DNA from: Candidatus Nomurabacteria bacterium RIFCSPHIGHO2_02_40_30
GTDB taxonomy: Bacteria > Patescibacteriota > Minisyncoccia > Phycocordibacterales > UBA9973
Direction of reading: 5' to 3'
Length of the DNA stretch: 64,000 bases
Assembly: GCA_001785445.1 (NCBI GenBank)
Contig: MFTV01000016.1
Location: 6,259-70,258 of the forward strand
Shown here: positions 1-64,000 of the stretch, in pieces
How positions within the stretch are numbered: the first letter of the stretch is position 1
Layout of the letters: each line of letters starts with the position of its first letter
The notes under the pieces: model-generated
What the model saw: only the letters and a program-made list of their open reading frames with translations
Databases searched by the model: none
Told to the model about the DNA's origin: nothing
Translations under genes and position numbers: made by a program

Positions 1-541
1 TTATTTCTTCCACACCTTCAATATGGCTTGCGATGCGAGCAAGAGCGTAAAGCAAACTCGACAGACGATTCAAGTATTGTAAAGTTTCGGCACTCACTGT
101 GATTTTGCCTTCTTCTTTAGCAGCTATTACTCGCCTCTCGGCTCGTCTGGCTAAAGTTCTGGTGATATCAAAGACAGCTCCGTCTTTGGTCGCGCCGCTG
201 ATGAAAAAAGTTTTAATCGGTGGCAAAACTTTTTCAATTTCATCTACTATATATTCAACTTTTTTAATCTTGTCTTGTGTGATTGTTTTATCCGAGCCTG
301 CCACTTCGGCCTGCACAATAAACAAATTCTGCTGAACTTCGAGAATAATTTCGGCAAAATTCATTTTTTCTTTTTCGATGTCAAAACTTTTACCCTCCGT
401 CCTTGCTCGCGCTAGACCCAAAAAAGAATTGGTCTCATCCAGCGCACCAAGCGCTTCGGCTACGGCCGAGCTTTTAGAGATACGCTGGTTACAGCCAAAA
501 GTTTTAGTGGTGCCGTCATCTCCTTTCCTTGTGTAAAGCAT
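1..541 (-). CDS. ATP:cob(I)alamin adenosyltransferase, PduO type (C-terminal 1-2 residues and stop run off window edge)
   Basis: Reverse-strand translation from ATG at 539-541 reads MLYTRKGDDGTTKTFGCNQRI..., the characteristic PduO-type adenosyltransferase N-terminus. Not in ORF track because the stop lies outside the window. Confidence 0.75.
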   Translation of the reverse strand, partial: MLYTRKGDDGTTKTFGCNQRISKSSAVAEALGALDETNSFLGLARARTEGKSFDIEKEKMNFAEIILEVQQNLFIVQAEVAGSDKTITQDKIKKVEYIVDEIEKVLPPIKTFFISGATKDGAVFDITRTLARRAERRVIAAKEEGKITVSAETLQYLNRLSSLLYALARIASHIEGVEEI

Positions 542-566
542 AAATTATAAATTGATATTTATAAAT

Positions 567-2858
567 TTATATCTCACAAACACCAGACACACAAGCAAAT
601 TCTTTGGCACCGGTGGTATTGTCTGTCATTTCATATTGAGAGAGCTTAGAGAAATCAATTTTACCTATAGCTTTCGCACGTCTTTCATATTCTTCTTTAG
701 TGATAACTTCATAGGGGGCGAGCTGGTACACATGCTCGGAGCGTGGCAGAAAAGACATTCCTCCGACAAAATCCCAGTTTTCGTAAACAAAGTTCCCCAC
801 AGCCAGCCATTCATCCGGTCCCACGTAAATGGTTGCAGATGGATTGTGCTCCACAAAATGTTCTTTCAGCCTTTTCCATTCTTTCAATAAATCAAGCGCA
901 GTAACTTCGTCTTTGAATATTGCTCCTTCTGGCGCTTTGACCGGAAATTCTAAAACAAATGTGGTAGCAGAGTCGAGGGACTGGCCGACTTCCGGCACGC
1001 AAGGAATACCTTGGTCGCGAGCCATCTGCAGTAATGTGTCTGTGTGATTAATTCTAACTCTTCTCACAAAGTACGGAGCAAACCAAGGATGCATCCCAGA
1101 GCCGACAGCGAGGAGCTGACCGGAGTTGCCATGAGGTTTTACGCAAGTGATAGCGGTGGAAGCATTAATGCCGAAACGCTTGGCATATTTTTTATTTGTC
1201 TCAATAGAAGAAAGGCGCAGAGCATCGAGCACTTTGTCGTCTCTGATAACTGGATTATCGTAGTAACCGGTGAGCGATACCCCCAAGAGTCTTTCCGCCT
1301 CGCAATTCTCTTTCCATTTTTTTGAAAGGTAGCCGAAGTTTGTCAAAGTGGATTGGTATGTGCCAAGCAATGTCGCCAAGTCTATCTTTCTTTTAAGAGT
1401 TGCCACGGTATCCGAAGGGCGAATTACAATACTGGTAAGATTGCAAAATTGCTTAGAACGCAAATAAATTTCTCCGCAAGGATTTAATCCTACTTGTCTT
1501 TCGTCCTTGATAGCTTCCCACCTGCGAGCTGGTACTTGCTTCTCTAGTCCCCCACGATTGAAAATCCCGCGTTCGCCGGAGCGAGATTTTACTAATGCCG
1601 TCCATTCATTTAAAAATTCTTCGGCAGATGGCTTACTGTTATACACGGCTGAGTTGTTGGCCATAGAGCGCTGTCCTTCATTTAAGTAAAATTGCCCTTT
1701 CTTGGCATCTCGCATTTCTAAATCCTCAAGTTCGGACACGGAAATAAGAGCACTGCGTCTTACCCCGCCGGCTACCACAATCATGCCGATCTGGCAGATG
1801 ATGTCGTGCATATCCAAGTTGGAAAGGCGCCTGCCTTGTTTAGCTAAGATTTTTCTTTTAGCGAAATCCATCAAGTCCATCAGTGGCTGTGGTCCGGATG
1901 CTTTGCCACCGGCTGTCTCTAGGCGCGCTCCGGCTGGTCTGATATTAGAATAGTCAAATTTTATGTCTCTGCCATCAAACCAAGTTTTAAGTCCCAAAAC
2001 AAAAGCATCTGCCCAGCCTTCTTTGCTGTCGTGAACAATATGCATTATTGGTTTTTCTTTTACTTGTTTTTTAATTTGCGGAAACTGTTGGACATTTTCC
2101 CACTCCACGGCAAAGCCGAGCCCCGCGCCACACATGGAAACATACATAATTTCACCCAAATCTTGTGGACAAGTCGGAGCAATATACGAACAATTATAAG
2201 CCCAGACATTGGACTGGCGGCAAGCCTTGCCGGAAGACCATAAAAGCCGCATGGAAGGGCAAATATCTTGATTCAAGATAGCTTCTCTCACTTCGTCATA
2301 CTCTTTTTTAGAAAGCTTATCGCCCATATTCTCTTTCATATAGTCCATATATCGGTCGATAGTCTCTATCCAAGTTTCTCTGCGGCCCAGCTCCGGAATC
2401 CAGCGTGCGTAAAACTGATAAAAGATAAATTCTGAATAAGGACTGGCAAAATACTTACTGGATTCTTCCACGAGCGCTCTGGTCGCCTCTGGCACGGGTC
2501 CAAAAGCCGCGCGCAATTTTGAACGTTGGCTGCGATACAGAATATATTTTTTAGCCGTCTCGGTAAAACCTTTTTTCATCAATTCTTTCTCCACTAAATC
2601 CTGCGTCATTTCAACCGTCGGCAAAAATTTGGCTTTTTTATTTATATTCACCAGTTCAGTCCGCAAACCAAGCATTGTTTTAAAGACACTGTTAGCCACA
2701 ATGTTAGATTCTTCTTCTTTGCCTTCGCCTGTAACTTCAAAAGCTTTGAAAATAGCCCCAGCAATACGGCTTAAATCAAAAGCCACCACCTCGCCGGTTC
2801 TTCTTCTTATTGATTTTATTTTGGCTAAATCATTTTTTGAAATTTTTTCTTTTTTCAT
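567..2858 (-). CDS. nrdJ: Adenosylcobalamin-dependent (class II) ribonucleotide reductase with N-terminal ATP-cone
   Basis: 763 aa. ATP-cone-like N-terminus (IRRRTGEVVAFDLSRIAGAIFKAF), large RNR catalytic core, Cys-rich C-terminal tail (CVSGVCEI). Confidence 0.85.
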   Translation of the reverse strand: MKKEKISKNDLAKIKSIRRRTGEVVAFDLSRIAGAIFKAFEVTGEGKEEESNIVANSVFKTMLGLRTELVNINKKAKFLPTVEMTQDLVEKELMKKGFTETAKKYILYRSQRSKLRAAFGPVPEATRALVEESSKYFASPYSEFIFYQFYARWIPELGRRETWIETIDRYMDYMKENMGDKLSKKEYDEVREAILNQDICPSMRLLWSSGKACRQSNVWAYNCSYIAPTCPQDLGEIMYVSMCGAGLGFAVEWENVQQFPQIKKQVKEKPIMHIVHDSKEGWADAFVLGLKTWFDGRDIKFDYSNIRPAGARLETAGGKASGPQPLMDLMDFAKRKILAKQGRRLSNLDMHDIICQIGMIVVAGGVRRSALISVSELEDLEMRDAKKGQFYLNEGQRSMANNSAVYNSKPSAEEFLNEWTALVKSRSGERGIFNRGGLEKQVPARRWEAIKDERQVGLNPCGEIYLRSKQFCNLTSIVIRPSDTVATLKRKIDLATLLGTYQSTLTNFGYLSKKWKENCEAERLLGVSLTGYYDNPVIRDDKVLDALRLSSIETNKKYAKRFGINASTAITCVKPHGNSGQLLAVGSGMHPWFAPYFVRRVRINHTDTLLQMARDQGIPCVPEVGQSLDSATTFVLEFPVKAPEGAIFKDEVTALDLLKEWKRLKEHFVEHNPSATIYVGPDEWLAVGNFVYENWDFVGGMSFLPRSEHVYQLAPYEVITKEEYERRAKAIGKIDFSKLSQYEMTDNTTGAKEFACVSGVCEI

Positions 2859-2863
2859 AAAAT

Positions 2864-3409
2864 TTAAATTGTTTTAGGCTGAAGGGTTTTAATAAGGGGC
2901 ACGGTATATAATTTCTTTTTCTTAACCAGATAACTGTATATGACCGGAGAGAGAATAAACGCAAATGATACATTGCCAACTAGATGTAGAATGGTGAATG
3001 GAATTTGCCCAACAAGTGCAACCAAGATTGGTTGGTCAAAAAATAACGGACCGGTTAATAAGCCGGTAAAAGCGTCAAAAAATAACGTCCCTAAAATTGC
3101 AAAATAAACAAAATTCTTTCGGGACGGCTCGCGATTCTTAAAGTAATAGGCTGATGCATAGCCAACAACTCCATAAGAAGCTGAAGTGAGCATTGTCCAC
3201 TTGCCCAATGTTCCTGTCGCCAAGTCGTAGAGAATAATACTTAAAAAAGCGAAGAAAAATCCAACAGATGCGCCATACGCTTTGCCGAAAGGCATAACCG
3301 TAGACATTATTGGTTCGATATTCGGAGCGCGAAAAGGAAGAAGTCGAAAGAGGAGGCATCCAAATATGCCGAGAGTGAATTTCAGCCAATTTTTTTTGTA
3401 CGGAGTCAT
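2864..3409 (-). CDS. Small polytopic membrane protein, ECF-transporter S-component-like (possible vitamin/B12 uptake)
   Basis: About 6 predicted TM segments in about 180 aa. TATAAT lies about 9 nt upstream of the Met at 3409; the longer ORF to 3493 is probably an over-extension. The substrate assignment is only from neighbouring B12 genes. Confidence 0.4.
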   Translation of the reverse strand: MTPYKKNWLKFTLGIFGCLLFRLLPFRAPNIEPIMSTVMPFGKAYGASVGFFFAFLSIILYDLATGTLGKWTMLTSASYGVVGYASAYYFKNREPSRKNFVYFAILGTLFFDAFTGLLTGPLFFDQPILVALVGQIPFTILHLVGNVSFAFILSPVIYSYLVKKKKLYTVPLIKTLQPKTI

Positions 3410-3543
3410 AGCTAAGTTATTATACACGAGAAGAGTGCCCTTGTGTAAAGTGGATAACTCTAATTTTTTAGAGAAAATTACAAAACAAAACAAAGAAAAA
3501 TTCTTGTCAAAAAATATGGTCAGAAAGCTATGTATAAGTGGGT

Positions 3544-3617
3544 ATTTTTAGTGTCCGTCCTCTTGGATTCGAACCAAGGACCCCAGAGGTATAAGCTCTG
3601 TGCTCTAACCAACTGAG
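3544..3617 (-). tRNA. tRNA-Ile with anticodon UAU
   Basis: Cloverleaf read by hand: acceptor CCGTCCT/AGGACGG, D arm GCTC-AGTTGGTTA-GAGC, anticodon stem CAGAG/CTCTG with loop CTTATAC (34-36 = TAT), T arm CTTGG-TTCGAAT-CCAAG, discriminator A. Confidence 0.7.
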
Positions 3618-3638
3618 CTAAGGACGGAAGATTGACTA

Positions 3639-5549
3639 TTATACCTTTATATCATCTTTCTTCTTTAAAACAATACCATGAGCTGTCAATATTTTCTCAT
3701 ACTCTTCTTGTTCCAGAGTTTCCACTTCAATTAACTTTTGGGCTATGGCATTGAATGCTTTTTTATGTTCTTTCAGTACTTTTTCTGCAGTTTTTAAGCC
3801 GTCATTTATCATTCTGGAAACTTCCGCATCCACTTTCACTCCGACTGCTTCAGAATATTCTTTCTCCATAATCTCACCAAATTGTGTCCTGCCGAGAGCG
3901 GGAGCTAGGGCAATAGGGCCGATGGCATCCGACATCCCGAAACGGGTGACCATGGCGCGAGCTAGGTTTGTCGCCACCGATAAATCAGAGGACGGTCCGG
4001 TCGTAATATCTCCGAAGATCATTTGCTCGGCGACGTAGCCACCGAGAGACATGGCGATGTCATCTATGAATTCTTTTTTTGACTGCAATCTTTTTTCTTC
4101 AAGCGGTAATTTGAGAGTATACCCTCCGGCATTGCCGCGAGAGATGATGGAAACTTTGTGCACTGGGTCGGCATACGGCAATACTGAAGCGACAAGCGCA
4201 TGCCCTGCTTCGTGATACGCGGTAATTTCTTTTTCTTTTTTGGATAGCAAATGGCTTTTGCGCTCCGGACCTAACATAACTTTCTCAATAGCGCGAATTA
4301 AGTCAAACTGAAAAACTTTTTTTCTATTTTCTCGCGCCGCCAATATCGCCCCTTCGTTCATCAGTGAATACAAATCCGCACCGGAGAATCCGGGAGTGCG
4401 CTCGGCCACTAATTTCAAATTAATATCTTCCGCCAATGGCTTTTGGGCTGCGTGAATTAATAGTATCGCTTCGCGGTCAGCACGATCCGGCAGATCAAGA
4501 ATTACTTTTCTGTCAAAACGCCCAGGACGAATGAGAGCTGGGTCTAAAACATCCGGCCTATTGGTGGCCGCCATCACTATCACTTTGTCATTCGGCTCAA
4601 AGCCATCCATTTCCACCAAGATTTGATTTAAGGTCTGCTCACGCTCATCGTTGCCTCCGCCAAACCCACCTCCACGCGTACGTCCTATAGCATCTATTTC
4701 ATCCACGAAGATTATGGCTGGCGCAGCTTTTTTGGCCATTTTAAAAAGGTCTCGCACCCGAGAAGCCCCCACTCCTACAAACATTTCTACGAACTCACTT
4801 CCAGATAAATGGAAAAATGGCACGCCGGCCTCCCCTGCCACCGCCCTCGCCAGCAAAGTCTTGCCTGTCCCCGGAGCGCCGGTTAGTATCACGCCTTTGG
4901 GAATTCTAGCCCCAATGTCTAGAAATTTCTTCGGGCTTTTCAAAAAATCCACGATTTCTTTTAATTCCTCTTTGGCTTCCTTGCAGCCGGCCACATCTTT
5001 AAAAGTTACTTTATTGTTTTTATCATTCGGGTCGGTGATGCGAGCTTTAGACTGACCGAAGGAAAGCGCCTGCATGCCCGCGCCTTTCACTTGCCGAGAT
5101 ATATACCAAAAGAAAATTAATATAAAAAATATCGGCAATAAAAACGGCAAAATATTTAAAAGCCAGAACATGAACCCACTTTCATCTTTTATTTGTATTT
5201 CAGTTTTTGCGAGAGCCTCATTCGTTACTCCATAATTAAAAAGTGTCTGCGAAAATGCCAAGCCTACTTCTTTTTTCGCTGTCTTCACGTCATTGTTCTG
5301 GTAAGTAATAGAGAGCTTGTCGCCCTCAACTAAAATAGTTTTTACATCTCCTGCTCCCACACTTTTTGCTAAATCAGAAATTGCAACTTCCGGCATAACT
5401 TTGCCGTCGCCGGAAATCACTAAATAGGCTGCGGTAATAAGCATAAAGATAAGTACTGCTCCGGCAATACTACTCGGCAAATTCGCTCCTTGTTTCATCT
5501 TTTTGCCTTTATTTTGCAGGTCGTTTTTATTTAGAAAATTAAAATCCAT
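3639..5549 (-). CDS. ftsH: ATP-dependent zinc metalloprotease FtsH
   Basis: N-terminal TM region, Walker [16 protein letters not shown] zinc site, 636 aa. Confidence 0.95.
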
Positions 5550-5597
5550 TGCTACACATTAGCATAAAACAAACTGAAAGAAAAGACTGAAAAATTT

Positions 5598-6059
5598 ATG
5601 GTAAGATTAAATATGGCTCATTATGCGGAAAATAGAAAAGCGAGATTTGATTATGAAATTCTAGAAAAATACGAATCGGGTATTGAGCTTTTGGGTTCGG
5701 AAGTAAAGAGTGTGCGAGGGGGGCAAATGTCGCTTGAGGGAGCTTTTGTCATTGTTCGTGGAGGCGAATGTTTTTTAATCAATGCCAATGTTCCAGCCTA
5801 TCAACCTAAAAATGCGCCAAAGGATTATGACCCTTTGCGAAATAGAAAACTTTTGCTAACCAAAAAAGAAATTGCCGAACTGGCAGGCAGTGAAAAAAAC
5901 AAGAGTTTGACAATTGTGCCTATTTCAGTGTATAATAAAGGTAGAAAAATCAAAGTAGAAATTGCTTTGGTTAAAGGAAAAAAGAAACGCGACAAGCGTG
6001 AGACTATAAAAAAACGTGAGACTGATAGAGAAATCAGAAGAGAAATAAAAGAACGTTGA
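5598..6059 (+). CDS. smpB: SsrA-binding protein SmpB (true start may be Met at 5613)
   Basis: AENRKARFDYEILEKYESGIELLGSEVKSVR matches the SmpB N-terminal signature. Lys/Arg-rich C-terminal tail. Confidence 0.9.
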   Translation: MVRLNMAHYAENRKARFDYEILEKYESGIELLGSEVKSVRGGQMSLEGAFVIVRGGECFLINANVPAYQPKNAPKDYDPLRNRKLLLTKKEIAELAGSEKNKSLTIVPISVYNKGRKIKVEIALVKGKKKRDKRETIKKRETDREIRREIKER

Positions 6060-6070
6060 AAAATAAATTT

Positions 6071-6458
6071 GGGGATGCAAGGCATAGACAGTTGGTCTAT
6101 TTGCATTGATGCATACCGAGCATGAACATAACCTCGTAAAAATTTGTTCAAATGTTAATTGCAAAATTAGCTACTAAAGTGAAAAACGCTGTTTCTCCAT
6201 ACTTCGGTATGAATGACTTCGCTTTCGCTTCGGTTTCCGCTTACGCGTAACCGATGTCTCTCTTATAGACTTCCGATATATGAGATGGGGCATAATATTA
6301 TCGGGATAGGAGAAAGACTTTCCTGACTTTTTTCCAAAACAAAAGGAATCGATTAAAAAATATTTGGCTCGTTTCTTAATTTTTTAATTTAAACAAAAAG
6401 CGCGCTACGTATGTAGACTTCACTGCAAACTCCCTCTGCACTGGGATTCAATTTCCCA
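6071..6458 (+). ncRNA. ssrA: tmRNA (ssrA)
   Basis: 5' GGGGATG pairs with 3' CATCTCC (one G-U). tRNA-like T arm TGGGA-TTCAATT-TCCCA sits immediately before the acceptor 3' strand. Internal TGCATACCGAG...CCTCGTAAAAA resembles the conserved PK1/resume-region sequence of E. coli tmRNA. An alanine-rich tag frame ends ...FAFASVSAYA then TAA near 6246. Directly downstream of smpB. Confidence 0.7.
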
Positions 6459-6606
6459 CATCTCCACTCGACTCATTCTGTCTATGACAGAATTCGCTCG
6501 TGGCAAGCCACAGCGGAAAATACCCTGAAGAATTTGAAGGGTGTTTTGAGGCGAGTGCCCTGAGCGACGAGTTGAACGAGGAGTCGAATGGGCATATAAT
6601 CCTATT

Positions 6607-6879
6607 ATGTATTTTTTATATATGATCAAAAATGACTTTGGGAAATTGTATGTTGGTATTACTGAAAATCTAAAGGAAAGACTTTATTATCATAATTCGA
6701 AAACAGGAGCACAATTCACAAAAGGTAAAGCAAAATTCAGGTTAGTTTTTTCTGAAGAATATAACACCTTAGCAGAAGCTAGAAAAAGAGAAATTCAAAT
6801 CAAAAGATGGCGTAGAGATAAAAAGGAAAAATTAATCGATTTTTATGGTCAAAATATATCTACAAAATTGCAATTATGA
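6607..6879 (+). CDS. GIY-YIG nuclease superfamily protein (UPF0213/YhbQ-like)
   Basis: GKLYVGITENLKERLYYHN is a GIY-YIG motif. 90 aa. Confidence 0.75.
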   Translation: MYFLYMIKNDFGKLYVGITENLKERLYYHNSKTGAQFTKGKAKFRLVFSEEYNTLAEARKREIQIKRWRRDKKEKLIDFYGQNISTKLQL

Positions 6880-6889
6880 TGTTTGACAA

Positions 6890-7399
6890 CTATTTTTGAC
6901 TCAAGTGCCAAGCTGTTTCAGTGCTTTTCTTTACCCCTTCACCAAGGTTCTCACCAAGTTTTAAAAATTCATCAATTATTTCAACTTTAGTTTGTTCTTC
7001 TTCAATTTTTTTGTTACCCCACATTAACTCTTTAAATTTAAAATGAGCAATTTTATTTCTAGAATCGTTTAGCTTTTTTAAAAAATTTATAAAGGGTTTC
7101 CATTGTGGCACATCGCTTCCATACAATTCAGTCATTTTCTCCATAATTTTTATTTTCCCCATAAAACTAATTTCCTCAAACACATATTCAAAAAATTCAT
7201 CACTCTTTGGCATACCTCCTAGTTTTGCCCAATTAGAAAGTTCTACCCACATAGCGGTAGTGGCTATTTGTTTTTCACATAAACAGGTAAGCCAAAAAAT
7301 AAAATTAACTGTTTCTATTTCTTTCTTAGTAATAGATAATTTATCTTCCACAGCACCCATTAGTCCTTTCAAATATTCGCTTTCTTTTTCAGTTTCCAT
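6890..7399 (-). CDS. Hypothetical protein with HEPN/Abi_2-like R-x4-H motif
   Basis: 169 aa. C-terminal LNDSRNKIAHFKF fits the Rx4-6H HEPN signature seen in Abi-type proteins. No other family signal. Confidence 0.35.
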   Translation of the reverse strand: METEKESEYLKGLMGAVEDKLSITKKEIETVNFIFWLTCLCEKQIATTAMWVELSNWAKLGGMPKSDEFFEYVFEEISFMGKIKIMEKMTELYGSDVPQWKPFINFLKKLNDSRNKIAHFKFKELMWGNKKIEEEQTKVEIIDEFLKLGENLGEGVKKSTETAWHLSQK

Positions 7400-7568
7400 G
7401 GAATTTATGTTAGCACATTAACCTACTATTTAATACTTTTATTGTGAGTAGCTTTTTGCAGGTTTTTATTGTTCTGATAGAAAAACCAAAACATAACTAG
7501 GCAACCTTTTAAGCGGTTCAGCAAATTTTCCCTCTTCTCCACAAAACAAAAATGCTATAATTAAATAT

Positions 7569-8264
7569 ATGGTAATACCAACAGAGTACGCTTACTTATT
7601 TGCCACTCTCCTATTTTTGGTTTTTTGGCTGGTGCTTTTTTATCACAGAAAAGATTTAAGAAAAGAAATGCTTTTCATGAGCATATGCATAGCGATAGCC
7701 GGACTTTTTGCCGAATATTTCTGGTGGACGACAGACTGGTAGCGGCCAATTACTATCACAGGGACAAAGATAGGCATTGAAGACTTTTTACTCGGATTTA
7801 CCAATGGAGGCATTGCCGCAGTTATCTTCGAAGAAATTTTTAAGGAGAGATTTTATAAAAGAAAAAATTTAGAGCGCCACTGGTCAGGAGTTTTTTTAAT
7901 TATCTTAAATTTTACTATCATGGCCGGCAGTTTTTGGTATTTACACTATACTTCTTTTTGGGCTACTACTTTTGGACTATTCATTACTGGGTCTTTGATT
8001 ATATTTTTTAGACACGACTTATGGATAGATGCAGTGATGAGCGGAGTTTTGGTAGCAGTATTATTTCTGCCATTCTATTGGATTTTAATTTTAATTTCTC
8101 CGGAAGGAACCATGGAGAAAATCTGGCTCTTTGAACACTTAACTGGAATAAAAATAACTGGTGTCCCACTCGAAGACATAGTCTTTTACTTTCTAGTTGG
8201 TTTCTCTGTGGGTCCTTTTTATGCCTACTGGCAAGGAGAAAGACTAAGGGCTTTTAAATCCTAG
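7569..8264 (+). pseudogene. Lycopene-cyclase-domain membrane protein interrupted by an in-frame TAG at 7740-7742
   Basis: A single reading frame runs 7569-8264 with one internal amber codon. Two repeats of the PxEE-type motif (IGIEDFLLGF and GVPLEDIVFYFLVGF) occur on either side of the stop. Extended -10 (TGCTATAAT) upstream. Confidence 0.5.
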
Positions 8265-8265
8265 T

Positions 8266-8294
8266 TTGACTTTATAGTCTAAATACGCTATATT
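8266..8294 (+). promoter_or_regulatory. sigma70-type promoter for infC operon
   Basis: TTGACT, 17-nt spacer, TATATT. Confidence 0.45.
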
Positions 8295-8314
8295 TCTCTA
8301 GTCAACTTAATCAC

Positions 8315-8821
8315 TTGCGTGAACGAATAAACAACCAAATACGTGCCAAAGAACTTCGGGTTTTGGACAGTGAAAACAAAAATCTCGGTATTTTAAGCAT
8401 AAGAGATGCCTTGGAATTAGCCCAAAGTAAGGGTCTAGATTTGATTGAAATTGCCCCAAATGCCAATCCCCCATTAGGTAAAATAATGGATTTCGGCAAA
8501 TATCAATACGAAGCGAACAAAAAACTGAAGAAATCCAAAGCCGGCGCAAAGCATACCGAGACCAAATCAATCCAGATAAAAATAGGCACCGGTGACCATG
8601 ACTTAGAGCTTAAAGCGAAAACAGCGTCCAAGTGGCTGAAAGAAGGCCACAGAATCAAAGTTGAACTTTTCCTTGCCGGACGCGCCAAGTATATGGATGA
8701 GAAATTCCTAAGGGAGCGATTAGACAGAGTACTGCATTTAATTACAGAAGAATATAAAGTTTCTGATAGCTATAAAAAGGGTCCGAAGGGCTTAACTACA
8801 ACCATAGAAAAAGCAAAATAA
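8315..8821 (+). CDS. infC: Translation initiation factor IF-3
   Basis: 168 aa, TTG start in ORF track. KELRVLDSENKNLGILSIRDALELAQSKGLDLIEIAPNANPP is typical of IF-3. Confidence 0.9.
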   Translation: MRERINNQIRAKELRVLDSENKNLGILSIRDALELAQSKGLDLIEIAPNANPPLGKIMDFGKYQYEANKKLKKSKAGAKHTETKSIQIKIGTGDHDLELKAKTASKWLKEGHRIKVELFLAGRAKYMDEKFLRERLDRVLHLITEEYKVSDSYKKGPKGLTTTIEKAK

Positions 8822-8835
8822 CAAAAAGCAAAATT

Positions 8836-9030
8836 ATGAAAGGAATGAAAACAAATAAATCATATAGCAAGAGGCTGAAGCTTACCAAAAACGGGAAGAT
8901 ACTTTCTCGCAAGCCCGGCTTTAACCACTTCAATGCCAAACAGTCTCGCACTAAACAGCTCGCCGGCCATAGGGGTCAAAGTTTTACTATCAAGAACAAG
9001 CCAAAATCACATTTATTACCATTTAGTTAA
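8836..9030 (+). CDS. rpmI: 50S ribosomal protein L35
   Basis: 64 aa, basic, MKGMKTNKSYSKRLKLTKNGKI...; canonical position between infC and rplT. Confidence 0.8.
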   Translation: MKGMKTNKSYSKRLKLTKNGKILSRKPGFNHFNAKQSRTKQLAGHRGQSFTIKNKPKSHLLPFS

Positions 9031-9038
9031 AACAAAAA

Positions 9039-9383
9039 ATGACACGAGTAAAAAAGGGAGTACATGCATTAAAAAGAAGGAGAAGTGTATTGAAGCAGAC
9101 TAAAGGCTTCCGCCATGGACGCTCTACTAAAGAGCGCCAAGCCAAAGACGCGCTTCTGCATGCCGGAGCTTATGCTTTCGCACATAGACGCGACAAGAAG
9201 TCGCATAACAGAAAGCTTTGGAATATCAAGATAAACGCTGGCAGCCGCGAGCTAGGCATGTCTTACTCACGATTCATCGATGCCCTTAAAAAGAAAAACA
9301 TATTGCTCGACCGTAAAATTCTGGCGGACTTTGCCGAGCATCACCCAAGAACTTTTGCAAAAGTCCTGGAAGCAGTTAAATAA
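9039..9383 (+). CDS. rplT: 50S ribosomal protein L20
   Basis: MTRVKKGVHALKRRRSVLKQTKGFRHGRS... is L20. Confidence 0.9.
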   Translation: MTRVKKGVHALKRRRSVLKQTKGFRHGRSTKERQAKDALLHAGAYAFAHRRDKKSHNRKLWNIKINAGSRELGMSYSRFIDALKKKNILLDRKILADFAEHHPRTFAKVLEAVK

Positions 9384-9404
9384 AGTTTGCTTCTTATTTT
9401 TATT

Positions 9405-9995
9405 TTAAATCTTGTATTCAGCTATTTTATCTTTTTTCACCAGAGCAATTACATCTTCCAAGAGCTTTTTGGGGTCTCCTCCTACAACAATTTTCGTATT
9501 AGGACGATGACTTTTTTCTATAATTTCCTCAAGCTGACCTCCCATCTCCCATGGTCCTTCAAAAATACCGATGGGTTTATTGTCTTCAAAGGCAATGGTA
9601 AATTCGTGAATAGTGCCGATACGTCCGCACCCGCAAATGACTGCATCACTCGAGCGAGTGAGGAGGATGTCGCGGCCGGCATACCCAAAGCCTGTATACA
9701 TAATTAAATCCATATAATCAAGCGGGAGCTTATAAACTTCCACATGCTCTTTTTCTGACGCCGCCGGTGATACGCCGATAGAAACTCCGCCTACTTCTTT
9801 CAGTCCCATCGCGACCCAAAGCGGAAAACCAGTTGTTGCTCCTGTTACCAGCACTGCCCCTTGGCGAGCAATCTCGCGACCGAGTTCTTTGGCCTTCTCT
9901 AATGCATCGAGACCGCAATGACCGGTCTCCGCCGCCCCAGAAACACAGATTTTTATCTGGCTGTGTCCGTGTTTAGTATTTAAAATAGATTCCAT
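9405..9995 (-). CDS. LOG/TIGR00725-family Rossmann-fold protein
   Basis: GAVLVTGATTGFPLWVAMGLKEVGGVSIGVSP...ICGCGRIGT pattern. Start trimmed to MESILNTK because the longer ORF overlaps the repeat element. Confidence 0.55.
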   Translation of the reverse strand: MESILNTKHGHSQIKICVSGAAETGHCGLDALEKAKELGREIARQGAVLVTGATTGFPLWVAMGLKEVGGVSIGVSPAASEKEHVEVYKLPLDYMDLIMYTGFGYAGRDILLTRSSDAVICGCGRIGTIHEFTIAFEDNKPIGIFEGPWEMGGQLEEIIEKSHRPNTKIVVGGDPKKLLEDVIALVKKDKIAEYKI

Positions 9996-10017
9996 GGAAA
10001 TATTATAGCATAATTGT

Positions 10018-10174
10018 GAAACTCGTCGAAGGCGCACTTTTTAGAAAGCCTTGCGCAGGAAATTAGAAAATAAAGAAAGTATTCTTTCTATTATTTTCTT
10101 GATTGACGAGGTTTCGCTCCGCAAGCTTGCGGAGATAGATTGCTTTATAAAAAGTTGTGCCAAGAAAGAGTTTC
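10018..10174. repeat. MITE-like intergenic element, copy A (7-bp terminal inverted repeats GAAACTC/GAGTTTC)
   Basis: Shares two near-identical blocks with copy B at 16981-17100, including the perfect 9-bp-stem palindrome CTCCGCAAGCTTGCGGAG. Copy A has a 56-bp internal insertion relative to B. Confidence 0.7.
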
Positions 10175-11551
10175 TTAGCAGTTAAGTGTCACGCTCTCCC
10201 CTTGCTCCGGCGCGTAAGCATTAATGCCTAAATTGTCGCGCAGTTTCTGCACTAAAAACAAAGCTCCCTTCGGCTCCCCCATGACCACAAAAACCTTTTT
10301 AACTGAATCTTGCATATCTTCGACAAAGTTAATTAATTCATCCGAATCTTTATGTCCCGAGTATCCTGAAATTGTGACAACGTGTGCTCGAACTACCACA
10401 TCTTCCCCTGTTATACGGACAGTCTTTACTCCCTCTTGAATTAAACGCCCCGGAGTGCCTACAGCCTGATAGCCGGTTAGAAGCAGGGTATTGTTGGGGT
10501 CCGGCAAGTAATGTCTTTCATGGTGCACAATGCGTCCCCCTGTGGACATGCCGCTCCCAGCGATAACTATTTTAGGATTTGGCACATTGCCGATCATTTT
10601 CGACTCTTCTGACTTCAGAGTACTATGCAGTCCCGAAAAATCAAATAAATACTTGTCGCTCTTCATCGCCTTTTGAGCATTTTCGTTGAAATAACTTTTA
10701 TATTGTTTAAAAACTTCAGTTAAACGAATAGCGAGTGGTGAGTCGAGGAAAATAGGCATAATGGGTATTCGGTTATTTTCCACCAAAGCATTAAGTTCAA
10801 AAAGAAGTTCCTGCGAGCGTTCGAGTGAAAAAGTGGGTATGATAAGTGTTCCCTTTCTTTTGTAGTTGTCTTCAATTATTTCCTCTAATAATTTCCTGCG
10901 GTCATCCCTAGACTCATGATTTCTGTCACCATACACAGACTCCATTACCAAATAATCCACACCGGCAACTTTTTCAGTATCCGGCAGGATCGGTGAAGGA
11001 CTGTTGCCCAAATCTCCGGTAAAAAGAATTTTCTTGCCATTATAAACAAACAAAATCATAGCGGAACCTAAAATATGACCGGCGTTAAAAAAAGAAACTT
11101 CCAGACTAGAAGTTATCTTTATTTTTTCATGATACTCAAAACCTTGCCAGAGAGATAAAGCCAGCTTAACATTCTCCGGCGTGTAAATTTTATCCAACCC
11201 CAAGTCTTTATTTTTCTGCAGTATCTGCATAGTGTCCTCGAGCATCGGCAATGCCAGCCCCTTGGTTGGCAGAATAGAATAAATTTTTCCGCGAAAGCCT
11301 TCACTGATGAGTTTGGGGATGCGGCCCAAATGGTCCACATGCGCATGAGTAATAAAAAGGATGTCCACTTCTTTCGGGTTATAAGTAAATGGGTCCCAGT
11401 TAATATCGTCTGCCAATTTTTCCCCTTGAGTCAGCCCACAGTCAACCAATATTTTTTTACCGTCGGCCTCAAAAAGGAAATTCGAGCCCGTGACTGAGCC
11501 TGTTCCCCCGTAAAAAGTTATTCTGACTGTTTTATTTGCTGTTTTTCCCAT
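10175..11551 (-). CDS. beta-CASP family MBL-fold ribonuclease (RNase J/TTHA0252-like)
   Basis: HAHVDH metallo-beta-lactamase motif and beta-CASP region. About 458 aa without the RNase J C-terminal domain. Confidence 0.7.
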   Translation of the reverse strand: MGKTANKTVRITFYGGTGSVTGSNFLFEADGKKILVDCGLTQGEKLADDINWDPFTYNPKEVDILFITHAHVDHLGRIPKLISEGFRGKIYSILPTKGLALPMLEDTMQILQKNKDLGLDKIYTPENVKLALSLWQGFEYHEKIKITSSLEVSFFNAGHILGSAMILFVYNGKKILFTGDLGNSPSPILPDTEKVAGVDYLVMESVYGDRNHESRDDRRKLLEEIIEDNYKRKGTLIIPTFSLERSQELLFELNALVENNRIPIMPIFLDSPLAIRLTEVFKQYKSYFNENAQKAMKSDKYLFDFSGLHSTLKSEESKMIGNVPNPKIVIAGSGMSTGGRIVHHERHYLPDPNNTLLLTGYQAVGTPGRLIQEGVKTVRITGEDVVVRAHVVTISGYSGHKDSDELINFVEDMQDSVKKVFVVMGEPKGALFLVQKLRDNLGINAYAPEQGESVTLNC

Positions 11552-11904
11552 AAATAAAGAATAGCACATAACCCACCTAATAAATCAAAGAATATATCTG
11601 AAGCAGTATCAACTATATTAAACTGTTCCTTCGCGATAATATTCAAAAAGAATTCGAAAGCCTCCCATAATACTCCAATTAATAAAACACCTAAAATAAC
11701 AGTTAGAATTTGCTTCAAAAAAAGATTTTCATTGTAAAAAACATACAAGAAAAAAAGCCCTACCCAAAAGCCACTTAAAAAGTGCATGATTATGTCAAAA
11801 TACCAAATGGTAAAATACCAATAAAACTCTTGCGCTATTAAATTCAGTATAAAAAGAAAAAACATCAGAAACACTAGATGTTTTAAAATCCTTTTCCTAT
11901 TCAT
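11518..11904 (-). CDS. Small membrane protein (VanZ-like motif D-x3-D-x2-GG, uncertain)
   Basis: 128 aa, 4 TM. WEAFEFFLN...DTASDIFFDLLGG near the C-terminus. Confidence 0.4.
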   Translation of the reverse strand: MNRKRILKHLVFLMFFLFILNLIAQEFYWYFTIWYFDIIMHFLSGFWVGLFFLYVFYNENLFLKQILTVILGVLLIGVLWEAFEFFLNIIAKEQFNIVDTASDIFFDLLGGLCAILYLWEKQQIKQSE

Positions 11905-11929
11905 AGCAACATTTTAGCACATTTCTAAG

Positions 11930-11950
11930 AAAAAACCCCGCGCGACGGGG
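11930..11950 (-). terminator. Rho-independent terminator (CCCCG-tcgcg-CGGGG then T6) about 25 nt upstream of the 11904 start codon
   Basis: Perfect 5-bp GC stem followed by TTTTTT on the minus strand. Confidence 0.6.
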
Positions 11951-12084
11951 TGCCTTCTTAGGACTATTTCTAATGTATTACCGTAGCTCAAAGCTAAGTG
12001 GGTGCTAGACGCGTGAGGCCAAGACCAAAAGCGATCGAAGCTCCCATAAAATAGTGTTCTAGGTAATAATTGGAAATAACCCTA
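11951..12084 (-). ncRNA. Candidate small RNA or cis-regulatory leader (function unknown)
   Basis: Minus-strand TTGCCT-16 nt-TATACT promoter at 12090-12117; about 155-nt transcript ending at the terminator above, with no ORF. Sits between the HAD hydrolase stop and the membrane-protein start. Confidence 0.3.
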
Positions 12085-12170
12085 CTTAAAGTATAGCAAG
12101 TATAAAAACTAAGGCAACTAGACAAGAATAATTTTCTGTTTTTGAATGAGATTGCAACTAAAAATGCCTA

Positions 12171-12764
12171 TTACGGCATATATTGCTTCATTTTTTCTTT
12201 GAAATCTTCAAAAGATGTGTAAAGTTCTGTCTGTATGCCAAAATCTTTCGCTCCTTGTATGTGTCCGGCTGTGTCGTCCCAAAATAATATTTCTTCTTTT
12301 TGTATATTTTTTAAATCTTCAAATATTTTTAGGAAAAATTCTTGATTTGGTTTTTTGTGCCCTAAATGAGCAGAGGAATATGTCTTATCAAAACTATTTT
12401 TGAAACCCATCTTGTTGAGCATATACTCAAAACGGTACCTTTCGTTGTTAGTAGCTAAAAAACATAATATTCCTTTATGTCTTAAACCTTGTATATACTC
12501 TACCAATTCTGAATTTATCTTATGTTCACGCTCAAACCAATATTCCATAAAAGCGTCTAGGCCTTTATTCCAGCCCCAGAGAGTTAAATAAGGGGAAATG
12601 GTTTCTTTTAAGTCACACTTACCCACTAAACAATCTTGAAACGGTCCATTGAAGAATGGGAGAGTTTTTTCTATAGTAATTCCGTAGTCTTTCTCAAGAG
12701 CGACACTAAATCTCTCTTGATTTGTCAGTAAACCATCGGCGTCAAAAATAACTACTTTTATCAT
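12171..12764 (-). CDS. HAD-superfamily hydrolase
   Basis: VIFDADGLL DxD motif. 197 aa. Confidence 0.8.
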   Translation of the reverse strand: MIKVVIFDADGLLTNQERFSVALEKDYGITIEKTLPFFNGPFQDCLVGKCDLKETISPYLTLWGWNKGLDAFMEYWFEREHKINSELVEYIQGLRHKGILCFLATNNERYRFEYMLNKMGFKNSFDKTYSSAHLGHKKPNQEFFLKIFEDLKNIQKEEILFWDDTAGHIQGAKDFGIQTELYTSFEDFKEKMKQYMP

Positions 12765-12775
12765 TAGAAAATATT

Positions 12776-13360
12776 TTACTCATCCACCCCAAAGCGCTTA
12801 TAGTCGTATGTTGTACTATTGCCAAACCAGTGCTTGATTTCGTGTTCCGCTTCTTCGGGAGTTTCTGAACAGTGCATGATATTCATCACTGCTCGCTTTT
12901 CCTTATTAGCCATAGCCGGAGAATCAATAGAGAAGTCTCCACGAATAGTGCCCACGGCTGACTTATAAGGCAATGTATCACCTGCAATCTTTCTAACCAC
13001 ATCTACTGCATGTGTACCCTGGACTACCATTTTCACCAGTGGAGCTGACTTCATATAGTCAATGAGCCATTTTCTTATTTCAGGGCCAATTTTAGAAGTA
13101 TCAGTCGTCCCAAAATCTGCCAGCATATCATAGCCGTACTTTTCGTACGTAGACTTAGTTTTCTCTCCAAGTCTGGTAATCCACGCTTCGTCTTTTGGAT
13201 AATGATCGTTGAGCTGTTCATGTTCCGGTTGAAACATCTCAAGCGCTACAACTTTAAGATCTCGTCGCTCAAATCTGCTTATGACTTCGCCTATTAACCC
13301 TTTCCTAACCCCATCAGGTTTAATCATGACATATGTCTTCTCTTCCTTTGGATGTTTCAT
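12776..13360 (-). CDS. ndk: Nucleoside diphosphate kinase (long form)
   Basis: KTYVMIKPDGVRKGLIGEVISRFE and NIMHCSET match NDK signatures. Confidence 0.8.
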   Translation of the reverse strand: MKHPKEEKTYVMIKPDGVRKGLIGEVISRFERRDLKVVALEMFQPEHEQLNDHYPKDEAWITRLGEKTKSTYEKYGYDMLADFGTTDTSKIGPEIRKWLIDYMKSAPLVKMVVQGTHAVDVVRKIAGDTLPYKSAVGTIRGDFSIDSPAMANKEKRAVMNIMHCSETPEEAEHEIKHWFGNSTTYDYKRFGVDE

Positions 13361-13405
13361 ATTTGGGTATTCTAGCAGAAAAAATTACTTTTGCAAAATT
13401 AAAAA

Positions 13406-16189
13406 TTACTCCATACTCTTATACCTGCCCATGATTTCGGCTTCTACTTCGGCGCGGTCGCGACCGTATTTTATATAAGAAAGTTCTTTCAAGCTGTCTA
13501 CTATACCTACAGTACCCTTTTCAGGGGCTAAAGTTTTCAAATTAAAAGGCTTGGTCGGCTGGCCATTGACCAGCATGCTCATGTAGGCATTGTAATTATC
13601 AAGTTTAGTTATATCTTGGGCCGTAAATTGAGGCTTAAATTTCGGCTCGAGAAAACTCGCATCTTCAGTGCCCACGCGGAATACCGCCATAGAGCCGACA
13701 TTGCCGAAAACAGCATTTTTAATATTTTCTTCCAATTGGGTAATATATTGATGAGCAATGTTAAGAGAAAGCCTGTATTTGCGAGCTTCAGACAAGATAG
13801 AAGCAATAGAATCAGTGGTAACATTCTGGAATTCGTCAATGTATAAATAAAAATCATTCATGGGTTTACCGAACATATCCACGCGCGAGAGCGCCGCCAT
13901 TTGAATCTTGCCCACCAGCACCAAACCAATCAAATTCGCATTAATATCTCCGAGCCTGCCCTTGGAAAGATTAACCAAGAGAATCTTTTTCTCATCCATT
14001 ATTTTACGAAAATTAAAAACAGAGTTCTGCTGCAGCACTACCGGACGCATAATGTCGTTGGAAATAAAATTATCAAATTTTGAAGAAATATACGGCACGA
14101 AGTTTGCCAAAGACTGGTCGCCTGTCGTCTGTTCGGCCGAAACCCAGAATTGTTTGATGATAGGATTCTGGCATCTAGCTAATTTCAAATCTCGAAATTG
14201 TTTATCAGCCAGCACTCTGGTAATCTCTAAGAGAGTCGAGCCCGACTCCGGATCCTCCATTACCAGAAAGGCGCTGTTTCTGAAATATTGTTCGAACATT
14301 GCCCCGCCACCGACTTTCATATCAAAAAGTTTGTTGAAGATTCCCATCATTTCATTTACCACGAAAGTTTTCTGCTCCGGATATTTCGGATCATACTCAA
14401 GCATATTTAGCCCAATAGGACGAGCTGTATAAGCAGGGTCGAAATATATTACATCATCAATACGTTCTTTTGGAATTCGCGACAAAATAGTCTGAATGTC
14501 TGTGCCGTGCGGGTCAATATAACAGCAACCGTCACCATTCTTGATGTCCTGCGTAATCATATTGAGCATAATATTGGTCTTGCCGGTGCCCGTCTGGCCT
14601 ATGCAATAGAAATGCCGCATCCGGTCTTCCCGAGCCATGTGGATTTCCGTGTCTTTGCCTCGGTAACTATTAACCCCTAAGACTATGCCGGCAGTACCCA
14701 TCTCAAGTGGCGCAGGGGCAATACCAGCCTTGGCTTCTTTCAGTTGGGGCTGGCTGCCTATGCCTATAGGGAAATGAAATACCGAAGCCAGCTCTTTCAA
14801 ATTCATAGGTAAAATTTTATCAGGTGAAAAAGAACGGTAGGAAAAGTCATGGAAAAGTTTTTTCAAAATACTGCCCTGAGCTTTTTCGAAAACAAAAGAT
14901 TGACTGGCGGCTTCGGAAAATTGATTAAAGGAGGACTCTATCTCGGTTAGTATCGCTTCTGCCCGCTCAATGCTCTCACCGGAAGCAATGACGCGAATAT
15001 TAGCCTTCATGATAGTGCTTTTCATCTTATTGCCTATTTTTTCGGTGGCGCCTTCATCCACCGCTTTTCGGCCCGGAGTGTATTTTTCATCTTTTTCCCC
15101 CTTTTTTTCTTTTACACCAAAAAGAAGCTCTTTGCCAACGGAGAGGAAAGCTTTATGAAATTTATAAAAATTATCCGACGCATGTTTGACAGACATACCA
15201 CTTTTTACGTCATCTAGAATCATATGGAATTCGTTTATGAATTTATTGCCCGCGGGCGCCACTACGAGCTGGATCGCGGCGCCTTCGCCTTTGGTCTTTA
15301 ACTTAGAGAAAACATTTAGTATCGTATTCATGGGGTCATGATCTATATTGTCGTAAGTCTTGATAGGCATAACTTCACGCTGTGAGAATGCGCCATAGGC
15401 TCCAGCTGAACCGCCTTTTTCGTTAAAAATATTATAGTCATCCGTAACTTCGCGGATTTTAGCATTATGATAAAAAGCTAAAATTTGTTTTTCAAAAAGT
15501 GAAAGATGTTTATTCGGAATTCCGGCATAGACAACCACTTCATCACTTTGGTTGCCAAGCGCAACTTCAAGAGTGAAGTAAATTTCTTTGGCATTACTTT
15601 TGCCTTCGGAAATAGACTGCATTCCTGCGTAAAATTGCTCCATCGCGCCGATGAATTCTTTAAAGCCTTTTGACTTGTCGGCTTCGTCCATCGGTGGTGG
15701 CAAAGTTATTTCAAAAAGGGTCATATGCAGAGACTTATACATGGGTGTACCTTCCTTGAAACCAATTTCTACTTGACCTGTTTTAAGATACTGAATCAAG
15801 ATTCTATGGAAATCGTCATCCACATGCGGGTTACCCATGGATTCTACAACTGCAAGCGCATTTTTAACCCCTTTTGTTATGACAATACCCAGAAGTTCTT
15901 CCATCACAGCATCATGTGGCTCGGGTTTCAGAGCCAGAACTATGTCTTCTGTTTGTTTTTTTTCTAAAATACTATTTTTATGTATTACCTCTTCTATGGG
16001 TATATTCTTGTATGCGCCTACCACGTCCTGCACTGCATTGTCTTTGGCATTCTCAAAGTGGCCTAGTGTTACTAGTTCTTCTTCGCGCTTTCTAACATGC
16101 GCGCGCAAATAGTCGAGCTCTTCTTCTGGAGTCCTAAACTTCGGCATTTCCCTAAAAAATGACGGATGCATTGCTCTTAAATTATACAC
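13406..16189 (-). CDS. Large P-loop ATPase, VirB4/TraG/HerA (AAA_10/DUF87)-like C-terminal half with uncharacterised about 500-aa N-terminal half
   Basis: 927 aa. Walker A GQTGTGKTNIML, Walker B YLYIDEFQNV, distal ARKYRLSLNIAHQ motif typical of VirB4/TraG-type ATPases. Confidence 0.55.
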   Translation of the reverse strand: MYNLRAMHPSFFREMPKFRTPEEELDYLRAHVRKREEELVTLGHFENAKDNAVQDVVGAYKNIPIEEVIHKNSILEKKQTEDIVLALKPEPHDAVMEELLGIVITKGVKNALAVVESMGNPHVDDDFHRILIQYLKTGQVEIGFKEGTPMYKSLHMTLFEITLPPPMDEADKSKGFKEFIGAMEQFYAGMQSISEGKSNAKEIYFTLEVALGNQSDEVVVYAGIPNKHLSLFEKQILAFYHNAKIREVTDDYNIFNEKGGSAGAYGAFSQREVMPIKTYDNIDHDPMNTILNVFSKLKTKGEGAAIQLVVAPAGNKFINEFHMILDDVKSGMSVKHASDNFYKFHKAFLSVGKELLFGVKEKKGEKDEKYTPGRKAVDEGATEKIGNKMKSTIMKANIRVIASGESIERAEAILTEIESSFNQFSEAASQSFVFEKAQGSILKKLFHDFSYRSFSPDKILPMNLKELASVFHFPIGIGSQPQLKEAKAGIAPAPLEMGTAGIVLGVNSYRGKDTEIHMAREDRMRHFYCIGQTGTGKTNIMLNMITQDIKNGDGCCYIDPHGTDIQTILSRIPKERIDDVIYFDPAYTARPIGLNMLEYDPKYPEQKTFVVNEMMGIFNKLFDMKVGGGAMFEQYFRNSAFLVMEDPESGSTLLEITRVLADKQFRDLKLARCQNPIIKQFWVSAEQTTGDQSLANFVPYISSKFDNFISNDIMRPVVLQQNSVFNFRKIMDEKKILLVNLSKGRLGDINANLIGLVLVGKIQMAALSRVDMFGKPMNDFYLYIDEFQNVTTDSIASILSEARKYRLSLNIAHQYITQLEENIKNAVFGNVGSMAVFRVGTEDASFLEPKFKPQFTAQDITKLDNYNAYMSMLVNGQPTKPFNLKTLAPEKGTVGIVDSLKELSYIKYGRDRAEVEAEIMGRYKSME

Positions 16190-16974
16190 TAAACCTTCGT
16201 CAAAATCTCTGGATCATTTTCTGTAATCAATATTGTGTGTTCAAAATGGGCGCTTCGTTTGCCATCAGCAGTGTGAAATGTATAGCCATCTTTATCTAAA
16301 GTTACATTTTTTGTGCCATTGTTGAGCATCGGCTCGATGGCTATGACCATCCCTGGCACAAGCTTGGCGCCTGTCCTGGCTTTGCCAAAATTCGGTATAT
16401 AAGGGTCCTCATGTATGGCTCGCCCCACTCCATGCCCAGCCAAGACTTCCACAATGCCGTATTTCTTTTTCTCTGATTTTCCTTTTGAACGAACAAACTG
16501 CTCTATGGCGTAGCCTATGTCCCCCACGGTGTTGCCAACTCTCGCCATATTTATACCCACTTGTAGAGCTTGCTCTGTCACTGCCATAAGCTCCATGCTT
16601 GCAGAGTTTACCTTGCCTACAGGCGCAGTGAGTGCCATGTCCGTAAAAAGCCCTTTGTGTTTTACCCCTAAATCAATAGACACAATATCTCCCTCTTTTA
16701 AAATTCTGTTTCCTTTAGGAATACCATGAACAACTTCGTCGTTGACTGACACACATAGTGATGCAGGGAACGGAATCTTAGCTCCTTCTGGTTTATAATT
16801 TAGAAATGCAGGCTCATCACCCATTTCTCTAATTAACTTAAGAGCATACAAGTCTAATTCTTTCGTGGAAACCCCCACGGCAATTTTGTCCCGCACTTTG
16901 TACAGGACAGTCGCTAAACGTTTCCCGCATTCTCGCAGTATTTTTATCTCTTCTGGTGTTTTGATTATTATCAT
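16189..16974 (-). CDS. map: Methionine aminopeptidase type I
   Basis: Full-length MAP with metal-binding D/H/E residues. 261 aa. Confidence 0.95.
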   Translation of the reverse strand: MIIIKTPEEIKILRECGKRLATVLYKVRDKIAVGVSTKELDLYALKLIREMGDEPAFLNYKPEGAKIPFPASLCVSVNDEVVHGIPKGNRILKEGDIVSIDLGVKHKGLFTDMALTAPVGKVNSASMELMAVTEQALQVGINMARVGNTVGDIGYAIEQFVRSKGKSEKKKYGIVEVLAGHGVGRAIHEDPYIPNFGKARTGAKLVPGMVIAIEPMLNNGTKNVTLDKDGYTFHTADGKRSAHFEHTILITENDPEILTKV

Positions 16975-16980
16975 AAATAT

Positions 16981-17100
16981 GAAACTCGTCGCAGGCGCAC
17001 TTTTTAGAAAGCCTTTCGCAGGGCGACGGCCCGAGAAGTTCGCTCCGCAAGCTTGCGGAGATAGATTGCTTTATAAAAAGTTGTGCCAAGAAAGAGTTTC
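16981..17100. repeat. MITE-like intergenic element, copy B
   Basis: Same termini and core as copy A. Begins 6 nt upstream of the map start codon and ends 4 nt after the pyrH stop. Confidence 0.7.
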
Positions 17101-17104
17101 ATAT

Positions 17105-17794
17105 TTATGAAATTATTGTCCCTAGAAATTGCTCCCCATTTAGACACTTGGTCAAATTATCAATCGGCTTGCCGTTCATTATCATTACTTGGATGCCTTC
17201 TTTTTGCGCTACTTCCGAAGCCACTGGGTCAAATGGAGAGCTTAGCCTCGAGGTCCATTGCGCAGGTATAATTGCTCGATAATCAGCCCAAGAAATTTTC
17301 TCAATTTTTTTGGCGTCCGGATTTACCTTGGGGTCTTTATCGTAGACATAATCAATATTGGAAAGATTTATGATTTTTTTGGCCTTCAAGTGCTTGGCCG
17401 CCAGCACGGCATCCCAGTCTGTGCTTTTCCCCGGCTCGTAGGCGGAGCCTATGACTACATTTTTTTCAAAAGAAAAAGGAACACCCAAGTTGGCTATCAC
17501 TTTATTATGAGCAACATCTGCGAAAATAACACGGAGCAACTCCGCATTGAGCTTCAGTGACGCAATGCCTATCCAGTCTAAGTCTTCACTAGTCGGACTC
17601 CCAAGTTCTTTGGCCACTTTATTATACCTGCGATTAATTTCTCCTCCGCCGGTTATAATTACAAATTTTTTACGCTGATTGTTATCTTTGGCAACATGCG
17701 AAAGTATTAAAGCTTTAAATTCTTTTAAAAAATCTATGTCTATGCTGTCGGGTACTATAAGTGAGCCGCCCAGTGAAATTATTATTGTTTCCAT
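17105..17794 (-). CDS. pyrH: UMP kinase, archaeal type
   Basis: IISLGGSLI amino-acid-kinase fold N-terminus. About 229 aa, typical of archaeal-type UMPK. Confidence 0.7.
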   Translation of the reverse strand: METIIISLGGSLIVPDSIDIDFLKEFKALILSHVAKDNNQRKKFVIITGGGEINRRYNKVAKELGSPTSEDLDWIGIASLKLNAELLRVIFADVAHNKVIANLGVPFSFEKNVVIGSAYEPGKSTDWDAVLAAKHLKAKKIINLSNIDYVYDKDPKVNPDAKKIEKISWADYRAIIPAQWTSRLSSPFDPVASEVAQKEGIQVMIMNGKPIDNLTKCLNGEQFLGTIIS

Positions 17795-17797
17795 GTG

Positions 17798-18385
17798 TTA
17801 ATACCCTAAAGCTTTAATAATATCTTTATGAACATCCGGTATAGATTGCTCTCCATTAATTGTGTAAATTGTGTAACCCGTTTTATTTTTGAAATAATTC
17901 ATCGCCGGAACCACATTGTTTATATATTCATCAAATCTTTTGGCAATGCCTTGTACTGTGTCATCACTTCTACCCCGTAATAAATTTCTGTTCATTGCTT
18001 CCTCTTTACCCACTTCAATATAAATAACACTTACTTTGTCGTGCTTGAAAAACTTCATCATTTGTTCAAAAAGTTCTGATTGCGGCACTGTGCGAGGATA
18101 GCCGTCAGCCACCAGATTCTTTTCGGCTGTCAGAGAAGAGATGAGGATGTTGGTAAAAATTGCATCGGTTAAAAAGTCCGCTACCAACTCTCCCCGAGCT
18201 ATGGTGTCTTTTATCAAATTTCCCGTATAACTCCCAGAAGCTATCAATGACCTGAAGCCTTCACCAGTGCCAGCATATACAGACTCTAATCCGCCTTTAG
18301 ACTTGAGATATTCCATCAAGAGCTTCACTTGTGTCCCCTTACCGGAACCCACTATTCCAAAAAATACAAATGCCTGTGGTTTCAT
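17798..18385 (-). CDS. adk: Adenylate kinase (start trimmed to MKPQAFVFFG)
   Basis: P-loop GIVGSGKGTQ. Confidence 0.8.
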   Translation of the reverse strand: MKPQAFVFFGIVGSGKGTQVKLLMEYLKSKGGLESVYAGTGEGFRSLIASGSYTGNLIKDTIARGELVADFLTDAIFTNILISSLTAEKNLVADGYPRTVPQSELFEQMMKFFKHDKVSVIYIEVGKEEAMNRNLLRGRSDDTVQGIAKRFDEYINNVVPAMNYFKNKTGYTIYTINGEQSIPDVHKDIIKALGY

Positions 18386-18407
18386 CTGTGTTATAATAAC
18401 ACAAATC

Positions 18408-18974
18408 ATGAAAAAAGAAATCATCACTATTTGCGGAGGGCTCGGCAGTGGCAAGTCCAGCACGGCGAAGAAAGTTGCGCAAACTTTAGGCTATAAGCAT
18501 TTCTCTTCCGGAGACTTTTTTCGAGAAGTGGGGCTGAAGCTTGGGCTGTCAGTCAACGAAGTCAACATACGAGCCGAGACTGACCCCAGAATAGATGAAA
18601 TGACTGACCAGAAACTGCGCGACATGGGCAAAGAAAATAAAGTTGTCATAGATTCTCGCACTGCCTACCACTGGATACCAGAATCTTTTAAAGTTTATCT
18701 TGACTTGCCGACAGAAATAGCCAAGGGAAGAATCTTAAATAGTGTCAAGGCGGATAAATTACGCGAGCAGTCCGAGCAAGTATCAACTAGTGAAGAAGTC
18801 TTTCAAAAAATGCATGAACGGTTCCAAAGCGAGCAAAAGAGATATTGGGATTTATATAAAATAAATAATACTGACAAAAACCAATTTGACCTCGTAGTAG
18901 ACACAAACAAAAACAATCTTGAGCAAGTTGTCGCTATCGTCGTATCAGAATACAAAAAGTGGAGAGAAAAATAA
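18408..18974 (+). CDS. cmk: Cytidylate kinase family protein
   Basis: ITICGGLGSGKSSTAKKVAQTLGY P-loop. Start trimmed from the over-extended ORF 18267. Confidence 0.75.
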   Translation: MKKEIITICGGLGSGKSSTAKKVAQTLGYKHFSSGDFFREVGLKLGLSVNEVNIRAETDPRIDEMTDQKLRDMGKENKVVIDSRTAYHWIPESFKVYLDLPTEIAKGRILNSVKADKLREQSEQVSTSEEVFQKMHERFQSEQKRYWDLYKINNTDKNQFDLVVDTNKNNLEQVVAIVVSEYKKWREK

Positions 18975-19016
18975 TATGTTTCAATCAAAAATACTTTTGA
19001 ACAACTTCTAACTTCT

Positions 19017-19050
19017 GTCGTGAAATCACGCATATGCGTGATTTCACGAC
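19017..19050. repeat. 34-bp perfect palindrome P1 (GTCGTGAAATCACGCATATGCGTGATTTCACGAC)
   Basis: Perfect inverted symmetry, checked base by base. 37 bp downstream of the PaaX-like gene stop. Confidence 0.9.
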
Positions 19051-19087
19051 TATATCACACCATTAAAAACATACATATTACTACTTC

Positions 19088-19621
19088 CTACAAACCAAAG
19101 TAAGTCTTTAATTTCTTGTCGTCCAAAATTTTATCCACCTCCAAAATTTCTATGTGTCTACGAACTCCGAAAAAGTCAGCCACAAAGAGTATCTCCCCTT
19201 CGCATGGATACGGATAGATCCATGCGCTTTTTTGGAATTTGAAAAAGCCTAGATCTTTTAGTTTCCATCTAAATGCATCGCGCGCTTTTTTAAATCTAAT
19301 AGGCAGGTCATACATTACTAAACTCCATTTTCCGTCCCATTTCTTTGGATTTTTTATCATAACCTCATCAATCAAAATATCCTGCAATTTATTTTCGCCT
19401 TTTGGGGTAAGCACGTTTGTATTTTCCCCTGCTACATGCCTTATAAATCTATAGCGCCTAAATCCATAGAGAATCCGTCTAGCCTCCCGGCTTTCATGCA
19501 AATGGGGCGGTAACTTTTCTCCAAGCGCAATAGAACAAAGAATGCTTTGCGCCAAATTTATCCCCTCGCCTCCAGCGCTAAACAATTTCTTAAGTTTTAT
19601 GACATGTTTTCGTTCAACCAT
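19088..19621 (-). CDS. PaaX-family-like small regulator (wHTH plus WDGKW middle domain; Cas2/VapD-like motif V-MYD...Q-S-W)
   Basis: 177 aa. KKWDGKWSLVMYDLP...FQKSAWIYPYP resembles the PaaX middle region. Paralog of 39042-39446. Confidence 0.5.
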   Translation of the reverse strand: MVERKHVIKLKKLFSAGGEGINLAQSILCSIALGEKLPPHLHESREARRILYGFRRYRFIRHVAGENTNVLTPKGENKLQDILIDEVMIKNPKKWDGKWSLVMYDLPIRFKKARDAFRWKLKDLGFFKFQKSAWIYPYPCEGEILFVADFFGVRRHIEILEVDKILDDKKLKTYFGL

Positions 19622-19628
19622 ATGTATG

Positions 19629-19660
19629 TAGTGAATTCTAGCATATGCGTGATTTCACTA
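19629..19660. repeat. Imperfect palindrome P2 (shares 18-bp GCATATGCGTGATTTCAC with P1)
   Basis: Located 8 bp upstream of the PaaX-like start codon. Likely operator or cassette boundary. Confidence 0.8.
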
Positions 19661-19775
19661 CAAGAGAAAATGGAACGCAGATGAAGAGAGATTAATTTTT
19701 ATTGAAAATAGAAAAAGGTGTCGGCAACCTTTTTCAGATTACGCAACACCTTTGATATTTCTGCCGAATTTTTCT

Positions 19776-20009
19776 TCAGTGAACTGATACTAACTCGTCA
19801 GCTTTAACTTGAATGCGTTCACCTTGATAGGAGATCAAGACTCTTACGTGATGGCTAGAATATCCACAAAAGAAGCCCACGCAGACTGCTCTGGTTTTTG
19901 ATGCCTTGCTATACACCAAAAATTTTCTGATTCCTTCAGCAGTAGCTAAGGAAAAGGTAGTGCCCTTTTTTAGAAGCTTGAATTGTACATTCTTTGTTTT
20001 GCCTGCCAT
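19776..20009 (-). CDS. Hypothetical small protein (77-87 aa)
   Basis: ORF overlapping or abutting the stop of 20015-20431, suggesting translational coupling. No recognisable family. Confidence 0.4.
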   Translation of the reverse strand: MAGKTKNVQFKLLKKGTTFSLATAEGIRKFLVYSKASKTRAVCVGFFCGYSSHHVRVLISYQGERIQVKADELVSVH

Positions 20010-20014
20010 TTTGC

Positions 20015-20431
20015 CTACTCCTTCAAAATTTTGATGCACCGATCAAGTTTGCCGAGAGATGCCTTCATGTCACAAGAATCCATGATCTGTTTTCGAATGA
20101 ACTCTAAGATCTCATGAGCAAGAAAGTTCCAAGATTTTCGATTAGTCGATTCATTTTGATCATTATAGTGGTGAACAGAACCCCACCCATCTTTTAAAAA
20201 TATAAACATGTGTCCATCATGGGGTCCCAGGAGGCCCTGATATTCGAACAGGATGAATGGGTACCCCTGTTTTGTAGAATCATTGATTCTGGACCACATT
20301 CCAAATTCTGCCATGAATTGAACAACTTGAGTCAAAAACCCATCGCGCAGCTCATGAATCGCCTTTTTGCTATTGGCAATGTCACTAGAAAATGCTGATG
20401 GTACATCAAAAGCAACTTGTCTTGTTTCCAT
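20015..20431 (-). CDS. Hypothetical protein (138 aa), visibly GC-richer than surroundings
   Basis: Clean ORF, divergent from the TrmB-like gene. No recognisable motifs. Confidence 0.45.
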   Translation of the reverse strand: METRQVAFDVPSAFSSDIANSKKAIHELRDGFLTQVVQFMAEFGMWSRINDSTKQGYPFILFEYQGLLGPHDGHMFIFLKDGWGSVHHYNDQNESTNRKSWNFLAHEILEFIRKQIMDSCDMKASLGKLDRCIKILKE

Positions 20432-20594
20432 TGTCAGTCTCCTTTTTTTGGATAAAATCTTTGTTTTCTCAAGGAACTTTTATAAGACCCTAACATATTA
20501 GAAGCTAATTGTCAAGAAATTTTACCAATTTAATTTATTTCTAGCCATATATAATCAGGTTAAAAAGATATCTACATAATTTTGTTATATTTTA

Positions 20595-20623
20595 TTGACA
20601 CAAAACGAGTGTTGGTATATAAT
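20595..20623 (+). promoter_or_regulatory. Consensus sigma70 promoter TTGACA-17 nt-TATAAT
   Basis: Exact consensus hexamers with a 17-nt spacer, ending about 9 nt before the ATG at 20632. Confidence 0.7.
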
Positions 20624-20631
20624 GGCTAAAT

Positions 20632-21414
20632 ATGAAGGAACAATTAATAAAAATCAAAGAATTATTGAAAAATAGTGGTTTTTTAGACAAAGAAATAGCT
20701 ATATATTTGACTATTTTGGAACTTGGCAGAGGCACTGTGGCAGAGATATCTCGAAAAGCAGGCATTAATCGCTCGACTGGCTATGTGATTTTAGACAGTT
20801 TGGCTGGCAAGAACTTAGTAAGTATTTCCGGCAAAGAACCGAAGCAAGAATATGTAGCCCTTTCCCCTTCCAACCTTGTTGAGTACTTAAATAGGGAAGC
20901 ATCCAAACAAAAAAAGCTCACAGAAAGTGCAAGAGAGATTTTGCCAGAGCTGACTTCTATATACAATGTCGGAGACAGACCAAAAGTATTTTTTTACGAA
21001 GGTCTCGCTGGACTAGAACATGTGTATGAAGACTCGCTAACATCAAGTGGAGATATTTATTCCACTTCCACATATGAGGAAATGCACGAGACTCTGCCAA
21101 AATATTTTTCTACCTATTATGAACGCAGAGCCAAGAAAAAAATTTTCGTTCACACCTTTGTGGCTGATACTCCGCTCGCCCGAGAAAGAAAAGCGAACGA
21201 CATAAAAGAGTATCGCGATACTTCTCTCATTCCGCAAGATCAATTCCCTGTCCCAACTGACATAGAAATATATAACAATAAAGTTATGATTGCTTCCTGG
21301 AAAGAAAAGCTTGGCATCATAATTGAATCAGAAGAAATTGCCACAACCTTAAGAAGCGTATTCAAACTCGCTCTAATTGAAGCAAAGAAACACGATAAAA
21401 TTTTAGAGAATTAG
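20632..21414 (+). CDS. TrmB-family transcriptional regulator
   Basis: N-terminal wHTH (LTILELGRGTVAEISRKAGINRSTGYVILDSLAGKNLV) and a TrmB-type C-terminal domain. 260 aa. Confidence 0.7.
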   Translation: MKEQLIKIKELLKNSGFLDKEIAIYLTILELGRGTVAEISRKAGINRSTGYVILDSLAGKNLVSISGKEPKQEYVALSPSNLVEYLNREASKQKKLTESAREILPELTSIYNVGDRPKVFFYEGLAGLEHVYEDSLTSSGDIYSTSTYEEMHETLPKYFSTYYERRAKKKIFVHTFVADTPLARERKANDIKEYRDTSLIPQDQFPVPTDIEIYNNKVMIASWKEKLGIIIESEEIATTLRSVFKLALIEAKKHDKILEN

Positions 21415-21447
21415 TCGTGAATTTTCGCATATGCGAAAATTCACGAC
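21414..21447. repeat. 34-bp perfect palindrome P3 (GTCGTGAATTTTCGCATATGCGAAAATTCACGAC)
   Basis: Same outer arms and CATATGCG core as P1. Inner positions differ but remain self-complementary. Overlaps the TrmB stop codon. Confidence 0.9.
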
Positions 21448-21472
21448 AAGGGCTAAAGAAAAAAGCACAATT

Positions 21473-22744
21473 TTAGTACTCCCTCATGGAGACTTGGGCG
21501 TCGATTTTTTTGATGAGGTCGAGGACGACGGAGACAACAATGAGGATGGACGTACCGCCTATTGCCAGAGATGCTATTCCTGTAGCGTATTGCATAATAA
21601 GCGGCAAGACAGCGATGAAGCCGAGGAAAACTGCGCCTAGAAGCGTGATGCGAGAGAGAACATTGGAAATATAGCTAGAAGTCGGCACTCCAGGGCGAAT
21701 CCCTGGAATGAAGGCGCCATTTTTCTGCAAATTTGTAGACAATGCTTCGGGGTCGAAGGTGACAGCTGTATAGAAGTAAGTAAAAAGAAATACAAGAATA
21801 AAATAGAGCACGGCATATAGAATTGATGTCTGATTGAATAAGGTAAATATTTGAGAAATTTTCAGGAGAATAGCATTGCTGAATCGCCCGAGGAAAGCGC
21901 CAATCATTTGCGGAAAAGAAAGAATAGAGAGAGCGAATATTATCGGTATCACTCCGGCTTGGTTTACGCGTAGTGGCAGATAGGTTGAGCCACCGCCGTA
22001 CATCTTCATGCCCCGCACCCGCTTGGCATAGGTGACAGGGATAGGGCGTTCAGCTTCAGTTACCAAAACAATGCCGGCGATAACCAGCACCCCCACTACA
22101 GCAAATACTAGGTAAAGCGGAATTTGAGAAACATCGAAAGTGAAAACAAGCTGGCTGACTTCTGCCGGAAGTCTAGAAACAATGCCGGCAAAAATTATAA
22201 GCGATACGCCATTGCCGATGCCAAATTCCGACATAAGCTCGCCAAGCCACATTACAACTACTGACCCTGCGACCACGATGAATAAGTTGGTAATGCGGTC
22301 AAAAGTTGTTAAATTTACTAAAATACTTTGGTTCTCAAGAATAGCCAGAAGAGTAAAGCCTTGAATAGCGGCAAGTGGTATGGTTAAAAGTCTGGAATAT
22401 TGAGTAAACTTTTTCCTGCCAGCTGCGCCCTCTTCATGGTAAATCTTCTTTAAGCTTGGGACCATAATAGTCAGAAGCTGCATGATTATTGAGCCGGTAA
22501 TATATGGTCCGACACCAAGCATGATTATAGATAAATTGGAAAGTCCGCCGCCGGAAAATATATTTAAAATGCCAAAGAATTGGTTATTGGATAGGAAACG
22601 ATTAAGTTCGAGCGTATCAATGCTTGGGATCGGAATAGTGGAGAGCAGTCTGAATATTATCAACGAAAAAAGCACAAAGAGAACTCTCTTCCTTAGAGTC
22701 GTATCTGTCCAAACTAATTTCAGTTTATTTAAAAAATTCTGCAT
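21473..22744 (-). CDS. secY: Preprotein translocase SecY
   Basis: 10-TM SecY, 423 aa. Confidence 0.95.
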   Translation of the reverse strand: MQNFLNKLKLVWTDTTLRKRVLFVLFSLIIFRLLSTIPIPSIDTLELNRFLSNNQFFGILNIFSGGGLSNLSIIMLGVGPYITGSIIMQLLTIMVPSLKKIYHEEGAAGRKKFTQYSRLLTIPLAAIQGFTLLAILENQSILVNLTTFDRITNLFIVVAGSVVVMWLGELMSEFGIGNGVSLIIFAGIVSRLPAEVSQLVFTFDVSQIPLYLVFAVVGVLVIAGIVLVTEAERPIPVTYAKRVRGMKMYGGGSTYLPLRVNQAGVIPIIFALSILSFPQMIGAFLGRFSNAILLKISQIFTLFNQTSILYAVLYFILVFLFTYFYTAVTFDPEALSTNLQKNGAFIPGIRPGVPTSSYISNVLSRITLLGAVFLGFIAVLPLIMQYATGIASLAIGGTSILIVVSVVLDLIKKIDAQVSMREY

Positions 22745-23059
22745 TTATTTTATGATTATATGCCTGCCTTTTATGCCGAGACGCTTGCGAATTTCAGAAA
22801 ATTTTTCTCGCTGGCCTTTTTCTCCGGCTATGATTTTACTTACCGTCAAAATAAAGGGTTTCTTTTTTGACTTAAAACTATAGCCACGATTCTTCGGCAA
22901 TTTCTTTATGATATCACGAAGTTCCGGACGGCGCTTATTGCCGGCGCGCGCTGTCTGCCCCTTGCCTCCGCGGCCGGAAGTCTTCGCATGCTTGCCTCCG
23001 CGACCTACCAGCCGGTCTTTTTTATTCTTGTGTTGTCTCTTTAATTTATGTATTTGCAT
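22745..23059 (-). CDS. rplO: 50S ribosomal protein L15 (short form)
   Basis: GRGGKHAKTSGRGGKGQ Gly/Arg-rich N-terminus. Sits between S5 and secY. Confidence 0.8.
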   Translation of the reverse strand: MQIHKLKRQHKNKKDRLVGRGGKHAKTSGRGGKGQTARAGNKRRPELRDIIKKLPKNRGYSFKSKKKPFILTVSKIIAGEKGQREKFSEIRKRLGIKGRHIIIK

Positions 23060-23060
23060 T

Positions 23061-23639
23061 TTATTTTTCTTCTTCGACTAAGGCTTTCGGTAAAACGACC
23101 TCTTTGGTATCAATAACAATTGCTTCCGCAGGAATTTTTCCGGATTTTGTTGAAATGACGGAAAGCGCTTGCATTACTGCTTTAGAATTATTTAATTTAT
23201 TTTTACTGTTGGATAAAATTTTTCCGGTAATATCTTTCATGCCGGAGAGTTTGATAATATCACGAACAACCGACCCCGCCACCAAGCCTCGACCTTTGTT
23301 GGGCAAAAGCTTCACATAGGAACTTGAGAATTTAGCAGAAAGTTCATGAGGGATAGACATAGTCTTGGTTAGGTTTAATTTAACCATATTTTTCTTAGCA
23401 TTTCGTACAGCCTTATTTATGGCTAATGCCGTGTCCCCCGCTTTCCCAAGCCCAAGTCCGATGCGTCCCTTTTTGTCTCCGGCGACCAGTGCCACAGAGA
23501 AAGAGAATCTACGCCCGCCAGCCACCACTCGAGTTACTCGGCGAATATTTAGAATCTTCTGGTCAAACTCTGATTTCACTCTGCCAAAAGAGGAGCCTTT
23601 TCTATTATTCTTTTTTTCGTTTGCCTTTTCCATATACAA
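23061..23639 (-). CDS. rpsE: 30S ribosomal protein S5
   Basis: RRVTRVVAGGRRFSFSVALVAGDKKGRIGLGLGKA. Confidence 0.9.
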   Translation of the reverse strand: MYMEKANEKKNNRKGSSFGRVKSEFDQKILNIRRVTRVVAGGRRFSFSVALVAGDKKGRIGLGLGKAGDTALAINKAVRNAKKNMVKLNLTKTMSIPHELSAKFSSSYVKLLPNKGRGLVAGSVVRDIIKLSGMKDITGKILSNSKNKLNNSKAVMQALSVISTKSGKIPAEAIVIDTKEVVLPKALVEEEK

Positions 23640-23652
23640 AATAAATTATTAA

Positions 23653-23994
23653 CTAAAATTGAAGTCCTCCGGCTCTTGCCTCGTCCGCTAGTAATTTTAT
23701 TCTTCCGGTGTATTTAAATCCATTGCGGTCAAAAACAACTTTACTAACCTTTATCGCCTTGCAAGCCTCGCTAATCATCTGCCCCACTTCCTTGGCTCTG
23801 GCAGTCTTGGTGCCAGATTTTGCCTTTATATCACTCGCTTCTGCTAGAGTCTTGCCTGTAAGGTCATCAACGATCTGGGCGTAAATAAATTTATTAGAGC
23901 GAAAAACTGTGAGCCTTGGGCGCTCTTTTGTGCCTCTGATTTTCACTCTTATCTTAGCCTTCAGTCTTATTCTTTTTTCGTTTTTCTTTTGCAT
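23653..23994 (-). CDS. rplR: 50S ribosomal protein L18
   Basis: RPRLTVFRSNKFIYAQIVDD. Confidence 0.9.
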   Translation of the reverse strand: MQKKNEKRIRLKAKIRVKIRGTKERPRLTVFRSNKFIYAQIVDDLTGKTLAEASDIKAKSGTKTARAKEVGQMISEACKAIKVSKVVFDRNGFKYTGRIKLLADEARAGGLQF

Positions 23995-24007
23995 TTTTGT
24001 TTAAAAA

Positions 24008-24571
24008 TTACGCAGTCTTTTTACCCTGTTTACGTCTGATAACTTCTCCTTCATAACGCATTCCTTTACCCTTATATGGCTCCGGCTTCTTGAGAGCTCG
24101 AATAGCCGCTGTAAAGCTCCCTACTAATTCTTTATCAGCTCCGGAAATTGTAATAATATTCTTTTCCGCAGTTGCTGTAATACCTGCTGGGATAGACACT
24201 ATAACTGGGTGAGAAAATCCTAATGCGAAATGAAGCTCTTTCCCTTTGACGTCAGATTTGAATCCGACTCCTTCGAGGATTAATTTCTTTTGATATGGTG
24301 TCTCTACCCCCGCAATCATGTTTTTTATATGTGAAGCATAAGTGCCCCAGAGAGATTTAGAAAATTTGTCATTTCTCTTTATATTCAAATTCACAGCCTT
24401 GCCTGCCCCGTCCTTGGCGGGGTCAGTGATAGCGATAGTGATGTCATCTTTAAAAACTTTGGAGAGGGTGCCCTTGGGACCGGCAACGGTAACTGTGTTA
24501 CCAAAAGAAGACGCACTTTGGGTGACTTTGACTCCGGTCGGTATTAATATTTCTTGTTTGCCTATTCTGCT
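24008..24571 (-). CDS. rplF: 50S ribosomal protein L6
   Basis: MSRIGKQEILIPTGVKV...; start trimmed to this Met. Confidence 0.9.
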   Translation of the reverse strand, partial: SRIGKQEILIPTGVKVTQSASSFGNTVTVAGPKGTLSKVFKDDITIAITDPAKDGAGKAVNLNIKRNDKFSKSLWGTYASHIKNMIAGVETPYQKKLILEGVGFKSDVKGKELHFALGFSHPVIVSIPAGITATAEKNIITISGADKELVGSFTAAIRALKKPEPYKGKGMRYEGEVIRRKQGKKTA

Positions 24572-24594
24572 CATAAATTTTTTGTATATTGAAA

Positions 24595-24981
24595 TTACCA
24601 AAGTCTGAATAATGCTTCACCGCCGACTTGTTCCTTGCGGGCATCTTTGCCGGATAAAATACCTTTCGGCGTTGAAAGAACCAACAACCCCGAGCCATTT
24701 CTAACGCTATGAATATCTTTGACCCTGAAATAAATTCTTTTTGATTGTTTGGAAATTCTTTCGACTTCCGTTATTTTTGGATTTTTGTCCACATATACAA
24801 GACCTACTTCCAATATTGGCTGGTCCTTTTTAACTTTTTTAGCAACACTAGAAACATATCCTTCTTTTTTTAAAGTTTCAGCAATGGCTTCTTTCATTTT
24901 AGAATACGGAAAAGTCACAGACTCTTTGGAGGCGAGTGAGCCATTCTTCATTATTATTAACATGTTTGAAATTGAATCCAT
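24595..24981 (-). CDS. rpsH: 30S ribosomal protein S8
   Basis: MDSISNMLIIMKNG, 128 aa. Confidence 0.9.
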   Translation of the reverse strand: MDSISNMLIIMKNGSLASKESVTFPYSKMKEAIAETLKKEGYVSSVAKKVKKDQPILEVGLVYVDKNPKITEVERISKQSKRIYFRVKDIHSVRNGSGLLVLSTPKGILSGKDARKEQVGGEALFRLW

Positions 24982-24996
24982 GGTGAGTTTTACGAA

Positions 24997-25182
24997 CTAC
25001 CAGCTTGATTTACGAACACCTGGAAGCATTCCTTCATTGGCCAACTCTCTAAAGCAAATACGACAGATGCCGAAGTCTCGCATAAAAGCATTCCCTCGAC
25101 CACAGCGAAAACATCTGTTTTTCTGCCGAGTGGAAAATTTAGGTTTTTTTAAAGCTCTTGCTTTTACTGATGTTTTAGCCAT
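24997..25182 (-). CDS. rpsZ: 30S ribosomal protein S14 type Z (zinc-binding)
   Basis: 61 aa with CxxC...CxxC. Confidence 0.9.
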
Positions 25183-25327
25183 AAATAAAATATCGCCTTA
25201 TGTAGATGATATCGTGTATTTTTTCTTAAAATCTCGTAGGAACATACTGATAGACCTTAAGGAGAAACACAGATCAAGCCACTTTTAGGCTTTTTTATAC
25301 TAGCAAAATAAGCACTCATAGTCAATA

Positions 25328-25915
25328 CTATTTTTTCTTACTATCTTCCTCTATTTTAAACGGAATACCCAGAATTTCAAAAAAAGCTGTGCCTTCTTTT
25401 TTATTTTTTGCTGAAGAAACGAGAGTAATGGCTAGGCCGAAAACATCTCGTATGTCTTCGTCTGCGGTTTCTGGGAAAATTGTATGTTCTTTGATACCGA
25501 TAGTTAAGTTGCCAATATTATCTACTGCACCACGACTAATCCCGCGGAAGTCTTTGGTGCGAGGCAGAGCCACATTTATGAGCTTCTCTAGGAAAGTATA
25601 CATTCTACTCCCACGCAAAGTTACCACCACGCCGATAGGGTCGCCCTTTCTGGTTTTAAAAGATGCCACCGACTGCTTGGCGCCTCGTAAGGCTCCTTTT
25701 TGACCGGTAATTTTAGCTAGGCGTAGAGCAATAGCGTCATTCTTGTTTTTATCTTTTTTCATTGCCGTGCCCGTGCCGACATTTACCACGATCTTCTTCA
25801 TTCTGGGTGCAGCAAAAGCATTCTTGTAATGAAACTCCGAGCTTAGTGCCCCAGTAGAGTTTTTCATTTTCTCATATGCCTCTTTTTCTTTTTCTTTTAC
25901 AGTTAAATGTTTCAT
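25328..25915 (-). CDS. rplE: 50S ribosomal protein L5
   Basis: KIVVNVGTGTA...FRGISRGA. Confidence 0.9.
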   Translation of the reverse strand: MKHLTVKEKEKEAYEKMKNSTGALSSEFHYKNAFAAPRMKKIVVNVGTGTAMKKDKNKNDAIALRLAKITGQKGALRGAKQSVASFKTRKGDPIGVVVTLRGSRMYTFLEKLINVALPRTKDFRGISRGAVDNIGNLTIGIKEHTIFPETADEDIRDVFGLAITLVSSAKNKKEGTAFFEILGIPFKIEEDSKKK

Positions 25916-25922
25916 ATATTAT

Positions 25923-26141
25923 TTATTCCGCTTTTTTAACATTGGAAGCATGTATGGGCATAGCTACGTTTATCATAGACCCTTTCTCTCCGGACTTCCT
26001 TGGACGCTGGTGTTTTTTGCTCATATTTATTCCTTCAATAATAACTTTATTCAAAGATACTAAAACACGGACAATTTTGCCTTTTTTGCCTTTGTCTTTC
26101 CCTGCGATTACTATTACATTATCTCCTTTTTTTACTTTCAT
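25923..26141 (-). CDS. rplX: 50S ribosomal protein L24
   Basis: MKVKKGDNVIVIAGKDKGKKGKI KOW motif. Confidence 0.9.
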   Translation of the reverse strand: MKVKKGDNVIVIAGKDKGKKGKIVRVLVSLNKVIIEGINMSKKHQRPRKSGEKGSMINVAMPIHASNVKKAE

Positions 26142-26153
26142 ATTTTTAAAAAA

Positions 26154-26525
26154 TTAAATCACTTCCTGCGCTAAAGAAATTATCTTTTGAAAACCTTTCT
26201 CCGCAAGTTCTCTTGGTATCGGCCCGAAGACACGCCCAGCCTTTGGGTCTTTTTTACCTTTCTCTAATATGACTACCGCATTGTCGTCGAAACGAATATA
26301 CGAGCCGTCTTTTCGGCGGTAAGCGCCTCTGGTGCGGACCACCACTGCCTGATGTACATCTTTCTTTTTGACTCCTTTTCGAGGACTTGCCACTTTGACT
26401 GAAATAATAACCAGCTCGCCCAAAGTCGCATATCTCTTTTTGGAAGAACCTAAAATCTTAAACACCTTCCCCACGGTGCCTCCAGCATTGTCTGTTATTT
26501 TTACTAATGTCTCGTTTTGTATCAT
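26154..26525 (-). CDS. rplN: 50S ribosomal protein L14
   Basis: MIQNETLVKITDNAGG. Confidence 0.95.
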   Translation of the reverse strand: MIQNETLVKITDNAGGTVGKVFKILGSSKKRYATLGELVIISVKVASPRKGVKKKDVHQAVVVRTRGAYRRKDGSYIRFDDNAVVILEKGKKDPKAGRVFGPIPRELAEKGFQKIISLAQEVI

Positions 26526-26529
26526 AAAT

Positions 26530-26787
26530 TTAAACTACCTTAAATCTTTTATCTTTTGAAATCGGCTTAGTTTCTACTATTTCCACATTGTCGCCTGTTT
26601 TGTATTTATTCTCTTCGTCATGCGCTTTGTACTTCTTGCTGACTTTATAAAATTTACCATATAGCGGATGCTTGATAAATCTTGAAACAGAAACGACTAC
26701 TGTCTTATCCATCTTATCTGAAACCACTATGCCTTTTAGTGTGTTGCTTTTACTTTTCAATATTTCTTTTTTTATTTTTGCTGTCAT
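26530..26787 (-). CDS. rpsQ: 30S ribosomal protein S17
   Basis: 85 aa, [14 protein letters not shown]. Confidence 0.9.
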
Positions 26788-26793
26788 GTATTT

Positions 26794-27222
26794 TTATTGT
26801 TTGTGGGCTCTCGACATAATTCTGGTTTTAATTGGTAGTTTAGACCCGGCTTTTCGGAGAGCTTCATGAGCTATTTTTTCGTCCACCCCATCCACTTCGA
26901 AGATAATACGTCCCGGAAAAACATCGAAGCAATATCCTTGCGGGTCACCCTTGCCTTTTCCCATTCCGACTTCTGCAGCTTTGGCGGTAAAAGGTCGGTC
27001 CGGAAAAATGCGAATCCAATATTTACCGGCTTTAGTCAAAGTGCGAGAGATAACTTTTCTGGCAGATTCAATTTGGGTTGATTTCACGCGGGCTTGTGAC
27101 TCGGACTTCAAGCCATAAGAACCAAAGGAAAGCTTAGAGCCTCGAGTGTCCGGCGTAAAAGACTTTGGATTGCTGCGTCCTGTTTGCCATTTTCTAAATT
27201 TTACTTTTTTCGGTATTAACAT
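26794..27222 (-). CDS. rplP: 50S ribosomal protein L16
   Basis: MLIPKKVKFRKWQTG. Confidence 0.95.
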   Translation of the reverse strand: MLIPKKVKFRKWQTGRSNPKSFTPDTRGSKLSFGSYGLKSESQARVKSTQIESARKVISRTLTKAGKYWIRIFPDRPFTAKAAEVGMGKGKGDPQGYCFDVFPGRIIFEVDGVDEKIAHEALRKAGSKLPIKTRIMSRAHKQ

Positions 27223-27245
27223 ATGATTAACATAAGAATAATTCT

Positions 27246-27965
27246 TTAATCCATTTTAATGGCTTTTTTGTCACTTATGGAAGCCTCGCCAAAGGAACGG
27301 GTAGTTTTCTTGTCAGCAAAAATTTTACCGCGATAAATCCAAACCTTAATGCCGATAACTCCGTAAGACAAAGTGGCGCGCTCGCGCTTGAAGTCTATAT
27401 CCGCTCGGAAACTCTGGAGTGGGACAGATCCACGTTTCAGCTCTTCCGTCCGAGCAATTTCTGCTCCGCCTAAACGCCCTGACAATACTATCCTAGCCCC
27501 CTCGACGCCCCTCGCTTGCATTACTTTTTCTATCATTTGCTTAATCACTCTGCGGTAAGGCAATCTTTTTTCCAACCCTTCGGCAATCATGTAGGCCACG
27601 ATAGCGGCATCAGCTTCTGGATTTGAGACTTCTGTAATTTCCAGTTTAAAATCTTCAGGTTTTGGAAGTTTTAATTTACCCATTTTATTTAAAATATCCA
27701 TTTTCAACTTTGTTGCGCCTTCGCCGTTGCGACCGATTAAAAGACCAGGGCGAGAAGTTTTTACTATAAATCTTGTAGCTTTATTACTTCTTTCTATTTC
27801 TATAGAAGATATATACATACCACGCAATTTCTTTTCCAAATACTGACGTATTAAGACATCTCCCTTAAGATAAGTGACATATTTTTTAGGGTCGGCAAAC
27901 CAGCGAGACTTCCAGTCTCGGAGGATTATCAATCTATGCGCATATGGATGGACTATTTTTGACAT
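27246..27965 (-). CDS. rpsC: 30S ribosomal protein S3
   Basis: KH domain and GRNGEGATKLK. Start trimmed to MSKIVHPY. Confidence 0.9.
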   Translation of the reverse strand: MSKIVHPYAHRLIILRDWKSRWFADPKKYVTYLKGDVLIRQYLEKKLRGMYISSIEIERSNKATRFIVKTSRPGLLIGRNGEGATKLKMDILNKMGKLKLPKPEDFKLEITEVSNPEADAAIVAYMIAEGLEKRLPYRRVIKQMIEKVMQARGVEGARIVLSGRLGGAEIARTEELKRGSVPLQSFRADIDFKRERATLSYGVIGIKVWIYRGKIFADKKTTRSFGEASISDKKAIKMD

Positions 27966-27969
27966 ATAA

Positions 27970-28356
27970 TTATTTTTTTGTCCCGACCTTAACTCGGGAT
28001 CCCGACTTTGGTCGGTACTTTTTAACTGCCACAACTTTCTCACCCAAAAGAAGATTCAAATGACTTGTGCGCTTGTTTATCCTGTGTCCGGTGCCCATAG
28101 CCGCAGGCATCATGCGTTTCATTGTTATGCCTTTATCTACTCGCAATTCTTTTATAAACAAATTCTCTACGTCTACCCCCATACTCTTTGCATTCGCTAC
28201 AGCTGAAAGCAAAAGTTTCTTAATAGGTAGCCCAGCGCGCTTAGCCAAAAAATCAAGCTCAGCAATTGCTTCCACCACTTTCTTGCCTTTTACTAATCCG
28301 GCAACTAAGCGAACTTTTCTAGGAGACTGTCTATAATTTTTCAAAAATGCTTTCAT
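27970..28356 (-). CDS. rplV: 50S ribosomal protein L22
   Basis: MKAFLKNYRQSPRKVRLVAGLV. Confidence 0.9.
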   Translation of the reverse strand: MKAFLKNYRQSPRKVRLVAGLVKGKKVVEAIAELDFLAKRAGLPIKKLLLSAVANAKSMGVDVENLFIKELRVDKGITMKRMMPAAMGTGHRINKRTSHLNLLLGEKVVAVKKYRPKSGSRVKVGTKK

Positions 28357-28365
28357 ATTATTAAA

Positions 28366-28722
28366 TTATTTTTTTGCTGCGCCTTTGGCATCAGCGGCTG
28401 CAGCAGTGGCACCCTTAGCAGCTATTATCTCTGCTTCTTTTTTCTTTTGTTCAAGTTCTTTCTGCATCTTTCCACCGTGCTTCATAAATTTCTTAGTCGG
28501 AGAAAATTCGCCTAGTCTGTGGCCCACCATGTCCTCAGTTACCAATACATCTACATGAACTTTACCGTTATAAACACCAAAGGTAAAACCAAGCATCTCC
28601 GGAGAAATCACAGAGGCTCTCTTCCAAGTCTTAATGGTGGGAGTCTGGAGCGGGTTTTTGCCGGCAATCTTTTTCAAGAGCCCTTCGTCCACATATATGC
28701 CTTTTTTGATACTTCTGGTCAT
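28366..28722 (-). CDS. rpsS: 30S ribosomal protein S19 (Ala/Lys-rich C-terminal extension)
   Basis: [19 protein letters not shown]. Confidence 0.9.
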
Positions 28723-28832
28723 TGGTTACTTTCTTATATAAACAAAATGGCTCTCATTTGAGCCTTAAAATATACTACCAAATTCAAGAATAAAGTCAAA
28801 TAAAAAAACACCCCGTTTTACAGGGTGTTTTT

Positions 28833-29672
28833 TTATTTATTCTTACCAGTCTTTCTGCGGGAAACGATAAATATATTCGAGTATTTCTTTGGTCCACGAG
28901 TCTTGCGCCCACCGGTAACCTTGCCCCACATCGTCTTCGGGCGCTTGGTGCCTCGGCCTTGTCTGCCTTCACCTCCACCATATGGGTGGTCTACTGGGTT
29001 CATGGCAGTACCACGCACAGTTGGGCGGATACCCTTCCAGCGGCTGCGTCCGGCTTTACCATAATTTTCCAAATGATGTTCTTCATTTGAGACCGTGCCG
29101 ATGGACGCCCAGCATTCTTCATTAATTTTTCTAATTTCTGTCGAAGGCATTTTCAAATTAGTATAGCCGTCAGCATTGGCCACCACTTGCGCAAAAATTC
29201 CTGCCGAACGGCCAATTTTAGCTCCACCTCTTGGTTTGATTTCAATATTGTAGACAAAAGTTCCAACTGGAATATTTCGGAGTGGCAGTCTGTTCGCAGA
29301 TGTAAGCGGCGCTTTTTCGGAAACAATAAAAGAGTCTCCGGCTTTTACAGATTTCGGCAAGACTACATACCTTTTTTCCCCGTCCTTATACACAGCAAGC
29401 CCGATAAAAGCTGAACGATTCGGGTCATATTCTATAGATGTTATTTTTGCCGGAATGTCTTTTTTGTCATACAAAAAGTCCACTTCACGATAAAGTCGTT
29501 TGTGCCCGCCACCCTTGTGTCGCATGGTTATGCGCCCTTGGCTATTTCTGCCGACTGAACGACGGAAGCCATGGGTCAGAGATTTGACAGGAGAAGACTT
29601 GGTCAAAATCTCTGCATAATTCACATTGGTCATTTGTCTCCTTGATTTGCTTGTAGGTTTGTATGTTTTCAT
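28833..29672 (-). CDS. rplB: 50S ribosomal protein L2
   Basis: 279 aa, GGGHKRLYR. Confidence 0.95.
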   Translation of the reverse strand: MKTYKPTSKSRRQMTNVNYAEILTKSSPVKSLTHGFRRSVGRNSQGRITMRHKGGGHKRLYREVDFLYDKKDIPAKITSIEYDPNRSAFIGLAVYKDGEKRYVVLPKSVKAGDSFIVSEKAPLTSANRLPLRNIPVGTFVYNIEIKPRGGAKIGRSAGIFAQVVANADGYTNLKMPSTEIRKINEECWASIGTVSNEEHHLENYGKAGRSRWKGIRPTVRGTAMNPVDHPYGGGEGRQGRGTKRPKTMWGKVTGGRKTRGPKKYSNIFIVSRRKTGKNK

Positions 29673-29674
29673 AT

Positions 29675-29980
29675 TTATGCAATTTCAATTTTATCTCCCT
29701 TCTTTAAATATACAAGAGCCTTTCTGCCTCCACCTCTTGTAGAAGGTTTCCCCTTAAAAGTAGTATTTTTCTTTGGGATAGGCAATACATTTACTTTAAT
29801 AGGCTTCACTTTATAAAGTGCAAAGATTTTTTTCTTTATCTCTGTCTTATTCTCTCCTTTTTCTACATTAAAAGTATAGACATTTTGCTCTTGCGCAAAA
29901 GACGCTTTTTCTGTAACTCTACCTTTCATTTTAGGAGCTACTTTTACTTCTTCTTTTTTTATACTTTTTTTCTTTGCCAT
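29675..29980 (-). CDS. rplW: 50S ribosomal protein L23
   Basis: Position between L4 and L2. Basic, 101 aa. Confidence 0.85.
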   Translation of the reverse strand: MAKKKSIKKEEVKVAPKMKGRVTEKASFAQEQNVYTFNVEKGENKTEIKKKIFALYKVKPIKVNVLPIPKKNTTFKGKPSTRGGGRKALVYLKKGDKIEIA

Positions 29981-29984
29981 AAAA

Positions 29985-30656
29985 TTATCCTCGTGATTCT
30001 AAGAATTCAATACTTTCTTTCGGATTTTCTATTACAAGGTACTGGTAATTTAAAACGTCTAGCGGATTTAGATTTTTCAAAAATACCAATTCCAGTTGAG
30101 GTAAATTTCTGAAGCTTTTTTCTGTCTTTTCACTTCGTCCATAAATCGCAATAAGTACTCTCTTTTTTTTGGAATTAGCCAATGATTTAAATCCGGTGGC
30201 TTTGGCTAAATTTTCCATAACTCTCACAGCCTGTTTGGTTTTTATGTCGGTTAACGCAAGCGAATCCACAAAAATTATTTCATTATCTTTCAACTTACGA
30301 GAGAGAACAGAGAAAAGAGCTTGGGCGCGCATTTTTTTTGAAATTTTTCTTTTATAATTTTTCTCGGCAAGAGGACCATGAGTCACACCTCCACCAACCC
30401 AGATGGGGCTACGAGATGAGCCGTGCCTGGCGCGTCCAGTGCCCTTTTGTTTCCAAGGTTTCCTTCCACCACCACGAACCTCTCCTCTGTCCTTAGTGTC
30501 TGCCGTACCTGCGCGCTTATTACTGCGCATGCCTTCTACGACTTGATGCACCAAGTCACTGCGCCATTTGGCAGCAAAAACTTTTGCCGGAAGTTCAATA
30601 CTCCCAGCCTCTACTCCATTTTTGTCATATATTTTTTTTGATATCTTTGCTTCCAT
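29985..30656 (-). CDS. rplD: 50S ribosomal protein L4
   Basis: RGEVRGGGRKPWKQKGTGRAR. Confidence 0.9.
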   Translation of the reverse strand: MEAKISKKIYDKNGVEAGSIELPAKVFAAKWRSDLVHQVVEGMRSNKRAGTADTKDRGEVRGGGRKPWKQKGTGRARHGSSRSPIWVGGGVTHGPLAEKNYKRKISKKMRAQALFSVLSRKLKDNEIIFVDSLALTDIKTKQAVRVMENLAKATGFKSLANSKKKRVLIAIYGRSEKTEKSFRNLPQLELVFLKNLNPLDVLNYQYLVIENPKESIEFLESRG

Positions 30657-30685
30657 GATTTGTTTCCCAGATAGAGGTTTAGCCT

Positions 30686-31300
30686 CTATCTGGCTACTAT
30701 CTCCACCAAAGTTCCACGCTTGCCGGCAATTGCTCCTTTTACGAGCATCAGATTATTCTCTGCATCCACGAAAACAACCTTCAAATTTTTTTGGGTGATG
30801 CGATCAGAGCCCATGCGTCCGGCCATTCTCATCCCTTTTGGAACATGAGTTCGAAGTCCGCCTCCGATAGACCCCGGCTCCCTTTCAGAGTGTTTCTGCC
30901 CGTGGGTACGCGGACCACCGGAGAAACCATGGCGCTTGACCACGCCTTGAAAACCCTTTCCCTTGGACACACTGGTGACTTGAAGCTTGTCTCCGGGAGA
31001 AAAGGCCGACACATCAATAACTCGTCCTTCTTTTACCTCTACTGTGTCACTAGGTTTAAGTCTGAATTCTTTAAGAGTTTTATAAAACCCGCCCTTCATG
31101 GATTTGATTTGCGCTTTATTGATCCTCTCTTTTTTCTGAATGCCGTAACCTACTTGCACAGAGTTGTAGCCATCTTTTTCCTTTTCGAAAACTCTAGTCA
31201 CGGTTACCGGCCCCGCCGAAAGTATGGTAACAGGAATGACTGTCCCATCTTGCTCGAAGTACTCTGTCATATTTTCTTTTGTAGCCAGAATGAATTTCAT
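30686..31300 (-). CDS. rplC: 50S ribosomal protein L3
   Basis: 204 aa, first large gene of the S10 operon after rpsJ. Confidence 0.9.
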   Translation of the reverse strand: MKFILATKENMTEYFEQDGTVIPVTILSAGPVTVTRVFEKEKDGYNSVQVGYGIQKKERINKAQIKSMKGGFYKTLKEFRLKPSDTVEVKEGRVIDVSAFSPGDKLQVTSVSKGKGFQGVVKRHGFSGGPRTHGQKHSEREPGSIGGGLRTHVPKGMRMAGRMGSDRITQKNLKVVFVDAENNLMLVKGAIAGKRGTLVEIVAR

Positions 31301-31304
31301 AATT

Positions 31305-31754
31305 TTATAGCATCTTTACATCTATCTCCACGCCAGAAGGCAACGACAAATTGGTGAGGGCCTCGACGGTCTTTGCATTTGGGTTGACTATGTCTATAAG
31401 TCTTTTATGAACTCGTATTTCGAATTGTTCTCTGGTGTTTTTGTAAATAAATGGAGAACGGTTGACTGTATACTTTTTTATCTCGGTCGGCAATGGCACC
31501 GGCCCGACAATCACGGCATCATAGCGCATGGCTGTGTCCATGATTTGTTTCACCGAAGCATCTAATATCTTGCTTTCGTAAGCTCGTACACGTATGCGCA
31601 GTACTACTTTGCCATCTGTGATGCCAACTTTTTCTTTTTTCACGGAAATTTTCGGAGCCTTCGTCTTGGCTTTGGCAGACTTAACTAGAGGAGTTTTCGG
31701 CACTTTAGGCTTTTTTGTTTTTTTCTCTGTTGTTGGCATAATTTTAAAGTACAA
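31305..31754 (-). CDS. rpsJ: 30S ribosomal protein S10 (about 50-aa Lys-rich N-terminal extension)
   Basis: C-terminal 100 aa (IRVRAYESKILD...) is canonical S10. Confidence 0.9.
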   Translation of the reverse strand: MYFKIMPTTEKKTKKPKVPKTPLVKSAKAKTKAPKISVKKEKVGITDGKVVLRIRVRAYESKILDASVKQIMDTAMRYDAVIVGPVPLPTEIKKYTVNRSPFIYKNTREQFEIRVHKRLIDIVNPNAKTVEALTNLSLPSGVEIDVKML

Positions 31755-31784
31755 TCACTTACAAACTGAAAACGTTTAAGTAGA

Positions 31785-32978
31785 TTACCCGAGAATTTTT
31801 GTTACCACTCCGGCGCCTACTGTCTTGCCTCCTTCTCGTATTGCAAATCTCTGCGATTCCTCAAGCGCAACCGGAGTAACTAATTTAACGGTAATTTTTA
31901 CTGTGTCTCCCGGCATAACCATTTCAGTGCCATCTGCTAAAGTCACATCTCCCGTCACATCCGTAGTACGAATGTAAAACTGAGGCTTGTAACCCTTGAA
32001 GAATGGAGTGTGTCTTCCGCCTTCTTCCTTTTTCAAAACGTAAATTTCAGCTGTGAAATTATCATGCGGAGTAGTCGTGCCTGGCTTACAAAGAACTTGC
32101 CCGCGAGTAATGTCTTCCTTTTTAAGACCACGGAGAAGAATGCCGGCGTTGTCTCCCGCCATACCCTCTTGAAGATTCTTGTTGAACATTTCAATACCGG
32201 TAACTGTAGACTTGGCAGTTGGCTTGATGCCGACAATTTCTACATCTTCACCAACCTTCACTACTCCTCTTTCAATCTTTCCGGTTACCACCGTGCCTCG
32301 TCCTTCGATAGAGAAAATGTCTTCGACAGGCATTAGGAAAGGCTTGGAAATATCTCGTTCTGGAATAGGAATATAAGTATCAAGAGCGTTGGTAAGCTCG
32401 AGAATTTTCTTAGCCCATTCGTCATCAACAGATTTTGACTCCAGAGCCTTAAGCCCTGAACCGCGTATAACCGGTGCGCCAGCTCCGTCAAAGCCTTGCT
32501 TGGTCAAAAGTTCGCGAATTTCTTCTTCCACTAGGTCGATCATATCTTTATCGTCCACCATGTCGCACTTGTTCAGAAAAACAATTATTTTGGGCACGCC
32601 AACTTGCTTCGCAAGGAGCACGTGTTCACGAGTTTGAGGCATAGCGCCGTCTGTAGCCGCAACTACAAGAATAGCGCCGTCCATTTGCGCGGCACCAGTA
32701 ATCATATTCTTTATGTAGTCTGCGTGTCCGGGAGCATCGATGTGCGCGTAGTGGCGAGCATCTGTAGAGTACTCGTTGTGGGAAATGTTAATCGTAATTC
32801 CACGAGCTTTTTCTTCAGGAGCGTTATCAATCTGATCAACACCGCGAAGCCGCACAGTCTTCCCAGCCATGTTTAACACATGCAAAATTGCCGCAGTAAG
32901 TGTGGTCTTGCCGTGGTCGACGTGACCAATGGTACCTACGTTTACGTGCGGTCTGTCTCTTTTAAATTCTTCTGCCAT
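31785..32978 (-). CDS. tuf: Elongation factor Tu
   Basis: [21 protein letters not shown] motifs. Confidence 0.95.
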
Positions 32979-33220
32979 ATTTTTACTTGAGTTAACAATC
33001 AAAACTCAGTGTACGATAACCAGTCACTAAGGCTTGATTACTAACGATATTATTAATAATTTATAATAGAAATAAAACAAAAAACCCAAAAGGGCTTTGA
33101 AACATACTAACAAATTAAAAAATATTGTCAACTAAAGAAAACGGGCACAAATAGGAAGCCGCCTGCAGGAGCCAAACGGTCCTACAAGCGGCATATGTAT
33201 GCGCACTTTTGTTCCCACTT

Positions 33221-33775
33221 CTAGTGGGAACGTACCAACACAAACTCTCTTGTCGGCTGGGATTCTTGGCAAGCAGACTCGAGTTTCTCGATAATTCCGA
33301 TCATGGCGCTGGCGCGTCGTGTGATGAAATCTTTTGCAAACGCCGAATCGCAGAGAATGAGGTCTTCTTTTGCTGGCCTCGTGGCCGTGCTACCGAGGTG
33401 TCGATCAAGTATTGAGATGTCCTCAATCACTTCATCGAATCTGTCGTCAACGCGAGTTTCAAGAAGTTTGACCAGAATTGCCCGCAGTTCTACTTGCTTG
33501 TTAGCCCATGCGGTCGTCGCATCGTAGAATGGGCCAATAGCCAGAAGCCCATCTCCGTGCCACGTGTGTTCCAACAAAAAAAGCACACTTTCGAGTCTGA
33601 AACGCAATTCCAGTCCGAGCTCCGGCATCAACGCCTTAAGCTCCGCGAGCGGATCGACCTTCGCCAAGAAAACGATGCTGTCGAATTTTTCCCGAAGTTT
33701 GGGAAACGTGATGACGATCGCGATCCCCGTCACGACCACCAAAACGAAAAAAGAAACAACTGTCAATGGACTCAT
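33221..33775 (-). CDS. Hypothetical membrane-anchored protein in a visibly GC-rich segment
   Basis: 184 aa, N-terminal TM helix then helical soluble part. Base composition by eye is much GC-richer than the flanking tuf and pyrF. Palindrome GTTCCCACT-TCTAG-TGGGAAC overlaps the stop. Confidence 0.5.
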   Translation of the reverse strand: MSPLTVVSFFVLVVVTGIAIVITFPKLREKFDSIVFLAKVDPLAELKALMPELGLELRFRLESVLFLLEHTWHGDGLLAIGPFYDATTAWANKQVELRAILVKLLETRVDDRFDEVIEDISILDRHLGSTATRPAKEDLILCDSAFAKDFITRRASAMIGIIEKLESACQESQPTREFVLVRSH

Positions 33776-33851
33776 AACTTTACCCTCCTACACAAACCAT
33801 ATCATGTTTTATTCATTCTGTCAACTATTTTTGACTTTGGCTAGTTCTTGC

Positions 33852-34655
33852 CTAGTTAGTTTGGTATTTTCTAATTTCTTCGCAAAGTTTTTGCGCTTCT
33901 TTTTTAGGGTCTTCGGAGAAGATAATTCCGCGGGAAGAATTAATCATAAGTCCTAGTCCATCGCTATCCAAGCCATTTCTCATGACCATCTCCAAGTCTC
34001 CTCCTTGAGATCCAATACCTGGTACCAAGAATGTTGCACCTGTCATACTTCGAGCTTCTTTCATTTCCTCAGGATGCGTTGCTCCCATAACAATCATACA
34101 ATTATTGTTTGTATTCCATTTAGTAGATACATTCTCAACAACTTGTTGCCAAAGTTTTTTACCTCCACCTACATCTAAATTTTGAAATTCTCCTGCCCCA
34201 GGATTTGAGTTTAAAGCTAAAACACTAGAAATCTTATCGATCCTATTAAGAAATGGCTGTACTGCCTCTTGACCCAAGTATGGATTAATAGTTATTCCGT
34301 CAACTTTTAATAAATCAAAGGCTTCAGTTACATAGCCTGTATTAGTATTACCAACATCAGCTCGTTTTGCGTCTAACATTATAAAAATATCAGGATGATT
34401 TTTTTGTATGTAGTCAGTTGTCATTTGTAACTCTGATATACCTTTGGCCCCTTTAGCTTCATAAAAAGCAATATTAGGCTTGTATGCTGCGGCATATTCG
34501 TGAGTTTCATTAATAATATATTTATTAAATTCAAATTGTGGAAACGGCGTTGCCTTAAATTTCTCTGGAATCTTTTCAAAATCAGGATCTAGCCCCACGC
34601 ATAAAAGTGAATTTATTTTCTTTGCTCTTTTATTGTATTTGTCTATTGCGCTCAT
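33852..34655 (-). CDS. pyrF: Orotidine-5'-phosphate decarboxylase
   Basis: CVGLDP...DAKRADVGNT motifs. 267 aa. Confidence 0.85.
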   Translation of the reverse strand: MSAIDKYNKRAKKINSLLCVGLDPDFEKIPEKFKATPFPQFEFNKYIINETHEYAAAYKPNIAFYEAKGAKGISELQMTTDYIQKNHPDIFIMLDAKRADVGNTNTGYVTEAFDLLKVDGITINPYLGQEAVQPFLNRIDKISSVLALNSNPGAGEFQNLDVGGGKKLWQQVVENVSTKWNTNNNCMIVMGATHPEEMKEARSMTGATFLVPGIGSQGGDLEMVMRNGLDSDGLGLMINSSRGIIFSEDPKKEAQKLCEEIRKYQTN

Positions 34656-35288
34656 TTATTTTTTAGAATTTAAATATTCCTTGCCATGACCAACATTTGG
34701 GTTTATTGGTACATTGGCTTTGCATAATGGGCAATCTTTTTCATCAAAAGTTTCCGCCGGTATCTCGCACAATGAAGAAAAAGTTATACCTAATGTTTTT
34801 GCATTTACCTCTTCGGGGATGCGGTTAACCATAACTCCCATAGCCATAATCTTCCCACCAAATGCACGGACAACGTCAATCATCTTGTTCACGGAAAATC
34901 CTGTGGCAATAGTATCGTCAATAATTAAAACTTTTTTACCTTTTATTAAATTCTCATATCCTCTTTTGAAAACCATCGGTCCTTCGGTAGTTTTTTCTGC
35001 ATAGACACTAAGAATTTCTTTTTTTTGCAAGAGAGAAAGATGGTACGCCACCAAATGCCCAAGAATTACTCCGCCTACTACCGGCGCCGTTACCACATCT
35101 ATATCCAAATCTTTATGCTTTTCGGCAAACAATTGAGTAACTCTGAAAGTTTCTGCAGTATGTGGCAGTAAATAATCTTTATTAACATAGACAGCCATAT
35201 GCCTGCTCGAAGTACCAACAAAATGACTATTCCTGATTACAGCTCCTGTTTTCTCCAGTATATTTATTACTTCTTCGGATACATTCAT
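34656..35288 (-). CDS. pyrE: Orotate phosphoribosyltransferase
   Basis: PRTase motif VLIIDDTIATG. Confidence 0.85.
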   Translation of the reverse strand: MNVSEEVINILEKTGAVIRNSHFVGTSSRHMAVYVNKDYLLPHTAETFRVTQLFAEKHKDLDIDVVTAPVVGGVILGHLVAYHLSLLQKKEILSVYAEKTTEGPMVFKRGYENLIKGKKVLIIDDTIATGFSVNKMIDVVRAFGGKIMAMGVMVNRIPEEVNAKTLGITFSSLCEIPAETFDEKDCPLCKANVPINPNVGHGKEYLNSKK

Positions 35289-35294
35289 GTTGTT

Positions 35295-36359
35295 TTATCT
35301 TAACCTTTCTTTTATCTCTTTCGCAAGATACGGGTTCCACATTGCTCCCGTAGCCGACATGACGATGTCTGCGCCGGCATCTCTGTATTCAAAAAAGTCA
35401 TCTGCGTTCATAACTCCCCCGACGCCGATAATAGCGTAAGAGTAGCCATATTCTTCACGTAATTTTTTCAGTCTTTTTACCATATCAAGCCCTGCCCATT
35501 TTATGGAAGCTCCGCAGACTCCGCTATGAGTGCGCCCCGGAAGAGCTTCCCCTCCCTTCTCGTCCACTATTTCAGAAAAGATTGTGTTAATGGCAGAAAT
35601 TCCTTGCACCAGAGAACCAACTTCTCTTACAAAATTGCCAAGTATCGTGTCGTCTTTGAAATAAGAAATTTTTACAATCAGCGGAACATTTTTAATTTCA
35701 GCTTTGATGGCTTTAACTACTTTTACACTATTTTGAGTGTCATAACACAAGAGCTCGCTGGTGCCCTCATTCGGACAGCTAAAATTTACCTCCATAATCT
35801 TTATGCCGGTTTCTTTCATGAGCCTAGCTGCTAAAACGAAGTTATCAACATATCCTTCCGTACTTTGTCCTTCCTTTTTTGTTCTTTGAAAAGCGCCGAC
35901 GAGAATTTGACCTTTGCGAATATTTTTTAATACTTTTTTTATATCTTCTTGCCAAAATTCAGGAGTTCGTGATGGCACACCGAAGGAGTTGGTGATAGAA
36001 AGAGGCTCTTTGTAATCATTATTAGCAACTAATTTTTCTTCATCTTTGCCCAGAGTCAAGCTTTCAGGAACTTTTACAGCTAAAACATTTGGCCATGGAT
36101 GACAAGAATATTTTTCTGTGCGCACAGTTTTGTAGGTAACAATGTCGAAACCTTTGTCGAGAGATGCCTGCGCAAATTTCCCATTAATAAGGGGTCCTGC
36201 CGGAATGCCGAAAGGAGAATTTACTTTAAACCCCATAAAGTAAAACTTGAGCGAGGACTCCCCTTGCTCAACAACTTCCCCGTCTGCGAAGGCACCAAAA
36301 GGACCTTGTTCAAAATTCTCTTCGTAGGATTTATTCGGATCGTAAAAAGGGGTAAGCAT
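35295..36359 (-). CDS. pyrD: Dihydroorotate dehydrogenase
   Basis: TIM-barrel DHODH motifs (NFSCPN, GGV...GAD). Confidence 0.8.
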   Translation of the reverse strand: MLTPFYDPNKSYEENFEQGPFGAFADGEVVEQGESSLKFYFMGFKVNSPFGIPAGPLINGKFAQASLDKGFDIVTYKTVRTEKYSCHPWPNVLAVKVPESLTLGKDEEKLVANNDYKEPLSITNSFGVPSRTPEFWQEDIKKVLKNIRKGQILVGAFQRTKKEGQSTEGYVDNFVLAARLMKETGIKIMEVNFSCPNEGTSELLCYDTQNSVKVVKAIKAEIKNVPLIVKISYFKDDTILGNFVREVGSLVQGISAINTIFSEIVDEKGGEALPGRTHSGVCGASIKWAGLDMVKRLKKLREEYGYSYAIIGVGGVMNADDFFEYRDAGADIVMSATGAMWNPYLAKEIKERLR

Positions 36360-36399
36360 TGTTTATATCTTAACAAAAAACTACTCTGTTGAGTAGTTT

Positions 36400-38580
36400 T
36401 TATTTTCTGGCAGCAATTATGGTCTCGGCGACATTGTTTGGCACAATGTCATAGCGGAAGAATTCCATTGTGAATGACGCTCGGCCTTCGGTCATAGACC
36501 TTAGACCGGTCATGTAGCCGAACATTTCAGAGAGGGGCACGATAGCTCGGATGACTTTATTCATCCCACGATCTTCCATCCCCTCAATAAGGGCGCGCTT
36601 GCTTGAGAGGTTGCCGGTGACGTCACCCATGAATTTGTCCGGAGTTACCACTTCCACTTTCATCATCGGCTCTAGGATTACTGGGTTAGCTCTCTTACAC
36701 GCGTCCTGCACAGCCATGGAGGCGGCAATTTTGAAAGCCATTTCATTGGAGTCAACTTCGTGGTAACTTCCGTCCCAAAGTTCCACAGAAACATTTACCA
36801 TTTTAAATCCGGCCAATATTCCACGGTCTAGTCCTTCCTTGAAACCTTTTTCACAAGGAGCAATATATTCCTGCGGAATAACTCCACCTTTAATAGTATT
36901 CACAAATTCGAAGCCGACAGACCGCTTGGTATTTTTCGGCAAATCTTCCAACTCTTCTTTAGTCAAAATTTCCATTGGCTTAACTTTGATCTTTACGTGT
37001 CCGTAGTTTCCGCGTCCACCGGACTGCTTGATATATTTTCCTTCAGCTTCACTGGTGCCACTAATTGTCTCACGGTAGGCTACTTGAGGTTTGCCAACAT
37101 TGGCTTCCACGGTAAATTCACGCTTCATACGATCCACAATAATTTCTAAATGAAGTTCTCCCATGCCGGCAATGATAGTCTCGCCTGTTTCTTGGTCAGT
37201 AGATACTTTGAAGGTTGGGTCTTCTTGCGCCAGTCTGTTTAAAGCCATACCCATTTTTTCTTGGTCGGCTTTGGTCTTCGGCTCGATGCGAAGAGAGATA
37301 ACTGGTTCTGGAAAGACAATTCTGTCTAGAATAATTGGTTTATCTTCATCACAAAGAGTGTCGGATGTTATGGTATCTTTAAGTCCTACTGCTGCCGCTA
37401 TTTCTCCAGCAAAAACTTTTTTAACTTCTTCCCGGTCGTTGGCATGCATTCGCAGTATTCGGCCGATGCGTTCTTTGTTGCGAGTGCGAGGATTATAAAC
37501 ATAACTACCAGCAGAAAGAGTTCCGGAATAAACTCGGAAGAAAATAAGCTGACCAACGAATGGGTCCGTAGCCACTTTGAAAGCAAGCGCTGAAAATGGT
37601 TCAGAATCAGATGCTTGTCTTACTATAGGTTGTTCTGTATTTTCATCAATACCAGTAATAGGTGGGATGTCGGTCGGAGCTGGTAAATAATCCACAACTC
37701 CATCGAGCACGAGCTGAACACCTTTATTCTTCAAAGCAGAGCCGGCAAAGACTGGAAAGATTTCATTTGCAATCACGGCCTTGCGTAGAGTTTTCTTCAA
37801 GACATCAACATCTGGAACCATGCCTTCTAAGTATTCTGTCATCATCACATCATCCGTCTCAACAATTTTTTCTACAAGGTCATTGCGAAAACCTTCTGCA
37901 ACTTTTTTCATATCTTCTGGCAAAGAACTTAAGTCTTTTTCGACAACAGTGTTCCCCATCTCGCCTTCGAAGTAATATGCCTTCATGTGAAGCAGGTCAA
38001 CAACTCCTTCGAATTTGTCCTCAAGACCGATAGGTATCTGCATGCGAACTGCTTTCTTGGAAAGTCTGTCTAAAATAGTTGCATAAGAATGTTCAAAAGA
38101 TGCGCCAGTACGGTCTAACTTATTTATGAAACAAATACGAGGCACTTTCGCTTCATCAGCATAGCGCCAATTTGTCTCGGATTGTGGTTCTACGCCAGCT
38201 ACCCCGTCAAAAACGACAACTGCGCCGTCGAGCACACGCAAAGAACGCTTTACCTCTACGGTAAAGTCTATGTGTCCCGGAGTGTCGATGATATTGAAAC
38301 GGTGTTTAAATTCATTCTTTGCACCCGCCTTCGTCAAGACTTCGGCGGGCACGTATGTCGGAGTCCAGAAACAAGTCACTGCGGCAGAAGTAATAGTAAT
38401 TCCCCGTTCTCTTTCCTGTTCCATCCAGTCGGTGGTAGTTTCTCCGTCATGCACCTCACCTATTTTGTGTGATACTCCGGTATAAAAAAGCACACGCTCG
38501 GTCGTCGTAGTTTTGCCGGCATCAATGTGCGCAATAATTCCAATATTTCTAACTTTTTCTAGAGGATAATCTCGTTCCAT
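36400..38580 (-). CDS. fusA: Elongation factor G
   Basis: AHIDAGKTT, 726 aa. Confidence 0.95.
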
Positions 38581-38653
38581 AAAAAAAGCGCTTTACGCGC
38601 TAAGAATAATATACATTATTAGATGTTTTTTTGCAAATTACTTATAAAAATTT

Positions 38654-38911
38654 TTAAGGTGATTTTTGTTTTAGTTGTTTTTCAAGATTATATATTTCGT
38701 CGTCAACTTCATCCATTTGTTTATTTAACAAATCCAACCCTTCTTGATACGCTTGAACCAAATCCCCATGACCAGGGAATGGTACTCTGTCTTGTGCTTC
38801 TTGCATTGACTCCCTTCTTTGTCTCATTGAATCAAATTTCCTTCTTAAACCTTCTAACTTCAGACTAATTTCATTAGTTCCTTTATTTACCTGTGGCCCT
38901 TCCATTCCCAT
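38654..38911 (-). CDS. Hypothetical coiled-coil protein
   Basis: 85 aa, charged and helical. Part of the insertion between fusA and rpsG. Confidence 0.4.
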   Translation of the reverse strand: MGMEGPQVNKGTNEISLKLEGLRRKFDSMRQRRESMQEAQDRVPFPGHGDLVQAYQEGLDLLNKQMDEVDDEIYNLEKQLKQKSP

Positions 38912-38989
38912 AAATTTTTAAGTCAAATTAAAAAAGCTTTAATAATACCTAAAGTATACGCCCACCATGTAGCAAGTCAAGAAAGAATC

Positions 38990-39028
38990 TAGTGAATTGC
39001 TAGAATTACATATATGCGCGATAGCGTA
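38990..39028. repeat. CATATGCG-family repeat P4 (TAGTGAATTGCTAG...ATATGCGCGATAGCG)
   Basis: Left half matches P2 (TAGTGAATTCTAG). ATATGCGC-ATAGC is repeated at 39444-39460. Confidence 0.6.
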
Positions 39029-39041
39029 AATGTGTAAATAC

Positions 39042-39446
39042 TTAAATATTCCCCTCTTTTCCTGTATACGATTTCGCTAGCTTAAAAGTTTTCAGGTGAG
39101 CTTTGAGTCCAATAGCTTTTACATAATCCAAAAAATCTTTTGGCAGTGGCGATGGTCCTACCCACACACTTCTTTGAATCATTTCGTAATTAAATTTCTG
39201 CAAGTGTCGACGAAACCAGTCTCTTTCTTTTTTCTTATCATCTGTAATGTCATACATTACTATCAGATTTTTAGGTGCATCTTTAGTAAAATGACAAGAA
39301 AATGCTAGGTGATAAAATTTCCTTTTGCGATCTTTCTTCTTTGCCCGACTCTCATCAAGCCAAATAGGTAAACCAAAAGCGTTAACTTTGACTCCTTTGT
39401 AGTTAAAAGTTCTTCCCATGGGTAAATTATACCTCCGACTACACAT
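39042..39446 (-). CDS. PaaX-like/Cas2-like small protein, paralog of 19088-19621
   Basis: 134 aa. LIVMYDITDDKKKERDWFRRHLQKFNYEMIQRSVWVGPSP aligns with WSLVMYDLPIRFKKARDAFRWKLKDLGFFKFQKSAWIYPYP. Confidence 0.5.
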   Translation of the reverse strand: MCSRRYNLPMGRTFNYKGVKVNAFGLPIWLDESRAKKKDRKRKFYHLAFSCHFTKDAPKNLIVMYDITDDKKKERDWFRRHLQKFNYEMIQRSVWVGPSPLPKDFLDYVKAIGLKAHLKTFKLAKSYTGKEGNI

Positions 39447-39460
39447 ATGCGCTATAGCAG
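39444..39460. repeat. CATATGCG-family repeat P5 (CATATGCGCTATAGCAG), includes the start codon of 39042-39446
   Basis: Direct repeat of the core of P4. Confidence 0.6.
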
Positions 39461-39494
39461 ATATATGTATAATTATTTTTGAGTTCTAAAAACT

Positions 39495-39755
39495 CTAAAA
39501 CTGTAGCGATGTAACTGCACATGCACACAAAGCTAAAATCAAGGAGAGTATCAAAAACTTTGTACGATGGCTACCTATAAATGCAGATCGGTTTCCAAAC
39601 CAAGTTTTTGGTAAAAGCCAGATGATTAAAAAAGCCAAAGAAAAAAACCACAATATTAATACAGCTTGAAAATACGCTACGCAGAGATAGTTCTCTGGGT
39701 TATCACACGAATTGTTGAGACCGAAAATCATAATTATATTATAACAATAATACAA
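39495..39755 (-). CDS. Hypothetical small membrane protein
   Basis: 86 aa, two hydrophobic helices. Confidence 0.35.
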   Translation of the reverse strand: MYYCYNIIMIFGLNNSCDNPENYLCVAYFQAVLILWFFSLAFLIIWLLPKTWFGNRSAFIGSHRTKFLILSLILALCACAVTSLQF

Positions 39756-39760
39756 CAGAC

Positions 39761-40231
39761 CTACCAGGCAAAATGCGCAAAAGCTTTGTTAGCTTCAGCC
39801 ATTTTGTGAGTGTCTTCTTTCTTTTTAATAGCCGAGCCTTCGTTCTTCGATGCAGCAATTAATTCATCCGCTAATTTTAAATGCATTGGTTTGCCTTTAC
39901 CACCACGGGCTGCGTCACGAATCCACCGCATAGCGAGCGCTAGGCGGCGTTCTGGTCGCACTTCTATGGGCACTTGGTAGTTCGCACCTCCTATGCGCTT
40001 AGAGCGCACTTCCGTAGAAGGACCAGCATTTTTCATTGCGAGGTCAAAAATCTCAAGTGGATTGGGATTGCCTGTTTTTTCTTTTATTACATCAAAGGCC
40101 GCGTACATAACTTTTCTGGAAGTTTCTTTCTTGCCGGACCACATGATGTAATTTATAAATTTCTCCAACTTTTGAGAGTTGTAGATAAAGTCAGGCTGGA
40201 CTATATTTCTATTTTTTACTTTACGTCTCAT
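39761..40231 (-). CDS. rpsG: 30S ribosomal protein S7
   Basis: 156 aa, canonical S7. Confidence 0.95.
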   Translation of the reverse strand: MRRKVKNRNIVQPDFIYNSQKLEKFINYIMWSGKKETSRKVMYAAFDVIKEKTGNPNPLEIFDLAMKNAGPSTEVRSKRIGGANYQVPIEVRPERRLALAMRWIRDAARGGKGKPMHLKLADELIAASKNEGSAIKKKEDTHKMAEANKAFAHFAW

Positions 40232-40237
40232 AAATAA

Positions 40238-40654
40238 TTATTTGGCTTTAGGTTTCTTATTTCCATAAAGTGAACGACTTTGTCTCCTCTTTTCCACTCC
40301 TTGGGTATCGAGTACTCCACGCACGATATGATATCTCACTCCAATCAAGTCCTTCACACGCCCTCCACGAAGCATCACCACTGAGTGTTCTTGCAGATTG
40401 TGTCCTTCCCCAGGAATATATGCAGTAACTTCCATTCCATTAGTCAGACGAACACGGGCAATCTTTCGGAGAGCAGAGTTTGGCTTCTTTGGAGTGGTAG
40501 TTGAAACTTTCGTACAAACACCACGCTTGAAAGGCGCAGGGAAATAGACCGGTCGATTTTTCAAGACATTGAATCCTTTCGCCAGAGCTACGGTCTTGTG
40601 CTTGGAGCGGACTTTAACTCTATTTTTCTTAATTAATTGGTTGATTGTTGGCAT
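40238..40654 (-). CDS. rpsL: 30S ribosomal protein S12
   Basis: [10 protein letters not shown]..., 138 aa. Confidence 0.95.
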
Positions 40655-40729
40655 AAAATTTGCAAAAAAGACTATAGAGAAACAAAATAGCCCACATGGG
40701 ACTATGCGAGTAATATACTATGAAATAGT

Positions 40730-41356
40730 CTAGAGCGCAAGACCAGTTAAGAGGTGAAATAGATAAGCTAGGATTGGGTACAAATAATCAGAAAAGAAAA
40801 CGATGAAAATTAGCAGTAAAATCAGTGACTGTTGTTCGTAAGCCAGAATGAAGTTAAAAGCTGATTCTGGAAGAAAAGAAAAGAGTATTTTCGAGCCATC
40901 AAGAGGCGGAATTGGAACTAGGTTAAATACCCCTAAAGCTAGATTCACAATAACAATTGTAGAAGTTATGAAGTAAAAACTCTCTGGCAAGGCATACTGC
41001 ATAAGAAAAGTAAGGCGAATAATAATACCGAAGATAACTGCAATAGAAAAATTTGCCAAAACTCCCGCGCAGGCCACAGCCATAGTTCCCCATCTTCTAT
41101 TGCTTAAATTGTTCGGATTGTATGGCACCGGTTTTGCCCAGCCGAAAAGAAATGGGGAGTGAGAAATTATCAAAACCACCGGTAAAATTATTGAGCCGAA
41201 TAAATCCAAATGTTTCAAAGGATTTAAAGTGAGCCGTCCGGCATAGCGGGCAGTCTTGTCGCCAAAATATTCTGCCATAAAGCCATGCGAGACTTCGTGT
41301 ATCACCACAGACATAATAAGTATGACTATATAAAATAGGCCGTTGGTTGCATCCAT
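40730..41356 (-). CDS. Site-2 protease family (M50) membrane metalloprotease
   Basis: HEVSHG HExxH in TM1. Start trimmed so it does not overlap rpmB. Confidence 0.7.
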   Translation of the reverse strand: MDATNGLFYIVILIMSVVIHEVSHGFMAEYFGDKTARYAGRLTLNPLKHLDLFGSIILPVVLIISHSPFLFGWAKPVPYNPNNLSNRRWGTMAVACAGVLANFSIAVIFGIIIRLTFLMQYALPESFYFITSTIVIVNLALGVFNLVPIPPLDGSKILFSFLPESAFNFILAYEQQSLILLLIFIVFFSDYLYPILAYLFHLLTGLAL

Positions 41357-41387
41357 GTAATTTCTATGATAGCATGTGGGAACTATT

Positions 41388-41636
41388 ATGAAAACTTGCG
41401 TCATAACCAAAAAGAGCTCAATCGTCGGGGGCGGATATTCTAACAGAACCCGTGCCACTCAATTCAACCCGACTGGCAAAAAGCGAAAATACTTAAATCT
41501 TCAAAAGAAGAAGATTTTTATTCCGGAACTCAACAAATCCATGAGAATCAAAGTTTCCGTGCAGGGCATGCGCACCATGAAAAAAAATGGCGCCTACGCC
41601 ACTCTCCTCAAAGCCGGATTAATACAAGCGAAGTAG
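41388..41636 (+). CDS. rpmB: 50S ribosomal protein L28
   Basis: MKTCVITKKSSIVGGGYSNRTRATQ...VSVQGMRTMKKNG. The 3' end lies in a 26-bp sequence duplicated at 42264-42289. Confidence 0.8.
   Translation: MKTCVITKKSSIVGGGYSNRTRATQFNPTGKKRKYLNLQKKKIFIPELNKSMRIKVSVQGMRTMKKNGAYATLLKAGLIQAK
41593..41618. repeat. 26-bp direct repeat, copy 1 (CCTACGCCACTCTCCTCAAAGCCGGA), inside the rpmB 3' end
   Basis: Identical to 42264-42289. Confidence 0.9.
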
Positions 41637-41730
41637 GCTTGCATCGATTTTTACTACATGGTATATTATAAGTGTACCTGTGGGCGCAAGCCCCTTATCG
41701 GCTAAGGATTTTCCAAAGCTGAAGACAGGT

Positions 41731-41762
41731 ATATAAAAGAAACCAAGCCCACGCTTGGTCTT
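41731..41762. terminator. Bidirectional rho-independent terminator (ACCAAGC-ccacg-GCTTGGT with T-runs on both sides)
   Basis: Hairpin followed by CTTTTTTATTTT on plus and TTCTTTT on minus. Confidence 0.6.
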
Positions 41763-41769
41763 TTTTATT

Positions 41770-42264
41770 TTAGTCTTCGTCTATTCCAGAAATATAAAGT
41801 CTTTGATCATAAGGCATTACACTCCAAAATATTATATGGCCGTCACCTACTTGTTTTATGATAATTTTTATTTTATGTTTTTTGTCACTCAAGATGGCGT
41901 GAAAACCCCAATATTGAACTTGCTTCATTTTATAAAAACCACTCTGTTGCGGTTTGCCATACTTTTCTATTTGTATCCTATATTCTTGAAGAGTTCCACA
42001 TTTAGGAATTATTTCTACTGCTTTTTTTATAAGTATAAGCTTTAGTGTCTGTTCTTTTATATTTCTTGGAACACGATTAGGCTTATATTGAAGATGGTTG
42101 AACCCATCTGAATTTAGAATTATCTTAGCTTGAAAATATGGACAATAAATTTCTTTGTTGGTTTCGTAAATTAATTTTGCTTTTTCGTGAACACTCTTAA
42201 AATCTTTCATAGCAAAAAGTATAACATAAAAAATGAGAACTAAAAAAAATGAGGAAAAAGACAC
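41770..42264 (-). CDS. Hypothetical protein (164 aa, N-terminal TM anchor), cargo of the rpmB-3' insertion
   Basis: GTG start per ORF track. No recognised family. Confidence 0.45.
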   Translation of the reverse strand: MSFSSFFLVLIFYVILFAMKDFKSVHEKAKLIYETNKEIYCPYFQAKIILNSDGFNHLQYKPNRVPRNIKEQTLKLILIKKAVEIIPKCGTLQEYRIQIEKYGKPQQSGFYKMKQVQYWGFHAILSDKKHKIKIIIKQVGDGHIIFWSVMPYDQRLYISGIDED

Positions 42265-42289
42265 CTACGCCACTCTCCTCAAAGCCGGA
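42264..42289. repeat. 26-bp direct repeat, copy 2
   Basis: Would give an alternative L28 C-terminus ...KAGLV-stop if joined to the rpmB body. Confidence 0.9.
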
Positions 42290-42308
42290 CTGGTTTAAAA
42301 CCAGTAAA

Positions 42309-43631
42309 CTATTTTACGTTAATTGTTTCTATAATTTTCTCTATCTCTTTTTCATAACTTTCGTAATCTGGGTATGTTGCCTCTACTCTCAAAATACTAA
42401 TATTATTTGCTACAGTTTCGTAATGAACAGATTCGTTTGATTCTTTTTTTTCTTTCCGTTTATAAAATTCGTATTTACCAATTTTGATTAATTGTGTATT
42501 TGGGGGACGATTTTTTACTACGGCTTCAATAGAACTACTATCATTAAACTTGGTCAACGAGATGACTGCCTGAAATGGATCCTGAATAAGATATAGACTC
42601 ATGGATACTTCGTCCCTAGCCTGCTCATAAAGCTTATAAACTGAAGAATAATTAAATGAAACAAAATAGCTATCAAAAAATTTTACAGAACTGGCATCTT
42701 GTTGAATAAAACCAGTTTTTGGATCAACTATATAACGTCTATGATTTTTTATACTCATCAAACACTGTTCTTCCGTATGCGAAATAAGTTGATTTGTTTC
42801 ACAGAAATTTGGATCTATATATTTCCAATACCTTGAAGAATCCATAGAAAATAGTTCAGTCTCTGTAATTGGAACACTTTTGTCAATTTGGTTATACACT
42901 TTCAATTTACAGAGTTTATTAAATTCTTCACCCGGCTTAACTGAAGCAATCATTCTATTACTAAAATCTGGACCTTCTAAATACTTAATACCAACTAATT
43001 TATATAGAACGTTCAATTTTTTCTTAGTAACCAAAAAACTATCATGAAACTCAAAGAGTATTACACCAGTATTTTTTAAATATTTTTCACCACTCTTATT
43101 ATCAAATTCTTCTTTCAAAATATCTGGGTCGGTTGAAATTCCCAAAGTCGTACTTTTGAGAATTTCTTTGTTGCCATAAACTGGAATGGTGATTTGCTTG
43201 CCATCAGAAGTACTAAGTATACGATTACTATCATTACTATCTTGTGTATAACCTAAATTATATTCACATAATTTCTGTTCACCTATTCCGCCAAGGATTG
43301 CTAAAATAAGTATAATAATTAAAGAAACAACAAATTTATATCTTATGTTAAGTTTATCGACGATATAATAAAGAATTCCAGAAAGTTTATAAAATAAGAC
43401 TAACATTAAAATAACCCCAGGGATAATAGTGATGGGGTTAGGTAAACCGGGAAAGTAACCACCAGTTAAAAAAAGCTCTGGAAGAAAGTAAAACGGAAAC
43501 CAAAAAATATGCAAGAGAAAATCCAACGAAGGATTCCAGAAATATATTGACCACGGGGAAAAATAATAAAAAGTAAGAAATATTGGCAAAACTGATAGGA
43601 AAAATATTCCTTTAGTTTTTATCTTGTCCAT
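42309..43631 (-). CDS. Hypothetical membrane protein (4 N-terminal TM, large extracytoplasmic domain)
   Basis: 440 aa, Lys/Asn/Tyr-rich. No recognisable domain. Confidence 0.55.
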   Translation of the reverse strand: MDKIKTKGIFFLSVLPIFLTFYYFSPWSIYFWNPSLDFLLHIFWFPFYFLPELFLTGGYFPGLPNPITIIPGVILMLVLFYKLSGILYYIVDKLNIRYKFVVSLIIILILAILGGIGEQKLCEYNLGYTQDSNDSNRILSTSDGKQITIPVYGNKEILKSTTLGISTDPDILKEEFDNKSGEKYLKNTGVILFEFHDSFLVTKKKLNVLYKLVGIKYLEGPDFSNRMIASVKPGEEFNKLCKLKVYNQIDKSVPITETELFSMDSSRYWKYIDPNFCETNQLISHTEEQCLMSIKNHRRYIVDPKTGFIQQDASSVKFFDSYFVSFNYSSVYKLYEQARDEVSMSLYLIQDPFQAVISLTKFNDSSSIEAVVKNRPPNTQLIKIGKYEFYKRKEKKESNESVHYETVANNISILRVEATYPDYESYEKEIEKIIETINVK

Positions 43632-43652
43632 GATTAGTATTTTATCATAGAT

Positions 43653-44954
43653 TTACGCTGGCACGAAGGTCAGGGCTGTGCCAGCTTTGCCGGAGCGGCC
43701 AGTGCGGCCGATGCGATGCACGTAGGTATCGTAGGTTTGTGGCACATCATAGTTTATGACATGAGTCACATCAGGAATGTCTAGCCCCCTAGCTGCCACA
43801 TCTGTCGCAATCAGTATATTTATTTTGTCCTGCTTGAAAGAGTCCAATATGCGGATGCGTTCTCGGCTTCTTTTATCACCATGAATGCCGCCCACTTTGA
43901 AGCCCATATGAGAAAGTTCTTTGGCTAGTGTATCTACGCTGTGTTTCATCTCACGGAAAATTAAAACTTTGTCCGAGCCGTCTTTTTTCAAAACTTCATG
44001 AAGTTTTTCTAATTTTTCTTCTTTACTTCTGGTACGAATCACATCTTGGTGGATGTTTTTTGCTGTTTCCCCAGAAATTACGGAAATAAACGCAGGATTT
44101 TTCAAATATTGTTCGGTTAACTTTTTAATTTCCGGAGAAAGTGTAGCAGAGAAGAAAAGTGTCTGCCTTTCTTTATTGGTTTTGCCGATTATGTAAATCA
44201 TGTCGTCACGAAAGCCCATGTCGAGCATACGGTCAGCCTCGTCTAGCACCACGCTGTGGCATGTCGAGAGGTCGAGAATTTTTTTCTCTATTAGGTCGCG
44301 AAGTCTTCCTGGAGTTCCGATGACGAAAGACACACCAAGTTTTATTTCACGGATTTGCTTCATAATAGGCAGACCTCCTACGCATGCTACAGAAAACATC
44401 CCGAACCCGAATGCAAGATTTTTAAAATCAGATTCTATCTGCAGTGCCAGCTCGCGAGTCGGCGCCATGATAAGAATCATTTCTCTTTTATTCTGTCCTC
44501 TGGTCTTTGCAACTTTCTCAATCAACGGTAAAAGAAATGCTGCAGTCTTGCCGGTACCGGTATTGGCCATACCGAAAACATCCCTGCCCTCGAGTATTGT
44601 AGGAATGGATTGGTCTTGAATCGGACGTGGATGAACATAGCCTGCTTTCGAAATATTTTTATGTAGTTGAGCATTAAAAGGAAAATTAGCAAAAGTATGT
44701 TTCGACACATAAGGCTTTTCTTCTACATGAGTTCCCTTCTTTATGAAACGAGAAAAATCTATTCTCTCTCCACGAGAACGCTTGTTACTACTTGGTCGTC
44801 TATTTCCGCCACTCTTAAAACCACCACTTTTGAAAGTAGGCCTAGAAGTATTGCTGTATATTCTTTTTGTTCCTCCACCAAAACTAGGTTTAGTTTTAAA
44901 AGCAGAAGTGTGATTGCCGAATTTCTTCGGAGAAGCCGAATGAGTTTTGTACAT
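43653..44954 (-). CDS. DEAD-box ATP-dependent RNA helicase
   Basis: Q motif, GTGKTAAF, VLDEADRMLDMGF, HRIGRTGR. Gly/Ser/Arg-rich N-terminal tail. Confidence 0.9.
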   Translation of the reverse strand: MYKTHSASPKKFGNHTSAFKTKPSFGGGTKRIYSNTSRPTFKSGGFKSGGNRRPSSNKRSRGERIDFSRFIKKGTHVEEKPYVSKHTFANFPFNAQLHKNISKAGYVHPRPIQDQSIPTILEGRDVFGMANTGTGKTAAFLLPLIEKVAKTRGQNKREMILIMAPTRELALQIESDFKNLAFGFGMFSVACVGGLPIMKQIREIKLGVSFVIGTPGRLRDLIEKKILDLSTCHSVVLDEADRMLDMGFRDDMIYIIGKTNKERQTLFFSATLSPEIKKLTEQYLKNPAFISVISGETAKNIHQDVIRTRSKEEKLEKLHEVLKKDGSDKVLIFREMKHSVDTLAKELSHMGFKVGGIHGDKRSRERIRILDSFKQDKINILIATDVAARGLDIPDVTHVINYDVPQTYDTYVHRIGRTGRSGKAGTALTFVPA

Positions 44955-45015
44955 AATGGGTCACTCCCAGTTATGTATTAGATGAGAATGATGTATAAAG
45001 TATAGCATTTTAACA

Positions 45016-45459
45016 CTATTTTGTCAACACTTCTAAAGTTTTCTTAATTATATCTTCTACAGAATTATAGTAATAAAATTGGAAATTTTTATGGTCAATT
45101 CCTCGAATAAGATTCGAGACGGTAGAGTCTTTATGAGCCACAGCTAAGACAGGTATTCCCATTTTCTCCACAGCTGTTGCTATTTCATAACCAAGACCAA
45201 GTGAGGCATGGTCACATATCGCAAGGAGGTAATCGGCTTTCATCACGGAATTCTTAATGTCGTGGTCATAGACCATTTTAGGCATGGCTGTAGACGGACC
45301 GGTAATTCCCAGAAATTCCATGACCTCAAAATGTTCTCCGAGCTCTTTTCTTATTTGCGTAATCATTTTCAAAAAATTATCTTTTTGATCCAATGGAAGT
45401 TTGGTGAGCGCGCAACCGATATATAATTTCCTCTTAAGATTATTTGCCATATTATTCAA
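45016..45459 (-). CDS. Nucleoside 2-deoxyribosyltransferase-like (Ndt/Rcl/LOG-fold) protein
   Basis: KLYIGCAL...DYLLAICD...GLGYEIATA...GIPVLAV resembles the Ndt-family catalytic Glu region. Confidence 0.45.
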   Translation of the reverse strand: MNNMANNLKRKLYIGCALTKLPLDQKDNFLKMITQIRKELGEHFEVMEFLGITGPSTAMPKMVYDHDIKNSVMKADYLLAICDHASLGLGYEIATAVEKMGIPVLAVAHKDSTVSNLIRGIDHKNFQFYYYNSVEDIIKKTLEVLTK

Positions 45460-45460
45460 A

Positions 45461-45952
45461 TTAACGGCCTATTATATTGTCTGGGTCTTTTTTATTAAAA
45501 AGAATTTCACTGTCTTCAAGTAAATACACATCTTTGATGCCGGCAGAAATAATATTATCCCAGCAACTCTTGCAACACCACCAATGTCCCCACATGTATA
45601 AGTCTGCCTCTTTTAGATCATGGCCTTGGTCTTTGGCATTTTTAATTGCGCGACTCTCGCCATGATTTTTCGGATGGCAGCCCTCGCAGAGTTCATAGCC
45701 CTCTCCTGTGGGAATATTTCGTTTTACACGCTCACAAATATGAGTTTGATGATATGTACTGCCGTTAGCCCCACGGCCTATGATAACTCCATCTTTAACA
45801 ATCACACTTGTGTTAGGCATTTCTTTATCAAGAGAATTTACTCGGGCATATTCCTTTGCTTCTGCCATAAATTGATTGGAAATTGGCATATATAAAATAG
45901 TTCGTCCTTCGGGTATATATGGAGCTGTGTATTTAGAGTTTTTTGTTTCCAT
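45461..45952 (-). CDS. CDA-fold (cytidine/deoxycytidylate-type) zinc deaminase, divergent
   Basis: VIVKDGVIIGRGANGS, HGE and CCKSC zinc motifs. Confidence 0.65.
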   Translation of the reverse strand: METKNSKYTAPYIPEGRTILYMPISNQFMAEAKEYARVNSLDKEMPNTSVIVKDGVIIGRGANGSTYHQTHICERVKRNIPTGEGYELCEGCHPKNHGESRAIKNAKDQGHDLKEADLYMWGHWWCCKSCWDNIISAGIKDVYLLEDSEILFNKKDPDNIIGR

Positions 45953-45977
45953 AAAGTTATATTGTATACTCTACTAT

Positions 45978-46811
45978 ATGACATCTTTCGACACAATCTA
46001 TCAAAATATCATCAAGAGAATCATGGAAGAAGGAGAGGAAGAACTCAATGAACGCACAGGTCACAAGACAAAAGCTTTGGCTGGGACAACCTTTTCTATT
46101 GATATTGAGAAAGATGGTTTCCCTGTATTAACCCTTCGTAAGCAACCATTAAAGTCCCCTATTGCTGAACAGGTCTGGTTTATACAAGGAGAAAAAGATG
46201 CCACATTTTTGCGAAAATTTACCAAAATATGGGATGCGTTTTTAGAAACAGACGGCACTCTCTCTTCGGCTTACGGTTGGCGTTGGCGAAATCATTTCGG
46301 AAGGGACCAACTCGGCAAAGCAATTGAGCTTTTGGAAAAAGAACCAAGTTCCCGACATGGAGTAATTGTGACTTGGGATCCAAGTGATGACGGTCATGGA
46401 GGAACTCCTAAGAAAAATGTTCCTTGCCCCTACACCTATACCATAAATATTATTGGGGGTAGGCTCAACATGCACAACATAGTTCGCTCCAATGATATGA
46501 TACTTGGTTGTCCATTTGATGTATTCGGTTTTGCCCTTTTGCAATGCATGATTGCAGAGAGGCTTGGCGTCCGCCCCGGAGTATATACTCATTCAATATC
46601 TAACGCTCATGTGTATGACAACCACTACGAGGGAGCCAAAGAAATTATTGGAAGAACGAATGACCATCAAAAAATAGAGCTGCATTTACCAAAAGATGCA
46701 TTTCGCCGAGCCGAACAAAAAGACGAAAATCTAGTCGGAGAAATTCTAGCAGATTTACAAGCTCAATATAACCCTCTTCCGCCTATCGGCGGGCTCGAAA
46801 TTGCTTTATGA
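45978..46811 (+). CDS. thyA: Thymidylate synthase ThyA
   Basis: Catalytic PCPYTY... with ThyA-wide conservation. Start taken at the MTSFDTIYQNII Met. Confidence 0.9.
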   Translation: MTSFDTIYQNIIKRIMEEGEEELNERTGHKTKALAGTTFSIDIEKDGFPVLTLRKQPLKSPIAEQVWFIQGEKDATFLRKFTKIWDAFLETDGTLSSAYGWRWRNHFGRDQLGKAIELLEKEPSSRHGVIVTWDPSDDGHGGTPKKNVPCPYTYTINIIGGRLNMHNIVRSNDMILGCPFDVFGFALLQCMIAERLGVRPGVYTHSISNAHVYDNHYEGAKEIIGRTNDHQKIELHLPKDAFRRAEQKDENLVGEILADLQAQYNPLPPIGGLEIAL

Positions 46812-47311
46812 ACAAAAAAATTATCTCGCTTATCGCGGCAATTGGTAAGAATAATGAATTGGGTAAAAACAATAATCTTGTCTGGAGTATGCCGACAGAT
46901 TTAAAATATTTTAGAGAAAAGACATCTGGTCATCCGGTAATCATGGGTAGGAAAACTTTTGAAGCCATCGGCCGACCAATGCCAAATAGAAAAAATATTG
47001 TTATTACTCGAGACAAAAGCTATCTACGCCATGGCGTAGATGTAGTAAATTCGTTGGAAGAAGCATTGAGTTTAGCGAAACTAGAAAAAAATGAAGAAAT
47101 ATTTATTATTGGTGGCGAAGAAATTTTCAAACAAGCCATGCCTATAGCAGAGAGGCTTTACATAACTCACATAGAAGCAGAAGACAAAGATGCTGACACC
47201 TTTTTCCCCGAAATTGTTCGGATAGTCTGGAACGAGGTCTCGCGCAAAGAACATCAGCCGGATGAAGACAATCCTTTTGCTTACACTTTTTCAGTCTACG
47301 AAAAAATTTAA
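46808..47311 (+). CDS. folA: Dihydrofolate reductase
   Basis: ISLIAAIGKNNELGKNNNLVW...GRKTFEAIGRP, 167 aa. 4-bp overlap with thyA. Confidence 0.9.
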   Translation: MNKKIISLIAAIGKNNELGKNNNLVWSMPTDLKYFREKTSGHPVIMGRKTFEAIGRPMPNRKNIVITRDKSYLRHGVDVVNSLEEALSLAKLEKNEEIFIIGGEEIFKQAMPIAERLYITHIEAEDKDADTFFPEIVRIVWNEVSRKEHQPDEDNPFAYTFSVYEKI

Positions 47312-47637
47312 GGATCCTTGCGAGTTCTAATCCGGAGAAAAATATCCTTGCCATCGGGAGACTTACTTTTTTTATATTTTCTGTTTTTGTTGATTTTAAT
47401 TTTTCGAATGAGTTCCTTTTCCAGATCGAAGCCCATAGTCTCGCACATTCCCAAAAGAAATATCGTTACATCCGCAAACTCTTCCGCTACGCCTTTTTCT
47501 CCCTTATTAAATTTGGAAAATGCTTCCGAAAGTTCTTCATGCGCTCGGCAAAATTCCAAAGCCGTATCGCTAAGATTAAAACCTTTTTCTATTTTATTGC
47601 GCATTACTTCTTTCTGAAGTTTTTTGAGATTTATCAT
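47308..47637 (-). CDS. MazG-like all-alpha NTP pyrophosphohydrolase
   Basis: HEELSEAFSKFNKGE...EEFADVTIFLLGMCE motifs. Confidence 0.65.
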   Translation of the reverse strand: MINLKKLQKEVMRNKIEKGFNLSDTALEFCRAHEELSEAFSKFNKGEKGVAEEFADVTIFLLGMCETMGFDLEKELIRKIKINKNRKYKKSKSPDGKDIFLRIRTRKDP

Positions 47638-47641
47638 AAAT

Positions 47642-47992
47642 TTATTCTGTGACAACTCTTTTAACGCCCAGACTATTGGCCATTTTAGCGCAGGCAACGC
47701 ACGGCTTCACCTTACAGTACATCGTAGCCCCATTTAGTGAAATTCCGAACTTCAGAGCTTGAGTAATAGCATTGTGTTCAGCATGGACTGTCCTTTGACA
47801 CTGCCCCAACTTTATATCATGCCCAACTTCATCACAATGCGGCAGTCCCGAAAGCGAGCCGGTATACCCAGTGGCAATCACTCTATTGTCGGAAACAATC
47901 ACGCACCCGCTTCCATTTTTATCACAGGTAGCTCGGGAGCCCACACAGTCGGTCATCGTCATAAAATATTCATCCCAAGAAGGTCGTTTCAT
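47642..47992 (-). CDS. dCMP deaminase (ComEB type)
   Basis: HAEHNAI and PCVACAKM zinc motifs. Confidence 0.8.
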   Translation of the reverse strand: MKRPSWDEYFMTMTDCVGSRATCDKNGSGCVIVSDNRVIATGYTGSLSGLPHCDEVGHDIKLGQCQRTVHAEHNAITQALKFGISLNGATMYCKVKPCVACAKMANSLGVKRVVTE

Positions 47993-48034
47993 TTCTTTAA
48001 TATACTCCGAGTGCAAGAAAAAGGAAAGCAAAAC

Positions 48035-49045
48035 TCAATTAGCATCTTTCTTTCCAAGTGCCTTTAGAACCTTTAGATACATAGCTTCAACAATTTTTCT
48101 CTGGGTCTTGCCAGTGGTAACATAGTGGTCGAGTCCCGGAGCCGCATTTATTTCAATAATATAATAAGAACAATTTTTTGGATTCTTGGTAATATCTCCT
48201 CTTCTGACCATAACGTCCACTCCGGCAATACGAAGCCCCATATTTCTGGTAAGCTTTGTGGCAATTTTACGGAAACCTTTATGAATAGTATTAGTTACAT
48301 CTAGGGAATCCCCGCCAGTAGAAAGATTGGCATTATCAAGCAAATATATTTTTTTATTTTTTGGAAGAACAGTCTTAAATGAATAGCTTTGTTGTTGCAG
48401 TTTTATTTTTATTCTTTTATCTTCGAAATTTATTCTGGTATCTCGTTCCTGCAAAACAAAAGATTTTTGTTTTCGTTTCAAAAGTGCAAGTATAGAACTT
48501 TTACCATCTCCGACGACAGAAAGCGCCATCCGCTCATAAGCAGAAATTATTTCTCCATCCAAAACGACAATACGGTAGTCTCTCCCAGGCAAATATCGCT
48601 CAATGATAGCTATTTTATCCACCTTGAAAACTTCTTGTAAAGCATTTTTTAATTCTTTCTCACTACCAACAAGGCATACTCCATTGCCCTGACTTTTGCT
48701 ATTAGGTTTTACAATGACCGGATAGCCAAGACTTTTAGCATATTTTATTCCATAAGAGATAGTGCGGTTGCTTTTCACTGTTTTCGCCCAGTTGTCTTCA
48801 AACACAGTTTGCCCTTCCGCTACGGGAAAGCCTCTTTTGGCCATAAAAAATTTTGCATAATCTTTATCTCGAGCAATATCACTTGAAGCTATATGATTTA
48901 AGTCCAGCGAATACATACGAAGTGAACGAACTACGCCATTGGAGTAAATTATTTGTGCTGCAATACCCCATTCGGGTTCTACCACAACTTTTGCACCGAC
49001 TTTTGGGGCAAGTTTTTTAATTAATTTTGTTAAATAAGGGAGCAT
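48035..49045 (-). CDS. ATP-grasp ligase, cyanophycin-synthetase-N-domain/RimK-like
   Basis: LGYPVIVKPNSKSQGNGV, RDYRIVVLDGEIISAYER and NLSTGGDSLDVTNTIH closely resemble the CphA ATP-grasp module. No MurE-like domain. Confidence 0.6.
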   Translation of the reverse strand: MLPYLTKLIKKLAPKVGAKVVVEPEWGIAAQIIYSNGVVRSLRMYSLDLNHIASSDIARDKDYAKFFMAKRGFPVAEGQTVFEDNWAKTVKSNRTISYGIKYAKSLGYPVIVKPNSKSQGNGVCLVGSEKELKNALQEVFKVDKIAIIERYLPGRDYRIVVLDGEIISAYERMALSVVGDGKSSILALLKRKQKSFVLQERDTRINFEDKRIKIKLQQQSYSFKTVLPKNKKIYLLDNANLSTGGDSLDVTNTIHKGFRKIATKLTRNMGLRIAGVDVMVRRGDITKNPKNCSYYIIEINAAPGLDHYVTTGKTQRKIVEAMYLKVLKALGKKDAN

Positions 49046-49715
49046 AAATATCTTCTTTTTTCTTAAAATTTATTTCTTTTTTATTTGTTTTGGCAGTAAA
49101 TATAACAGGCGCATTCTTTACTAAGACCAAAGGCTGACGTTCGTTGCCTTCACCCATACAAAGAGTTGCGGCAGTAGCTAGGCTGTCAGCTACATTTACT
49201 TTTTGATATATAAATTTTCTACCGAAAATATCTTTTTTACCTTTATAGCTTTTTACCCCTTTGAAACCAGCATATCCAAGCGCCAGACCAATGACTCCAC
49301 TACGAAAAGGTACTAAGCCACTATCTGAAATAATGACACCTAGATTTTTTACTTTATACTTAGCGCAAAGAAGAGCTCTTATTTTCTTCGCAGAGAAAAA
49401 GCTCTTTTTTGGTAAAAAAATAAGCTGGCCGTCTCCATTTGATTCGTCAATACCGGCATCCGCCATAACAATACCATCTTTAATGGTAAGCCAGACAAGC
49501 TTAGTATTGATTGCCAAGCTACTCTCCTTTTTTATGAGCTCAACTTTTTGTTTTTTATTTTTATACTCTATAGTTCTGCCTTCCGCAAGAGAGACTACCT
49601 TGGAAGTTACAACTAAGACAGACTTTTCAGGAATTTTTTTAACGTACTTAAAAATAAAAGAAAATAAATCTTCGTTCTCGTGAAATATTCTGGTTTTAAT
49701 TGCTTTGATTTGCAT
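49017..49715 (-). CDS. CofE-like (F420-0:gamma-glutamyl ligase family) protein
   Basis: VVTSKVVSLAEGR...DESN pattern of the CofE/FbiB N-domain. Confidence 0.55.
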   Translation of the reverse strand: MQIKAIKTRIFHENEDLFSFIFKYVKKIPEKSVLVVTSKVVSLAEGRTIEYKNKKQKVELIKKESSLAINTKLVWLTIKDGIVMADAGIDESNGDGQLIFLPKKSFFSAKKIRALLCAKYKVKNLGVIISDSGLVPFRSGVIGLALGYAGFKGVKSYKGKKDIFGRKFIYQKVNVADSLATAATLCMGEGNERQPLVLVKNAPVIFTAKTNKKEINFKKKEDIYAPLFNKIN

Positions 49716-50349
49716 TTTTACCTTTCAGTAAATAAATACCGAGGTATGAGAGAGGTGTATATAAGAACCCCATCAAAACTTTGTAAAGCCACCATGGAAT
49801 TATGATGGCAATAATCGTGGCAAAAGGATAGATTCCAAGGAAAGCAACAAACATAAAAATTACAGTATCTAAAAACTGAGACCAGATGTTTGAAAGATTG
49901 GAACGAAGCCAAAATTTCTTTTCTCCGATTTTCTTTCGAAAAAAGAAAAAAGCTATGACGTCTTGATATTCAGCAATAAAGAAAGCCGTAAGCGAAGCAA
50001 TGGATATACGTGCTGATAGACCAAAAACTTGGTTGTAGCTATCTTTAACCCAAAGACCTTTCTCCGCCCAAGGCATGGAAGTTGAAATAAGAGAATAAAA
50101 TAAAAATAAAACAATACTGATAACGCCGGCAAGGACAAAATTCTTCGCCATTTTCTTGCCGTAAATTTCCCCTATCATATCTGTCATGATAAACACGATA
50201 GGAAAACAAAAAACACCCACCGAGAGGTTTGTGCCGAAAATAAAAGGCATGAGCTTCATCCCCAAGGTGTTGGCGGCAAAAAGCGAAGTAAGATATAGTG
50301 TTAAGCAAATAAGAATCTTCTTATAATCTCTTTCAGTAAGAGTTTGCAT
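49696..50349 (-). CDS. Queuosine-precursor transporter, YhhQ/DUF165 (VUT family)
   Basis: FCFPIVFIMTDMIGEIYG matches the YhhQ signature. 6 TM. Confidence 0.7.
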   Translation of the reverse strand: MQTLTERDYKKILICLTLYLTSLFAANTLGMKLMPFIFGTNLSVGVFCFPIVFIMTDMIGEIYGKKMAKNFVLAGVISIVLFLFYSLISTSMPWAEKGLWVKDSYNQVFGLSARISIASLTAFFIAEYQDVIAFFFFRKKIGEKKFWLRSNLSNIWSQFLDTVIFMFVAFLGIYPFATIIAIIIPWWLYKVLMGFLYTPLSYLGIYLLKGKNANQSN

Positions 50350-50352
50350 ATA

Positions 50353-50775
50353 TTATTTCACTTCAATACCCATTGAGCGAGCAGAGCCGGCAATTATGTT
50401 GATGGCCCCTTCATCATCTTTCGCGTTTAAATCTACTCTTTTTTTGTTGGCTACTTCCAGTGCTTGAGCTCGAGTTATTTTGCCAGCTTTAATGGCAACA
50501 TTTTTGCCCGAGCCCTTTTCTACTCCGGCAGCTTTTAAAATAAGCCCTGTAACAGGAGGGGTTTTTATAACAAAGTCGTAGCTTCTATCTTCATATACAG
50601 TAATGGAAACCCCAACTTTGTCCCCTGCCATCTTGGCAGTAGCAGCGTTAAACTTAGTAACAAAGTCTCCTATATTTATGCCAGCTTGTCCGAGCGCAGG
50701 ACCAAGTGGCGGCGCTGGTGTAGCCTTAGCAGCAGCAATTTGTAACTTTATTTTTTTAGTAATTTTCTTTGCCAT
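50353..50775 (-). CDS. rplK: 50S ribosomal protein L11
   Basis: [14 protein letters not shown]. Confidence 0.95.
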
Positions 50776-50789
50776 ACAGTGAGATTAGC

Positions 50790-51335
50790 TTAAATTTTCT
50801 TAACTTGCAAGAAATCGAGCTCTACCGGGGTTTCACGGCCAAACATTGAAACCAGTACCTTTATTTTCCCGCGTTCTTCGTCAACTGAATTTATTTTGCC
50901 TTCTAAGTCTTTAAACGGTCCGTCGGTTATTAAAACACTTTCACCGACAGCCATATCAATTTTGTGTTTGGCCATGCCGGCATCCATCTTTTTAAAGAGG
51001 TAGTCCACTTCTTCATTTTTAAGTGGAACGGGATTCACTCCGGCGCCCACGAAGCCGGTAACTCGCGGAGTGTTCCTGACCACATACCAAGAATCATCAG
51101 TTACAATCATGTCCACTAACACATAACCGGGATAAATTTTTTCCTCAACCTCTACTCTTTTGCCTCCTTTAATTTTTATTTTCTTATCAACCGGAACAAT
51201 GACATTGAAAATTTTATCATGCATGCCCAGTGAGTCAATTCTCTGTTTCAAATTGCGAAGAACAACGTTTTCATATCCGGCATAAGTATGGATGGCATAC
51301 CAATTGCGAGCTCCTTGTGTTTCTTGTTTTGACAT
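50790..51335 (-). CDS. nusG: Transcription antiterminator NusG
   Basis: NGN and KOW domains (WYVV...; [15 protein letters not shown]). Confidence 0.9.
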
Positions 51336-51419
51336 CCCAGTACTAAAATTTTAATTAATAATCTGTATCTTTATGTCCCGTAATCAAAAATTTAGTACGG
51401 GACAAGTATAATTGAAAAA

Positions 51420-51605
51420 CTAAAAGGAAATTATTTTCTCCAAACCTTTTGAAAAAATAAAGTCAAAAATACCTAAGTAATATGCCACTAATACAGACAA
51501 TACAATAACTATTAAAGTATAGTAAATGGTCTGGCTCCTAGAAGGCCAGACAACGTGCTTTAGTTCTGTTCTGGTCTCTTTAAAGTAATCAGTAATTTTA
51601 GACAT
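51420..51605 (-). CDS. secE: Preprotein translocase SecE
   Basis: 61 aa, single TM. Position upstream of nusG. Confidence 0.75.
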   Translation of the reverse strand: MSKITDYFKETRTELKHVVWPSRSQTIYYTLIVIVLSVLVAYYLGIFDFIFSKGLEKIISF

Positions 51606-51629
51606 AAAAAAATTTACCCTCTTAAAAAA

Positions 51630-51655
51630 GCCCCTTGCAGGGCTCTTTAAGACTA
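51630..51655 (-). terminator. Rho-independent terminator after the surface-protein gene
   Basis: AGCCCTGCAAGGGGCT followed by TTTTTT on the minus strand. Confidence 0.6.
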
Positions 51656-51744
51656 CTCCTCTAGAACGAAAAAGTCAAACAAAAATCAGTACATAAAACT
51701 TGTCAACCTGCCACATCGACAAGTCATTATATGATCTACGTCGA

Positions 51745-53448
51745 CTAATTAACCGTAAAAAAGTTATCAGAACCTTCAGTAACACTACCAACCCCCGTTT
51801 CGTAGCCAATAATTTCTATTTTGAACTGGGTATTGGTGGTATTCCATTTACTGACATTCCAACTATAACTGCCGGTGTTGGGAATATTATAAGCGATCCA
51901 ATCTCCGGTGCCGTTACTGTCCTTGAGCATAATTGATATTTGATTGATGTTGGAACTATTCGTCCAGGTAATGGACTTGGCGGAGCCTTTAGTCAAACAC
52001 TCTCCGCCATTTGGCGAAGTAATGGTGATGGAACCAACGGAATTTATGGACGCTGTTGGCGCCACGGAATTTTGAGACGGCGTACAACCTGTCGGTGCAG
52101 GTGTTATGACAACATCCGCTGGATCCACCGTCGAAGTAAATTGCTTGGCGACGGCTTGAGAACCAGAAGTGGCAGTAATAGTAAAAGTATAAGTACCAGC
52201 GATTGTAGGAGTGCCTGTAATTACACTAGAGGAACTGCCCGCTGTGAAAGATAATCCATTAGGTAATGAACTATCAGCACCTAAAGCCCAAATATATGAA
52301 CCAACCCCGCCAGTGGCTTCTATATTAACTGAATACGACTGCCCCACTTTTGCATTGGGAAGTGGAGAAGGGGTGGTAATGGTAAGATTGGAAGGTTGAG
52401 CAGATGTTGAAGAAATAGTAAAAGAGGAGTTACTTTCGTCTAGAAGAGTACCGTCACTTTTTTCTATACGAAGAAAATAACTACCGGTAGCATAAGAGGA
52501 AGGCAGAGTGAATGTAACTGACCCTGTGTTCGACGCCAAAAGATAAAGGTCGTTCGTTGCACCTGTGTACCCTACCCTGCGCAATGTAAGGTTAACTTGG
52601 CTAATACTAGAGTCGCCCACATTCCAGCGTACAGTTTGAGTAGAACCAGCTTGCCACACTTCGCCGCCATTAGGCGAAAGAACAGTGGTAGCTGTTGATC
52701 CACAAAAGTAGACATTTTCATTTTTTCCGTCTATCGTAGTATTCAACTTTCCCTCACAAGAACTAAGCCAAGTAAGCGATGTATTTATTGGTCCATTAAC
52801 CTTTGTTGTACACGAACCAATGCCACTACAGGAAAAGGAAAAACGTGTTTCGGTAGTAGAACTTGTGGTTGTAGGCGTTAGATACCCATAACATTGCACC
52901 TCTGTTGTAATCGGATTAGTAGAACTTGAAAAGACACAAGTTACGAGCTCTGACGCTGATACATAAGGAGGCTGTGGTGAAACCGGTTTAGATATCACTG
53001 TTAGGTTATTATCATCCTGAAAATCTTTTACCGCTCTAGCTGATATTTTCCCATATTTCCCGTCAATTTTTCCAAAATAATAACCCTCGTCTTTTAAGAA
53101 TTGCTGAAGTATTTTAACGTCATTACCTTTTGAACCAACCCTAAAGCTACTTTTGAATACAGAATTAAACTGGGAGATAGTTGAAGAATTGTCTTGAGAA
53201 TCATTATTACTGCCACTGTTACTACCACCGCAAGCCTGACCGGTAACAGGACTAAACAAATAACCAGTCTGACACCCGGCAACTGCTGTAGTATCACGAC
53301 AGGATTGACCACTTGTAGTGCTATAGTTTGAAGTTTCAGTGCACCCAGGAATATCTCTGTACGTGCCAACAAGAGCGCTGGCAAAATTAAGATTAAAATT
53401 AAACAAAGCAAAGGCCAAAACAAACAAAAATAAAGTATATTTTTTCAT
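51745..53448 (-). CDS. Secreted Ser/Thr-rich protein with peptidoglycan-binding domain
   Basis: Signal peptide MKKYTLFLFVLAFAL. PG_binding_1-like DVKILQQFLKDEGYYFGKIDGKYGKISARAVKDFQ. Long S/T-rich repeats. Confidence 0.6.
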   Translation of the reverse strand: MKKYTLFLFVLAFALFNFNLNFASALVGTYRDIPGCTETSNYSTTSGQSCRDTTAVAGCQTGYLFSPVTGQACGGSNSGSNNDSQDNSSTISQFNSVFKSSFRVGSKGNDVKILQQFLKDEGYYFGKIDGKYGKISARAVKDFQDDNNLTVISKPVSPQPPYVSASELVTCVFSSSTNPITTEVQCYGYLTPTTTSSTTETRFSFSCSGIGSCTTKVNGPINTSLTWLSSCEGKLNTTIDGKNENVYFCGSTATTVLSPNGGEVWQAGSTQTVRWNVGDSSISQVNLTLRRVGYTGATNDLYLLASNTGSVTFTLPSSYATGSYFLRIEKSDGTLLDESNSSFTISSTSAQPSNLTITTPSPLPNAKVGQSYSVNIEATGGVGSYIWALGADSSLPNGLSFTAGSSSSVITGTPTIAGTYTFTITATSGSQAVAKQFTSTVDPADVVITPAPTGCTPSQNSVAPTASINSVGSITITSPNGGECLTKGSAKSITWTNSSNINQISIMLKDSNGTGDWIAYNIPNTGSYSWNVSKWNTTNTQFKIEIIGYETGVGSVTEGSDNFFTVN

Positions 53449-53516
53449 ATACCTAAAGTGTACCCCCCCCCACGTTTTTAGCAAGTAAAGTTACCCACAC
53501 TGCAAGTTCAGAATGA

Positions 53517-53792
53517 TTATACTCTTCCGCCAATAATTTCATAGACTACCCTGCGGTGAGCAATTGCAAAAATTTTAACTTTATTATTTTCTATGCGAAA
53601 AATTATTCTATAATCACCAACTCTTAATTTGAAATAACCCTTAAGCGATTTTCGTAATGGTTTTCCGTATAAGTCTGGTTCGGTTACTAACTTTGTTTCA
53701 ATAGCCTGTTTGATGCGACTTTTATACGAACCTGATATTTTAGGAATATCATTTTTTACAACTTTTCCCACATATAATATTTCATAGCCCAT
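53517..53792 (-). CDS. relE: RelE/ParE-family toxin
   Basis: YRIIFRIENNKVKIFAIAHRR. Confidence 0.75.
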   Translation of the reverse strand: MGYEILYVGKVVKNDIPKISGSYKSRIKQAIETKLVTEPDLYGKPLRKSLKGYFKLRVGDYRIIFRIENNKVKIFAIAHRRVVYEIIGGRV

Positions 53793-53798
53793 AGGAGT

Positions 53799-54020
53799 TT
53801 ATGCCCATGCCTGTTTGTGATTTAAAAAACGAGCATTTTTTGTATCACGCTCCCGCGCGATTTTATCAAGAACAATATCTTCCTCTAGCTCAAGAGCTAT
53901 GCCCAAAAGATACAGCGCTTTTGTGGCCTGTGGAATATTATCGCGTTTTGCTATGCGAGATAACATTATATCCAAATCCGGCGGCAAAGAAATGTTTATC
54001 CTCTTTTTTATTGTTGGCAT
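53799..54020 (-). CDS. RHH/RelB-type antitoxin
   Basis: 73 aa, RINISLPPDLDIMLSRIAKRDNI ribbon-helix-helix. 6-bp gap to relE. Confidence 0.6.
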   Translation of the reverse strand: MPTIKKRINISLPPDLDIMLSRIAKRDNIPQATKALYLLGIALELEEDIVLDKIARERDTKNARFLNHKQAWA

Positions 54021-54064
54021 ATTAATCAGTGTACCAAAAGTGTATCACTTGTGTCAAGTGAAAT

Positions 54065-54871
54065 CTATCGTATCTCGTAAGTTATCGTCACATCCGAGCT
54101 GATGGTATTCTCCCCTTTAGGGATTACAGCAGGAGTAGATGCCCCGTATGCTCCGTCTTCCATCATATTAGCCTTGCCATACATAATAGGATAGTTCTCA
54201 GACTCATTGAAATCTATAATTTTCACCAAACTAACACCTAAATCTTTGGCTAAAATTTTTGCTTTGCTTTTAGCTTCATCAATTGCCAGTTTTCTAGCTT
54301 CTATTTTTAATGCGTCTTCGTCGTCAATAGAAAAATTCGGACCACTTAAATTTGAAACACCGACAGTGCCTAAGCCTTGCATAATGGCTCCAACATCATC
54401 TGTATTCCTTACCTTTACAGTAATGCTTTCAGAAGAAATGTAGCCAGTTAGTATTTGTTTGCCATTCCCACAATCATACATCCCTCCCTCTATCCCAATT
54501 TGTGGACACATCTTACGCACATAATCATATTTTGGATAAAAAGAGCTATCAGTAGTTTTAATATCTTTCTCATTTACATTTCTTGTTTTCAAAAAATCCA
54601 ACGCTTTCTTCTCAACAACAGCCACTCCTTCCTGCGCTTCCTTTACCGTTTTACTTTCTTTGGATATTGTAAAATAAACACTGGCAATATCCGGTACGGC
54701 CTGCACTTCTCCGTGACCTGATATGACAATAGTGCTTACATTTACATTCCCCAAGATGCTGTAAGATTTAACTTCAGACAAAAATTTTGCTGCAAAATAA
54801 AGAGACAATATTATCAAGAGACCGAGTAAAGCCCTGTAGAGATTTGTTTTATTTTGTTCTGGTATTTCCAT
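54065..54871 (-). CDS. SIMPL-domain (DUF541) protein
   Basis: Signal anchor plus SIMPL-like repeats. Confidence 0.65.
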   Translation of the reverse strand: MEIPEQNKTNLYRALLGLLIILSLYFAAKFLSEVKSYSILGNVNVSTIVISGHGEVQAVPDIASVYFTISKESKTVKEAQEGVAVVEKKALDFLKTRNVNEKDIKTTDSSFYPKYDYVRKMCPQIGIEGGMYDCGNGKQILTGYISSESITVKVRNTDDVGAIMQGLGTVGVSNLSGPNFSIDDEDALKIEARKLAIDEAKSKAKILAKDLGVSLVKIIDFNESENYPIMYGKANMMEDGAYGASTPAVIPKGENTISSDVTITYEIR

Positions 54872-54966
54872 CCCGTTAGAAGTTATTAAAAATAATTTTC
54901 ATACCACAATTCCCGCTAGTGAACTTCTAACGGGATCCATATTTATAATTGTACACTAAGATTTTT

Positions 54967-55980
54967 TTAAATCAAATTAACTTCCGCAATAAGCTTCAAG
55001 CCAAATTTTGCAAAAACTGAAGCAATTATTTGTTCGGCTAAATTTTTTATTTCTGCCCCACTGGCGGCGCCATAATTGACTAAAACCAACGCCTGCTTTT
55101 CGTGCACGCCTGCATTGCCTACTCTTTTTCCTTTCCAGCCGGCCTGTTCAATTAGCCATGCTGCGGGGATTTTGGTCATTTCATCTTCTTCGAAGTGCGG
55201 CGCATTCGGGTACTGCTTAAAAAATTTAGCCGCTTTATTTTTCTGTAAAAATACATTCTTGAAAAAACTTCCTGCGTTCGGGATGAAAGCTGGGTCAGGC
55301 AATTTACTACGACGTATGGCCGAGACAGCATCACTGATGTCTCTTGAGCTCTTTACTTGTATTTTATTTTTTTCTAAATATTCTTGCAGAACTTTATAGC
55401 TGATATTTTTCTTTTCTTTCTTAGAGAGTTTAACAGTGATAGCTGAAATAAAATACTTTCCTTTTAACTTATTTTTAAAAACGCTGTCTCTGTAACCCAA
55501 TTCACATTCTTCTTTGGTAAAAATTATTTTCGCAGTACTTTGTATGTCATATACTTCGATATTTTCCAAAACATCTTTAAGTTCCGCGCCATAAGCTCCG
55601 ACATTCTGCATGGGCGCAGCCCCGACAGTGCCGGGAATCAGTGATAAGTTTTCTATCCCCCAATACCCCCGCTTTGTGGCAAAGTTTACAAGGTCGTGCC
55701 AAATTTCTCCTCCCAAAGAACGGACCCAAACATTTTCAGGGTTTTCCCTTAGAATCTCTATTCCTTTTAGTTTATTTAAAATAACAATACCGTTAAAATC
55801 ACGAGTAAATAAAACATTGCTTCCCCCTCCTAAAAAAAATTTTGGGTTATCTTTAAAACAACCAGACAAAAAAAGATCTTTCAAGTCAGATTCTTTTTCA
55901 AGTATGAAGAAAAACTTGGCGTGAGCAGATATACCTAAAGTGTTCAATGTGGTCAAGTCATAATTCTCTAAAATTCTCAT
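54967..55980 (-). CDS. murB: UDP-N-acetylenolpyruvoylglucosamine reductase
   Basis: FAD-binding FLGGGSNVLF and MurB C-terminus. Confidence 0.9.
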   Translation of the reverse strand: MRILENYDLTTLNTLGISAHAKFFFILEKESDLKDLFLSGCFKDNPKFFLGGGSNVLFTRDFNGIVILNKLKGIEILRENPENVWVRSLGGEIWHDLVNFATKRGYWGIENLSLIPGTVGAAPMQNVGAYGAELKDVLENIEVYDIQSTAKIIFTKEECELGYRDSVFKNKLKGKYFISAITVKLSKKEKKNISYKVLQEYLEKNKIQVKSSRDISDAVSAIRRSKLPDPAFIPNAGSFFKNVFLQKNKAAKFFKQYPNAPHFEEDEMTKIPAAWLIEQAGWKGKRVGNAGVHEKQALVLVNYGAASGAEIKNLAEQIIASVFAKFGLKLIAEVNLI

Positions 55981-55984
55981 TTTG

Positions 55985-56599
55985 TTATTGCAAAATCTCT
56001 TTCTCTAGTCTTTTTTCTATTTCTTCTTCACTGATTGGCTTGAGCATTTTTTGCAACTCTGGATCTTGAGACAAGTCAAGTCCTTGTTTTTCGAGTAGAA
56101 TAGCCATCATTTTCATAAGTTTAGTGAGCTCCCTTTCAGTAATAAGGTTAATTTGTAAGTGAGTTTCTTCACGCAAATCATCTACTTTGGCTGTGCGGTT
56201 TTGAGATATAAGCACAAAAATTGCAAGGATGATCGCTTCTAATGAAACTATATTTGTTAAGAGATTGAAGGGAAAAGGATCAAAGGTTGGAATTATTTTT
56301 ATTTGGTTGGTATTAATAAGTATCCAACCAATAAACAAAAATACATTGAGCAATAAGAATGTGTTGCTACCAAAGTTAGAAGTCATGGAGTCTGCCATTT
56401 TTTCCATGATTGTCCGCTTGGCGTCAGCTTTTGCTTTTATACTGCGAAAGATTCTTCTTTTAGTCTCTTCACTTTCACCGAATAAAGACTTTAAAAATGA
56501 AATGTGGTTTTGTAACATATTATTCTCTAATTGTACTAAATCTTCCATCGCTCTGCAATTTAATAATTCTAGATGCTTTACCCGAGAGGGTTCCACCAT
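55985..56599 (-). CDS. DUF1003 membrane protein
   Basis: FDPFPFNLLTNIVSLEAIILAIFVLISQNR matches the DUF1003 core. N-terminus may start at a later Met to avoid overlap with tsaC. Confidence 0.55.
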   Translation of the reverse strand: MVEPSRVKHLELLNCRAMEDLVQLENNMLQNHISFLKSLFGESEETKRRIFRSIKAKADAKRTIMEKMADSMTSNFGSNTFLLLNVFLFIGWILINTNQIKIIPTFDPFPFNLLTNIVSLEAIILAIFVLISQNRTAKVDDLREETHLQINLITERELTKLMKMMAILLEKQGLDLSQDPELQKMLKPISEEEIEKRLEKEILQ

Positions 56600-57098
56600 C
56601 TACGTACAAATCAACTAAATTGTCGAAATATTTTTTAGCTTCCGAAATTGTTTGAGCCGGAGGAAAGTCCTCTATATTGGCCGAAGGCGCAATGAGTGGT
56701 CCGGTTTTCGTAATCAAGTCTCGGAGAGCTTGCTCTCTAGGCACACGAAAAGCAAGCGAGTTTGTGCCTCTATGTAAATATGTAAGAGATTCATCAGGGC
56801 AATCTAAAATAAAACTTGTAGGTTCGTTATTTTTTTCAATCACACTTTTCTGGTTTTCTGTAAGAAATATGCCGAGCCTTTCGAGATTGCCAATATCCTC
56901 AATCAATATTATGCAGGGCTTGTTTACATCTCGCTTTCTTATGGCATAAATCTTATTAACCACAGACTCATTATTAGCTTGTCCCACAATACCATACAAG
57001 GTGTCAGTGGGCATGACGACTACCCCTCCCCCTTTAATAATTTTTATTAAATTTTCATCATTCCAGACCATAGAAATTATTCTACTCTTAGTGTACAA
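56520..57098 (-). CDS. tsaC: L-threonylcarbamoyladenylate synthase (YrdC/Sua5 family)
   Basis: VVVMPTDTLYGIVGQA. Confidence 0.85.
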   Translation of the reverse strand: MYTKSRIISMVWNDENLIKIIKGGGVVVMPTDTLYGIVGQANNESVVNKIYAIRKRDVNKPCIILIEDIGNLERLGIFLTENQKSVIEKNNEPTSFILDCPDESLTYLHRGTNSLAFRVPREQALRDLITKTGPLIAPSANIEDFPPAQTISEAKKYFDNLVDLYVDGGTLSGKASRIIKLQSDGRFSTIRE

Positions 57099-57107
57099 TT
57101 ACGCAAT

Positions 57108-57503
57108 ATGGTGCTGATAAAAAAAATTGTAAAATTTTTCGATAGACTAGAAGACAAAATACGCGGAAAATTGAGTCATTACCCTATTCTTTATGGATTT
57201 ATAGGGGGCATAGGGATAGTGCTATTTTGGCGTGGAGTCTGGCATACTGCGGATGATCTGAACATTGGCAGTGTTACTTCATTAGTTATCGCAGTAACAA
57301 TTCTGCTGGTAACAGGGGTATTCGTCTCCGCTTTTATCGGGAATCGGCTCATTATATCGGGCCTTATTGGAGAAAAAAAATTGGAAGAAAAAGAAATGAA
57401 GGATATTGAGACAGAAGAAACCCAGCTTAAAAATCTGCAGAGTACTCTAAGTAGACTAGAAAAAAAACTGGAGCATCTTGATACTGATGTACACAAAAAA
57501 TAA
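57108..57503 (+). CDS. Hypothetical membrane protein with C-terminal coiled coil
   Basis: 131 aa, 2 TM. Confidence 0.4.
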   Translation: MVLIKKIVKFFDRLEDKIRGKLSHYPILYGFIGGIGIVLFWRGVWHTADDLNIGSVTSLVIAVTILLVTGVFVSAFIGNRLIISGLIGEKKLEEKEMKDIETEETQLKNLQSTLSRLEKKLEHLDTDVHKK

Positions 57504-57513
57504 TTAGGTTTTT

Positions 57514-57876
57514 TTACTTTCCAGATTTATAAAAATAATACAAGGCAAGCGGTGCTGCCCAATTTGCGAAACGTTCTATAAAGTCCCATATTGGCAGACC
57601 TACCAACGGCCTGACCAGTGCAGTCCAAAAACCCCAGAATGCCATCCATAACAAAATCGGCCTAATTGGCTTAAGAAGCACTAAAATTGCTAACAAAATA
57701 TCTGCTACTCCAACCGCCAGCATAAATGTCGTGGCGGTCGCCGTATCAAGACCAGTTAATTGCTCGGTCCATTTTATCCAATCCGCCTTGCCTAAAACGG
57801 CAAAAACTCCGTGCCCTAAAAATTCTCCCGCTACACCAATCCTTAAAATCCATTCTATTTTTTTGTCATTTGTCAT
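57514..57876 (-). CDS. Small membrane protein (DoxX-like, uncertain)
   Basis: Start trimmed because the longer ORF overlaps tRNA-His. Confidence 0.4.
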   Translation of the reverse strand: MTNDKKIEWILRIGVAGEFLGHGVFAVLGKADWIKWTEQLTGLDTATATTFMLAVGVADILLAILVLLKPIRPILLWMAFWGFWTALVRPLVGLPIWDFIERFANWAAPLALYYFYKSGK

Positions 57877-57934
57877 ACATAAAATTATAACAAAATAAAA
57901 ATTAAAAAATTTTAAATTAAGTGGATAACTTTGG

Positions 57935-58006
57935 GTGCCTACAGGGATTCGAACCCTGACTAAGAGCTCCACAAGCTCTAGTGCTAACCATTACACCATA
58001 GGCACC
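57935..58006 (-). tRNA. tRNA-His (GTG)
   Basis: Anticodon loop TTGTGGA, extra 5' G(-1), T arm CAGGG-TTCGAAT-CCCTG. Confidence 0.8.
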
Positions 58007-58020
58007 ATGTGTATTGGTAT

Positions 58021-58446
58021 TTATACACCAAAAATAGAAAAAAGAAAAATACAAAGACAAATAACTGCGGAGACTATGCACCAAGAGCATCCTTTTTTTA
58101 ATATAAAAATTTGTACCCCAAGAAGATAAATTGAAAAAAGAAAAGCTCCAAAAGTTATCAGTACTAAAAAACTAGAAAAGACAACTGGGATAATGTCAGA
58201 TATAAAGATAGAAAATAGATAGAAAATAGATAGAAAAGCATAATAAATCATGCCAAAAATTTCCAGTGGCACATGCATGAATTCAGAATAATTACTGTGA
58301 ATCACAGCATGGCAGTCAAATCCTACTGGACAAACCAGGATTTTATTAGCCTTTTTATGTTTATGGATACGCCTAGCCACCCAAAACCCGCATAAACCTA
58401 GAACAAAAATAATTATCCGTATTAAAGTGTCATCTGGAAATTGCAT
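58021..58446 (-). CDS. Vitamin K epoxide reductase (VKOR) family protein
   Basis: Loop cysteines (CPVGFDC) and CSWC redox motif in the last TM. Confidence 0.65.
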   Translation of the reverse strand: MQFPDDTLIRIIIFVLGLCGFWVARRIHKHKKANKILVCPVGFDCHAVIHSNYSEFMHVPLEIFGMIYYAFLSIFYLFSIFISDIIPVVFSSFLVLITFGAFLFSIYLLGVQIFILKKGCSWCIVSAVICLCIFLFSIFGV

Positions 58447-58473
58447 GGGTAGAGTATACTAGTAATTCTTTAA

Positions 58474-60231
58474 TTAACCAAATGTGAAAGTAAAAACTTG
58501 CATACCCCCTTTTTTAATTTTTAACATAAGTGTATGCTCTTCGTAATCTATTCCTTGAATAATTTTATAAAGCATTTCACTTTTAATGAAAATTGTTCTA
58601 TCTAATTTTCCGTCAATAAAAATTTCAATCTCGGCTTCTGTTTTAGAACTGGCAACCATATATACATTTTTTGCTTTATATTTGAAAACAACACTTCCCC
58701 CACCGAAATTTTCCGCATATTCGGCAGTTATAGACCATGCTCCACCCAAGTAAAGATTATTTATTTTTATCTCATCTGGAATGGTTAAATTTTGGGTGCC
58801 AGAAATACCAGCATTGCCATTGGACAGCCTCTCATTTCGCGTTGAGCCAAAGTAAATTTCCGGACTGCCTATACCACTAAACAAAACTTCTATCTTATTT
58901 GCTGGATTTGAAATATCTAGCGGCATTGTGTCTGCGTTGCCTAATTTATAACTCCTTTCTTGCAATGCTTTCTGTATTTCTTTTTCTGTTTCTGTGTATT
59001 TTCCTTCTCCCGCATGGTCGTAAATAATATAGCCGTCTATGTCAATCAGGTACTTACGCGGCCAGTATTGGTTTTTATACGCCTGCCAAGTGGAAAAATC
59101 GTTATCTAGCACAACAGGATATTTGATACTAAAATCTTTAACCGCTTCTTCTACATTTTTCAAAATCCTTTCAAAAGAGAATTCTGGAGTATGCAGACCT
59201 ATAATTACTAGCCCCTTGTCCTCATACTTCTTATGCCATTCATTCAGATACGGTATTGTTCTTTGGCAGTTAATACAACTGTAAGTCCAAATATCGAGCA
59301 ATACCACTTTTTTGCCCTTGAACTCTGAAATAGTAATAGGTTTATTGTCGGTATTTATATAACCATCAATGGAGCTTAGGTCTGGCGCCAAAATAAATTT
59401 TTTGCTTTTCTGTTCAGGAGTTAGAAAATTGTTTTTACCTTGTTCTTCTTCAGGTTTTTCAGTTTTAAGTTCTATTACAGTTTTATCTTCTAAATTTGTT
59501 TGTGAATTTAAGTCTAGTAAATTCTGTTCTACTTTAGTAACATCAAAAAACCCCGCATCCAGAAGAGAAATTTGCAGTTGTTTGTCATAACCGGTAAGTA
59601 TGCCAAGACTGACCAAGATAAAAATTACGCCTAGAGTCCTTTTAAACCAGCCATATGGATCTAGGGTAAAATTTAGTTTGTTCATAATTCTTTGGCCCAA
59701 AATTGACACAAGTAGAAGCGCCAAGCACAAGCCGACAGTGTAAGTAAAAAGATAAAGTATTCCCACTGCCGGTCGCACCGGCAGCACAGTTGCAAGAATT
59801 ACAAAATAAGTCGGGCTACAAGCCGAAAAAATAGGGCCAAGAGATGCGCCGACAATTATATCCCCCCAGATGTCATTTCTCTGATAACCACTCATCAGAA
59901 CTTTATTTCCCCCTGTATTTAGCCTCCAAACAAAAGGTAAGTTCTCCCAAAGGTTTGGGAAAAGAGTAACAAGACCGAAAATAAAAATTATTCCGCCTGA
60001 TATATATTTCCAAAAGTCTTGCGGAATATTTACAAAAAAAGTACTGACTTTAAGAATTAAAGTAAAAAGAATAACTGAAATACCAAGAGATGTAATTACT
60101 ACAAACACCCTTCTTTGACTTAGAGTGGGGTCAGATAAAGAACGCCCGACAATTACTGGCAATAGCGGCAGTATGCACGGCGCCAAAATTGTAAGTACAC
60201 CAGCGACAAAAGATATAATAAAAAACGCCAT
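58474..60231 (-). CDS. DsbD/CcdA-type thiol-disulfide transporter fused to thioredoxin-like domain
   Basis: N-terminal CcdA-like TM core (APCILPLLP). C-terminal Trx fold with CINC motif. Confidence 0.7.
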   Translation of the reverse strand: MAFFIISFVAGVLTILAPCILPLLPVIVGRSLSDPTLSQRRVFVVITSLGISVILFTLILKVSTFFVNIPQDFWKYISGGIIFIFGLVTLFPNLWENLPFVWRLNTGGNKVLMSGYQRNDIWGDIIVGASLGPIFSACSPTYFVILATVLPVRPAVGILYLFTYTVGLCLALLLVSILGQRIMNKLNFTLDPYGWFKRTLGVIFILVSLGILTGYDKQLQISLLDAGFFDVTKVEQNLLDLNSQTNLEDKTVIELKTEKPEEEQGKNNFLTPEQKSKKFILAPDLSSIDGYINTDNKPITISEFKGKKVVLLDIWTYSCINCQRTIPYLNEWHKKYEDKGLVIIGLHTPEFSFERILKNVEEAVKDFSIKYPVVLDNDFSTWQAYKNQYWPRKYLIDIDGYIIYDHAGEGKYTETEKEIQKALQERSYKLGNADTMPLDISNPANKIEVLFSGIGSPEIYFGSTRNERLSNGNAGISGTQNLTIPDEIKINNLYLGGAWSITAEYAENFGGGSVVFKYKAKNVYMVASSKTEAEIEIFIDGKLDRTIFIKSEMLYKIIQGIDYEEHTLMLKIKKGGMQVFTFTFG

Positions 60232-60233
60232 AA

Positions 60234-60704
60234 CTATTTTTTAATTTCAGAAACAAGTGAAAGGAGTGTGGGACTACCGCTCCATTTTTTTATCAGATTC
60301 CCATCTTTATCTACTTGCACCAAAGTATGCTGATAGGTTACCCCGTATTTTCTCTTTAGTTCACTTGAATTATCGTAGTCCACATCAAGGATGGTGAGAC
60401 TTTCCGGAATATTATTCGCCTTGATATCAGCATCTAGAGCCCTACAAGTCGGACACCAAGAGGCTCGGAAAAATAAAACTACATTATCAGCATTCTTTTG
60501 CATAGCAACTTTTTCTGCACTGTACGCCACGTAAGAATCAGATGCCGTCATTGTATCAACTTCATTCTTCATAGAACTCTTTTCTTTTAGTGTTCCCATG
60601 TTTGTTTTCACTGTTTCTTCTTCTTTTGAATTACCAGAAAAAAGAACACTCCCTCCAATGAGTGCTAAAACAACCAAAATGCAAATAATAATTTTTTGAT
60701 TCAC
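60234..60704 (-). CDS. Secreted thioredoxin-like protein (WCPTC)
   Basis: Signal peptide and FFRASWCPTC active site. Confidence 0.75.
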   Translation of the reverse strand: MNQKIIICILVVLALIGGSVLFSGNSKEEETVKTNMGTLKEKSSMKNEVDTMTASDSYVAYSAEKVAMQKNADNVVLFFRASWCPTCRALDADIKANNIPESLTILDVDYDNSSELKRKYGVTYQHTLVQVDKDGNLIKKWSGSPTLLSLVSEIKK

Positions 60705-60758
60705 AAAAAGAATATATTACTTGTAATAACTAATAAGCATCTTAATTATAACATGTTC

Positions 60759-60843
60759 TGGTGCTCGGGGGGAGACTTGAACTCCCACGGCTTGCGCCAT
60801 ACGCACCTCAAGCGTACATGGTTACCAATTACATCACCCGAGC
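60759..60843 (-). tRNA. tRNA-Leu (GAG), CCA encoded
   Basis: Acceptor GCTCGGG/CCCGAGC, anticodon loop TTGAGGT, long variable arm, T arm GGGAG-TTCAAGT-CTCCC. Confidence 0.8.
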
Positions 60844-60862
60844 GTTTTAATAGTATAACAAA

Positions 60863-61285
60863 TTACTCTGCAACTTTTTCTTCTGTTTCTGTGTCTAGGG
60901 TAGATGAGCGCATCTTGCGACGAACATCTTTGACTGCCTTAGTGCGAATATAGTAAAGCTTTGACCTCTTGGCATGAGACTTTTTAGTCGTTTCAATTTT
61001 GTCTATCATTGGAGAGTATAATGGAAAGATTCTTTCCACTCCGACGCCTGAAGCCACTTTGCGTACAGTAAAAGTTGCGCCAATTTCTTTGCCATGTTTT
61101 CGTCCGAGCACCATGCCCTCAAAAGCCTGCAAGCGATATTTGCTTGCCCCGCCCTTGGCGGGGCTTTTTTCGTCTAAAATTTTGGACGAAACACGCACCA
61201 CATCACCGGCTCTAAAATCAAGCTTGGCGCGAGCCTCCATGTCTACTGGACTAAGTTTAATATTGCCAATCTTATTTCCTGTCAT
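60863..61285 (-). CDS. rplS: 50S ribosomal protein L19
   Basis: FTVRKVASGVGVERIFPLYSPMIDKIE. Confidence 0.9.
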   Translation of the reverse strand: MTGNKIGNIKLSPVDMEARAKLDFRAGDVVRVSSKILDEKSPAKGGASKYRLQAFEGMVLGRKHGKEIGATFTVRKVASGVGVERIFPLYSPMIDKIETTKKSHAKRSKLYYIRTKAVKDVRRKMRSSTLDTETEEKVAE

Positions 61286-61324
61286 AGTTGGTACAATCTA
61301 ACATAAAAAAATTTCAAAAGCAAT

Positions 61325-63031
61325 TTAAGAAACCTCTTCTTGATAACACTTTTCGCAGTATACTATCTCTAGTCTTTCGGGCGCGTAAGAAGTTTTTATG
61401 GGAGTACTGCATTTCATACAGATACGATCGTAAAGCTTTGGCAGTTGAATTTTACCAAAACGTTCTTTGTATCTACACTCTGGGCAGCTTCTCGGTATAG
61501 GAAGATTAAATTTTCGCAAGAAAGAAAGCTCATTGGGCACAATTTTGAAACCTCTTTTGCAAATAGCGCACTCTATAGTATCTTCTAGAATGCTATCTGA
61601 TACATTGTTTATCATATCCGGCAAATCTTCTGCTTTTATCGTAATTGTATAGACCGGCTTCTCGGATTCAAACCAAGTAAATCCTTTTTGTAATGCTTGA
61701 CTTTCATTTAATGGAAAATATTCTTGCGCCATTGTTTCATTGTAGCCAAATGGCGATATTATCGTAGGGAAAAATTCTCCATATTTATATACCCCGCCTT
61801 TTTCATCTACATATGGATTTTTATCCATGTCAGAAATAATTTTAGCTTTTAGTTTCTCATATTCTTCTTTTGAGTACTCTTTATTTAAAATACAATATTG
61901 TTTCTTCTTGAGATTTATACAGCCAAAAGAATTTTTACAGCCATTAATGGCATACGTGCAGTATTCCAGATTCATTGCATTTGGAAAACACTCATCGCTA
62001 AAACGACAATTCGAAGCTCCTTCACCAACAATACTACACTCATAAATCTTTTCTGAGTTGTTGCCCCAGCCAGTATAATCATAGGCGTCTTTAGTCTTGG
62101 GTAGTGTCAAAAATTGAGCAAATCGAGTATCTTCTGCACCTGAACATATATATACATCGTGAGCATTTTTTGACTGAAAAACATATTCACCAGTAATATT
62201 TTTGTTTCGACTATCTCCCCTATAAAACCTACGTGGAAATTGTAAGGAAAAATTTTCTAATTCTTTTAAAGTTGATTGAACAGTCTGCCATGAAGCCATG
62301 TTAATCTCGACCATTTTTTCCTTGTATTCTTCTTTAGTGTATTGAACATTCCAAATACAATAATTTTTCTTGCGAAGGTTTACACAACCAAAACAATTGG
62401 AGCAATCAAAACAATTTCTGGAAAAATACACATCATGACAATCTCCACAATCAATAGTGAAATGACAATTATACAATTTGTGTCCACCAATAGACCCATA
62501 ACAAAGTTCAGATTCATGTAGATAATAACAGTCTACACAGTCACGAATTTTAGCTAACATCATGCTATAAAGAGAATTTTCTACGTAATCAGCATAGTAA
62601 GTAAAGTAAGAATTTTTCTGCCAACCTGTAAAATTTGTGTAGGGAGTGTTAATATTTGAAGTGTAGGTGCATTGAAGCGCCATATAAGGAGTTTGGTGTG
62701 TTAATTCTTCCATTTGTTCAAAAAAAGTTCTTGATGGATCATAATCCATTCCATATTCAGTCCCATCCCAAGTATCTCCCCACCAGCAAGGATTGCAATA
62801 AACTTTTATTTTCTTTTCATTAGGGTACATTGAGATTACACTTTTTCCACAAAGATCACATAGTCTTTTATAAAGTGTGCGCACATTTAAAAAAGAAAGA
62901 CGCCTTATCAACCGGCATTCCGAACACCAAGTCGGTGGCGGGACTTTCATTTTTTTGTAGAAATTAAAATCTTCCGATTCTAGGGTGAAGTCTTTTTTGC
63001 AGTTCTGGCATTTTTTAGTCTCTGCTTCCAT
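61325..63031 (-). CDS. Cysteine-rich multi-zinc-ribbon protein, unknown function
   Basis: 568 aa. Similar CxxC-x(17-20)-CxxCR...CxxC...YCxxC modules at both termini. Central internally duplicated Cys cluster (KNYCIWNVQYTKEEYKEKM vs KQYCILNKEYSKEEYEKLK). Confidence 0.55.
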   Translation of the reverse strand: MEAETKKCQNCKKDFTLESEDFNFYKKMKVPPPTWCSECRLIRRLSFLNVRTLYKRLCDLCGKSVISMYPNEKKIKVYCNPCWWGDTWDGTEYGMDYDPSRTFFEQMEELTHQTPYMALQCTYTSNINTPYTNFTGWQKNSYFTYYADYVENSLYSMMLAKIRDCVDCYYLHESELCYGSIGGHKLYNCHFTIDCGDCHDVYFSRNCFDCSNCFGCVNLRKKNYCIWNVQYTKEEYKEKMVEINMASWQTVQSTLKELENFSLQFPRRFYRGDSRNKNITGEYVFQSKNAHDVYICSGAEDTRFAQFLTLPKTKDAYDYTGWGNNSEKIYECSIVGEGASNCRFSDECFPNAMNLEYCTYAINGCKNSFGCINLKKKQYCILNKEYSKEEYEKLKAKIISDMDKNPYVDEKGGVYKYGEFFPTIISPFGYNETMAQEYFPLNESQALQKGFTWFESEKPVYTITIKAEDLPDMINNVSDSILEDTIECAICKRGFKIVPNELSFLRKFNLPIPRSCPECRYKERFGKIQLPKLYDRICMKCSTPIKTSYAPERLEIVYCEKCYQEEVS

Positions 63032-63035
63032 GAGA

Positions 63036-63698
63036 TTATTTTATCATCTTTTTAAACTCTGCTGGTACGGATGATTCCACTTTTACAATTTTGCCTTTTA
63101 AGTTTTTAAATTCTATAGATCTGGCGTGAAGTGCTAGACGTGAGATGCCTTTAGGACAAGGGCCATTTGGGTTGTAAAGCGAATCACAGGCGACAGGATA
63201 GTTTAAGAATTTCATATGCACACGGATCTGATGCGTGCGGCCAGTTTTAGGTTTAATCTCAAGATAAGTAAATTTTTCTTTTTGACTAAAGAATCTCTTA
63301 AGAATCTTATACTCTGTAACAGCTTCTCTCATCTCTCCTCTTGCTCCTCGGCCGGCCAGATGCCGACGGAAATCTTTCGGGCTTCTGCCTATAGGCTTAT
63401 TTATAACCCCTCGATCATTTTTTACCCAGCCATTTACAATAGCAATATAAGTTTTCTTCACTTCCCTGTTCGCAAACTGTTGCTTTAAAAATTCGTGAGC
63501 TTTGCGATTTTTAGCTAAAAGCATAACTCCGGAAGTTTCTTTATCTAGTCTATGCACTAATTCGATTTTAGGATATTTTTTTAAAAACAAATCAAGAATA
63601 GTTTTTTCCTTTGTTCTTTGGTCTCCATGCACTAAAATACCAGATGGTTTTTCAATCGCTAAAATATTAACATCTTCGTACAAAACTTTTATTTTCAT
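63036..63698 (-). CDS. RluA-family pseudouridine synthase
   Basis: HRLDKETSGVMLLAK catalytic-Asp motif. Confidence 0.9.
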   Translation of the reverse strand: MKIKVLYEDVNILAIEKPSGILVHGDQRTKEKTILDLFLKKYPKIELVHRLDKETSGVMLLAKNRKAHEFLKQQFANREVKKTYIAIVNGWVKNDRGVINKPIGRSPKDFRRHLAGRGARGEMREAVTEYKILKRFFSQKEKFTYLEIKPKTGRTHQIRVHMKFLNYPVACDSLYNPNGPCPKGISRLALHARSIEFKNLKGKIVKVESSVPAEFKKMIK

Positions 63699-63801
63699 AA
63701 AATTTGTGGCTACAAATAATTTCTCGCCGTCGCTCGAAATTTTCGCAGCCCGCCCCTCGTGGTTTTGCGTGTTCGCAAAACATCACTGCGGTCGGCACAA
63801 A

Positions 63802-63833
63802 AGTTAGAAAAATAAAGCAGTTTATTTTTCTAA
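63802..63833. terminator. 14-bp-stem hairpin flanked by T-runs on both strands (bidirectional terminator)
   Basis: GTTAGAAAAATAAA-gcag-TTTATTTTTCTAAC. Confidence 0.55.
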
Positions 63834-63839
63834 CTTTTG

Positions 63840-63911
63840 TGCCCCCGGCAAGAATCGAACTTACATTAGAAGGTTAGAAACCTTCTGTTCTATCCATTAA
63901 ACTACGGGGGC
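63840..63911 (-). tRNA. tRNA-Arg (TCT)
   Basis: Acceptor GCCCCCG/CGGGGGC, anticodon loop TTTCTAA. Confidence 0.8.
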
Positions 63912-63913
63912 AG

Positions 63914-63986
63914 TGCGCGATGCAGGACTCGAACCTGCGACCTTGATGGTGTAAACATCCTGCTCTACCAACTGAGCTAATCGCGC
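63914..63986 (-). tRNA. tRNA-Val (TAC)
   Basis: Acceptor GCGCGAT/ATCGCGC, anticodon loop TTTACAC, T arm GCAGG-TTCGAGT-CCTGC. Confidence 0.8.
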
Positions 63987-64000
63987 ATTTTGCTTATTTA

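Follow-up and report, generated by a model that had tools for sequence, protein, structure and literature searches.

A Cas2-like protein gene between fusA and rpsG: a member of a family of palindrome-flanked, probably self-regulating cassettes in Paceibacterota

What is a small gene doing between fusA and rpsG, and what are the repeats on both sides of it? The window, the whole 64-kb stretch of DNA analysed here, encodes two proteins related to PaaX and Cas2, one in the str region and a longer one behind secY. The sequence-only reading described them as repeat-flanked cassettes inserted into ribosomal operons and proposed either a selfish or mobile gene family or a family of repeat-targeting regulators. 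The regulator family is now the best-supported reading, by promoter geometry and by a covariation between protein residues and bases. The str region contains the following features:

36400-38580: fusA; 39761-40231: rpsG
39042-39446, minus strand: mechanical ORF of 134 aa between fusA and rpsG
39042-39419, minus strand: gene for a 125-aa protein (Pfam, AF2, Foldseek, homologue lengths, NCBI record)
39426-39431, minus strand: TATAAT −10 box
39440-39469: upstream 30-bp dyad site, putative operator, in gene orientation TACATATATCTGCTATAGCGCATATGTGTA, conserved in the str loci of other genomes
39007-39036: downstream 30-bp dyad site, 5 nt past the stop codon, in gene orientation TACACATTTACGCTATCGCGCATATATGTA
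38654-38911, minus strand: 85-aa ORF, annotated in public records, adjacent to the module but no conserved component of it
39495-39755, minus strand: 86-aa 'membrane ORF', a doubtful gene

The 134-aa ORF is present as first described. Translation probably starts at ATG 39419 rather than at ATG 39446, since the latter falls within the upstream palindrome, homologues are mostly 124–130 aa long, one NCBI record annotates the str-locus gene at 125 aa and a TATAAT lies 6 nt upstream of ATG 39419. This short distance implies a transcript that would be leaderless or near-leaderless. The upstream site stops 8 nt short of the −10 box. Its dyad is centred near −35, and the promoter has no −35 hexamer. 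Among 80 loci, the palindrome ends 7–8 nt from the −10 box in 73, the box is an exact TATAAT in 53, and in 57 it is 6–7 nt away from the ATG.

A recent insertion into the str operon is not supported. The same place between rpsG and fusA, with both palindromes, is occupied in about 20 related genomes, and the cassette arrangement is unchanged in 24 of the 24 contigs read that encode an identical S7. A promoter-like element of its own precedes fusA, so no operon is visibly interrupted. The 85-aa ORF is publicly called and is preceded by a promoter-like element found in a promoter scan (TTGACT-16-TATACT, 38980-38953). It matched no Pfam family above cutoff and is specific to the lineage of the window. 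The 86-aa ORF is probably not a gene; it is uncalled in three public records with identical S7 and matched no family. Neither belongs to the cassette as a conserved partner, with no homologue of either across 216 loci. Conserved partner genes were also sought among the neighbours up- and downstream, which turned out to be diverse housekeeping genes.

The encoded protein has a Cas2-type fold. The 134-aa translation matches Pfam PaaX_M (PF20803; 45.3 bits, cutoff 24, 9.5e-12), Pfam Cas2 (PF09827; 30.7 bits, cutoff 23.8, 3.6e-7) and the TIGR01573 cas2 model (31.2 bits, cutoff 24.5). The Cas2 profile match spans only about 45 residues. HTH profiles do not match the 125- or 134-aa protein. In the AF2 model, residues 50–118 form a b-a-b-b-a-b ferredoxin-like fold, preceded by a short beta-hairpin and a basic linker of low confidence. 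The model is of moderate confidence (pLDDT 74.6), and its first 45 N-terminal residues are ill-defined. A sequence search of the PDB yielded nothing significant, and the fold search alone was informative: the best Foldseek matches in the PDB are Cas2, and the fold comparison also indicates VapD and PaaX. On the best reading, the 125-aa protein is neither a full PaaX nor a CRISPR Cas2. It has 1698 homologues, the best of them 59–79% identical. The metal-binding Asp of Cas2 is invariant across the family, and by this residue the 125-aa protein may have nuclease activity. Membership in a defence system was considered and rejected; a PADLOC search gave Cas2 models only.

The second gene of the window has its own palindromes:

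19088-19621, minus strand: 177-aa paralog with a predicted winged helix-turn-helix (wHTH), a linker helix and a Cas2/PaaX_M domain
19017-19050: perfect 34-bp palindrome GTCGTGAAATCACGCAT / ATGCGTGATTTCACGAC, downstream of the 177-aa gene, between convergent genes
19627-19662: imperfect palindrome upstream of the 177-aa gene, its promoter-proximal arm including TAGAAT
21414-21447: solo perfect 34-bp palindrome of the same type, GTCGTGAATTTTCGCAT / ATGCGAAAATTCACGAC, between the stop codons of a TrmB-like gene and secY

As the sequence-only reading had proposed, the two genes are paralogs, distantly related and both of the Cas2/PaaX_M fold. The 177-aa protein matches Pfam PaaX_M with 67.4 bits (cutoff 24, 1.2e-18), shares 31% identity with the 134-aa protein over 64 aa (E=2e-9) and contains the WDGKW motif noticed before; AF2 and Foldseek also support the relationship. 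Its AF2 secondary structure has a three-helix-plus-wing N-terminus and no PaaX C-terminal domain. Homologues number 178, with 54–82% identity. In two other loci (L086 and L087), the gene likewise follows secY and precedes cmk/adk.

The flanking repeats are real, but they are not direct repeats; they are palindromes of 30–34 bp, that is, dyad sites. For the 177-aa gene, the 18-mer GCATATGCGTGATTTCAC occurs exactly at 19030-19047 and 19641-19658, as reported (0.02 expected by chance). It also matches the minus strand at 19020-19037 and is half of the perfect palindrome 19017-19050. Copies of this downstream palindrome are also located near 177-aa homologues in L086, L087 and L089. The upstream palindrome overlaps the −10 box TAGAAT (19640-19635, minus strand), with the same layout in L086–L089. 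For the str-locus gene, a 15-mer pair (39011-39025 and 39444-39458) has one mismatch and 0.07 occurrences expected by chance; taken alone it is marginal, with at least two matches in 1 of 100 shuffles. The two 30-nt sites around it are quasi-palindromes, 80% alike as direct repeats and 83% alike as inverted repeats. Both are conserved in other genomes. The downstream site is asymmetric, yet nearly invariant between genomes. The proposed common repeat core CATATGCG is not homologous because it is the dyad centre in the sites of the 177-aa gene and part of an arm in the str-locus sites. The feature common to both is ACGC-N4-GCGT around the dyad. A half-site variant CAGC recurs where ACGC is expected.

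The association of palindrome and gene extends beyond the two loci. It was found for nearly all of about 85 family genes of other genomes, which have an upstream 30-bp palindrome, and for four of four homologues of the 177-aa protein. Most of the 85 have a second palindrome 0–25 nt past the stop codon; one clade is mostly without it. Of 99 such palindromes counted over 0.91 Mb of flanking DNA, 87 are within 150 nt of a family gene, and shuffled sequence has none. Upstream and downstream sites of the same gene are on average 84% identical. Sites of different paralogs within one MAG share 64% identity, the level of random pairs. The palindrome type follows the protein clade, and the roughly 80% of family members located outside rpsG-fusA each have their own cognate palindromes. 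The gene belongs to an old Paceibacterota family whose members are paralogous, self-contained cassettes, with one palindrome specificity per paralog. The clades are fixed in genomic place (str locus or after smc) and have clade-specific palindromes, which argues for old, vertically inherited paralogs. The str-locus copy is vertically inherited.

A link between protein and DNA sequence is provided by covariation. The residue at the start of helix alpha1 and the second base pair out from the centre of the dyad covary in 82 of 82 genes. Two residues after YD(I/V), all 32 genes with a GC(T/G)A site centre encode D or E, and all 50 genes with a GCCATGGC centre encode H, S, Q, N, K or A. By distance trees, the pairing must have switched independently at least 11 times. 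In an independent metagenome set, proteins adjoining CCATGG sites are non-acidic at this position in 33 of 33 cases. The pairing is chemically sensible: an acidic side chain is opposite A or C, which have amino groups in the major groove, and a donor side chain is opposite G. At the covarying position, T and G can replace each other. Outer-arm positions were also compared with N-terminal residues; these mutual-information signals follow deep clades and were not relied on. The covariation offers a directly testable recognition rule and naturally orthogonal pairs, each of a protein of about 125 aa and an operator of about 30 bp.

The 125-aa product is probably a dimeric, sequence-specific binder of duplex DNA that autoregulates from its flanking operators. 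A homodimer is the most likely state, based on the dyad symmetry of the sites and the dimerisation role of the domain in Cas2 and PaaX. The Cas2-like domain would sit on the dyad axis of the 30-bp palindrome. D60 (…MYDITD…), the first residue of helix alpha1, would read the base pair second from the centre, and the N-terminal beta-hairpin and basic arm would read the outer arms. The protein probably occupies both cognate palindromes around its own gene, and occupancy of the upstream site would control the transcription of that gene. Autorepression by occlusion, like that of PaaX at Px, would be the likeliest mode. The downstream site could be a second operator, acting via looping or as a roadblock. 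The 177-aa paralog is probably a version of this design that has a wHTH. In this family, base reading at the dyad centre seems to fall to the Cas2-like domain itself. Cas2-fold domains have so far been known as dimerisation domains, integrase scaffolds or nucleases; a Cas2-fold domain reading the centre of a long palindrome suggests a DNA-binding module that is compact and of a new type. Recognisable regulators are very scarce in CPR/Patescibacteria. The family raises the question why genome-reduced bacteria keep several self-flanked, apparently self-regulating cassettes beside rpsG/fusA, secY and smc. The purpose of a regulator that apparently controls itself alone is not evident, and this counts against the favoured reading.

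Solo palindromes complicate the picture. In the window, no PaaX_M gene is located beside the palindrome 21414-21447. In a sample collected by motif first, 45 of 95 assessable sites are solo, that is, without a nearby PaaX_M-type gene, and this status was upheld for 42 of the 45 on re-examination. Fourteen solo sites are between convergent genes and five between divergent genes. Only 7 of the 45 have a −10 box at canonical spacing. So the palindromes, by their solo occurrence, convergent excess and few −10 boxes, also serve some purpose other than promoter control. The 0.91 Mb of flanks contain about four family-like solo sites.

A mobile or selfish cassette is a rather unlikely alternative in which the palindromes are recombination ends, the Cas2-fold protein is a nuclease or recombination factor and the solo sites are scars of loss. 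One case in its favour is a pair of loci in one MAG, L011 and L013, which have unrelated flanks and share 91% DNA identity from palindrome to palindrome only, ending about 5 nt beyond the downstream palindrome. However, the 5′ promoter part of the two is less alike, and gene conversion could account for the identity. Further relocated near-identical cassettes were suspected (L173 versus L111, L118 and L129), but these are cassette-adjoining indels in homologous contexts, and L011/L013 stands alone: one clear recent duplicate among about 115 cassettes. A presence/absence polymorphism, as the sequence-only reading had envisaged, was found at one locus. L011 and L213–L216 have a cassette between HAD and NUDIX genes; in a relative with a 76% identical HAD protein, cassette and palindrome are absent and the HAD-NUDIX gap is 17 nt. 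The str locus is filled in all 24 contigs read with identical S7. Several MAGs have two or three copies, solo palindromes with an exact 20-bp core are common, variable DNA repeatedly adjoins the cassette edge and the active-site Asp of Cas2 is invariant, all of which would suit mobility. The stable genomic positions of the clades and their clade-specific palindromes do not. Target-site duplications are not visible at the L011, L013 or L213 junctions; a transposase, an integrase and an HUH motif are all absent, with no match to transposase families, and the neighbours are housekeeping genes. A phage association was rejected, as IMG/VR viral contigs contain no family member. Protein identities of 60–79% indicate purifying selection. 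Weaker evidence suggests that the palindrome-to-palindrome unit is occasionally copied. In part, mobility is compatible with autoregulation, since end-binding and autoregulation could occur together. A related, quite speculative view is that of a free-living Cas2-fold family reading its own palindromes of about 30 bp base-specifically; the pair would persist, occasionally spread as a palindrome-bounded cassette and leave solo copies elsewhere. If true, the cassettes would represent a minimal selfish or mobile element of a new kind in CPR bacteria, and a living example of the sort of Cas2–repeat partnership that could have contributed to the CRISPR adaptation module.

Two further explanations concern RNA and CRISPR. 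The palindromes could act as transcript hairpins (terminators, stabilisers or processing sites) and the protein as an RNA binder or RNase. Some Cas2 and VapD proteins were indeed reported as endoribonucleases (PDB 3exc and 3ui3 are among the fold matches), the palindromes of the 177-aa gene would form very stable hairpins (−25 and −22.5 kcal/mol) and the convergent excess of solo sites would fit such a role. A role in RNA is very improbable. Palindrome mismatches number 35 G:U, 24 A:C and 107 others in upstream sites and 22 G:U, 32 A:C and 121 others in downstream sites; G:U is not preferred, and transversion types prevail. The recurring half-site variant CAGC also speaks for duplex DNA. The downstream site 39007-39036 folds no better than shuffled sequence (−3.8 kcal/mol, z −0.57). 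The upstream site has a fixed distance before the −10 box, which places it outside the transcript of its own gene. The interchangeability of T and G fits a major-groove read-out of duplex DNA and not base pairing. T-runs after the palindromes are absent, and no Rfam family matches here. An intrinsic terminator replacing an absent downstream palindrome found no support, with terminator-like sites at 2 of 34 genes without and 8 of 48 genes with the palindrome. We give next to no credence to a genuine CRISPR-associated Cas2 or a relic of a degraded CRISPR-Cas locus. It would explain the matches of the TIGR01573, Pfam and PADLOC Cas2 models and the title 'CRISPR-associated endonuclease Cas2' of several source records. 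The profile match is limited to about 45 residues, though, and the protein has a 50-aa N-terminal extension, its own flanking operators and a fixed place among housekeeping genes. The called neighbours in L001–L004 are ribosomal or housekeeping genes without any cas gene, and Cas families are absent among the 25 commonest Pfam families of 62 upstream and 64 downstream neighbours. TRF detected no arrays in the 64-kb window and none that was convincing in 1.7 Mb of related loci. The family is habitually misnamed 'Cas2' or 'PaaX' in public records, and this annotation can be corrected: the genes are not CRISPR remnants.

Known systems resemble the cassettes in part. VapD–VapX toxin–antitoxin pairs and BPSL1038 (PMC10491678) are likewise small Cas2-fold proteins outside CRISPR loci. 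In contrast, a recurrent antitoxin partner was not found here, the neighbours spanning more than 70 unrelated families, and cognate flanking palindromes and promoter geometry point to DNA binding and not to toxin activity. With Cas2, the window protein shares the b-a-b-b-a-b fold, a YD(I/V) that ends strand beta1 with the invariant Asp, a QxSVW motif and an association with palindromic repeats of about 30 bp. Cas2 is a homodimer touching duplex DNA in the Cas1–Cas2 complex; it is not known to be sequence-specific. The window protein differs by its extra 50-aa N-terminal arm and its probable base-specific recognition. Cas1, a CRISPR array and a cas operon are absent, and the sites do not form an array but are two repeats around the gene itself. 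The arrangement also recalls RAYT/REP systems, with a single-copy gene between cognate extragenic palindromes, a palindrome variant of its own for each protein subgroup and extra solo palindromes in intergenic positions. However, the protein is not an HUH/Y1 transposase; it has no Y1_Tnp match, and HUH is absent from the invariant residues. Solo copies appear to be few per genome, in comparison to tens to hundreds of REPs, and the promoter incorporates the upstream palindrome at a constant spacing.

The best profile match is PaaX_M, and PaaX of E. coli and Pseudomonas (PDB 8a39, 3l09) has a central Cas2-like domain. Three parts make up PaaX: a wHTH, a dimerisation motif in the middle and a ligand domain at the C-terminus. 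As a dimer it acts on operators with inverted repeats, and it represses the promoter of its own gene by obstructing RNA polymerase (PMC9493321). Like PaaX, the 177-aa paralog has WDGKW and a predicted winged helix at the N-terminus, whereas the 125-aa protein has no wHTH. Both window proteins end after the Cas2-like domain, without the C-terminal ligand domain; PaaX_C matches are absent, and the cutoff of the full-length PaaX model TIGR02277 is 264.55 bits, where the two proteins score 13.5 and 18.3. Literature searches turned up no account, for CPR, of Cas2-like or PaaX_M-only proteins between palindromes, and we found no paper describing this family of self-flanked gene cassettes. Instead of a paa operon, the neighbours are rpsG/fusA, secY/cmk/adk, smc, aminoacyl-tRNA synthetases and similar genes. 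The Cas2-like domain, described in PaaX as a dimerisation motif only, apparently reads bases here. The sites are contiguous palindromes of 30–34 bp on both sides of the gene, in contrast to the TGATTC-N27-GAATCA of PaaX. In the wHTH-type paralogs, the outer arms are TCGTGAA, and the core ACGC-N4-GCGT is unchanged.

Gene 2 of the window lies between rpsG and fusA. Its surroundings and the palindromes near gene 1 are listed here.

Genes of the str locus and palindromes of the gene-1 region
40238-40654, minus strand: rpsL
39761-40231, minus strand: rpsG
39495-39755, minus strand: 86-aa ORF between rpsG and the 134-aa ORF
39042-39446, minus strand: 134-aa ORF (gene 2)
38654-38911, minus strand: 85-aa ORF between the 134-aa ORF and fusA
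36400-38580, minus strand: fusA
21414-21447: third palindrome of gene-1 type, solo and perfect over 34 bp, flanked by the stop codons of secY and a TrmB-like gene
19627-19662: imperfect palindrome, upstream of gene 1
19017-19050: perfect 34-bp palindrome with the halves GTCGTGAAATCACGCAT and ATGCGTGATTTCACGAC; the 18-mer of the sequence-only reading is its half

The 134-aa protein matched the Pfam family PaaX_M ('PaaX central Cas2-like domain') with 45.3 bits (cutoff 24) and the CRISPR_Cas2 profile with 30.7 bits (cutoff 23.8). The 177-aa protein of gene 1 (19088-19621) reached 67.4 bits against PaaX_M. Both window proteins failed the full-length PaaX equivalog model (13.5 and 18.3 bits vs 264.55). 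They share 31% identical amino acids over the 64-residue Cas2-like domain (E=2e-9). Profile matches and identity confirm that the ORFs and their paralogy are real; the feature noticed from the sequence alone is real and non-random.

An AF2 model of the 125-aa protein (mean pLDDT 74.6) starts with a short beta-hairpin; a basic linker, poorly defined, leads to a b-a-b-b-a-b domain that spans residues 50-118. The top 26 Foldseek matches in the PDB were almost all Cas2 chains (probabilities close to 1, E-values around 1e-2), and they also included VapD (3ui3) and E. coli PaaX (8a39). For the 177-aa paralog, the prediction is a wHTH of three helices plus wing, joined by a linker helix to the same Cas2-like domain. 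Among 1.84 billion representative proteins, a profile search found 1865 relatives. The majority measure 155-200 aa and carry different N-terminal extensions; the 125-aa architecture is confined to a few clusters and is therefore a compact subfamily.

The repeats had been described as direct repeats around a CATATGCG core. The 18-mer is exact at both places, and the opposite strand also matches, 10 nt away: the repeats are palindromes. The 15-mer pair of gene 2, marginal taken alone, falls within two 30-nt quasi-palindromes at 39007-39036 and 39440-39469. CATATGCG is present in the sites of both genes, as the dyad centre for gene 1 and as an arm portion for gene 2. The truly common feature is ACGC-N4-GCGT around the dyad.

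The sequence-only reading had called for a genome-wide search for family and repeat; nearly all family genes elsewhere are also flanked by palindromes. A 30-bp palindrome is located upstream of nearly every family gene in the loci of other genomes, and most have a second one 0-25 nt past the stop codon. The family-wide core is ACGC-(CATG, TATA or GATC)-GCGT. The arms vary between paralogs, yet remain self-complementary, and are common to both sites of one gene: identity is 84% within a gene's pair of sites, against 64% between the sites of different paralogs in one MAG, which is the level of random pairs. Protein clades track palindrome type and genomic position. Flanking DNA totalling 0.91 Mb contained 99 such palindromes, of which 87 had a family gene within 150 nt; shuffled sequence yielded none. 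In the 177-aa family (loci L086-L089), a 34-bp palindrome overlaps a TAGAAT/TAAAAT -10 box, leaving 2-4 nt to the ATG, with a second copy after the stop in three of four loci. At locus L106, a wHTH-type paralog has a site in which TCGTGAA outer arms enclose ACGCCATGGCGT, a core that typifies the 125-aa family. This suggests modular sites, the core being read by the shared Cas2-like domain and the outer arms by the differing N-terminal parts.

The upstream palindrome is tied to a promoter. It ends 7-8 nt before a -10 box in 73/80 loci; the box is an exact TATAAT in 53/80, and the ATG follows after 6-7 nt in 57/80. The window conforms, with palindrome 39469-39440, 8 nt, TATAAT 39431-39426, six nt and ATG 39419. 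The sequence-only reading had misread the start codon, which is probably ATG 39419; in one NCBI record the gene likewise encodes 125 aa. The short distance between -10 box and ATG indicates a leaderless or nearly leaderless transcript. The dyad centre is near -34.5, and a -35 hexamer is absent. The spacer is conserved in length and not in sequence, which argues for a functional coupling at the DNA level.

The evidence favours duplex DNA, and an RNA hairpin was set aside. Palindrome mismatches showed no G:U preference, neither in upstream sites (35 G:U, 24 A:C, 107 other) nor in downstream sites (22 G:U, 32 A:C, 121 other). CAGC recurs for ACGC as a half-site variant in many clades, though it would break two hairpin pairs. 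The downstream site of the window is almost invariant across genomes, yet folds at the level of shuffled sequence (-3.8 kcal/mol, z -0.57). An Rfam search at the gene 2 locus gave no family match.

The key result is a covariation between one residue and one base. The residue is located two positions past the YD(I/V) motif, where helix alpha1 of the AF2 model begins; the protein of gene 2 has D60 there, within MYDITD. It is Asp or Glu in 32/32 genes with T or G second from the dyad centre (GC[T/G]A), and His, Ser, Gln, Asn, Lys or Ala in 50/50 genes with GCCATGGC. Two genes with mixed sites are the sole intermediates. In distance trees, residue and base always change in step, and do so at least 11 times. 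Among 33 distinct proteins beside CCATGG sites, an independent set, none had an acidic residue (25 H, 3 F, 3 Y, 2 S). A and C, the partners of T and G, both offer a major-groove amino group whose hydrogen bond an acidic side chain can accept, which would make T and G interchangeable; G, the partner of C, offers acceptors suited to donor side chains. This acid-versus-donor reading is inferred from the general chemistry of protein-DNA recognition. Taken together, the results strongly suggest that the encoded protein itself binds its own flanking palindromes, and they suggest a position of the Cas2-like domain on the dyad. The earlier guess of a repeat-targeting regulator family was correct as a class.

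Gene 2 shares fold and profile with Cas2, but cas1 was absent among the commonest families of neighbouring genes and a CRISPR array was found neither in the window nor in related loci; it is therefore not a CRISPR Cas2. With PaaX it shares the central Cas2-like domain, but wHTH, ligand domain and paa context are missing, so PaaX proper was likewise rejected. The PaaX central domain was described as a dimerisation motif; PaaX is a repressor of its own promoter, where it hinders RNA polymerase (PMC9493321). The best-supported mechanism is an autoregulated dimeric Cas2-fold DNA binder with two-sided cognate dyad operators. Such a dimer would autoregulate its own gene, and its operators would stand on both sides of it. 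No published description of the family was found in the literature.

The str-locus gene, which the sequence-only reading took for an insertion, is not a recent one. About 20 related genomes share the order rpsG-gene-fusA: 13 of 80 fetched loci, three distinct long contigs (307-587 kb) and three public records. The arrangement was the same in 24/24 contigs read that encode an identical S7. A Candidatus Nomurabacteria genome encodes an identical protein. There are 1698 homologues; identity is 59-79% among the best 120, most of which have 124-130 aa. A one-genome-per-species scan found 327 family loci, from which the 80 were fetched. About 80% of the members are outside the str locus, beside diverse housekeeping genes including smc (8 cases), trmD, aminoacyl-tRNA synthetases, DNA polymerase III and PAP2; transposase, integrase and cas genes were not among the neighbour families listed. 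No operon is visibly broken, since fusA has its own promoter-like element, TTGCAA-17-TATATT, also seen in L003, L001 and L004. The proposed partner ORFs were misread. The 86-aa 'membrane' ORF is probably spurious within the rpsG-cassette spacer, because it is uncalled in three public records of the region and without homologue among 216 related loci. In the three long contigs, 0-3 extra small ORFs accompany the homologue and are unrelated.

The fusA leader (38581-38640, minus strand) is conserved across genomes (L003 about 4470-4506, L001, L004). The promoter-like element is followed by a conserved GC hairpin, AGCGCGTAAAGCGCT at 38601-38587, and a run of seven T abuts the fusA ATG; the leader looks like a terminator or attenuator. 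Directly after the downstream palindrome, a second promoter-like element is conserved (window 38953-38980; L001 about 4465-4500; L013, L015, L004): TTGAC(A/T), then a spacer that includes 6-9 consecutive G, then TATACT or TACAAT. The ORF that follows it is variable and unannotated; in the window it is the 85-aa ORF. Rfam matches in the window were an ordinary tmRNA gene and four tRNA genes (6071-6469, 3554-3627, 57934-58005, 63840-63986).

Some evidence points to cassette mobility, but it is limited. L011 and L013, from one MAG with unrelated flanks, share 91% identity confined to the palindrome-to-palindrome unit and ending about 5 nt beyond the downstream palindrome. Their promoter-proximal part is less alike, which makes gene conversion an alternative. 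A 94%-identical orthologue of the HAD gene upstream of L011 carries the cassette; beside a 76%-identical one, HAD and NUDIX are 17 nt apart with neither cassette nor palindrome. Other apparent relocations were indels in homologous flanks. The family was absent from the viral contigs searched. Directly at the outer palindrome edge, indels and unannotated, lineage-specific ORFs occur repeatedly (L111 vs L173, L118, L129; rpsG-fusA gap of L001, L004, L013, L016), with about 290 nt extra directly upstream of the L111 palindrome. Cassette edges appear to be hot spots for variable DNA.

The solo palindrome at 21414-21447 begins on the last stop-codon base of the TrmB-like regulator gene (20632-21414), 26 nt from the secY stop. 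It shares outer arms and core with the sites around the 177-aa gene 1.8 kb away and differs in the inner spacer; L086 and L087 lack a palindrome of this kind at the equivalent position. The stretch from secY to the 177-aa gene varies by genome, with a 241-aa ORF in L086 and a 300-aa ORF in L087. In the window, unannotated ORFs of 87 and 138 aa (19776-20431) lie between the TrmB-like and 177-aa genes; neither belongs to a Pfam family or has a homologue among the loci fetched.

Metagenome contigs contained 131 sites with the exact 20-bp core ATATACGCCATGGCGTATAT: 50 adjoin a family gene, 36 are too near a contig end to judge and 45 are solo, 42 of these without a PaaX_M-type gene nearby. Solo sites are longer palindromes with arms of their own, commoner between convergent (14) than divergent genes (5). 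A -10 box at canonical spacing follows 7/45 solo vs 31/36 upstream sites. Solo palindromes may serve as additional binding sites or as roadblocks, or they may be scars of a lost cassette. In a subgroup (L122, L131, L142, L152, L154, L182, L197), the palindrome is centred in an inverted repeat of ~100 bp, with the layout TCTGAAATAT-core-ATATTTCAGA-taATGAGGGTT...GGGTATTTTGG on both sides, which is similar to a MITE or to a gene for a structured RNA. L182 and L197 carry this repeat 238 nt downstream of a family gene.

Follow-up and report, generated by a model that had tools for sequence, protein, structure and literature searches.

Within the window, the 64-kb stretch of Nomurabacteria DNA that was analysed, a unit acquired by horizontal transfer sits between two copies of the rpmB 3′ end; it consists of a gene for an uncharacterised protein and a gene for a structured small RNA (sRNA). 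The unit lies between rpmB and a DEAD-box helicase gene, in an intergenic region that has been a hotspot of repeated insertion in Nomurabacteria and Paceibacteria. On balance we favour the view that the unit was joined to rpmB by host homologous recombination; a duplicative insertion of this type is the most likely explanation, and an integrase acting in trans is its main rival.

The sequence CCTACGCCACTCTCCTCAAAGCCGGA occurred exactly twice in the window, at 41593-41618 and 42264-42289, both on the + strand, and the number of second matches expected by chance was 0 even with 3 mismatches allowed. The first copy lies within the final 44 nt of rpmB (41388..41636, + strand), which encodes the 82-aa ribosomal protein L28. 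Read in frame, copy 1 gives the ending ...KAGLIQAK-TAG and copy 2 the ending ...KAGLV-TAA, so that both the 26-bp exact direct repeat and the two endings described in a sequence-only reading of this DNA were confirmed. The true duplicated segment is longer than 26 bp (approximately -56 to -18, counted from the end of the rpmB stop codon), because the similarity continues leftwards past the exact core. To the left of both copies AAAAAAAATG can be read in frame, and in this extension copy 2 differs from copy 1 by a 9-nt insertion and 3 mismatches. With the extension included, copy 1, the functional rpmB tail segment, spans 41580..41618 (+ strand) and copy 2, a non-functional truncated second tail, spans 42242..42289 (+ strand). 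Independent assemblies and samples yielded 24 contigs with both copies in this arrangement (including JGI 3300025323, 3300025326, GCA_001786905.1 and GCA_003488805.1), and both copies were also present in L092 (L-numbers denote rpmB or ORF146-unit loci in relatives). The agreement of independent assemblies rules out an assembly artefact, which the sequence-only reading had named as a possible refutation. No circular form, excised form or unit-free population variant was seen in the 24 contigs.

The rpmB product matched PF00830 (Ribosomal_L28) at 37.6 bits (cut-off 27) and was 100% identical to P0001 of a Candidatus Nomurabacteria bacterium. The 120 closest L28 orthologues end ...KAGL(I/V)(K/Q/E)A(K/R), or up to 3 residues shorter, e.g. 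...KAGLIK, and the copy-1 terminus is therefore typical of the family. None of the 120 ends ...KAGLV-stop. The sequence-only reading had taken that ending to be the ancestral one and had itself said which endings in relatives would speak against this detail; the orthologues leave no place for it. The LV-stop reading of copy 2 is fortuitous and arises because the tail was cut after GCCGGA by a hairpin, ACTGGTTTAAAACCAGT (42289..42305, seen in the sequence and in the terminator scan), together with the 3′ end of an orphan gene, ORF440. The homologous copy 2 of a relative, L005, is complete, with stop codon and terminator, and the junction between copy 2 and the acquired unit is homologous between L005 and the window. 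The working L28 gene is completed by copy 1; copy 2 is a dead extra tail, which the ORF440 insert truncated at a later stage.

Empty sites were found in eight relatives (L013, L015, L017, L019, L020, L021, L024 and L026), as had been anticipated. Here rpmB and the DEAD-box helicase gene are convergent, lie 8-57 bp apart and have a terminator in common, and this arrangement is the ancestral layout. In the window the helicase gene (43653..44954, - strand; Pfam DEAD and Helicase_C) is separated from rpmB by 2.0 kb. The insertion that separates rpmB from its ancestral neighbour thus amounts to 2.0 kb, and not to the 645 bp first supposed. A tRNA, tmRNA or known RNA was considered as the integration target, and none lies near the site.

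Part of the 2.0 kb is taken up by ORF440 (42309..43631, - strand), an orphan low-GC gene for a 440-aa protein with a membrane-like N-terminus; the gene lies 21 nt downstream of that for the helicase, in the same orientation. The GC content at ORF440 is 0.26-0.35, against 0.40-0.49 in the flanks. Its only database matches were two near-identical ones, nothing was found in Pfam, PHROGs, PADLOC or NCBIfam, and the gene is absent from every relative compared at the locus. ORF440 is a second, lineage-specific insert in the hotspot. Another low-GC insert in the window, between rpsG and fusA, has no clear flanking direct repeat, just a 14-nt near-match.

A second rpmB tail downstream of cargo was seen in the window (WIN) and in L005-8, L016, L023, L028, L031, L032, L034 and L087. 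At least nine lineages (the window and at least eight others) carry unrelated small cargo at this position flanked by a second rpmB 3′ end. The cargo includes the ORF146 unit, a ParE toxin pair, PaaX_M/Cas2-like genes, membrane proteins and a metallopeptidase-like protein; the islands measure 0.4-3.3 kb and the repeats comprise 26-95 nt of an allele-like gene tail. On its left side the duplicated tail has a similar boundary (approximately -56 to -58) in WIN/L005, L028 and L087, perfectly identical blocks occur in the tail pairs of WIN, L031 and L087, and in WIN and L031 the identical block stops at the same codon (...GCYGGA).

When eight tail pairs were compared, 34 of the differing codons were synonymous and 16 non-synonymous, a bias that was significant against 25% synonymous (p = 2e-10) and against the 40% expected if one copy had decayed neutrally (p = 6e-5). 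The position of the stop codon was kept in six of the eight pairs, and a different stop codon was used three times. Since the differences are mainly synonymous and the stop is usually kept, the copies resemble two functional alleles and not a fresh target-site duplication; the pattern is that of a gene end which recombination with incoming DNA has replaced or duplicated. Comparison with the tails of the nearest relatives, which are short sequences from a sparse sampling, gave no assignment of the imported and the resident copy.

The window cargo is a conserved unit of approximately 0.6 kb in which the ORF146 gene and a convergent sRNA gene share a terminator and have a predicted promoter each. 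ORF146 (41770..42210, - strand, start ATG 42210) encodes a soluble protein of 146 aa whose family, of approximately 400 clusters, is uncharacterised. A 164-aa membrane-anchored protein had been proposed from a GTG extension to 42264, which is probably not real but a mechanical extension: the homologues lack a hydrophobic N-terminus, and a conserved -10 element lies 7 nt before the internal ATG. The protein is most likely 146 aa, read from ATG 42210, with a non-hydrophobic N-terminus. The element, a predicted TGn-extended -10, TGTTATACT (42218..42226, - strand), is conserved in WIN, L005 and L009, and its distance from the ATG would make the mRNA leaderless or nearly so. As the sequence-only reading held, the antisense protein could be placed in no known family; nothing significant was found in sequence searches of Pfam, PHROGs, PADLOC, NCBIfam and PDB, and Foldseek against PDB returned no match. 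There is a weak fold resemblance to RNases of the RelE/CdiA-CT/BrnT/colicin D type, and RelE/BECR-fold RNase toxins are among the nearest known systems for comparison.

The conserved core of the sRNA (41673..41741, + strand) matched covariance model R1 at 86.4 bits (E = 3e-28). The fold is a three-way junction formed by a closing stem P1, a hairpin P2 with a GNRA loop and a long hairpin P3. Covariation supported this fold, with 99.2% of cells paired, 6 pairs changed on both sides and none of 500 shuffles as good. The sRNA is approximately 95 nt long, is single-copy, and is convergent with and downstream of the ORF146 gene; elsewhere in the window the model gave just two weak matches, which are probably chance. 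Rfam gave no match at gathering scores and nothing relevant at E <= 10 in 41560-42340, and no literature specific to the sRNA or to CPR integration hotspots was found. A promoter is predicted from the sequence at 41639..41667 (+ strand), beginning 3 nt past the rpmB stop codon, with a -35 TTGCAT (41639-41644), a 17-nt spacer and a TGn-extended -10 TATATT (41662-41667). Elements resembling -35 and -10 are found at equal distance in homologous units, where a putative DnaA box, TTATCCACA, lies upstream of the sRNA promoter. The intervening DNA had also been said to hold a bidirectional terminator, and the scan of both strands bore this out: the intrinsic terminator at 41742..41766 serves the sRNA (+) and ORF146 (-), its hairpin at 41742-41759 scores on the + and - strands, and the stem is preserved in homologues despite different sequences.

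Hundreds of loci in Paceibacteria, at a wide range of sites, have the ORF146-sRNA unit, which is often bracketed by 26-133-nt direct repeats of local sequence. Its targets include the tuf 3′ end (L119), the 3′ end of a neighbouring gene (L166), and promoters with 5′ ends (L167/L169, L009 and L011). Bracketing repeats within 300 nt were detected at 6 of 46 units and in 0 of 170 control windows (p = 7e-5). No terminal motif of the transposon type was common to the unit ends beyond the promoters. Transposable elements carry a transposase and generate short target duplications of fixed length that are identical at birth. Such an element was rejected here, as there is no transposase, the repeats vary from 26 to 133 nt, and the copies differ like functional alleles.

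At two loci the tail of the gene opposite rpmB is duplicated as well. In L005 the order is rpmB tail, terminator, ORF108, helicase tail′, the unit, rpmB tail′, terminator′, helicase; the duplicated helicase tail is 56 nt long, and its 7 differing codons are 6 synonymous and 1 non-synonymous, the latter at the left edge. In L023 the order is helicase tail′, PaaX_M gene, rpmB tail′. Because the unit occurs at many targets and the tail of the opposite gene is duplicated in L005 and L023, host homologous recombination fits better than a dedicated att site. Incoming DNA that already bore a piece of a conserved host gene end would join the chromosome by this process, through single-crossover (Campbell-type) integration of a circularised fragment or, equally, through the "alternative pairing" that is a source of tandem duplications during natural transformation. 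By either route the shared segment would be duplicated on both sides of the cargo and rpmB would be left intact. The layouts of L005 and L023, with two versions of the whole junction in tandem and the cargo at the novel joint, are those that a single crossover with a circle, or interchromatid pairing, would give.

Duplication through alternative pairing during transformation has precedent (PMC3784515). Campbell-type integration or alternative pairing (Johnston et al. 2013, PMC3784515) predicts a homologous segment duplicated on both sides of the insert, allelic differences between the copies, a repeat length that varies with the homology captured and no recombinase of the element's own, and it also yields the tandem two-version junction of L005 and L023. 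The known cases involve kilobase repeats, IS copies, laboratory constructs or duplications of 100-900 kb, whereas the homologies here are tens of bases and the architecture, as read from sequence, is stable, natural and recurrent around small accessory genes. The original proposal of an insertion that supplies a replacement terminus thus stands in part. The foreign cargo, the empty sites and the second in-frame tail agree with it, while the KAGLV ancestry does not hold and a dedicated att site fits less well.

The alternative that survives best, which we regard as possible but distinctly less probable, is that a tyrosine or serine recombinase encoded elsewhere carried out a site-specific integration, with the rpmB 3′ end as attB and the repeats as attL/attR. 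The islands would then be integrase-less cis-mobilisable or decayed elements, like the CIMEs and decayed IMEs of streptococci. Several observations are as such an integration would have them: the direct repeat overlaps the 3′ end of a conserved gene that is left intact, relatives have empty sites, the site was used repeatedly by unrelated cargo, and several lineages share a left boundary near -56 followed by 26-46-nt identity blocks and then a diverged, functional-looking terminus. The similar left edge (approximately -56 to -58) and the shared end codon ...GCYGGA could mark the defined crossover site of a site-specific recombinase. Streptococcal IMEs and ICEs are known to integrate at the rpsI, rpmG, rplL and rpmE 3′ ends with direct repeats and to undergo accretion with decayed elements (PMC5357655). 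The rpmB hotspot resembles these elements and their decayed or cis-mobilisable derivatives (PMC5357655) in that insertion is at the 3′ end of a small conserved ribosomal-protein gene, which remains intact between flanking direct repeats, and in the repeated use of the site by unrelated elements with accreting integrase-less remnants.

Unlike IMEs and ICEs, the rpmB islands hold no integrase, relaxase or any mobility gene, are only 0.4-3.3 kb in size and have 26-95-nt allele-like tails instead of a short, defined core; the opposite gene sometimes has its tail duplicated too, which an att core does not predict, and one and the same cargo unit occurs beside duplications of many other targets (26-133 nt). 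The "one family, one target" pattern of integrase elements fails for the unit, which occurs at the rpmB tail, the tuf tail, other gene ends and promoters. The absence of a recombinase from the insert, noted in the sequence-only reading, extends to all proteins searched: none was found in ORF146, ORF440, 20 cargo proteins of relatives (nine cargo islands were covered) or 20 other window ORFs. No integrase-bearing element was present at rpmB among 80 rpmB loci sampled over +/-4 kb, different cargos have no conserved arm sequences beside the repeats, and the rpmB tail was not seen as a viral attP, the pattern TAYGCNACNCTYCTCAAAGCYGGA being unmatched in the viral contigs of IMG/VR.

A purely local origin is improbable. 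Slippage or unequal crossing-over would have duplicated the rpmB-tail/terminator/helicase-tail segment in situ, creating a neutral "safe harbour" that gathered cargo while the working copies diverged by allelic replacement. L005 and L023 do resemble whole-junction tandem duplications with cargo at the novel joint, the perfectly identical blocks in WIN, L031 and L087 agree with this origin, and synonymous-biased differences could also arise if the working copy underwent allelic replacement after an in situ duplication. However, these differences are too synonymous for a neutrally decaying dead copy (the test against 40% above), the dead copies retain the stop position, sometimes with another stop codon, and the same architecture surrounds the ORF146-sRNA unit at unrelated loci, so that a local origin needs many independent duplications, each capturing the unit. 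No tandem duplication without cargo was found among the 80 loci of relatives.

Homology-facilitated illegitimate recombination, known in transformable bacteria (PMC3240628), is a very improbable source: a linear donor would be anchored in rpmB and joined at its other end at the A-rich KKNG codons, with the resident tail staying downstream of the cargo. The left edge of copy 2 does fall within an A-rich run, AAAAAGAATGG, beside A/T-rich cargo ends, but this leaves unexplained why L005 and L023 have a second helicase tail and why perfect-identity blocks are followed by diverged termini. Chance similarity, an artefact or a functional regulatory repeat (e.g. antisense pairing of an ORF146-upstream transcript with rpmB mRNA) has the least probability of all, since no chance match is expected, independent assemblies concur and, although a GAGGAG is present upstream of ORF146, within the reverse complement of copy 2, the predicted ORF146 promoter is downstream of copy 2 and the duplicated segment varies in extent by lineage and in sequence by locus, so that no particular sequence function is conserved.

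Under the favoured reading, host homologous recombination at captured gene ends, gene flow between species would find universal landing pads in conserved gene termini, and the dead second tails would be scars usable for detecting horizontal transfer in metagenome-assembled genomes. Bacteria of the Candidate Phyla Radiation (CPR) have tiny genomes with very few recognisable mobile elements, and their gain of accessory genes is therefore poorly understood. The rpmB locus represents a reproducible route by which small cargo comes to lie beside conserved essential genes, with the gene end duplicated and no element-encoded recombinase.

Weak indications suggest that the cargo is a selfish protein-RNA pair, possibly an RNase-like toxin restrained by, or acting with, the sRNA. 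A broader proposal, which we consider tentative and rather doubtful, is that the unit is an undescribed many-copy selfish protein-RNA module (toxin/antitoxin-like or a ribonucleoprotein, with a DnaA-box promoter) that spreads without a recombinase by means of captured conserved gene ends. Such a module would carry the captured ends of conserved host genes (rpmB, tuf, promoters) and would insert by host homologous recombination; if true, this "hitch-hiking on conserved gene ends" also accounts for the other small islands at the hotspot. Like the type III toxin-antitoxin systems ToxIN, CptIN and TenpIN, the unit closely pairs a small protein gene with the gene of a small non-coding RNA, a terminator separating the two, and it occurs in variable, island-like contexts beside toxin-antitoxin-like cargo. 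The type III antitoxin RNA consists of tandem direct repeats and is encoded upstream of the endoribonuclease toxin gene on the same strand, whereas the sRNA here exists as a single copy and is encoded downstream of, and convergent with, the protein gene, and ORF146 does not belong to the ToxN, CptN or TenpN families. Together, the uncharacterised protein family and the strongly conserved, covariation-supported sRNA absent from Rfam give this uncultivated lineage a testable candidate for a protein-RNA system that would be new.

The 26-mer CCTACGCCACTCTCCTCAAAGCCGGA occurred exactly twice in the window, at 41593-41618 (copy 1) and 42264-42289 (copy 2), where chance was expected to give no match even with 3 mismatches allowed. 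Copy 1 lies within the final 44 nt of rpmB (41388-41636; Pfam Ribosomal_L28, 100% identity to a Candidatus Nomurabacteria L28), which ends ...KAGLIQAK-TAG, and copy 2 reads ...KAGLV-TAA in the rpmB frame. Ahead of each copy, in frame, stands AAAAAAAATG, which at copy 2 carries a 9-nt insertion and three mismatches, and because of this leftward similarity the duplicated segment was placed between about -56 and -18, counted from the end of the stop codon. Both copies, arranged in this way, were found in 24 contigs from four independent assemblies and samples, as well as in L092. The repeat is not an assembly artefact, and the 26-bp direct repeat reported by the sequence-only reading was confirmed. 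The M50 peptidase gene, as a mechanical ORF (40730-41458, 242 aa, GTG start), overlaps the rpmB start. Most other contigs carry it as a 208-aa call (40730-41356), and only L003 as a 224-aa call; by these shorter calls, the peptidase gene and rpmB are divergent and ~30 bp apart.

That reading had also proposed a 645-bp insertion that supplied a replacement terminus, so that relatives should end ...KAGLV-stop. None of the 120 closest L28 orthologues did. These ended ...KAGL(I/V)(K/Q/E)A(K/R), or up to 3 residues shorter (e.g. ...KAGLIK), and the copy-1 terminus is therefore the family-typical one. Copy 2 in the window breaks off right after GCCGGA, at the hairpin ACTGGTTTAAAACCAGT and the 3' end of ORF440. 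At the related locus L005, the junction between the cargo unit and copy 2 is homologous to that of the window, and there copy 2 has the whole tail, stop codon and terminator included. Most simply, the LV-stop ending would be a by-product of a later event; alternatively, ORF440 may have arrived first, and the immediate ancestor would then truly have had a shortened L28. ORF440 (42309-43631, 440 aa) is an orphan on the same strand as the DEAD-box helicase gene, restricted to this species by its two near-identical database matches, and has a hydrophobic, multi-helix N-terminus. It follows the stop codon of the helicase gene after a spacer of 21 nt (43632-43652), and the two genes probably share a transcript.

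Neighbor genes were placed by tblastn at 80 related rpmB loci taken from reference genomes. The Nomurabacteria-like order has the S12 and M50 peptidase genes pointing away from rpmB and the helicase gene converging on it. At eight loci (L013, L015, L017, L019, L020, L021, L024 and L026) rpmB and the helicase gene are separated by 8-57 bp, usually with one terminator hairpin common to both; judged from this spacing, these are empty sites. The corresponding gap in the window is 2,020 bp long, with a GC content of 0.26-0.35 versus 0.40-0.49 in the flanking genes. Other relatives hold 150-3,300 bp of heterogeneous small cargo in the gap, including a ParE toxin with a partner gene (L016), PaaX_M/Cas2-like genes (L023 and L034), DUF3800 (L025), a metallopeptidase-like protein (L031), a PsbP-like protein (L032), membrane proteins and several ORFs without a family. 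Empty sites and varied cargo together mark the gap as an insertion hotspot.

A second rpmB 3' end was found downstream of the cargo in nine lineages. It is exact over 26 nt in the window, 34 nt in L031 (3.3 kb away) and 46 nt in the distant lineage L087, spans -56 to +37 with stop and terminator in L005-L008 (92%) and -56 to +36 in L028 (87%), measures 31 nt in L016 and L032 and 37 nt in L034, and is decayed in L023. Most second tails keep the frame and a stop codon at the homologous position, with a different stop codon used in three cases. Differing codons in eight tail pairs, including a tuf tail at L119, were 34 synonymous and 16 non-synonymous, exceeding both the 25% synonymous expected of random changes (p = 2e-10) and the 40% expected with one copy functional and the other decaying neutrally (p = 6e-5). 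With the kept frame and stops, this bias makes the copies look like two functional alleles in tandem and unlike a fresh target-site duplication. In L016, copy 2 directly adjoins the stop codon of the helicase gene, the arrangement seen at empty sites, which suggests that copy 2 there is the resident tail.

The antisense gene in the cargo had been described as encoding a 164-aa TM-anchored protein. This description was abandoned: homologues are mostly 146-160 aa and cannot be aligned to the hydrophobic N-terminal 18 residues, and gene callers begin at an internal ATG on most contigs. A conserved TGn-extended -10 (TGTTATACT, in the region 42211-42226) ends 7 nt before that ATG. On these three grounds the gene was taken as ORF146 (41770-42210, antisense), encoding a soluble protein of 146 aa. 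No Shine-Dalgarno sequence lies between the -10 and the ATG, and ORF146 is probably translated from a leaderless mRNA. A duplicated neighbor gene in L167/L169 has the same layout (TATACT, 5 nt, ATG). Two tandem ORF146-family paralogues were seen in L129 (1006-1467 and 1742-2224). In L124, a 160-aa gene beside the unit is exactly duplicated in tandem (4673-5155 and 5356-5838), with a flanking 37-nt repeat that has a third copy.

Directly downstream of ORF146, on the opposite strand, is a sequence more strongly conserved than the protein, present at 79 of the 82 loci that encode homologues (45-100% identity) and have sufficient downstream sequence. It folds as a three-way junction with a closing stem P1, a hairpin P2 with a GNRA loop and a long hairpin P3. 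In the alignment 99.2% of cells were paired, with compensatory double changes in six pairs; these values were matched by none of 500 shuffles, and shifted registers dropped to 28-47% paired. The covariance model gave one strong match in the window (41673-41741, 86 bits), and no Rfam family matched this small RNA (sRNA). Its predicted promoter, with its own -35 and extended -10, begins 3 nt past the rpmB stop codon, and the sRNA ends at a bidirectional terminator (41742-41766). Two weak matches (28834-28919 and 5266-5334, minus strand; 16.1 and 14.8 bits; E = 0.006 and 0.016, the model being roughly calibrated) sit inside coding regions, ribosomal-protein and other, and probably reflect chance.

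A DnaA-box consensus (TTATCCACA or complement) was observed at a near-fixed position 44-57 nt before the first sRNA stem, just upstream of the -35. Of 66 distinct units, 31 had it, 19 in exact form (shuffles expect ~2 and 0.1). The carriers include L009, L095, L098, L101, L104, L113, L117, L124, L127, L129, L140, L143, L145, L155, L158, L160, L161 and L164, and the window's own unit lacks the box. Its placement points to control of the sRNA by DnaA, or to a conserved end of the unit.

The ORF146-sRNA unit was also found elsewhere, for example after rplJ-rplL and before purH (L009) or beside topA (L011). At ~17 distinct loci it is bracketed by 26-133-nt direct repeats of local, not element, sequence: the last 100 nt of tuf (L119, differing codons synonymous in 7/8), the 3' end of a neighboring gene (L166, 82 nt, exact), or a promoter with the neighbor's 5' end (L167/L169, L009 and L011). 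When each copy had to lie no more than 300 nt from the unit, bracketing repeats were found in 6 of 46 distinct units versus 0 of 170 control windows from the same contigs (p = 7e-5). Judged from these contexts, the unit is mobile, usually arriving with long duplications of local sequence.

Gene order at two loci bears on how such duplications could form. L005 reads rpmB tail, terminator, ORF108, second helicase tail, sRNA/ORF146, second rpmB tail, second terminator, helicase; L023 has a second helicase tail, a PaaX_M gene and a second rpmB tail. The 56-nt helicase-tail duplication in L005 (3819-3874 and 4681-4736) comprises the last 52 nt, stop codon included, and the next 4, recurs in L006-L008 and L093, and differs in seven codons, six of them synonymously; the one non-synonymous difference is at the left edge. 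As arranged, each locus holds the entire rpmB/helicase junction in two versions, one after the other, and the cargo sits at the novel joint. We give somewhat better than even credence to duplicative insertion, by host-type recombination, of DNA already bearing a piece of the conserved gene end. If a circular DNA with the junction on it underwent a single crossover with the chromosome, exactly this tandem layout would result, as it would from interchromatid 'alternative pairing', which yields tandem duplications during natural transformation (PMC3784515).

The main rival, a site-specific recombinase acting in trans, seems rather unlikely to us; in its favor are similar left boundaries near -56 in the window and L005, L028 and L087, perfect-identity blocks that stop at the same codon in the window and L031, and the well-documented use of ribosomal-protein gene 3' ends (rpsI, rpmG, rplL and rpmE) by streptococcal IMEs/ICEs, decayed-element accretion included (PMC5357655). 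A dedicated att site would not readily account for one unit with many duplicated targets and variable repeat lengths. The proposed integration with a replacement terminus was partly supported: the duplication of the rpmB tail around cargo stood, the orthologues did not bear out the ancestral ...KAGLV-stop, and a dedicated att site fits less well. The insert had been noted to lack a recombinase, and domain searches agreed, with no recombinase or transposase domain in ORF146, ORF440, 20 cargo proteins of relatives or 20 other window ORFs. We treat as minor alternatives an in situ duplication with later allelic replacement, and illegitimate recombination facilitated by homology.

In architecture, the rpmB islands work like integration into a ribosomal-protein gene 3' end. 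They differ from integrase-bearing elements in having neither a recombinase nor a single target, and from transposons in having no transposase and in their variable, allele-like repeats. The cargo looks like a protein-RNA pair of a toxin-antitoxin-like kind; unlike in type III systems, its RNA is single, convergent and structured, and the protein belongs to no ToxN-like family. What appears new is that, in CPR bacteria, insertion at conserved gene ends duplicates the tail without a recombinase. This repeat would be one instance of a recurrent way, open to testing, in which an uncultivated lineage gains genes. The cargo joins an undescribed small RNA to an uncharacterised protein family in a widespread, unannotated unit.

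Other small genes were observed in the window. A ~1.2-kb low-GC insert (38600-39750) divides the normally contiguous rpsG-fusA pair and carries two minus-strand ORFs (38654-38905 and 39042-39446), encoding an 83-aa protein without a family and a 134-aa PaaX_M/Cas2-like protein. The 14-nt near-repeat ATATGCGC[G/T]ATAGC flanks the latter gene (39012-39025 and 39445-39458), and no longer direct repeat was found at this insert. A second PaaX_M/Cas2-like gene (177 aa) lies at 19088-19621 on the minus strand. L023 and L034 have members of this family among the cargo of their rpmB hotspots, and it seems that such small genes recur as floating cargo in the vicinity of ribosomal-protein operons. The intervals 6890-7399 and 6071-6469 hold the tmRNA gene and, immediately after it, an ORF of 169 aa that weakly matches HEPN (RiboL-PSP); this ORF could be another small defence- or toxin-like gene beside a classic integration target.

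Follow-up and report, generated by a model that had tools for sequence, protein, structure and literature searches.

The 64,000-nt stretch of DNA analysed here (the window, to whose positions all coordinates refer) contains a complete minus-strand gene for a 568-aa Cys-rich protein, hereafter called X, which lies between the genes of an RluA-family pseudouridine synthase and of ribosomal protein L19 (Table 1). An earlier sequence-only reading had proposed both this ORF and its two neighbors, and the extent of the ORF and the identity of the flanking genes proved exactly right; its estimate of about 40 Cys was slightly too high, the actual number being 36. CxxC occurs 12 times, and there are just 6 His residues. 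According to the junction sequences, X begins 4 nt after the stop codon of rluA and ends 39 nt before the start of rplS, and a search for terminator-like sites on the minus strand between these genes found none. Neither an N-terminal hydrophobic segment nor a signal peptide or TM segment was found in X, which is a cytoplasmic protein. Farther downstream, positions 58021-60704 carry extracytoplasmic thiol-redox genes (thioredoxin, CcdA/DsbD-thioredoxin, VKOR). A tie between these and X was considered and rejected, given that rplS and a tRNA intervene and that the thiol-redox genes do not recur among the neighbor clusters of 84 related loci.

The ORF is a genuine gene. With at least 6,861 homologues, the best 120 of which are nearly all full length (mostly 565-570 aa, 50-76% identity), it lies far beyond chance. 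Public data contain a 100% identical copy (P0001), and the 90% cluster of X includes "hypothetical protein" entries from Candidatus Nomurabacteria, for example, KKR02301.1. At 50% identity, the family forms 4,797 clusters when matches up to E 1e-3 are counted and 1,982 when the limit is set at 1e-30, and the GTDB species genomes hold at least 577 relatives. Among matches with informative taxon names, it is limited to Paceibacteria-type Patescibacteria (Nomura-, Jorgensen-, Staskawicz-, Giovannoni-, Niyogi-, and Sungii-bacteria, Paceibacterota, Parcubacteria, Minisyncoccia). The core orthologue retains 50-55% identity throughout the class, while a genome of roughly 1 Mb may carry up to at least 7-9 paralogues, in which case the family covers up to some 12-15 kb. 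Members are acidic to neutral as whole proteins (mean pI, 6.3), and all are annotated as hypothetical. Since X is absent from phage and plasmid collections and has only one partial match in IMG/VR, we dropped the notion of a phage or mobile-element gene.

Searching Pfam up to E 10 returned nothing but sub-threshold finger matches and noise (EF1G), and the 390-residue core has no match in Pfam, NCBIfam, or PADLOC. PHROGs gave a single weak match at residues 164-225, to a family without known function (phrog_15341, E 2.5e-5), and querying PDB sequences with full-length X yielded only noise and no solved relative. The lack of an enzymatic motif noted from the sequence alone is borne out by Pfam, NCBIfam, and the PDB, which point to no enzyme family and no radical-SAM, ferredoxin, or other characterized family. 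More specifically, Pfam gave no match to Fer4 or Radical_SAM up to E 10, nor to metallothionein families. A ferredoxin-type or radical-SAM Fe-S protein was rejected on two grounds, as no profile matches and the candidate ligand Cys are not kept as a set. We infer that X is neither an enzyme nor an Fe-S protein. Searches of the literature on zf_Tbcl fingers, DUF8128, and Cys-rich Paceibacteria proteins brought up no description of the family, which is also missing from a metatranscriptome study of Paceibacteria (PMC10936435).

Table 1. Genes discussed in the text and predicted regions of X, in window coordinates
Feature	Position	Strand	Basis and remarks
Soluble VirD4/TraG-like ATPase, 927 aa	13406..16189	-	tblastn and PF12696/PF10412; long N-terminal extension
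Ribosomal protein L19 (rplS)	60863..61285	-	Downstream of X; PF01245, E 5e-29
X, complete CDS	61325..63031	-	ORF list; ATG start, 568 codons plus stop
C-terminal double treble-clef module (predicted), residues 484-568	61328..61582	-	Near gap-free alignment to N module; PF23477 match
Acidic conserved middle region, residues 406-483	61583..61816	-	Conservation; pLDDT 90-98
Beta-solenoid 2 (predicted), residues 263-387, plus cap helix 388-404	61817..62245	-	Second copy of the solenoid 1 unit, less rich in Cys
Beta-solenoid 1 (predicted), residues about 136-232, plus cap helices 233-262	62246..62626	-	Cys/Ser ladder in 3-residue register
Conserved connector, residues 91-135	62627..62761	-	Motif WDGTEY...DPSRPFxEQ, helix 103-113
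N-terminal double treble-clef module (predicted), residues 1-90	62762..63031	-	Cys pattern; AF2 secondary structure
RluA-family pseudouridine synthase	63036..63698	-	Upstream of X; PF00849, E 2.5e-34

Judging from their alignment, the two termini of X are copies of one 85-residue module, each with two putative Cys4 fingers. Residues 4-83 and 484-563 align without gaps at 31% identity over 80 residues (E 1e-17, a value against a one-sequence database). When 14 N-modules and 14 C-modules of the family were compared, they aligned nearly gap free. Ten columns are invariant, namely, 8 Cys, a single Pro, and the Arg that follows the second CxxC, which confirms the consensus given in the sequence-only reading for the module at both ends. 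In the N-module, finger 1 reads C8xxC11-x24-C36xxC39, followed by a basic helix (CRxxRR), and finger 2 reads C58xxC61-x17-C79xxC82; the C-module counterparts are C488xxC491-x24-C516xxC519 and C538xxC541-x17-C559xxC562. All four spacings fit the zf_Tbcl and zf_Tbcl_2 families (about 17-24 residues). The profile matches of X itself stay below the Pfam gathering cut-offs, with 19.6 bits for PF23477 (zf_Tbcl_2; residues 533-565, E 7e-4, cut-off 27) and 14.8 bits for PF13451 (zf_Tbcl; residues 5-43, cut-off 24), and several homologues bear precomputed matches to one or the other.

Binding of zinc by these fingers, at four predicted structural sites, is well supported, though indirectly. Among 150 homologues, the four terminal Cys quartets are kept or lost as units: N-module finger 2, for example, shows the patterns CCCC in 89 sequences, Cxxx in 37, and xxxx in 20, and has disappeared as a whole from about 40% of paralogues, while the Cys of N-module finger 1 and C-module finger 2 are 96-99% and 97-99% conserved, respectively. 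This all-or-none behavior argues for Zn ligands, as does the Zn detected by ICP-MS in unrelated small archaeal proteins with the same CxxC-x17-CxxC domain (PMC12704099). Of the "zinc-ribbon modules" first suspected, the zinc protein built from repeated CxxC modules stands, while the model shows no classical ribbons. AF2 instead predicts treble clefs, in which a beta-hairpin knuckle is followed by the N terminus of a helix. In the modeled N-module (pLDDT about 95), hairpins at 4-7/14-17 and 54-57/64-67 alternate with helices that begin at residues 37 and 80, and the modeled C-module repeats this order of hairpin, helix, hairpin, helix.

With zf_Tbcl and zf_Tbcl_2, the fingers of X share paired CxxC motifs 17-24 residues apart, the hairpin knuckle and helix of the model, and the weak Pfam matches. 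Known examples of these families, however, are single small domains of unassigned function, whereas X, with its 568 aa, pairs two different fingers per 85-residue module and carries this module twice, once at each terminus. LIM domains serve protein-protein docking, and a PDB profile search with the terminal module gave only marginal matches to their second finger (E 1e-3 to 7e-3). Finger 2 of the X module does resemble LIM finger 2 (e.g., of CRP1/CRP2), and both are tandem treble-clef fingers in the model, but the match covers a single finger. LIM fingers lie 2 residues apart and use C2HC/C4 ligands; those of X lie 18 residues apart and are all-Cys, which sets X apart from LIM domains in both spacing and ligands.

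Between the modules, X begins with the connector, where alignments A1 and A2 show D86, W88, F103, and Q106 conserved at no less than 90%; its pLDDT is 93-98 at residues 91-120 and drops to about 89 at residues 121-135. The center that follows is internally duplicated, as had been recognized from the sequence: residues 139-243 align with residues 288-398 at 34% identity over 111 columns, and the endings quoted for the two copies are found at residues 222-240 (KNYCIWNVQYTKEEYKEKM) and 377-395 (KQYCILNKEYSKEEYEKLK). Each copy is predicted to form a beta-solenoid, closed by FGCxNLRxKxYCIxN in solenoid 1 and by FGCxNLKxKxYCILNKxYSKEEY in solenoid 2. The most conserved block of the family falls into the latter (residues 381-390; N383 and Y386 invariant in 150 sequences). 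The middle region that leads to the C-module, for which the family mean net charge is -5.7, carries the motif NPYxD..G..YGEFFP..SPFxYNE[ST]xA...W.

Solenoid 1 has Cys, Ser, or a small hydrophobic amino acid at every third position, creating a ladder, and in many paralogues about one third of all solenoid 1 positions are Cys. The model and the alignment suggest that the central Cys of X form the core ladder of a beta-solenoid rather than a metal-site motif. Across 150 homologues, ladder Cys are lost piecemeal and individually swapped with Ser, Val, Leu, or Thr, which argues against a metal cluster at this site. The "central Cys cluster" of the sequence-only reading therefore keeps its duplication, while the cluster itself is better described as a solenoid core. 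The only dense Cys motif, CxxCxxCxxC at residues 207-216, shows the patterns CCCC in 95 of 150 sequences, xCCC in 15, CCCx in 14, and CxCC in 6, besides others; in solenoid 2, the equivalents of C207 and C213 are Ile and Ser. None of the 6 His is kept in more than 11% of the 150 homologues.

These parts come together in an AF2 model built with a 150-sequence alignment (pLDDT 91.7, pTM 0.92), which replaces a run on 30 close orthologues whose solenoids were poor (pLDDT 70.9). X is predicted to be one rigid body in which two terminal double-finger modules flank two duplicated, narrow beta-solenoids. The predicted shape appears to be unlike any solved structure and would represent a new architecture, with twin solenoids clamped by four treble-clef zinc sites and a period-3 Cys ladder in the first solenoid.

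For genomic context, we compared 84 related loci holding 197 X-family genes. Same-strand tandem arrays of 2-7 paralogues occur in 52 of them, and the only recurrent neighbor from outside the family is a VirD4/TraG-like (T4CP-like) ATPase, represented by 42 genes in 28 of the 84 loci. A tight gene order in relatives is T4CP-long, X, X, T4CP-short. T4CP-long shares the zf_Tbcl_2 finger with X, here at 49-53 bits and thus above the Pfam cut-off of 27, and has a long disordered tail ending in a conserved C-terminal peptide (EDVLxKxLE). No TM-like segment was found in T4CP-long or T4CP-short, which sets both apart from classical membrane coupling proteins. A reciprocal scan found X next to 6 of 7 complete T4CP-long genes with the C-terminal EDVLxKxLE motif, but such adjacency in only 12 of 80 T4CP-centered loci, concentrated in one T4CP subgroup. 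Most T4CP relatives are paired with a DUF8128-type gene and not with X, and X is hence not an obligate partner of T4CP. The zinc finger on T4CPs was also considered as a predictor of X adjacency and rejected, being present in most T4CP relatives regardless of X.

The window has a single T4CP-like gene (Table 1). It lacks a TM-like segment, matches PF12696 and PF10412 at residues 518-838, and is 36% identical (tblastn) to the ATPase adjoining X in locus L003. In related loci, phrog_5156 is matched by two separate proteins, the ATPases aligning with its C-terminal half and a stand-alone DUF8128-type protein with its N-terminal part; this split suggests that the window ORF may be a fusion of a DUF8128-type protein and the ATPase. 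For Patescibacteria, 5,713 VirD4-like T4CPs are reported, most of them distant from virB4 genes and perhaps "exapted" (PMC12102498). While the ATPase family that flanks X arrays belongs with these orphan T4CPs, X itself is no ATPase, and the study neither mentions X nor links T4CPs to a Cys-rich family or to DUF8128-type proteins (PMC12102498).

We tentatively propose that X is a non-enzymatic, zinc-stabilized binding scaffold or adaptor working with VirD4/TraG-like ATPases. The flat solenoid faces, which vary most between paralogues, would serve as recognition surfaces, and the mildly basic terminal fingers with their CRxxRR helix would dock onto a partner or nucleic acid. The likeliest partner machinery would be the pair of soluble VirD4/TraG-like (FtsK/HerA-superfamily) ATPases bracketing X arrays, with the paralogues as interchangeable adaptors or clients of the motor. 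The X-ATPase link is one of synteny, seen at one third of the X loci. These loci are phylogenetically non-independent, and a hot spot of lineage-specific expansion could also account for the adjacency. Moreover, X of the window lies in a housekeeping operon, 47 kb from the T4CP-like gene, and 50-55% core identity across the class is also compatible with a housekeeping function independent of the ATPases. Under the adaptor proposal, this X would be the single "core" copy, probably co-transcribed with rluA and rplS on account of an array seeding site and not of a shared function.

Patescibacteria (CPR) account for a large share of bacterial diversity and have tiny genomes, in which much conserved gene content is unexplained. 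X exemplifies this situation as a very large family, conserved class-wide yet uncharacterized, whose core lacks a Pfam or NCBIfam model. Its position beside soluble VirD4-like ATPases provides a testable lead, also for their DUF8128-type partner, and even if the ATPase link fails, structure determination and metal analysis of the family would be worthwhile. A further-reaching version of the proposal, which we regard as rather unlikely, is that X, the soluble VirD4-like ATPases, and the DUF8128-type partner make up a previously unrecognized Paceibacteria-specific machine. Here, a hexameric FtsK/HerA-type motor would employ zinc-capped Cys-ladder beta-solenoids as interchangeable adaptors or cargos, possibly to interact with hosts or to handle nucleic acids or proteins that have been acquired. 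If true, this would supply missing partners for thousands of "orphan" Patescibacteria T4CPs as well as a new protein architecture.

The neighbors of X in the window had originally hinted at an RNA- or ribosome-associated zinc protein. X might bind rRNA, tRNA, or ribosomal particles via its basic treble-clef fingers and work alongside RluA and L19 when ribosomes are assembled or RNA is modified, perhaps standing in for biogenesis factors missing from CPR bacteria. The tight, terminator-free spacing of the three genes speaks for such a role, as do the mildly basic modules with their invariant Arg and a core orthologue about as conserved as a housekeeping protein. The RluA-X-L19 order also recurs, namely in L001/L002, L006, L010, L011, L013, L015, and L069. 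Yet it is seen in only 8 to 10 of the 84 loci, all of them close orthologues, and the check for conserved synteny with rplS/rluA revealed tandem paralogue arrays and VirD4-like ATPases as the dominant context instead. In L037 and L073, X is followed by L19 alone. In L010, L015, L069, and L073, further divergent X paralogues are inserted between RluA and L19, which speaks for a site of insertion or duplication and not for operon logic. Orthologues of at least 50% identity adjoin T4CP ATPases or sit in arrays (L003, L004, L005, L019), the paralogue number is atypical for a ribosome factor, and the whole protein is not basic. Tiny CPR genomes, moreover, put translation genes beside almost everything. 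The hint is thus not supported by the wider context, and we consider a ribosomal role unlikely.

Still a little less probable is that the paralogues are diversified secreted effectors which VirD4-like ATPases pass to a T4SS for delivery into host cells. Diverging tandem arrays next to T4CP homologues are what one would look for in this case, and TraD tails, which the disordered T4CP-long tail with its conserved C-terminal peptide resembles, bind partner proteins. In addition, T4SS genes occur widely across Patescibacteria, and Saccharimonadia cannot grow as epibionts without them, but only 148 of the 5,713 T4CPs lie near virB4, and T4CP was dispensable in the one genetic study (PMC12102498). 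Nor did a virB4-type gene show up as recurrent among the neighbor clusters of the 84 loci, and the T4CP homologues near X lack the TM-like segment. X, tightly folded with four Zn sites in the prediction, would be hard to unfold for translocation, and the conservation of its core orthologue greatly exceeds that usual among effectors.

Alternatively, X might be a metal-thiolate store or thiol redox buffer whose Cys ladder holds extra Zn, Cu, or Fe in the manner of a structured metallothionein. This would accommodate the Cys density and strict register, the intact CxxCxxCxxC motif of many members, and the gene for CutA1 ("divalent ion tolerance") that directly adjoins X in L003, with a CutA1-type neighbor cluster in 8 further loci. 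It is hard to reconcile with a ladder whose Cys are replaceable one at a time, with the Ile and Ser substitutions in solenoid 2, with the lack of a Fer4 or metallothionein match, and with AF2 being confident in this region without metal. We hold such a store to be very unlikely.

What X would share with left-handed beta-helix (LbH) and hexapeptide proteins is a center built of short-strand beta-solenoids with 3- or 6-residue units. That X is an LbH enzyme (acyltransferase or gamma-carbonic-anhydrase-like) with zinc-finger appendages is highly improbable: LbH enzymes are the most frequent among its weak structural matches (GlmU, LpxD, gamma-carbonic anhydrase, PglB) and one remote family member, P0230, is joined to a GNAT acetyltransferase, but this fusion is a single case, X has no conserved His, and no Hexapep (PF00132-type) repeat was matched in Pfam up to E 10. 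Cys-containing beta-solenoids are also known from ice-binding proteins, such as spruce budworm AFP (1m8n) and ryegrass IBP (3ult), with 7-9% identity to X. These proteins are secreted, disulfide bonded, and have a Thr-rich face, whereas X is cytoplasmic and devoid of TxT arrays; its non-ladder repeat positions are mostly D/N/E and Y/F/V rather than Thr.

The ORF of the 568-residue cysteine-rich protein, here termed X, stands as the sequence-only reading had drawn it, and so do its neighbors, genes for an RluA-type pseudouridine synthase and ribosomal protein L19 (rplS); on that strand, no terminator-like site was found between the three genes. Present once in the window, X holds 36 cysteines, fewer than the approximately 40 first counted; CxxC occurs 12 times and histidine just 6 times. 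The claim that both termini carry the same module held up, with residues 4-83 aligning gap-free to residues 484-563 (31% identity over 80 residues), as did that of a central duplication (residues 139-243 versus 288-398; 34% identity over 111 columns), the E-values of both internal alignments each referring to a single subject sequence. The terminal modules of orthologues (14 + 14) also align nearly without gaps, sharing 10 invariant columns: 8 Cys, 1 Pro, and an Arg that directly follows the second CxxC.

Positions of the features discussed, in nucleotides of the window or of related loci (L numbers), or in residues of X
Feature	Where	Position	Strand	Remark
X CDS	window	61325-63031	-	ATG start, 568 residues (ORF list)
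RluA-type pseudouridine synthase	window			upstream of X, end 4 nt away
Ribosomal protein L19	window			downstream of X, start 39 nt away
T4CP-like ORF, 927 aa	window	13406-16189	-	window's only T4CP-like gene, 47 kb from X
Extracytoplasmic thiol-redox cluster	window	58021-60704	-	follows rplS and tRNA-Leu on that strand
tRNA-Ile, anticodon TAT	window	3553-3627	-	
Terminal modules	X	1-90 and 484-568		each beta-hairpin, helix, helix, beta-hairpin, helix (AlphaFold2)
Solenoid 1	X	about 136-232		very short strands (E--E--EEEE), closing motif FGCxNLRxKxYCIxN, helix caps
Solenoid 2	X	263-387		more irregular duplicate of solenoid 1, closing motif FGCxNLKxKxYCILNKxYSKEEY
Middle region	X	406-483		conserved, acidic, ahead of C-terminal module
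Long T4CP-like ATPase, examples	L060; L027	2854-4986; 6779-9034		
Small CutA1 genes, examples	L003; L019; L027; L032; L055	5720-6025; 2491-3225; 3434-4158; 4275-5017; 8506-8817		

Structure prediction, one of the checks suggested at the outset, gave a mediocre model when AlphaFold2 was supplied with 30 close orthologues (pLDDT 70.9) and a confident one with 150 diverse family members (pLDDT 91.7, pTM 0.92, no segment below 50). The high pTM implies that X would be one rigid body, not beads on a string. In the model, the CxxC pairs of the terminal modules lie in hairpin turns and at helix N-termini, so that each module would hold two treble-clef fingers and X a total of four Cys4 sites. The predicted core is a duplicated solenoid, whose first half shows a period-3 Cys/Ser ladder; the closing motif of the second is the family's most conserved stretch, with N383 and Y386 invariant in 150 sequences. 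Conservation is lowest at residues 111-135, 181-200, 241-280, 291-310, 331-360, and 451-470.

Among 150 homologues, the four terminal Cys quartets are kept or lost as units, the signature expected of real metal sites. Specifically, the first finger of the N-terminal module reads CCCC in 143/150 and the second finger of the C-terminal module in 144/150; the second finger of the N-terminal module is either intact (CCCC, 89) or lost as a whole (Cxxx 37, xxxx 20). With two duplicated treble-clef modules and four structural Cys4 sites in the model, the earlier view of X as a zinc protein is supported and sharpened. Small archaeal proteins that share the CxxC-x17-CxxC domain bind zinc according to ICP-MS (PMC12704099).

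The pattern is different for the central cysteines. Cys frequency in solenoid 1 is 0.378 in one mod-3 register versus 0.005 and 0.002 in the others, and 19 consecutive ladder positions (162-216) are Cys, Ser, or small hydrophobic. In the homologue alignment, the central cysteines are swapped one by one with Ser, Val, Leu, or Thr, and solenoid 2 has Ile and Ser where solenoid 1 has C207 and C213. We read the ladder as probable core packing, not an Fe-S or metallothionein-like site.

The gene is real and encodes a cytoplasmic protein under strong conservation, from a very large family prone to tandem amplification. A word-indexed search returned at least 6,861 homologues; of the best 120, most measure 565-570 aa, align with X over its full length at 50-55% identity, and bear no label beyond hypothetical or 'CxxC-x17-CxxC domain-containing'. 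An exhaustive profile search of 1.84 billion cluster representatives yielded 4,797 family clusters at E <=1e-3 and 1,982 at E <=1e-30, nearly all the representatives listed being 550-600 aa long, and the 90% cluster holding X itself comprises Candidatus Nomurabacteria hypothetical proteins. GTDB (one genome per species) contains at least 577 relatives, and all informative organism names among those listed are Paceibacteria-type Patescibacteria (Nomura-, Jorgensen-, Staskawicz-, Giovannoni-, Niyogi-, and Sungii-bacteria, Paceibacterota, Parcubacteria, Minisyncoccia). A few automated TPA labels point elsewhere ('uncultured Saccharibacteria' and, once, 'Gammaproteobacteria') and can probably not be relied upon. 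The family was not found in phage or plasmid collections and is essentially absent from IMG/VR; literature searches found no description of it, and databases hold it as 'hypothetical protein' only. One divergent member, P0230 (731 aa), has lost several finger cysteines and carries an N-terminal GNAT acetyltransferase domain, a single case that could be a gene-calling fusion.

Clustering all ORFs of 84 related loci (about 10 kb each) revealed 197 X-family genes, with 2-7 copies in 52 loci, almost always head-to-tail on the same strand. Several loci can stem from a single genome, as in Paceibacteria JTS-AC38, where three (L009, L025, L032) add up to at least 7 copies. The sole strongly recurrent neighbor outside the family is a VirD4/TraG/TrwB-like ATPase of the FtsK/HerA superfamily (42 genes in 28/84 loci), which comes in a short form (about 490 aa) and a long form (about 690-750 aa), neither showing a TM-like segment. 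Extra in the long form are a zf_Tbcl_2 finger, whose 49-53 bits exceed the Pfam cut-off, and a disordered, K/E/P-rich tail of about 200 residues with the conserved peptide VPEDVLRK[VI]LE after it at the C-terminus (alignment A4), which recalls the partner-binding tails of conjugative coupling proteins. Cassettes have short intergenic gaps and typically run long form, X, X, short form, (DnaJ); another runs (sigma70_r4/HARE-HTH), DUF8128-type, 174-aa protein, short form, (CutA1, cytidylyltransferase), X(n), long form. CutA1 ('divalent ion tolerance') genes recur between the short form and X paralogues, with a cytidylyltransferase-like partner in several loci. Scanned reciprocally from the long form, X appears in 12/80 loci, concentrated in the subgroup with the C-terminal peptide, where it lies beside 6/7 complete genes.

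We tentatively propose, as a real possibility, that X is a non-enzymatic scaffold or adaptor, in which paralogue-variable solenoid coils would serve as recognition surfaces and the fingers as docking elements, operating together with soluble VirD4-like ATPases. A published study counts 5,713 VirD4-like T4CPs in Patescibacteria, only 148 of them near virB4, and suggests exaptation; it gives no partner for them (PMC12102498).

That X is instead an RNA or ribosome factor, as its neighbors had hinted, seems unlikely. The hint is weak: the RluA-X-L19 order recurs with both flanks in 8/84 loci, and 2 others keep just the L19 side; all ten are close orthologues. In four of the ten, extra paralogues precede the orthologue, and where the locus has RluA they fall between RluA and L19. 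Secretion of X as T4SS cargo we regard as rather improbable. A metal-thiolate store or redox buffer, for which the CutA1 genes beside X are a small hint, is quite improbable.

X has no solved or curated relative of its architecture. Pfam gave only sub-threshold matches (zf_Tbcl_2 at residues 533-565, zf_Tbcl at 5-43) and none over residues 90-480, NCBIfam and PADLOC gave none, and PHROGs gave one weak match to a family of unknown function. A PDB sequence search with X found no related sequence, and the suggested profile search with the terminal module produced only marginal resemblance to the second LIM finger (E about 1e-3). As modeled, the core is a narrow, short-coil kind of beta-solenoid without a significant relative; it shows neither the hexapeptide signature nor the conserved His that mark LbH enzymes. 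An LbH-type enzyme is a very remote prospect. The remaining probability goes to something else. Treble-clef fingers and beta-solenoids are known kinds, and we rate their overall combination as unprecedented. The family is of interest to CPR biology and structural biology alike.

More distant T4CPs have a DUF8128-type partner gene in place of X, and in most of them the ATPase domain is followed by a CxxC...CxxC finger. In most of the distant loci (L086-L165, e.g., L116-L160), the DUF8128-type gene directly precedes the ATPase gene in the same orientation. The pair, very widespread in metagenomic loci, is a conserved two-gene module independent of the X family. The window's own 927-aa T4CP-like ORF has a soluble VirD4/TraG-like ATPase as its C-terminal half and about 500 uncharacterized residues as its N-terminal half. 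Since phrog_5156 is split in related loci, its C-terminal half matched by T4CP ATPases and its N-terminal part by a stand-alone DUF8128-type protein, this ORF may be a fusion of the two.

The thiol-redox cluster of the window encodes an exported thioredoxin, a 585-aa fusion (CcdA/DsbD_TM, thioredoxin-like domain, Thioredoxin_10), and a VKOR homologue; such genes do not recur beside the X family in the 84 loci. AUA decoding in most bacteria relies on a lysidine-modified CAT tRNA, which makes the tRNA-Ile(TAT) of the window unusual. GC content is lowest in two stretches of the window, 6001-8000 and 42001-44000 (0.34 and 0.33 versus about 0.40 elsewhere).
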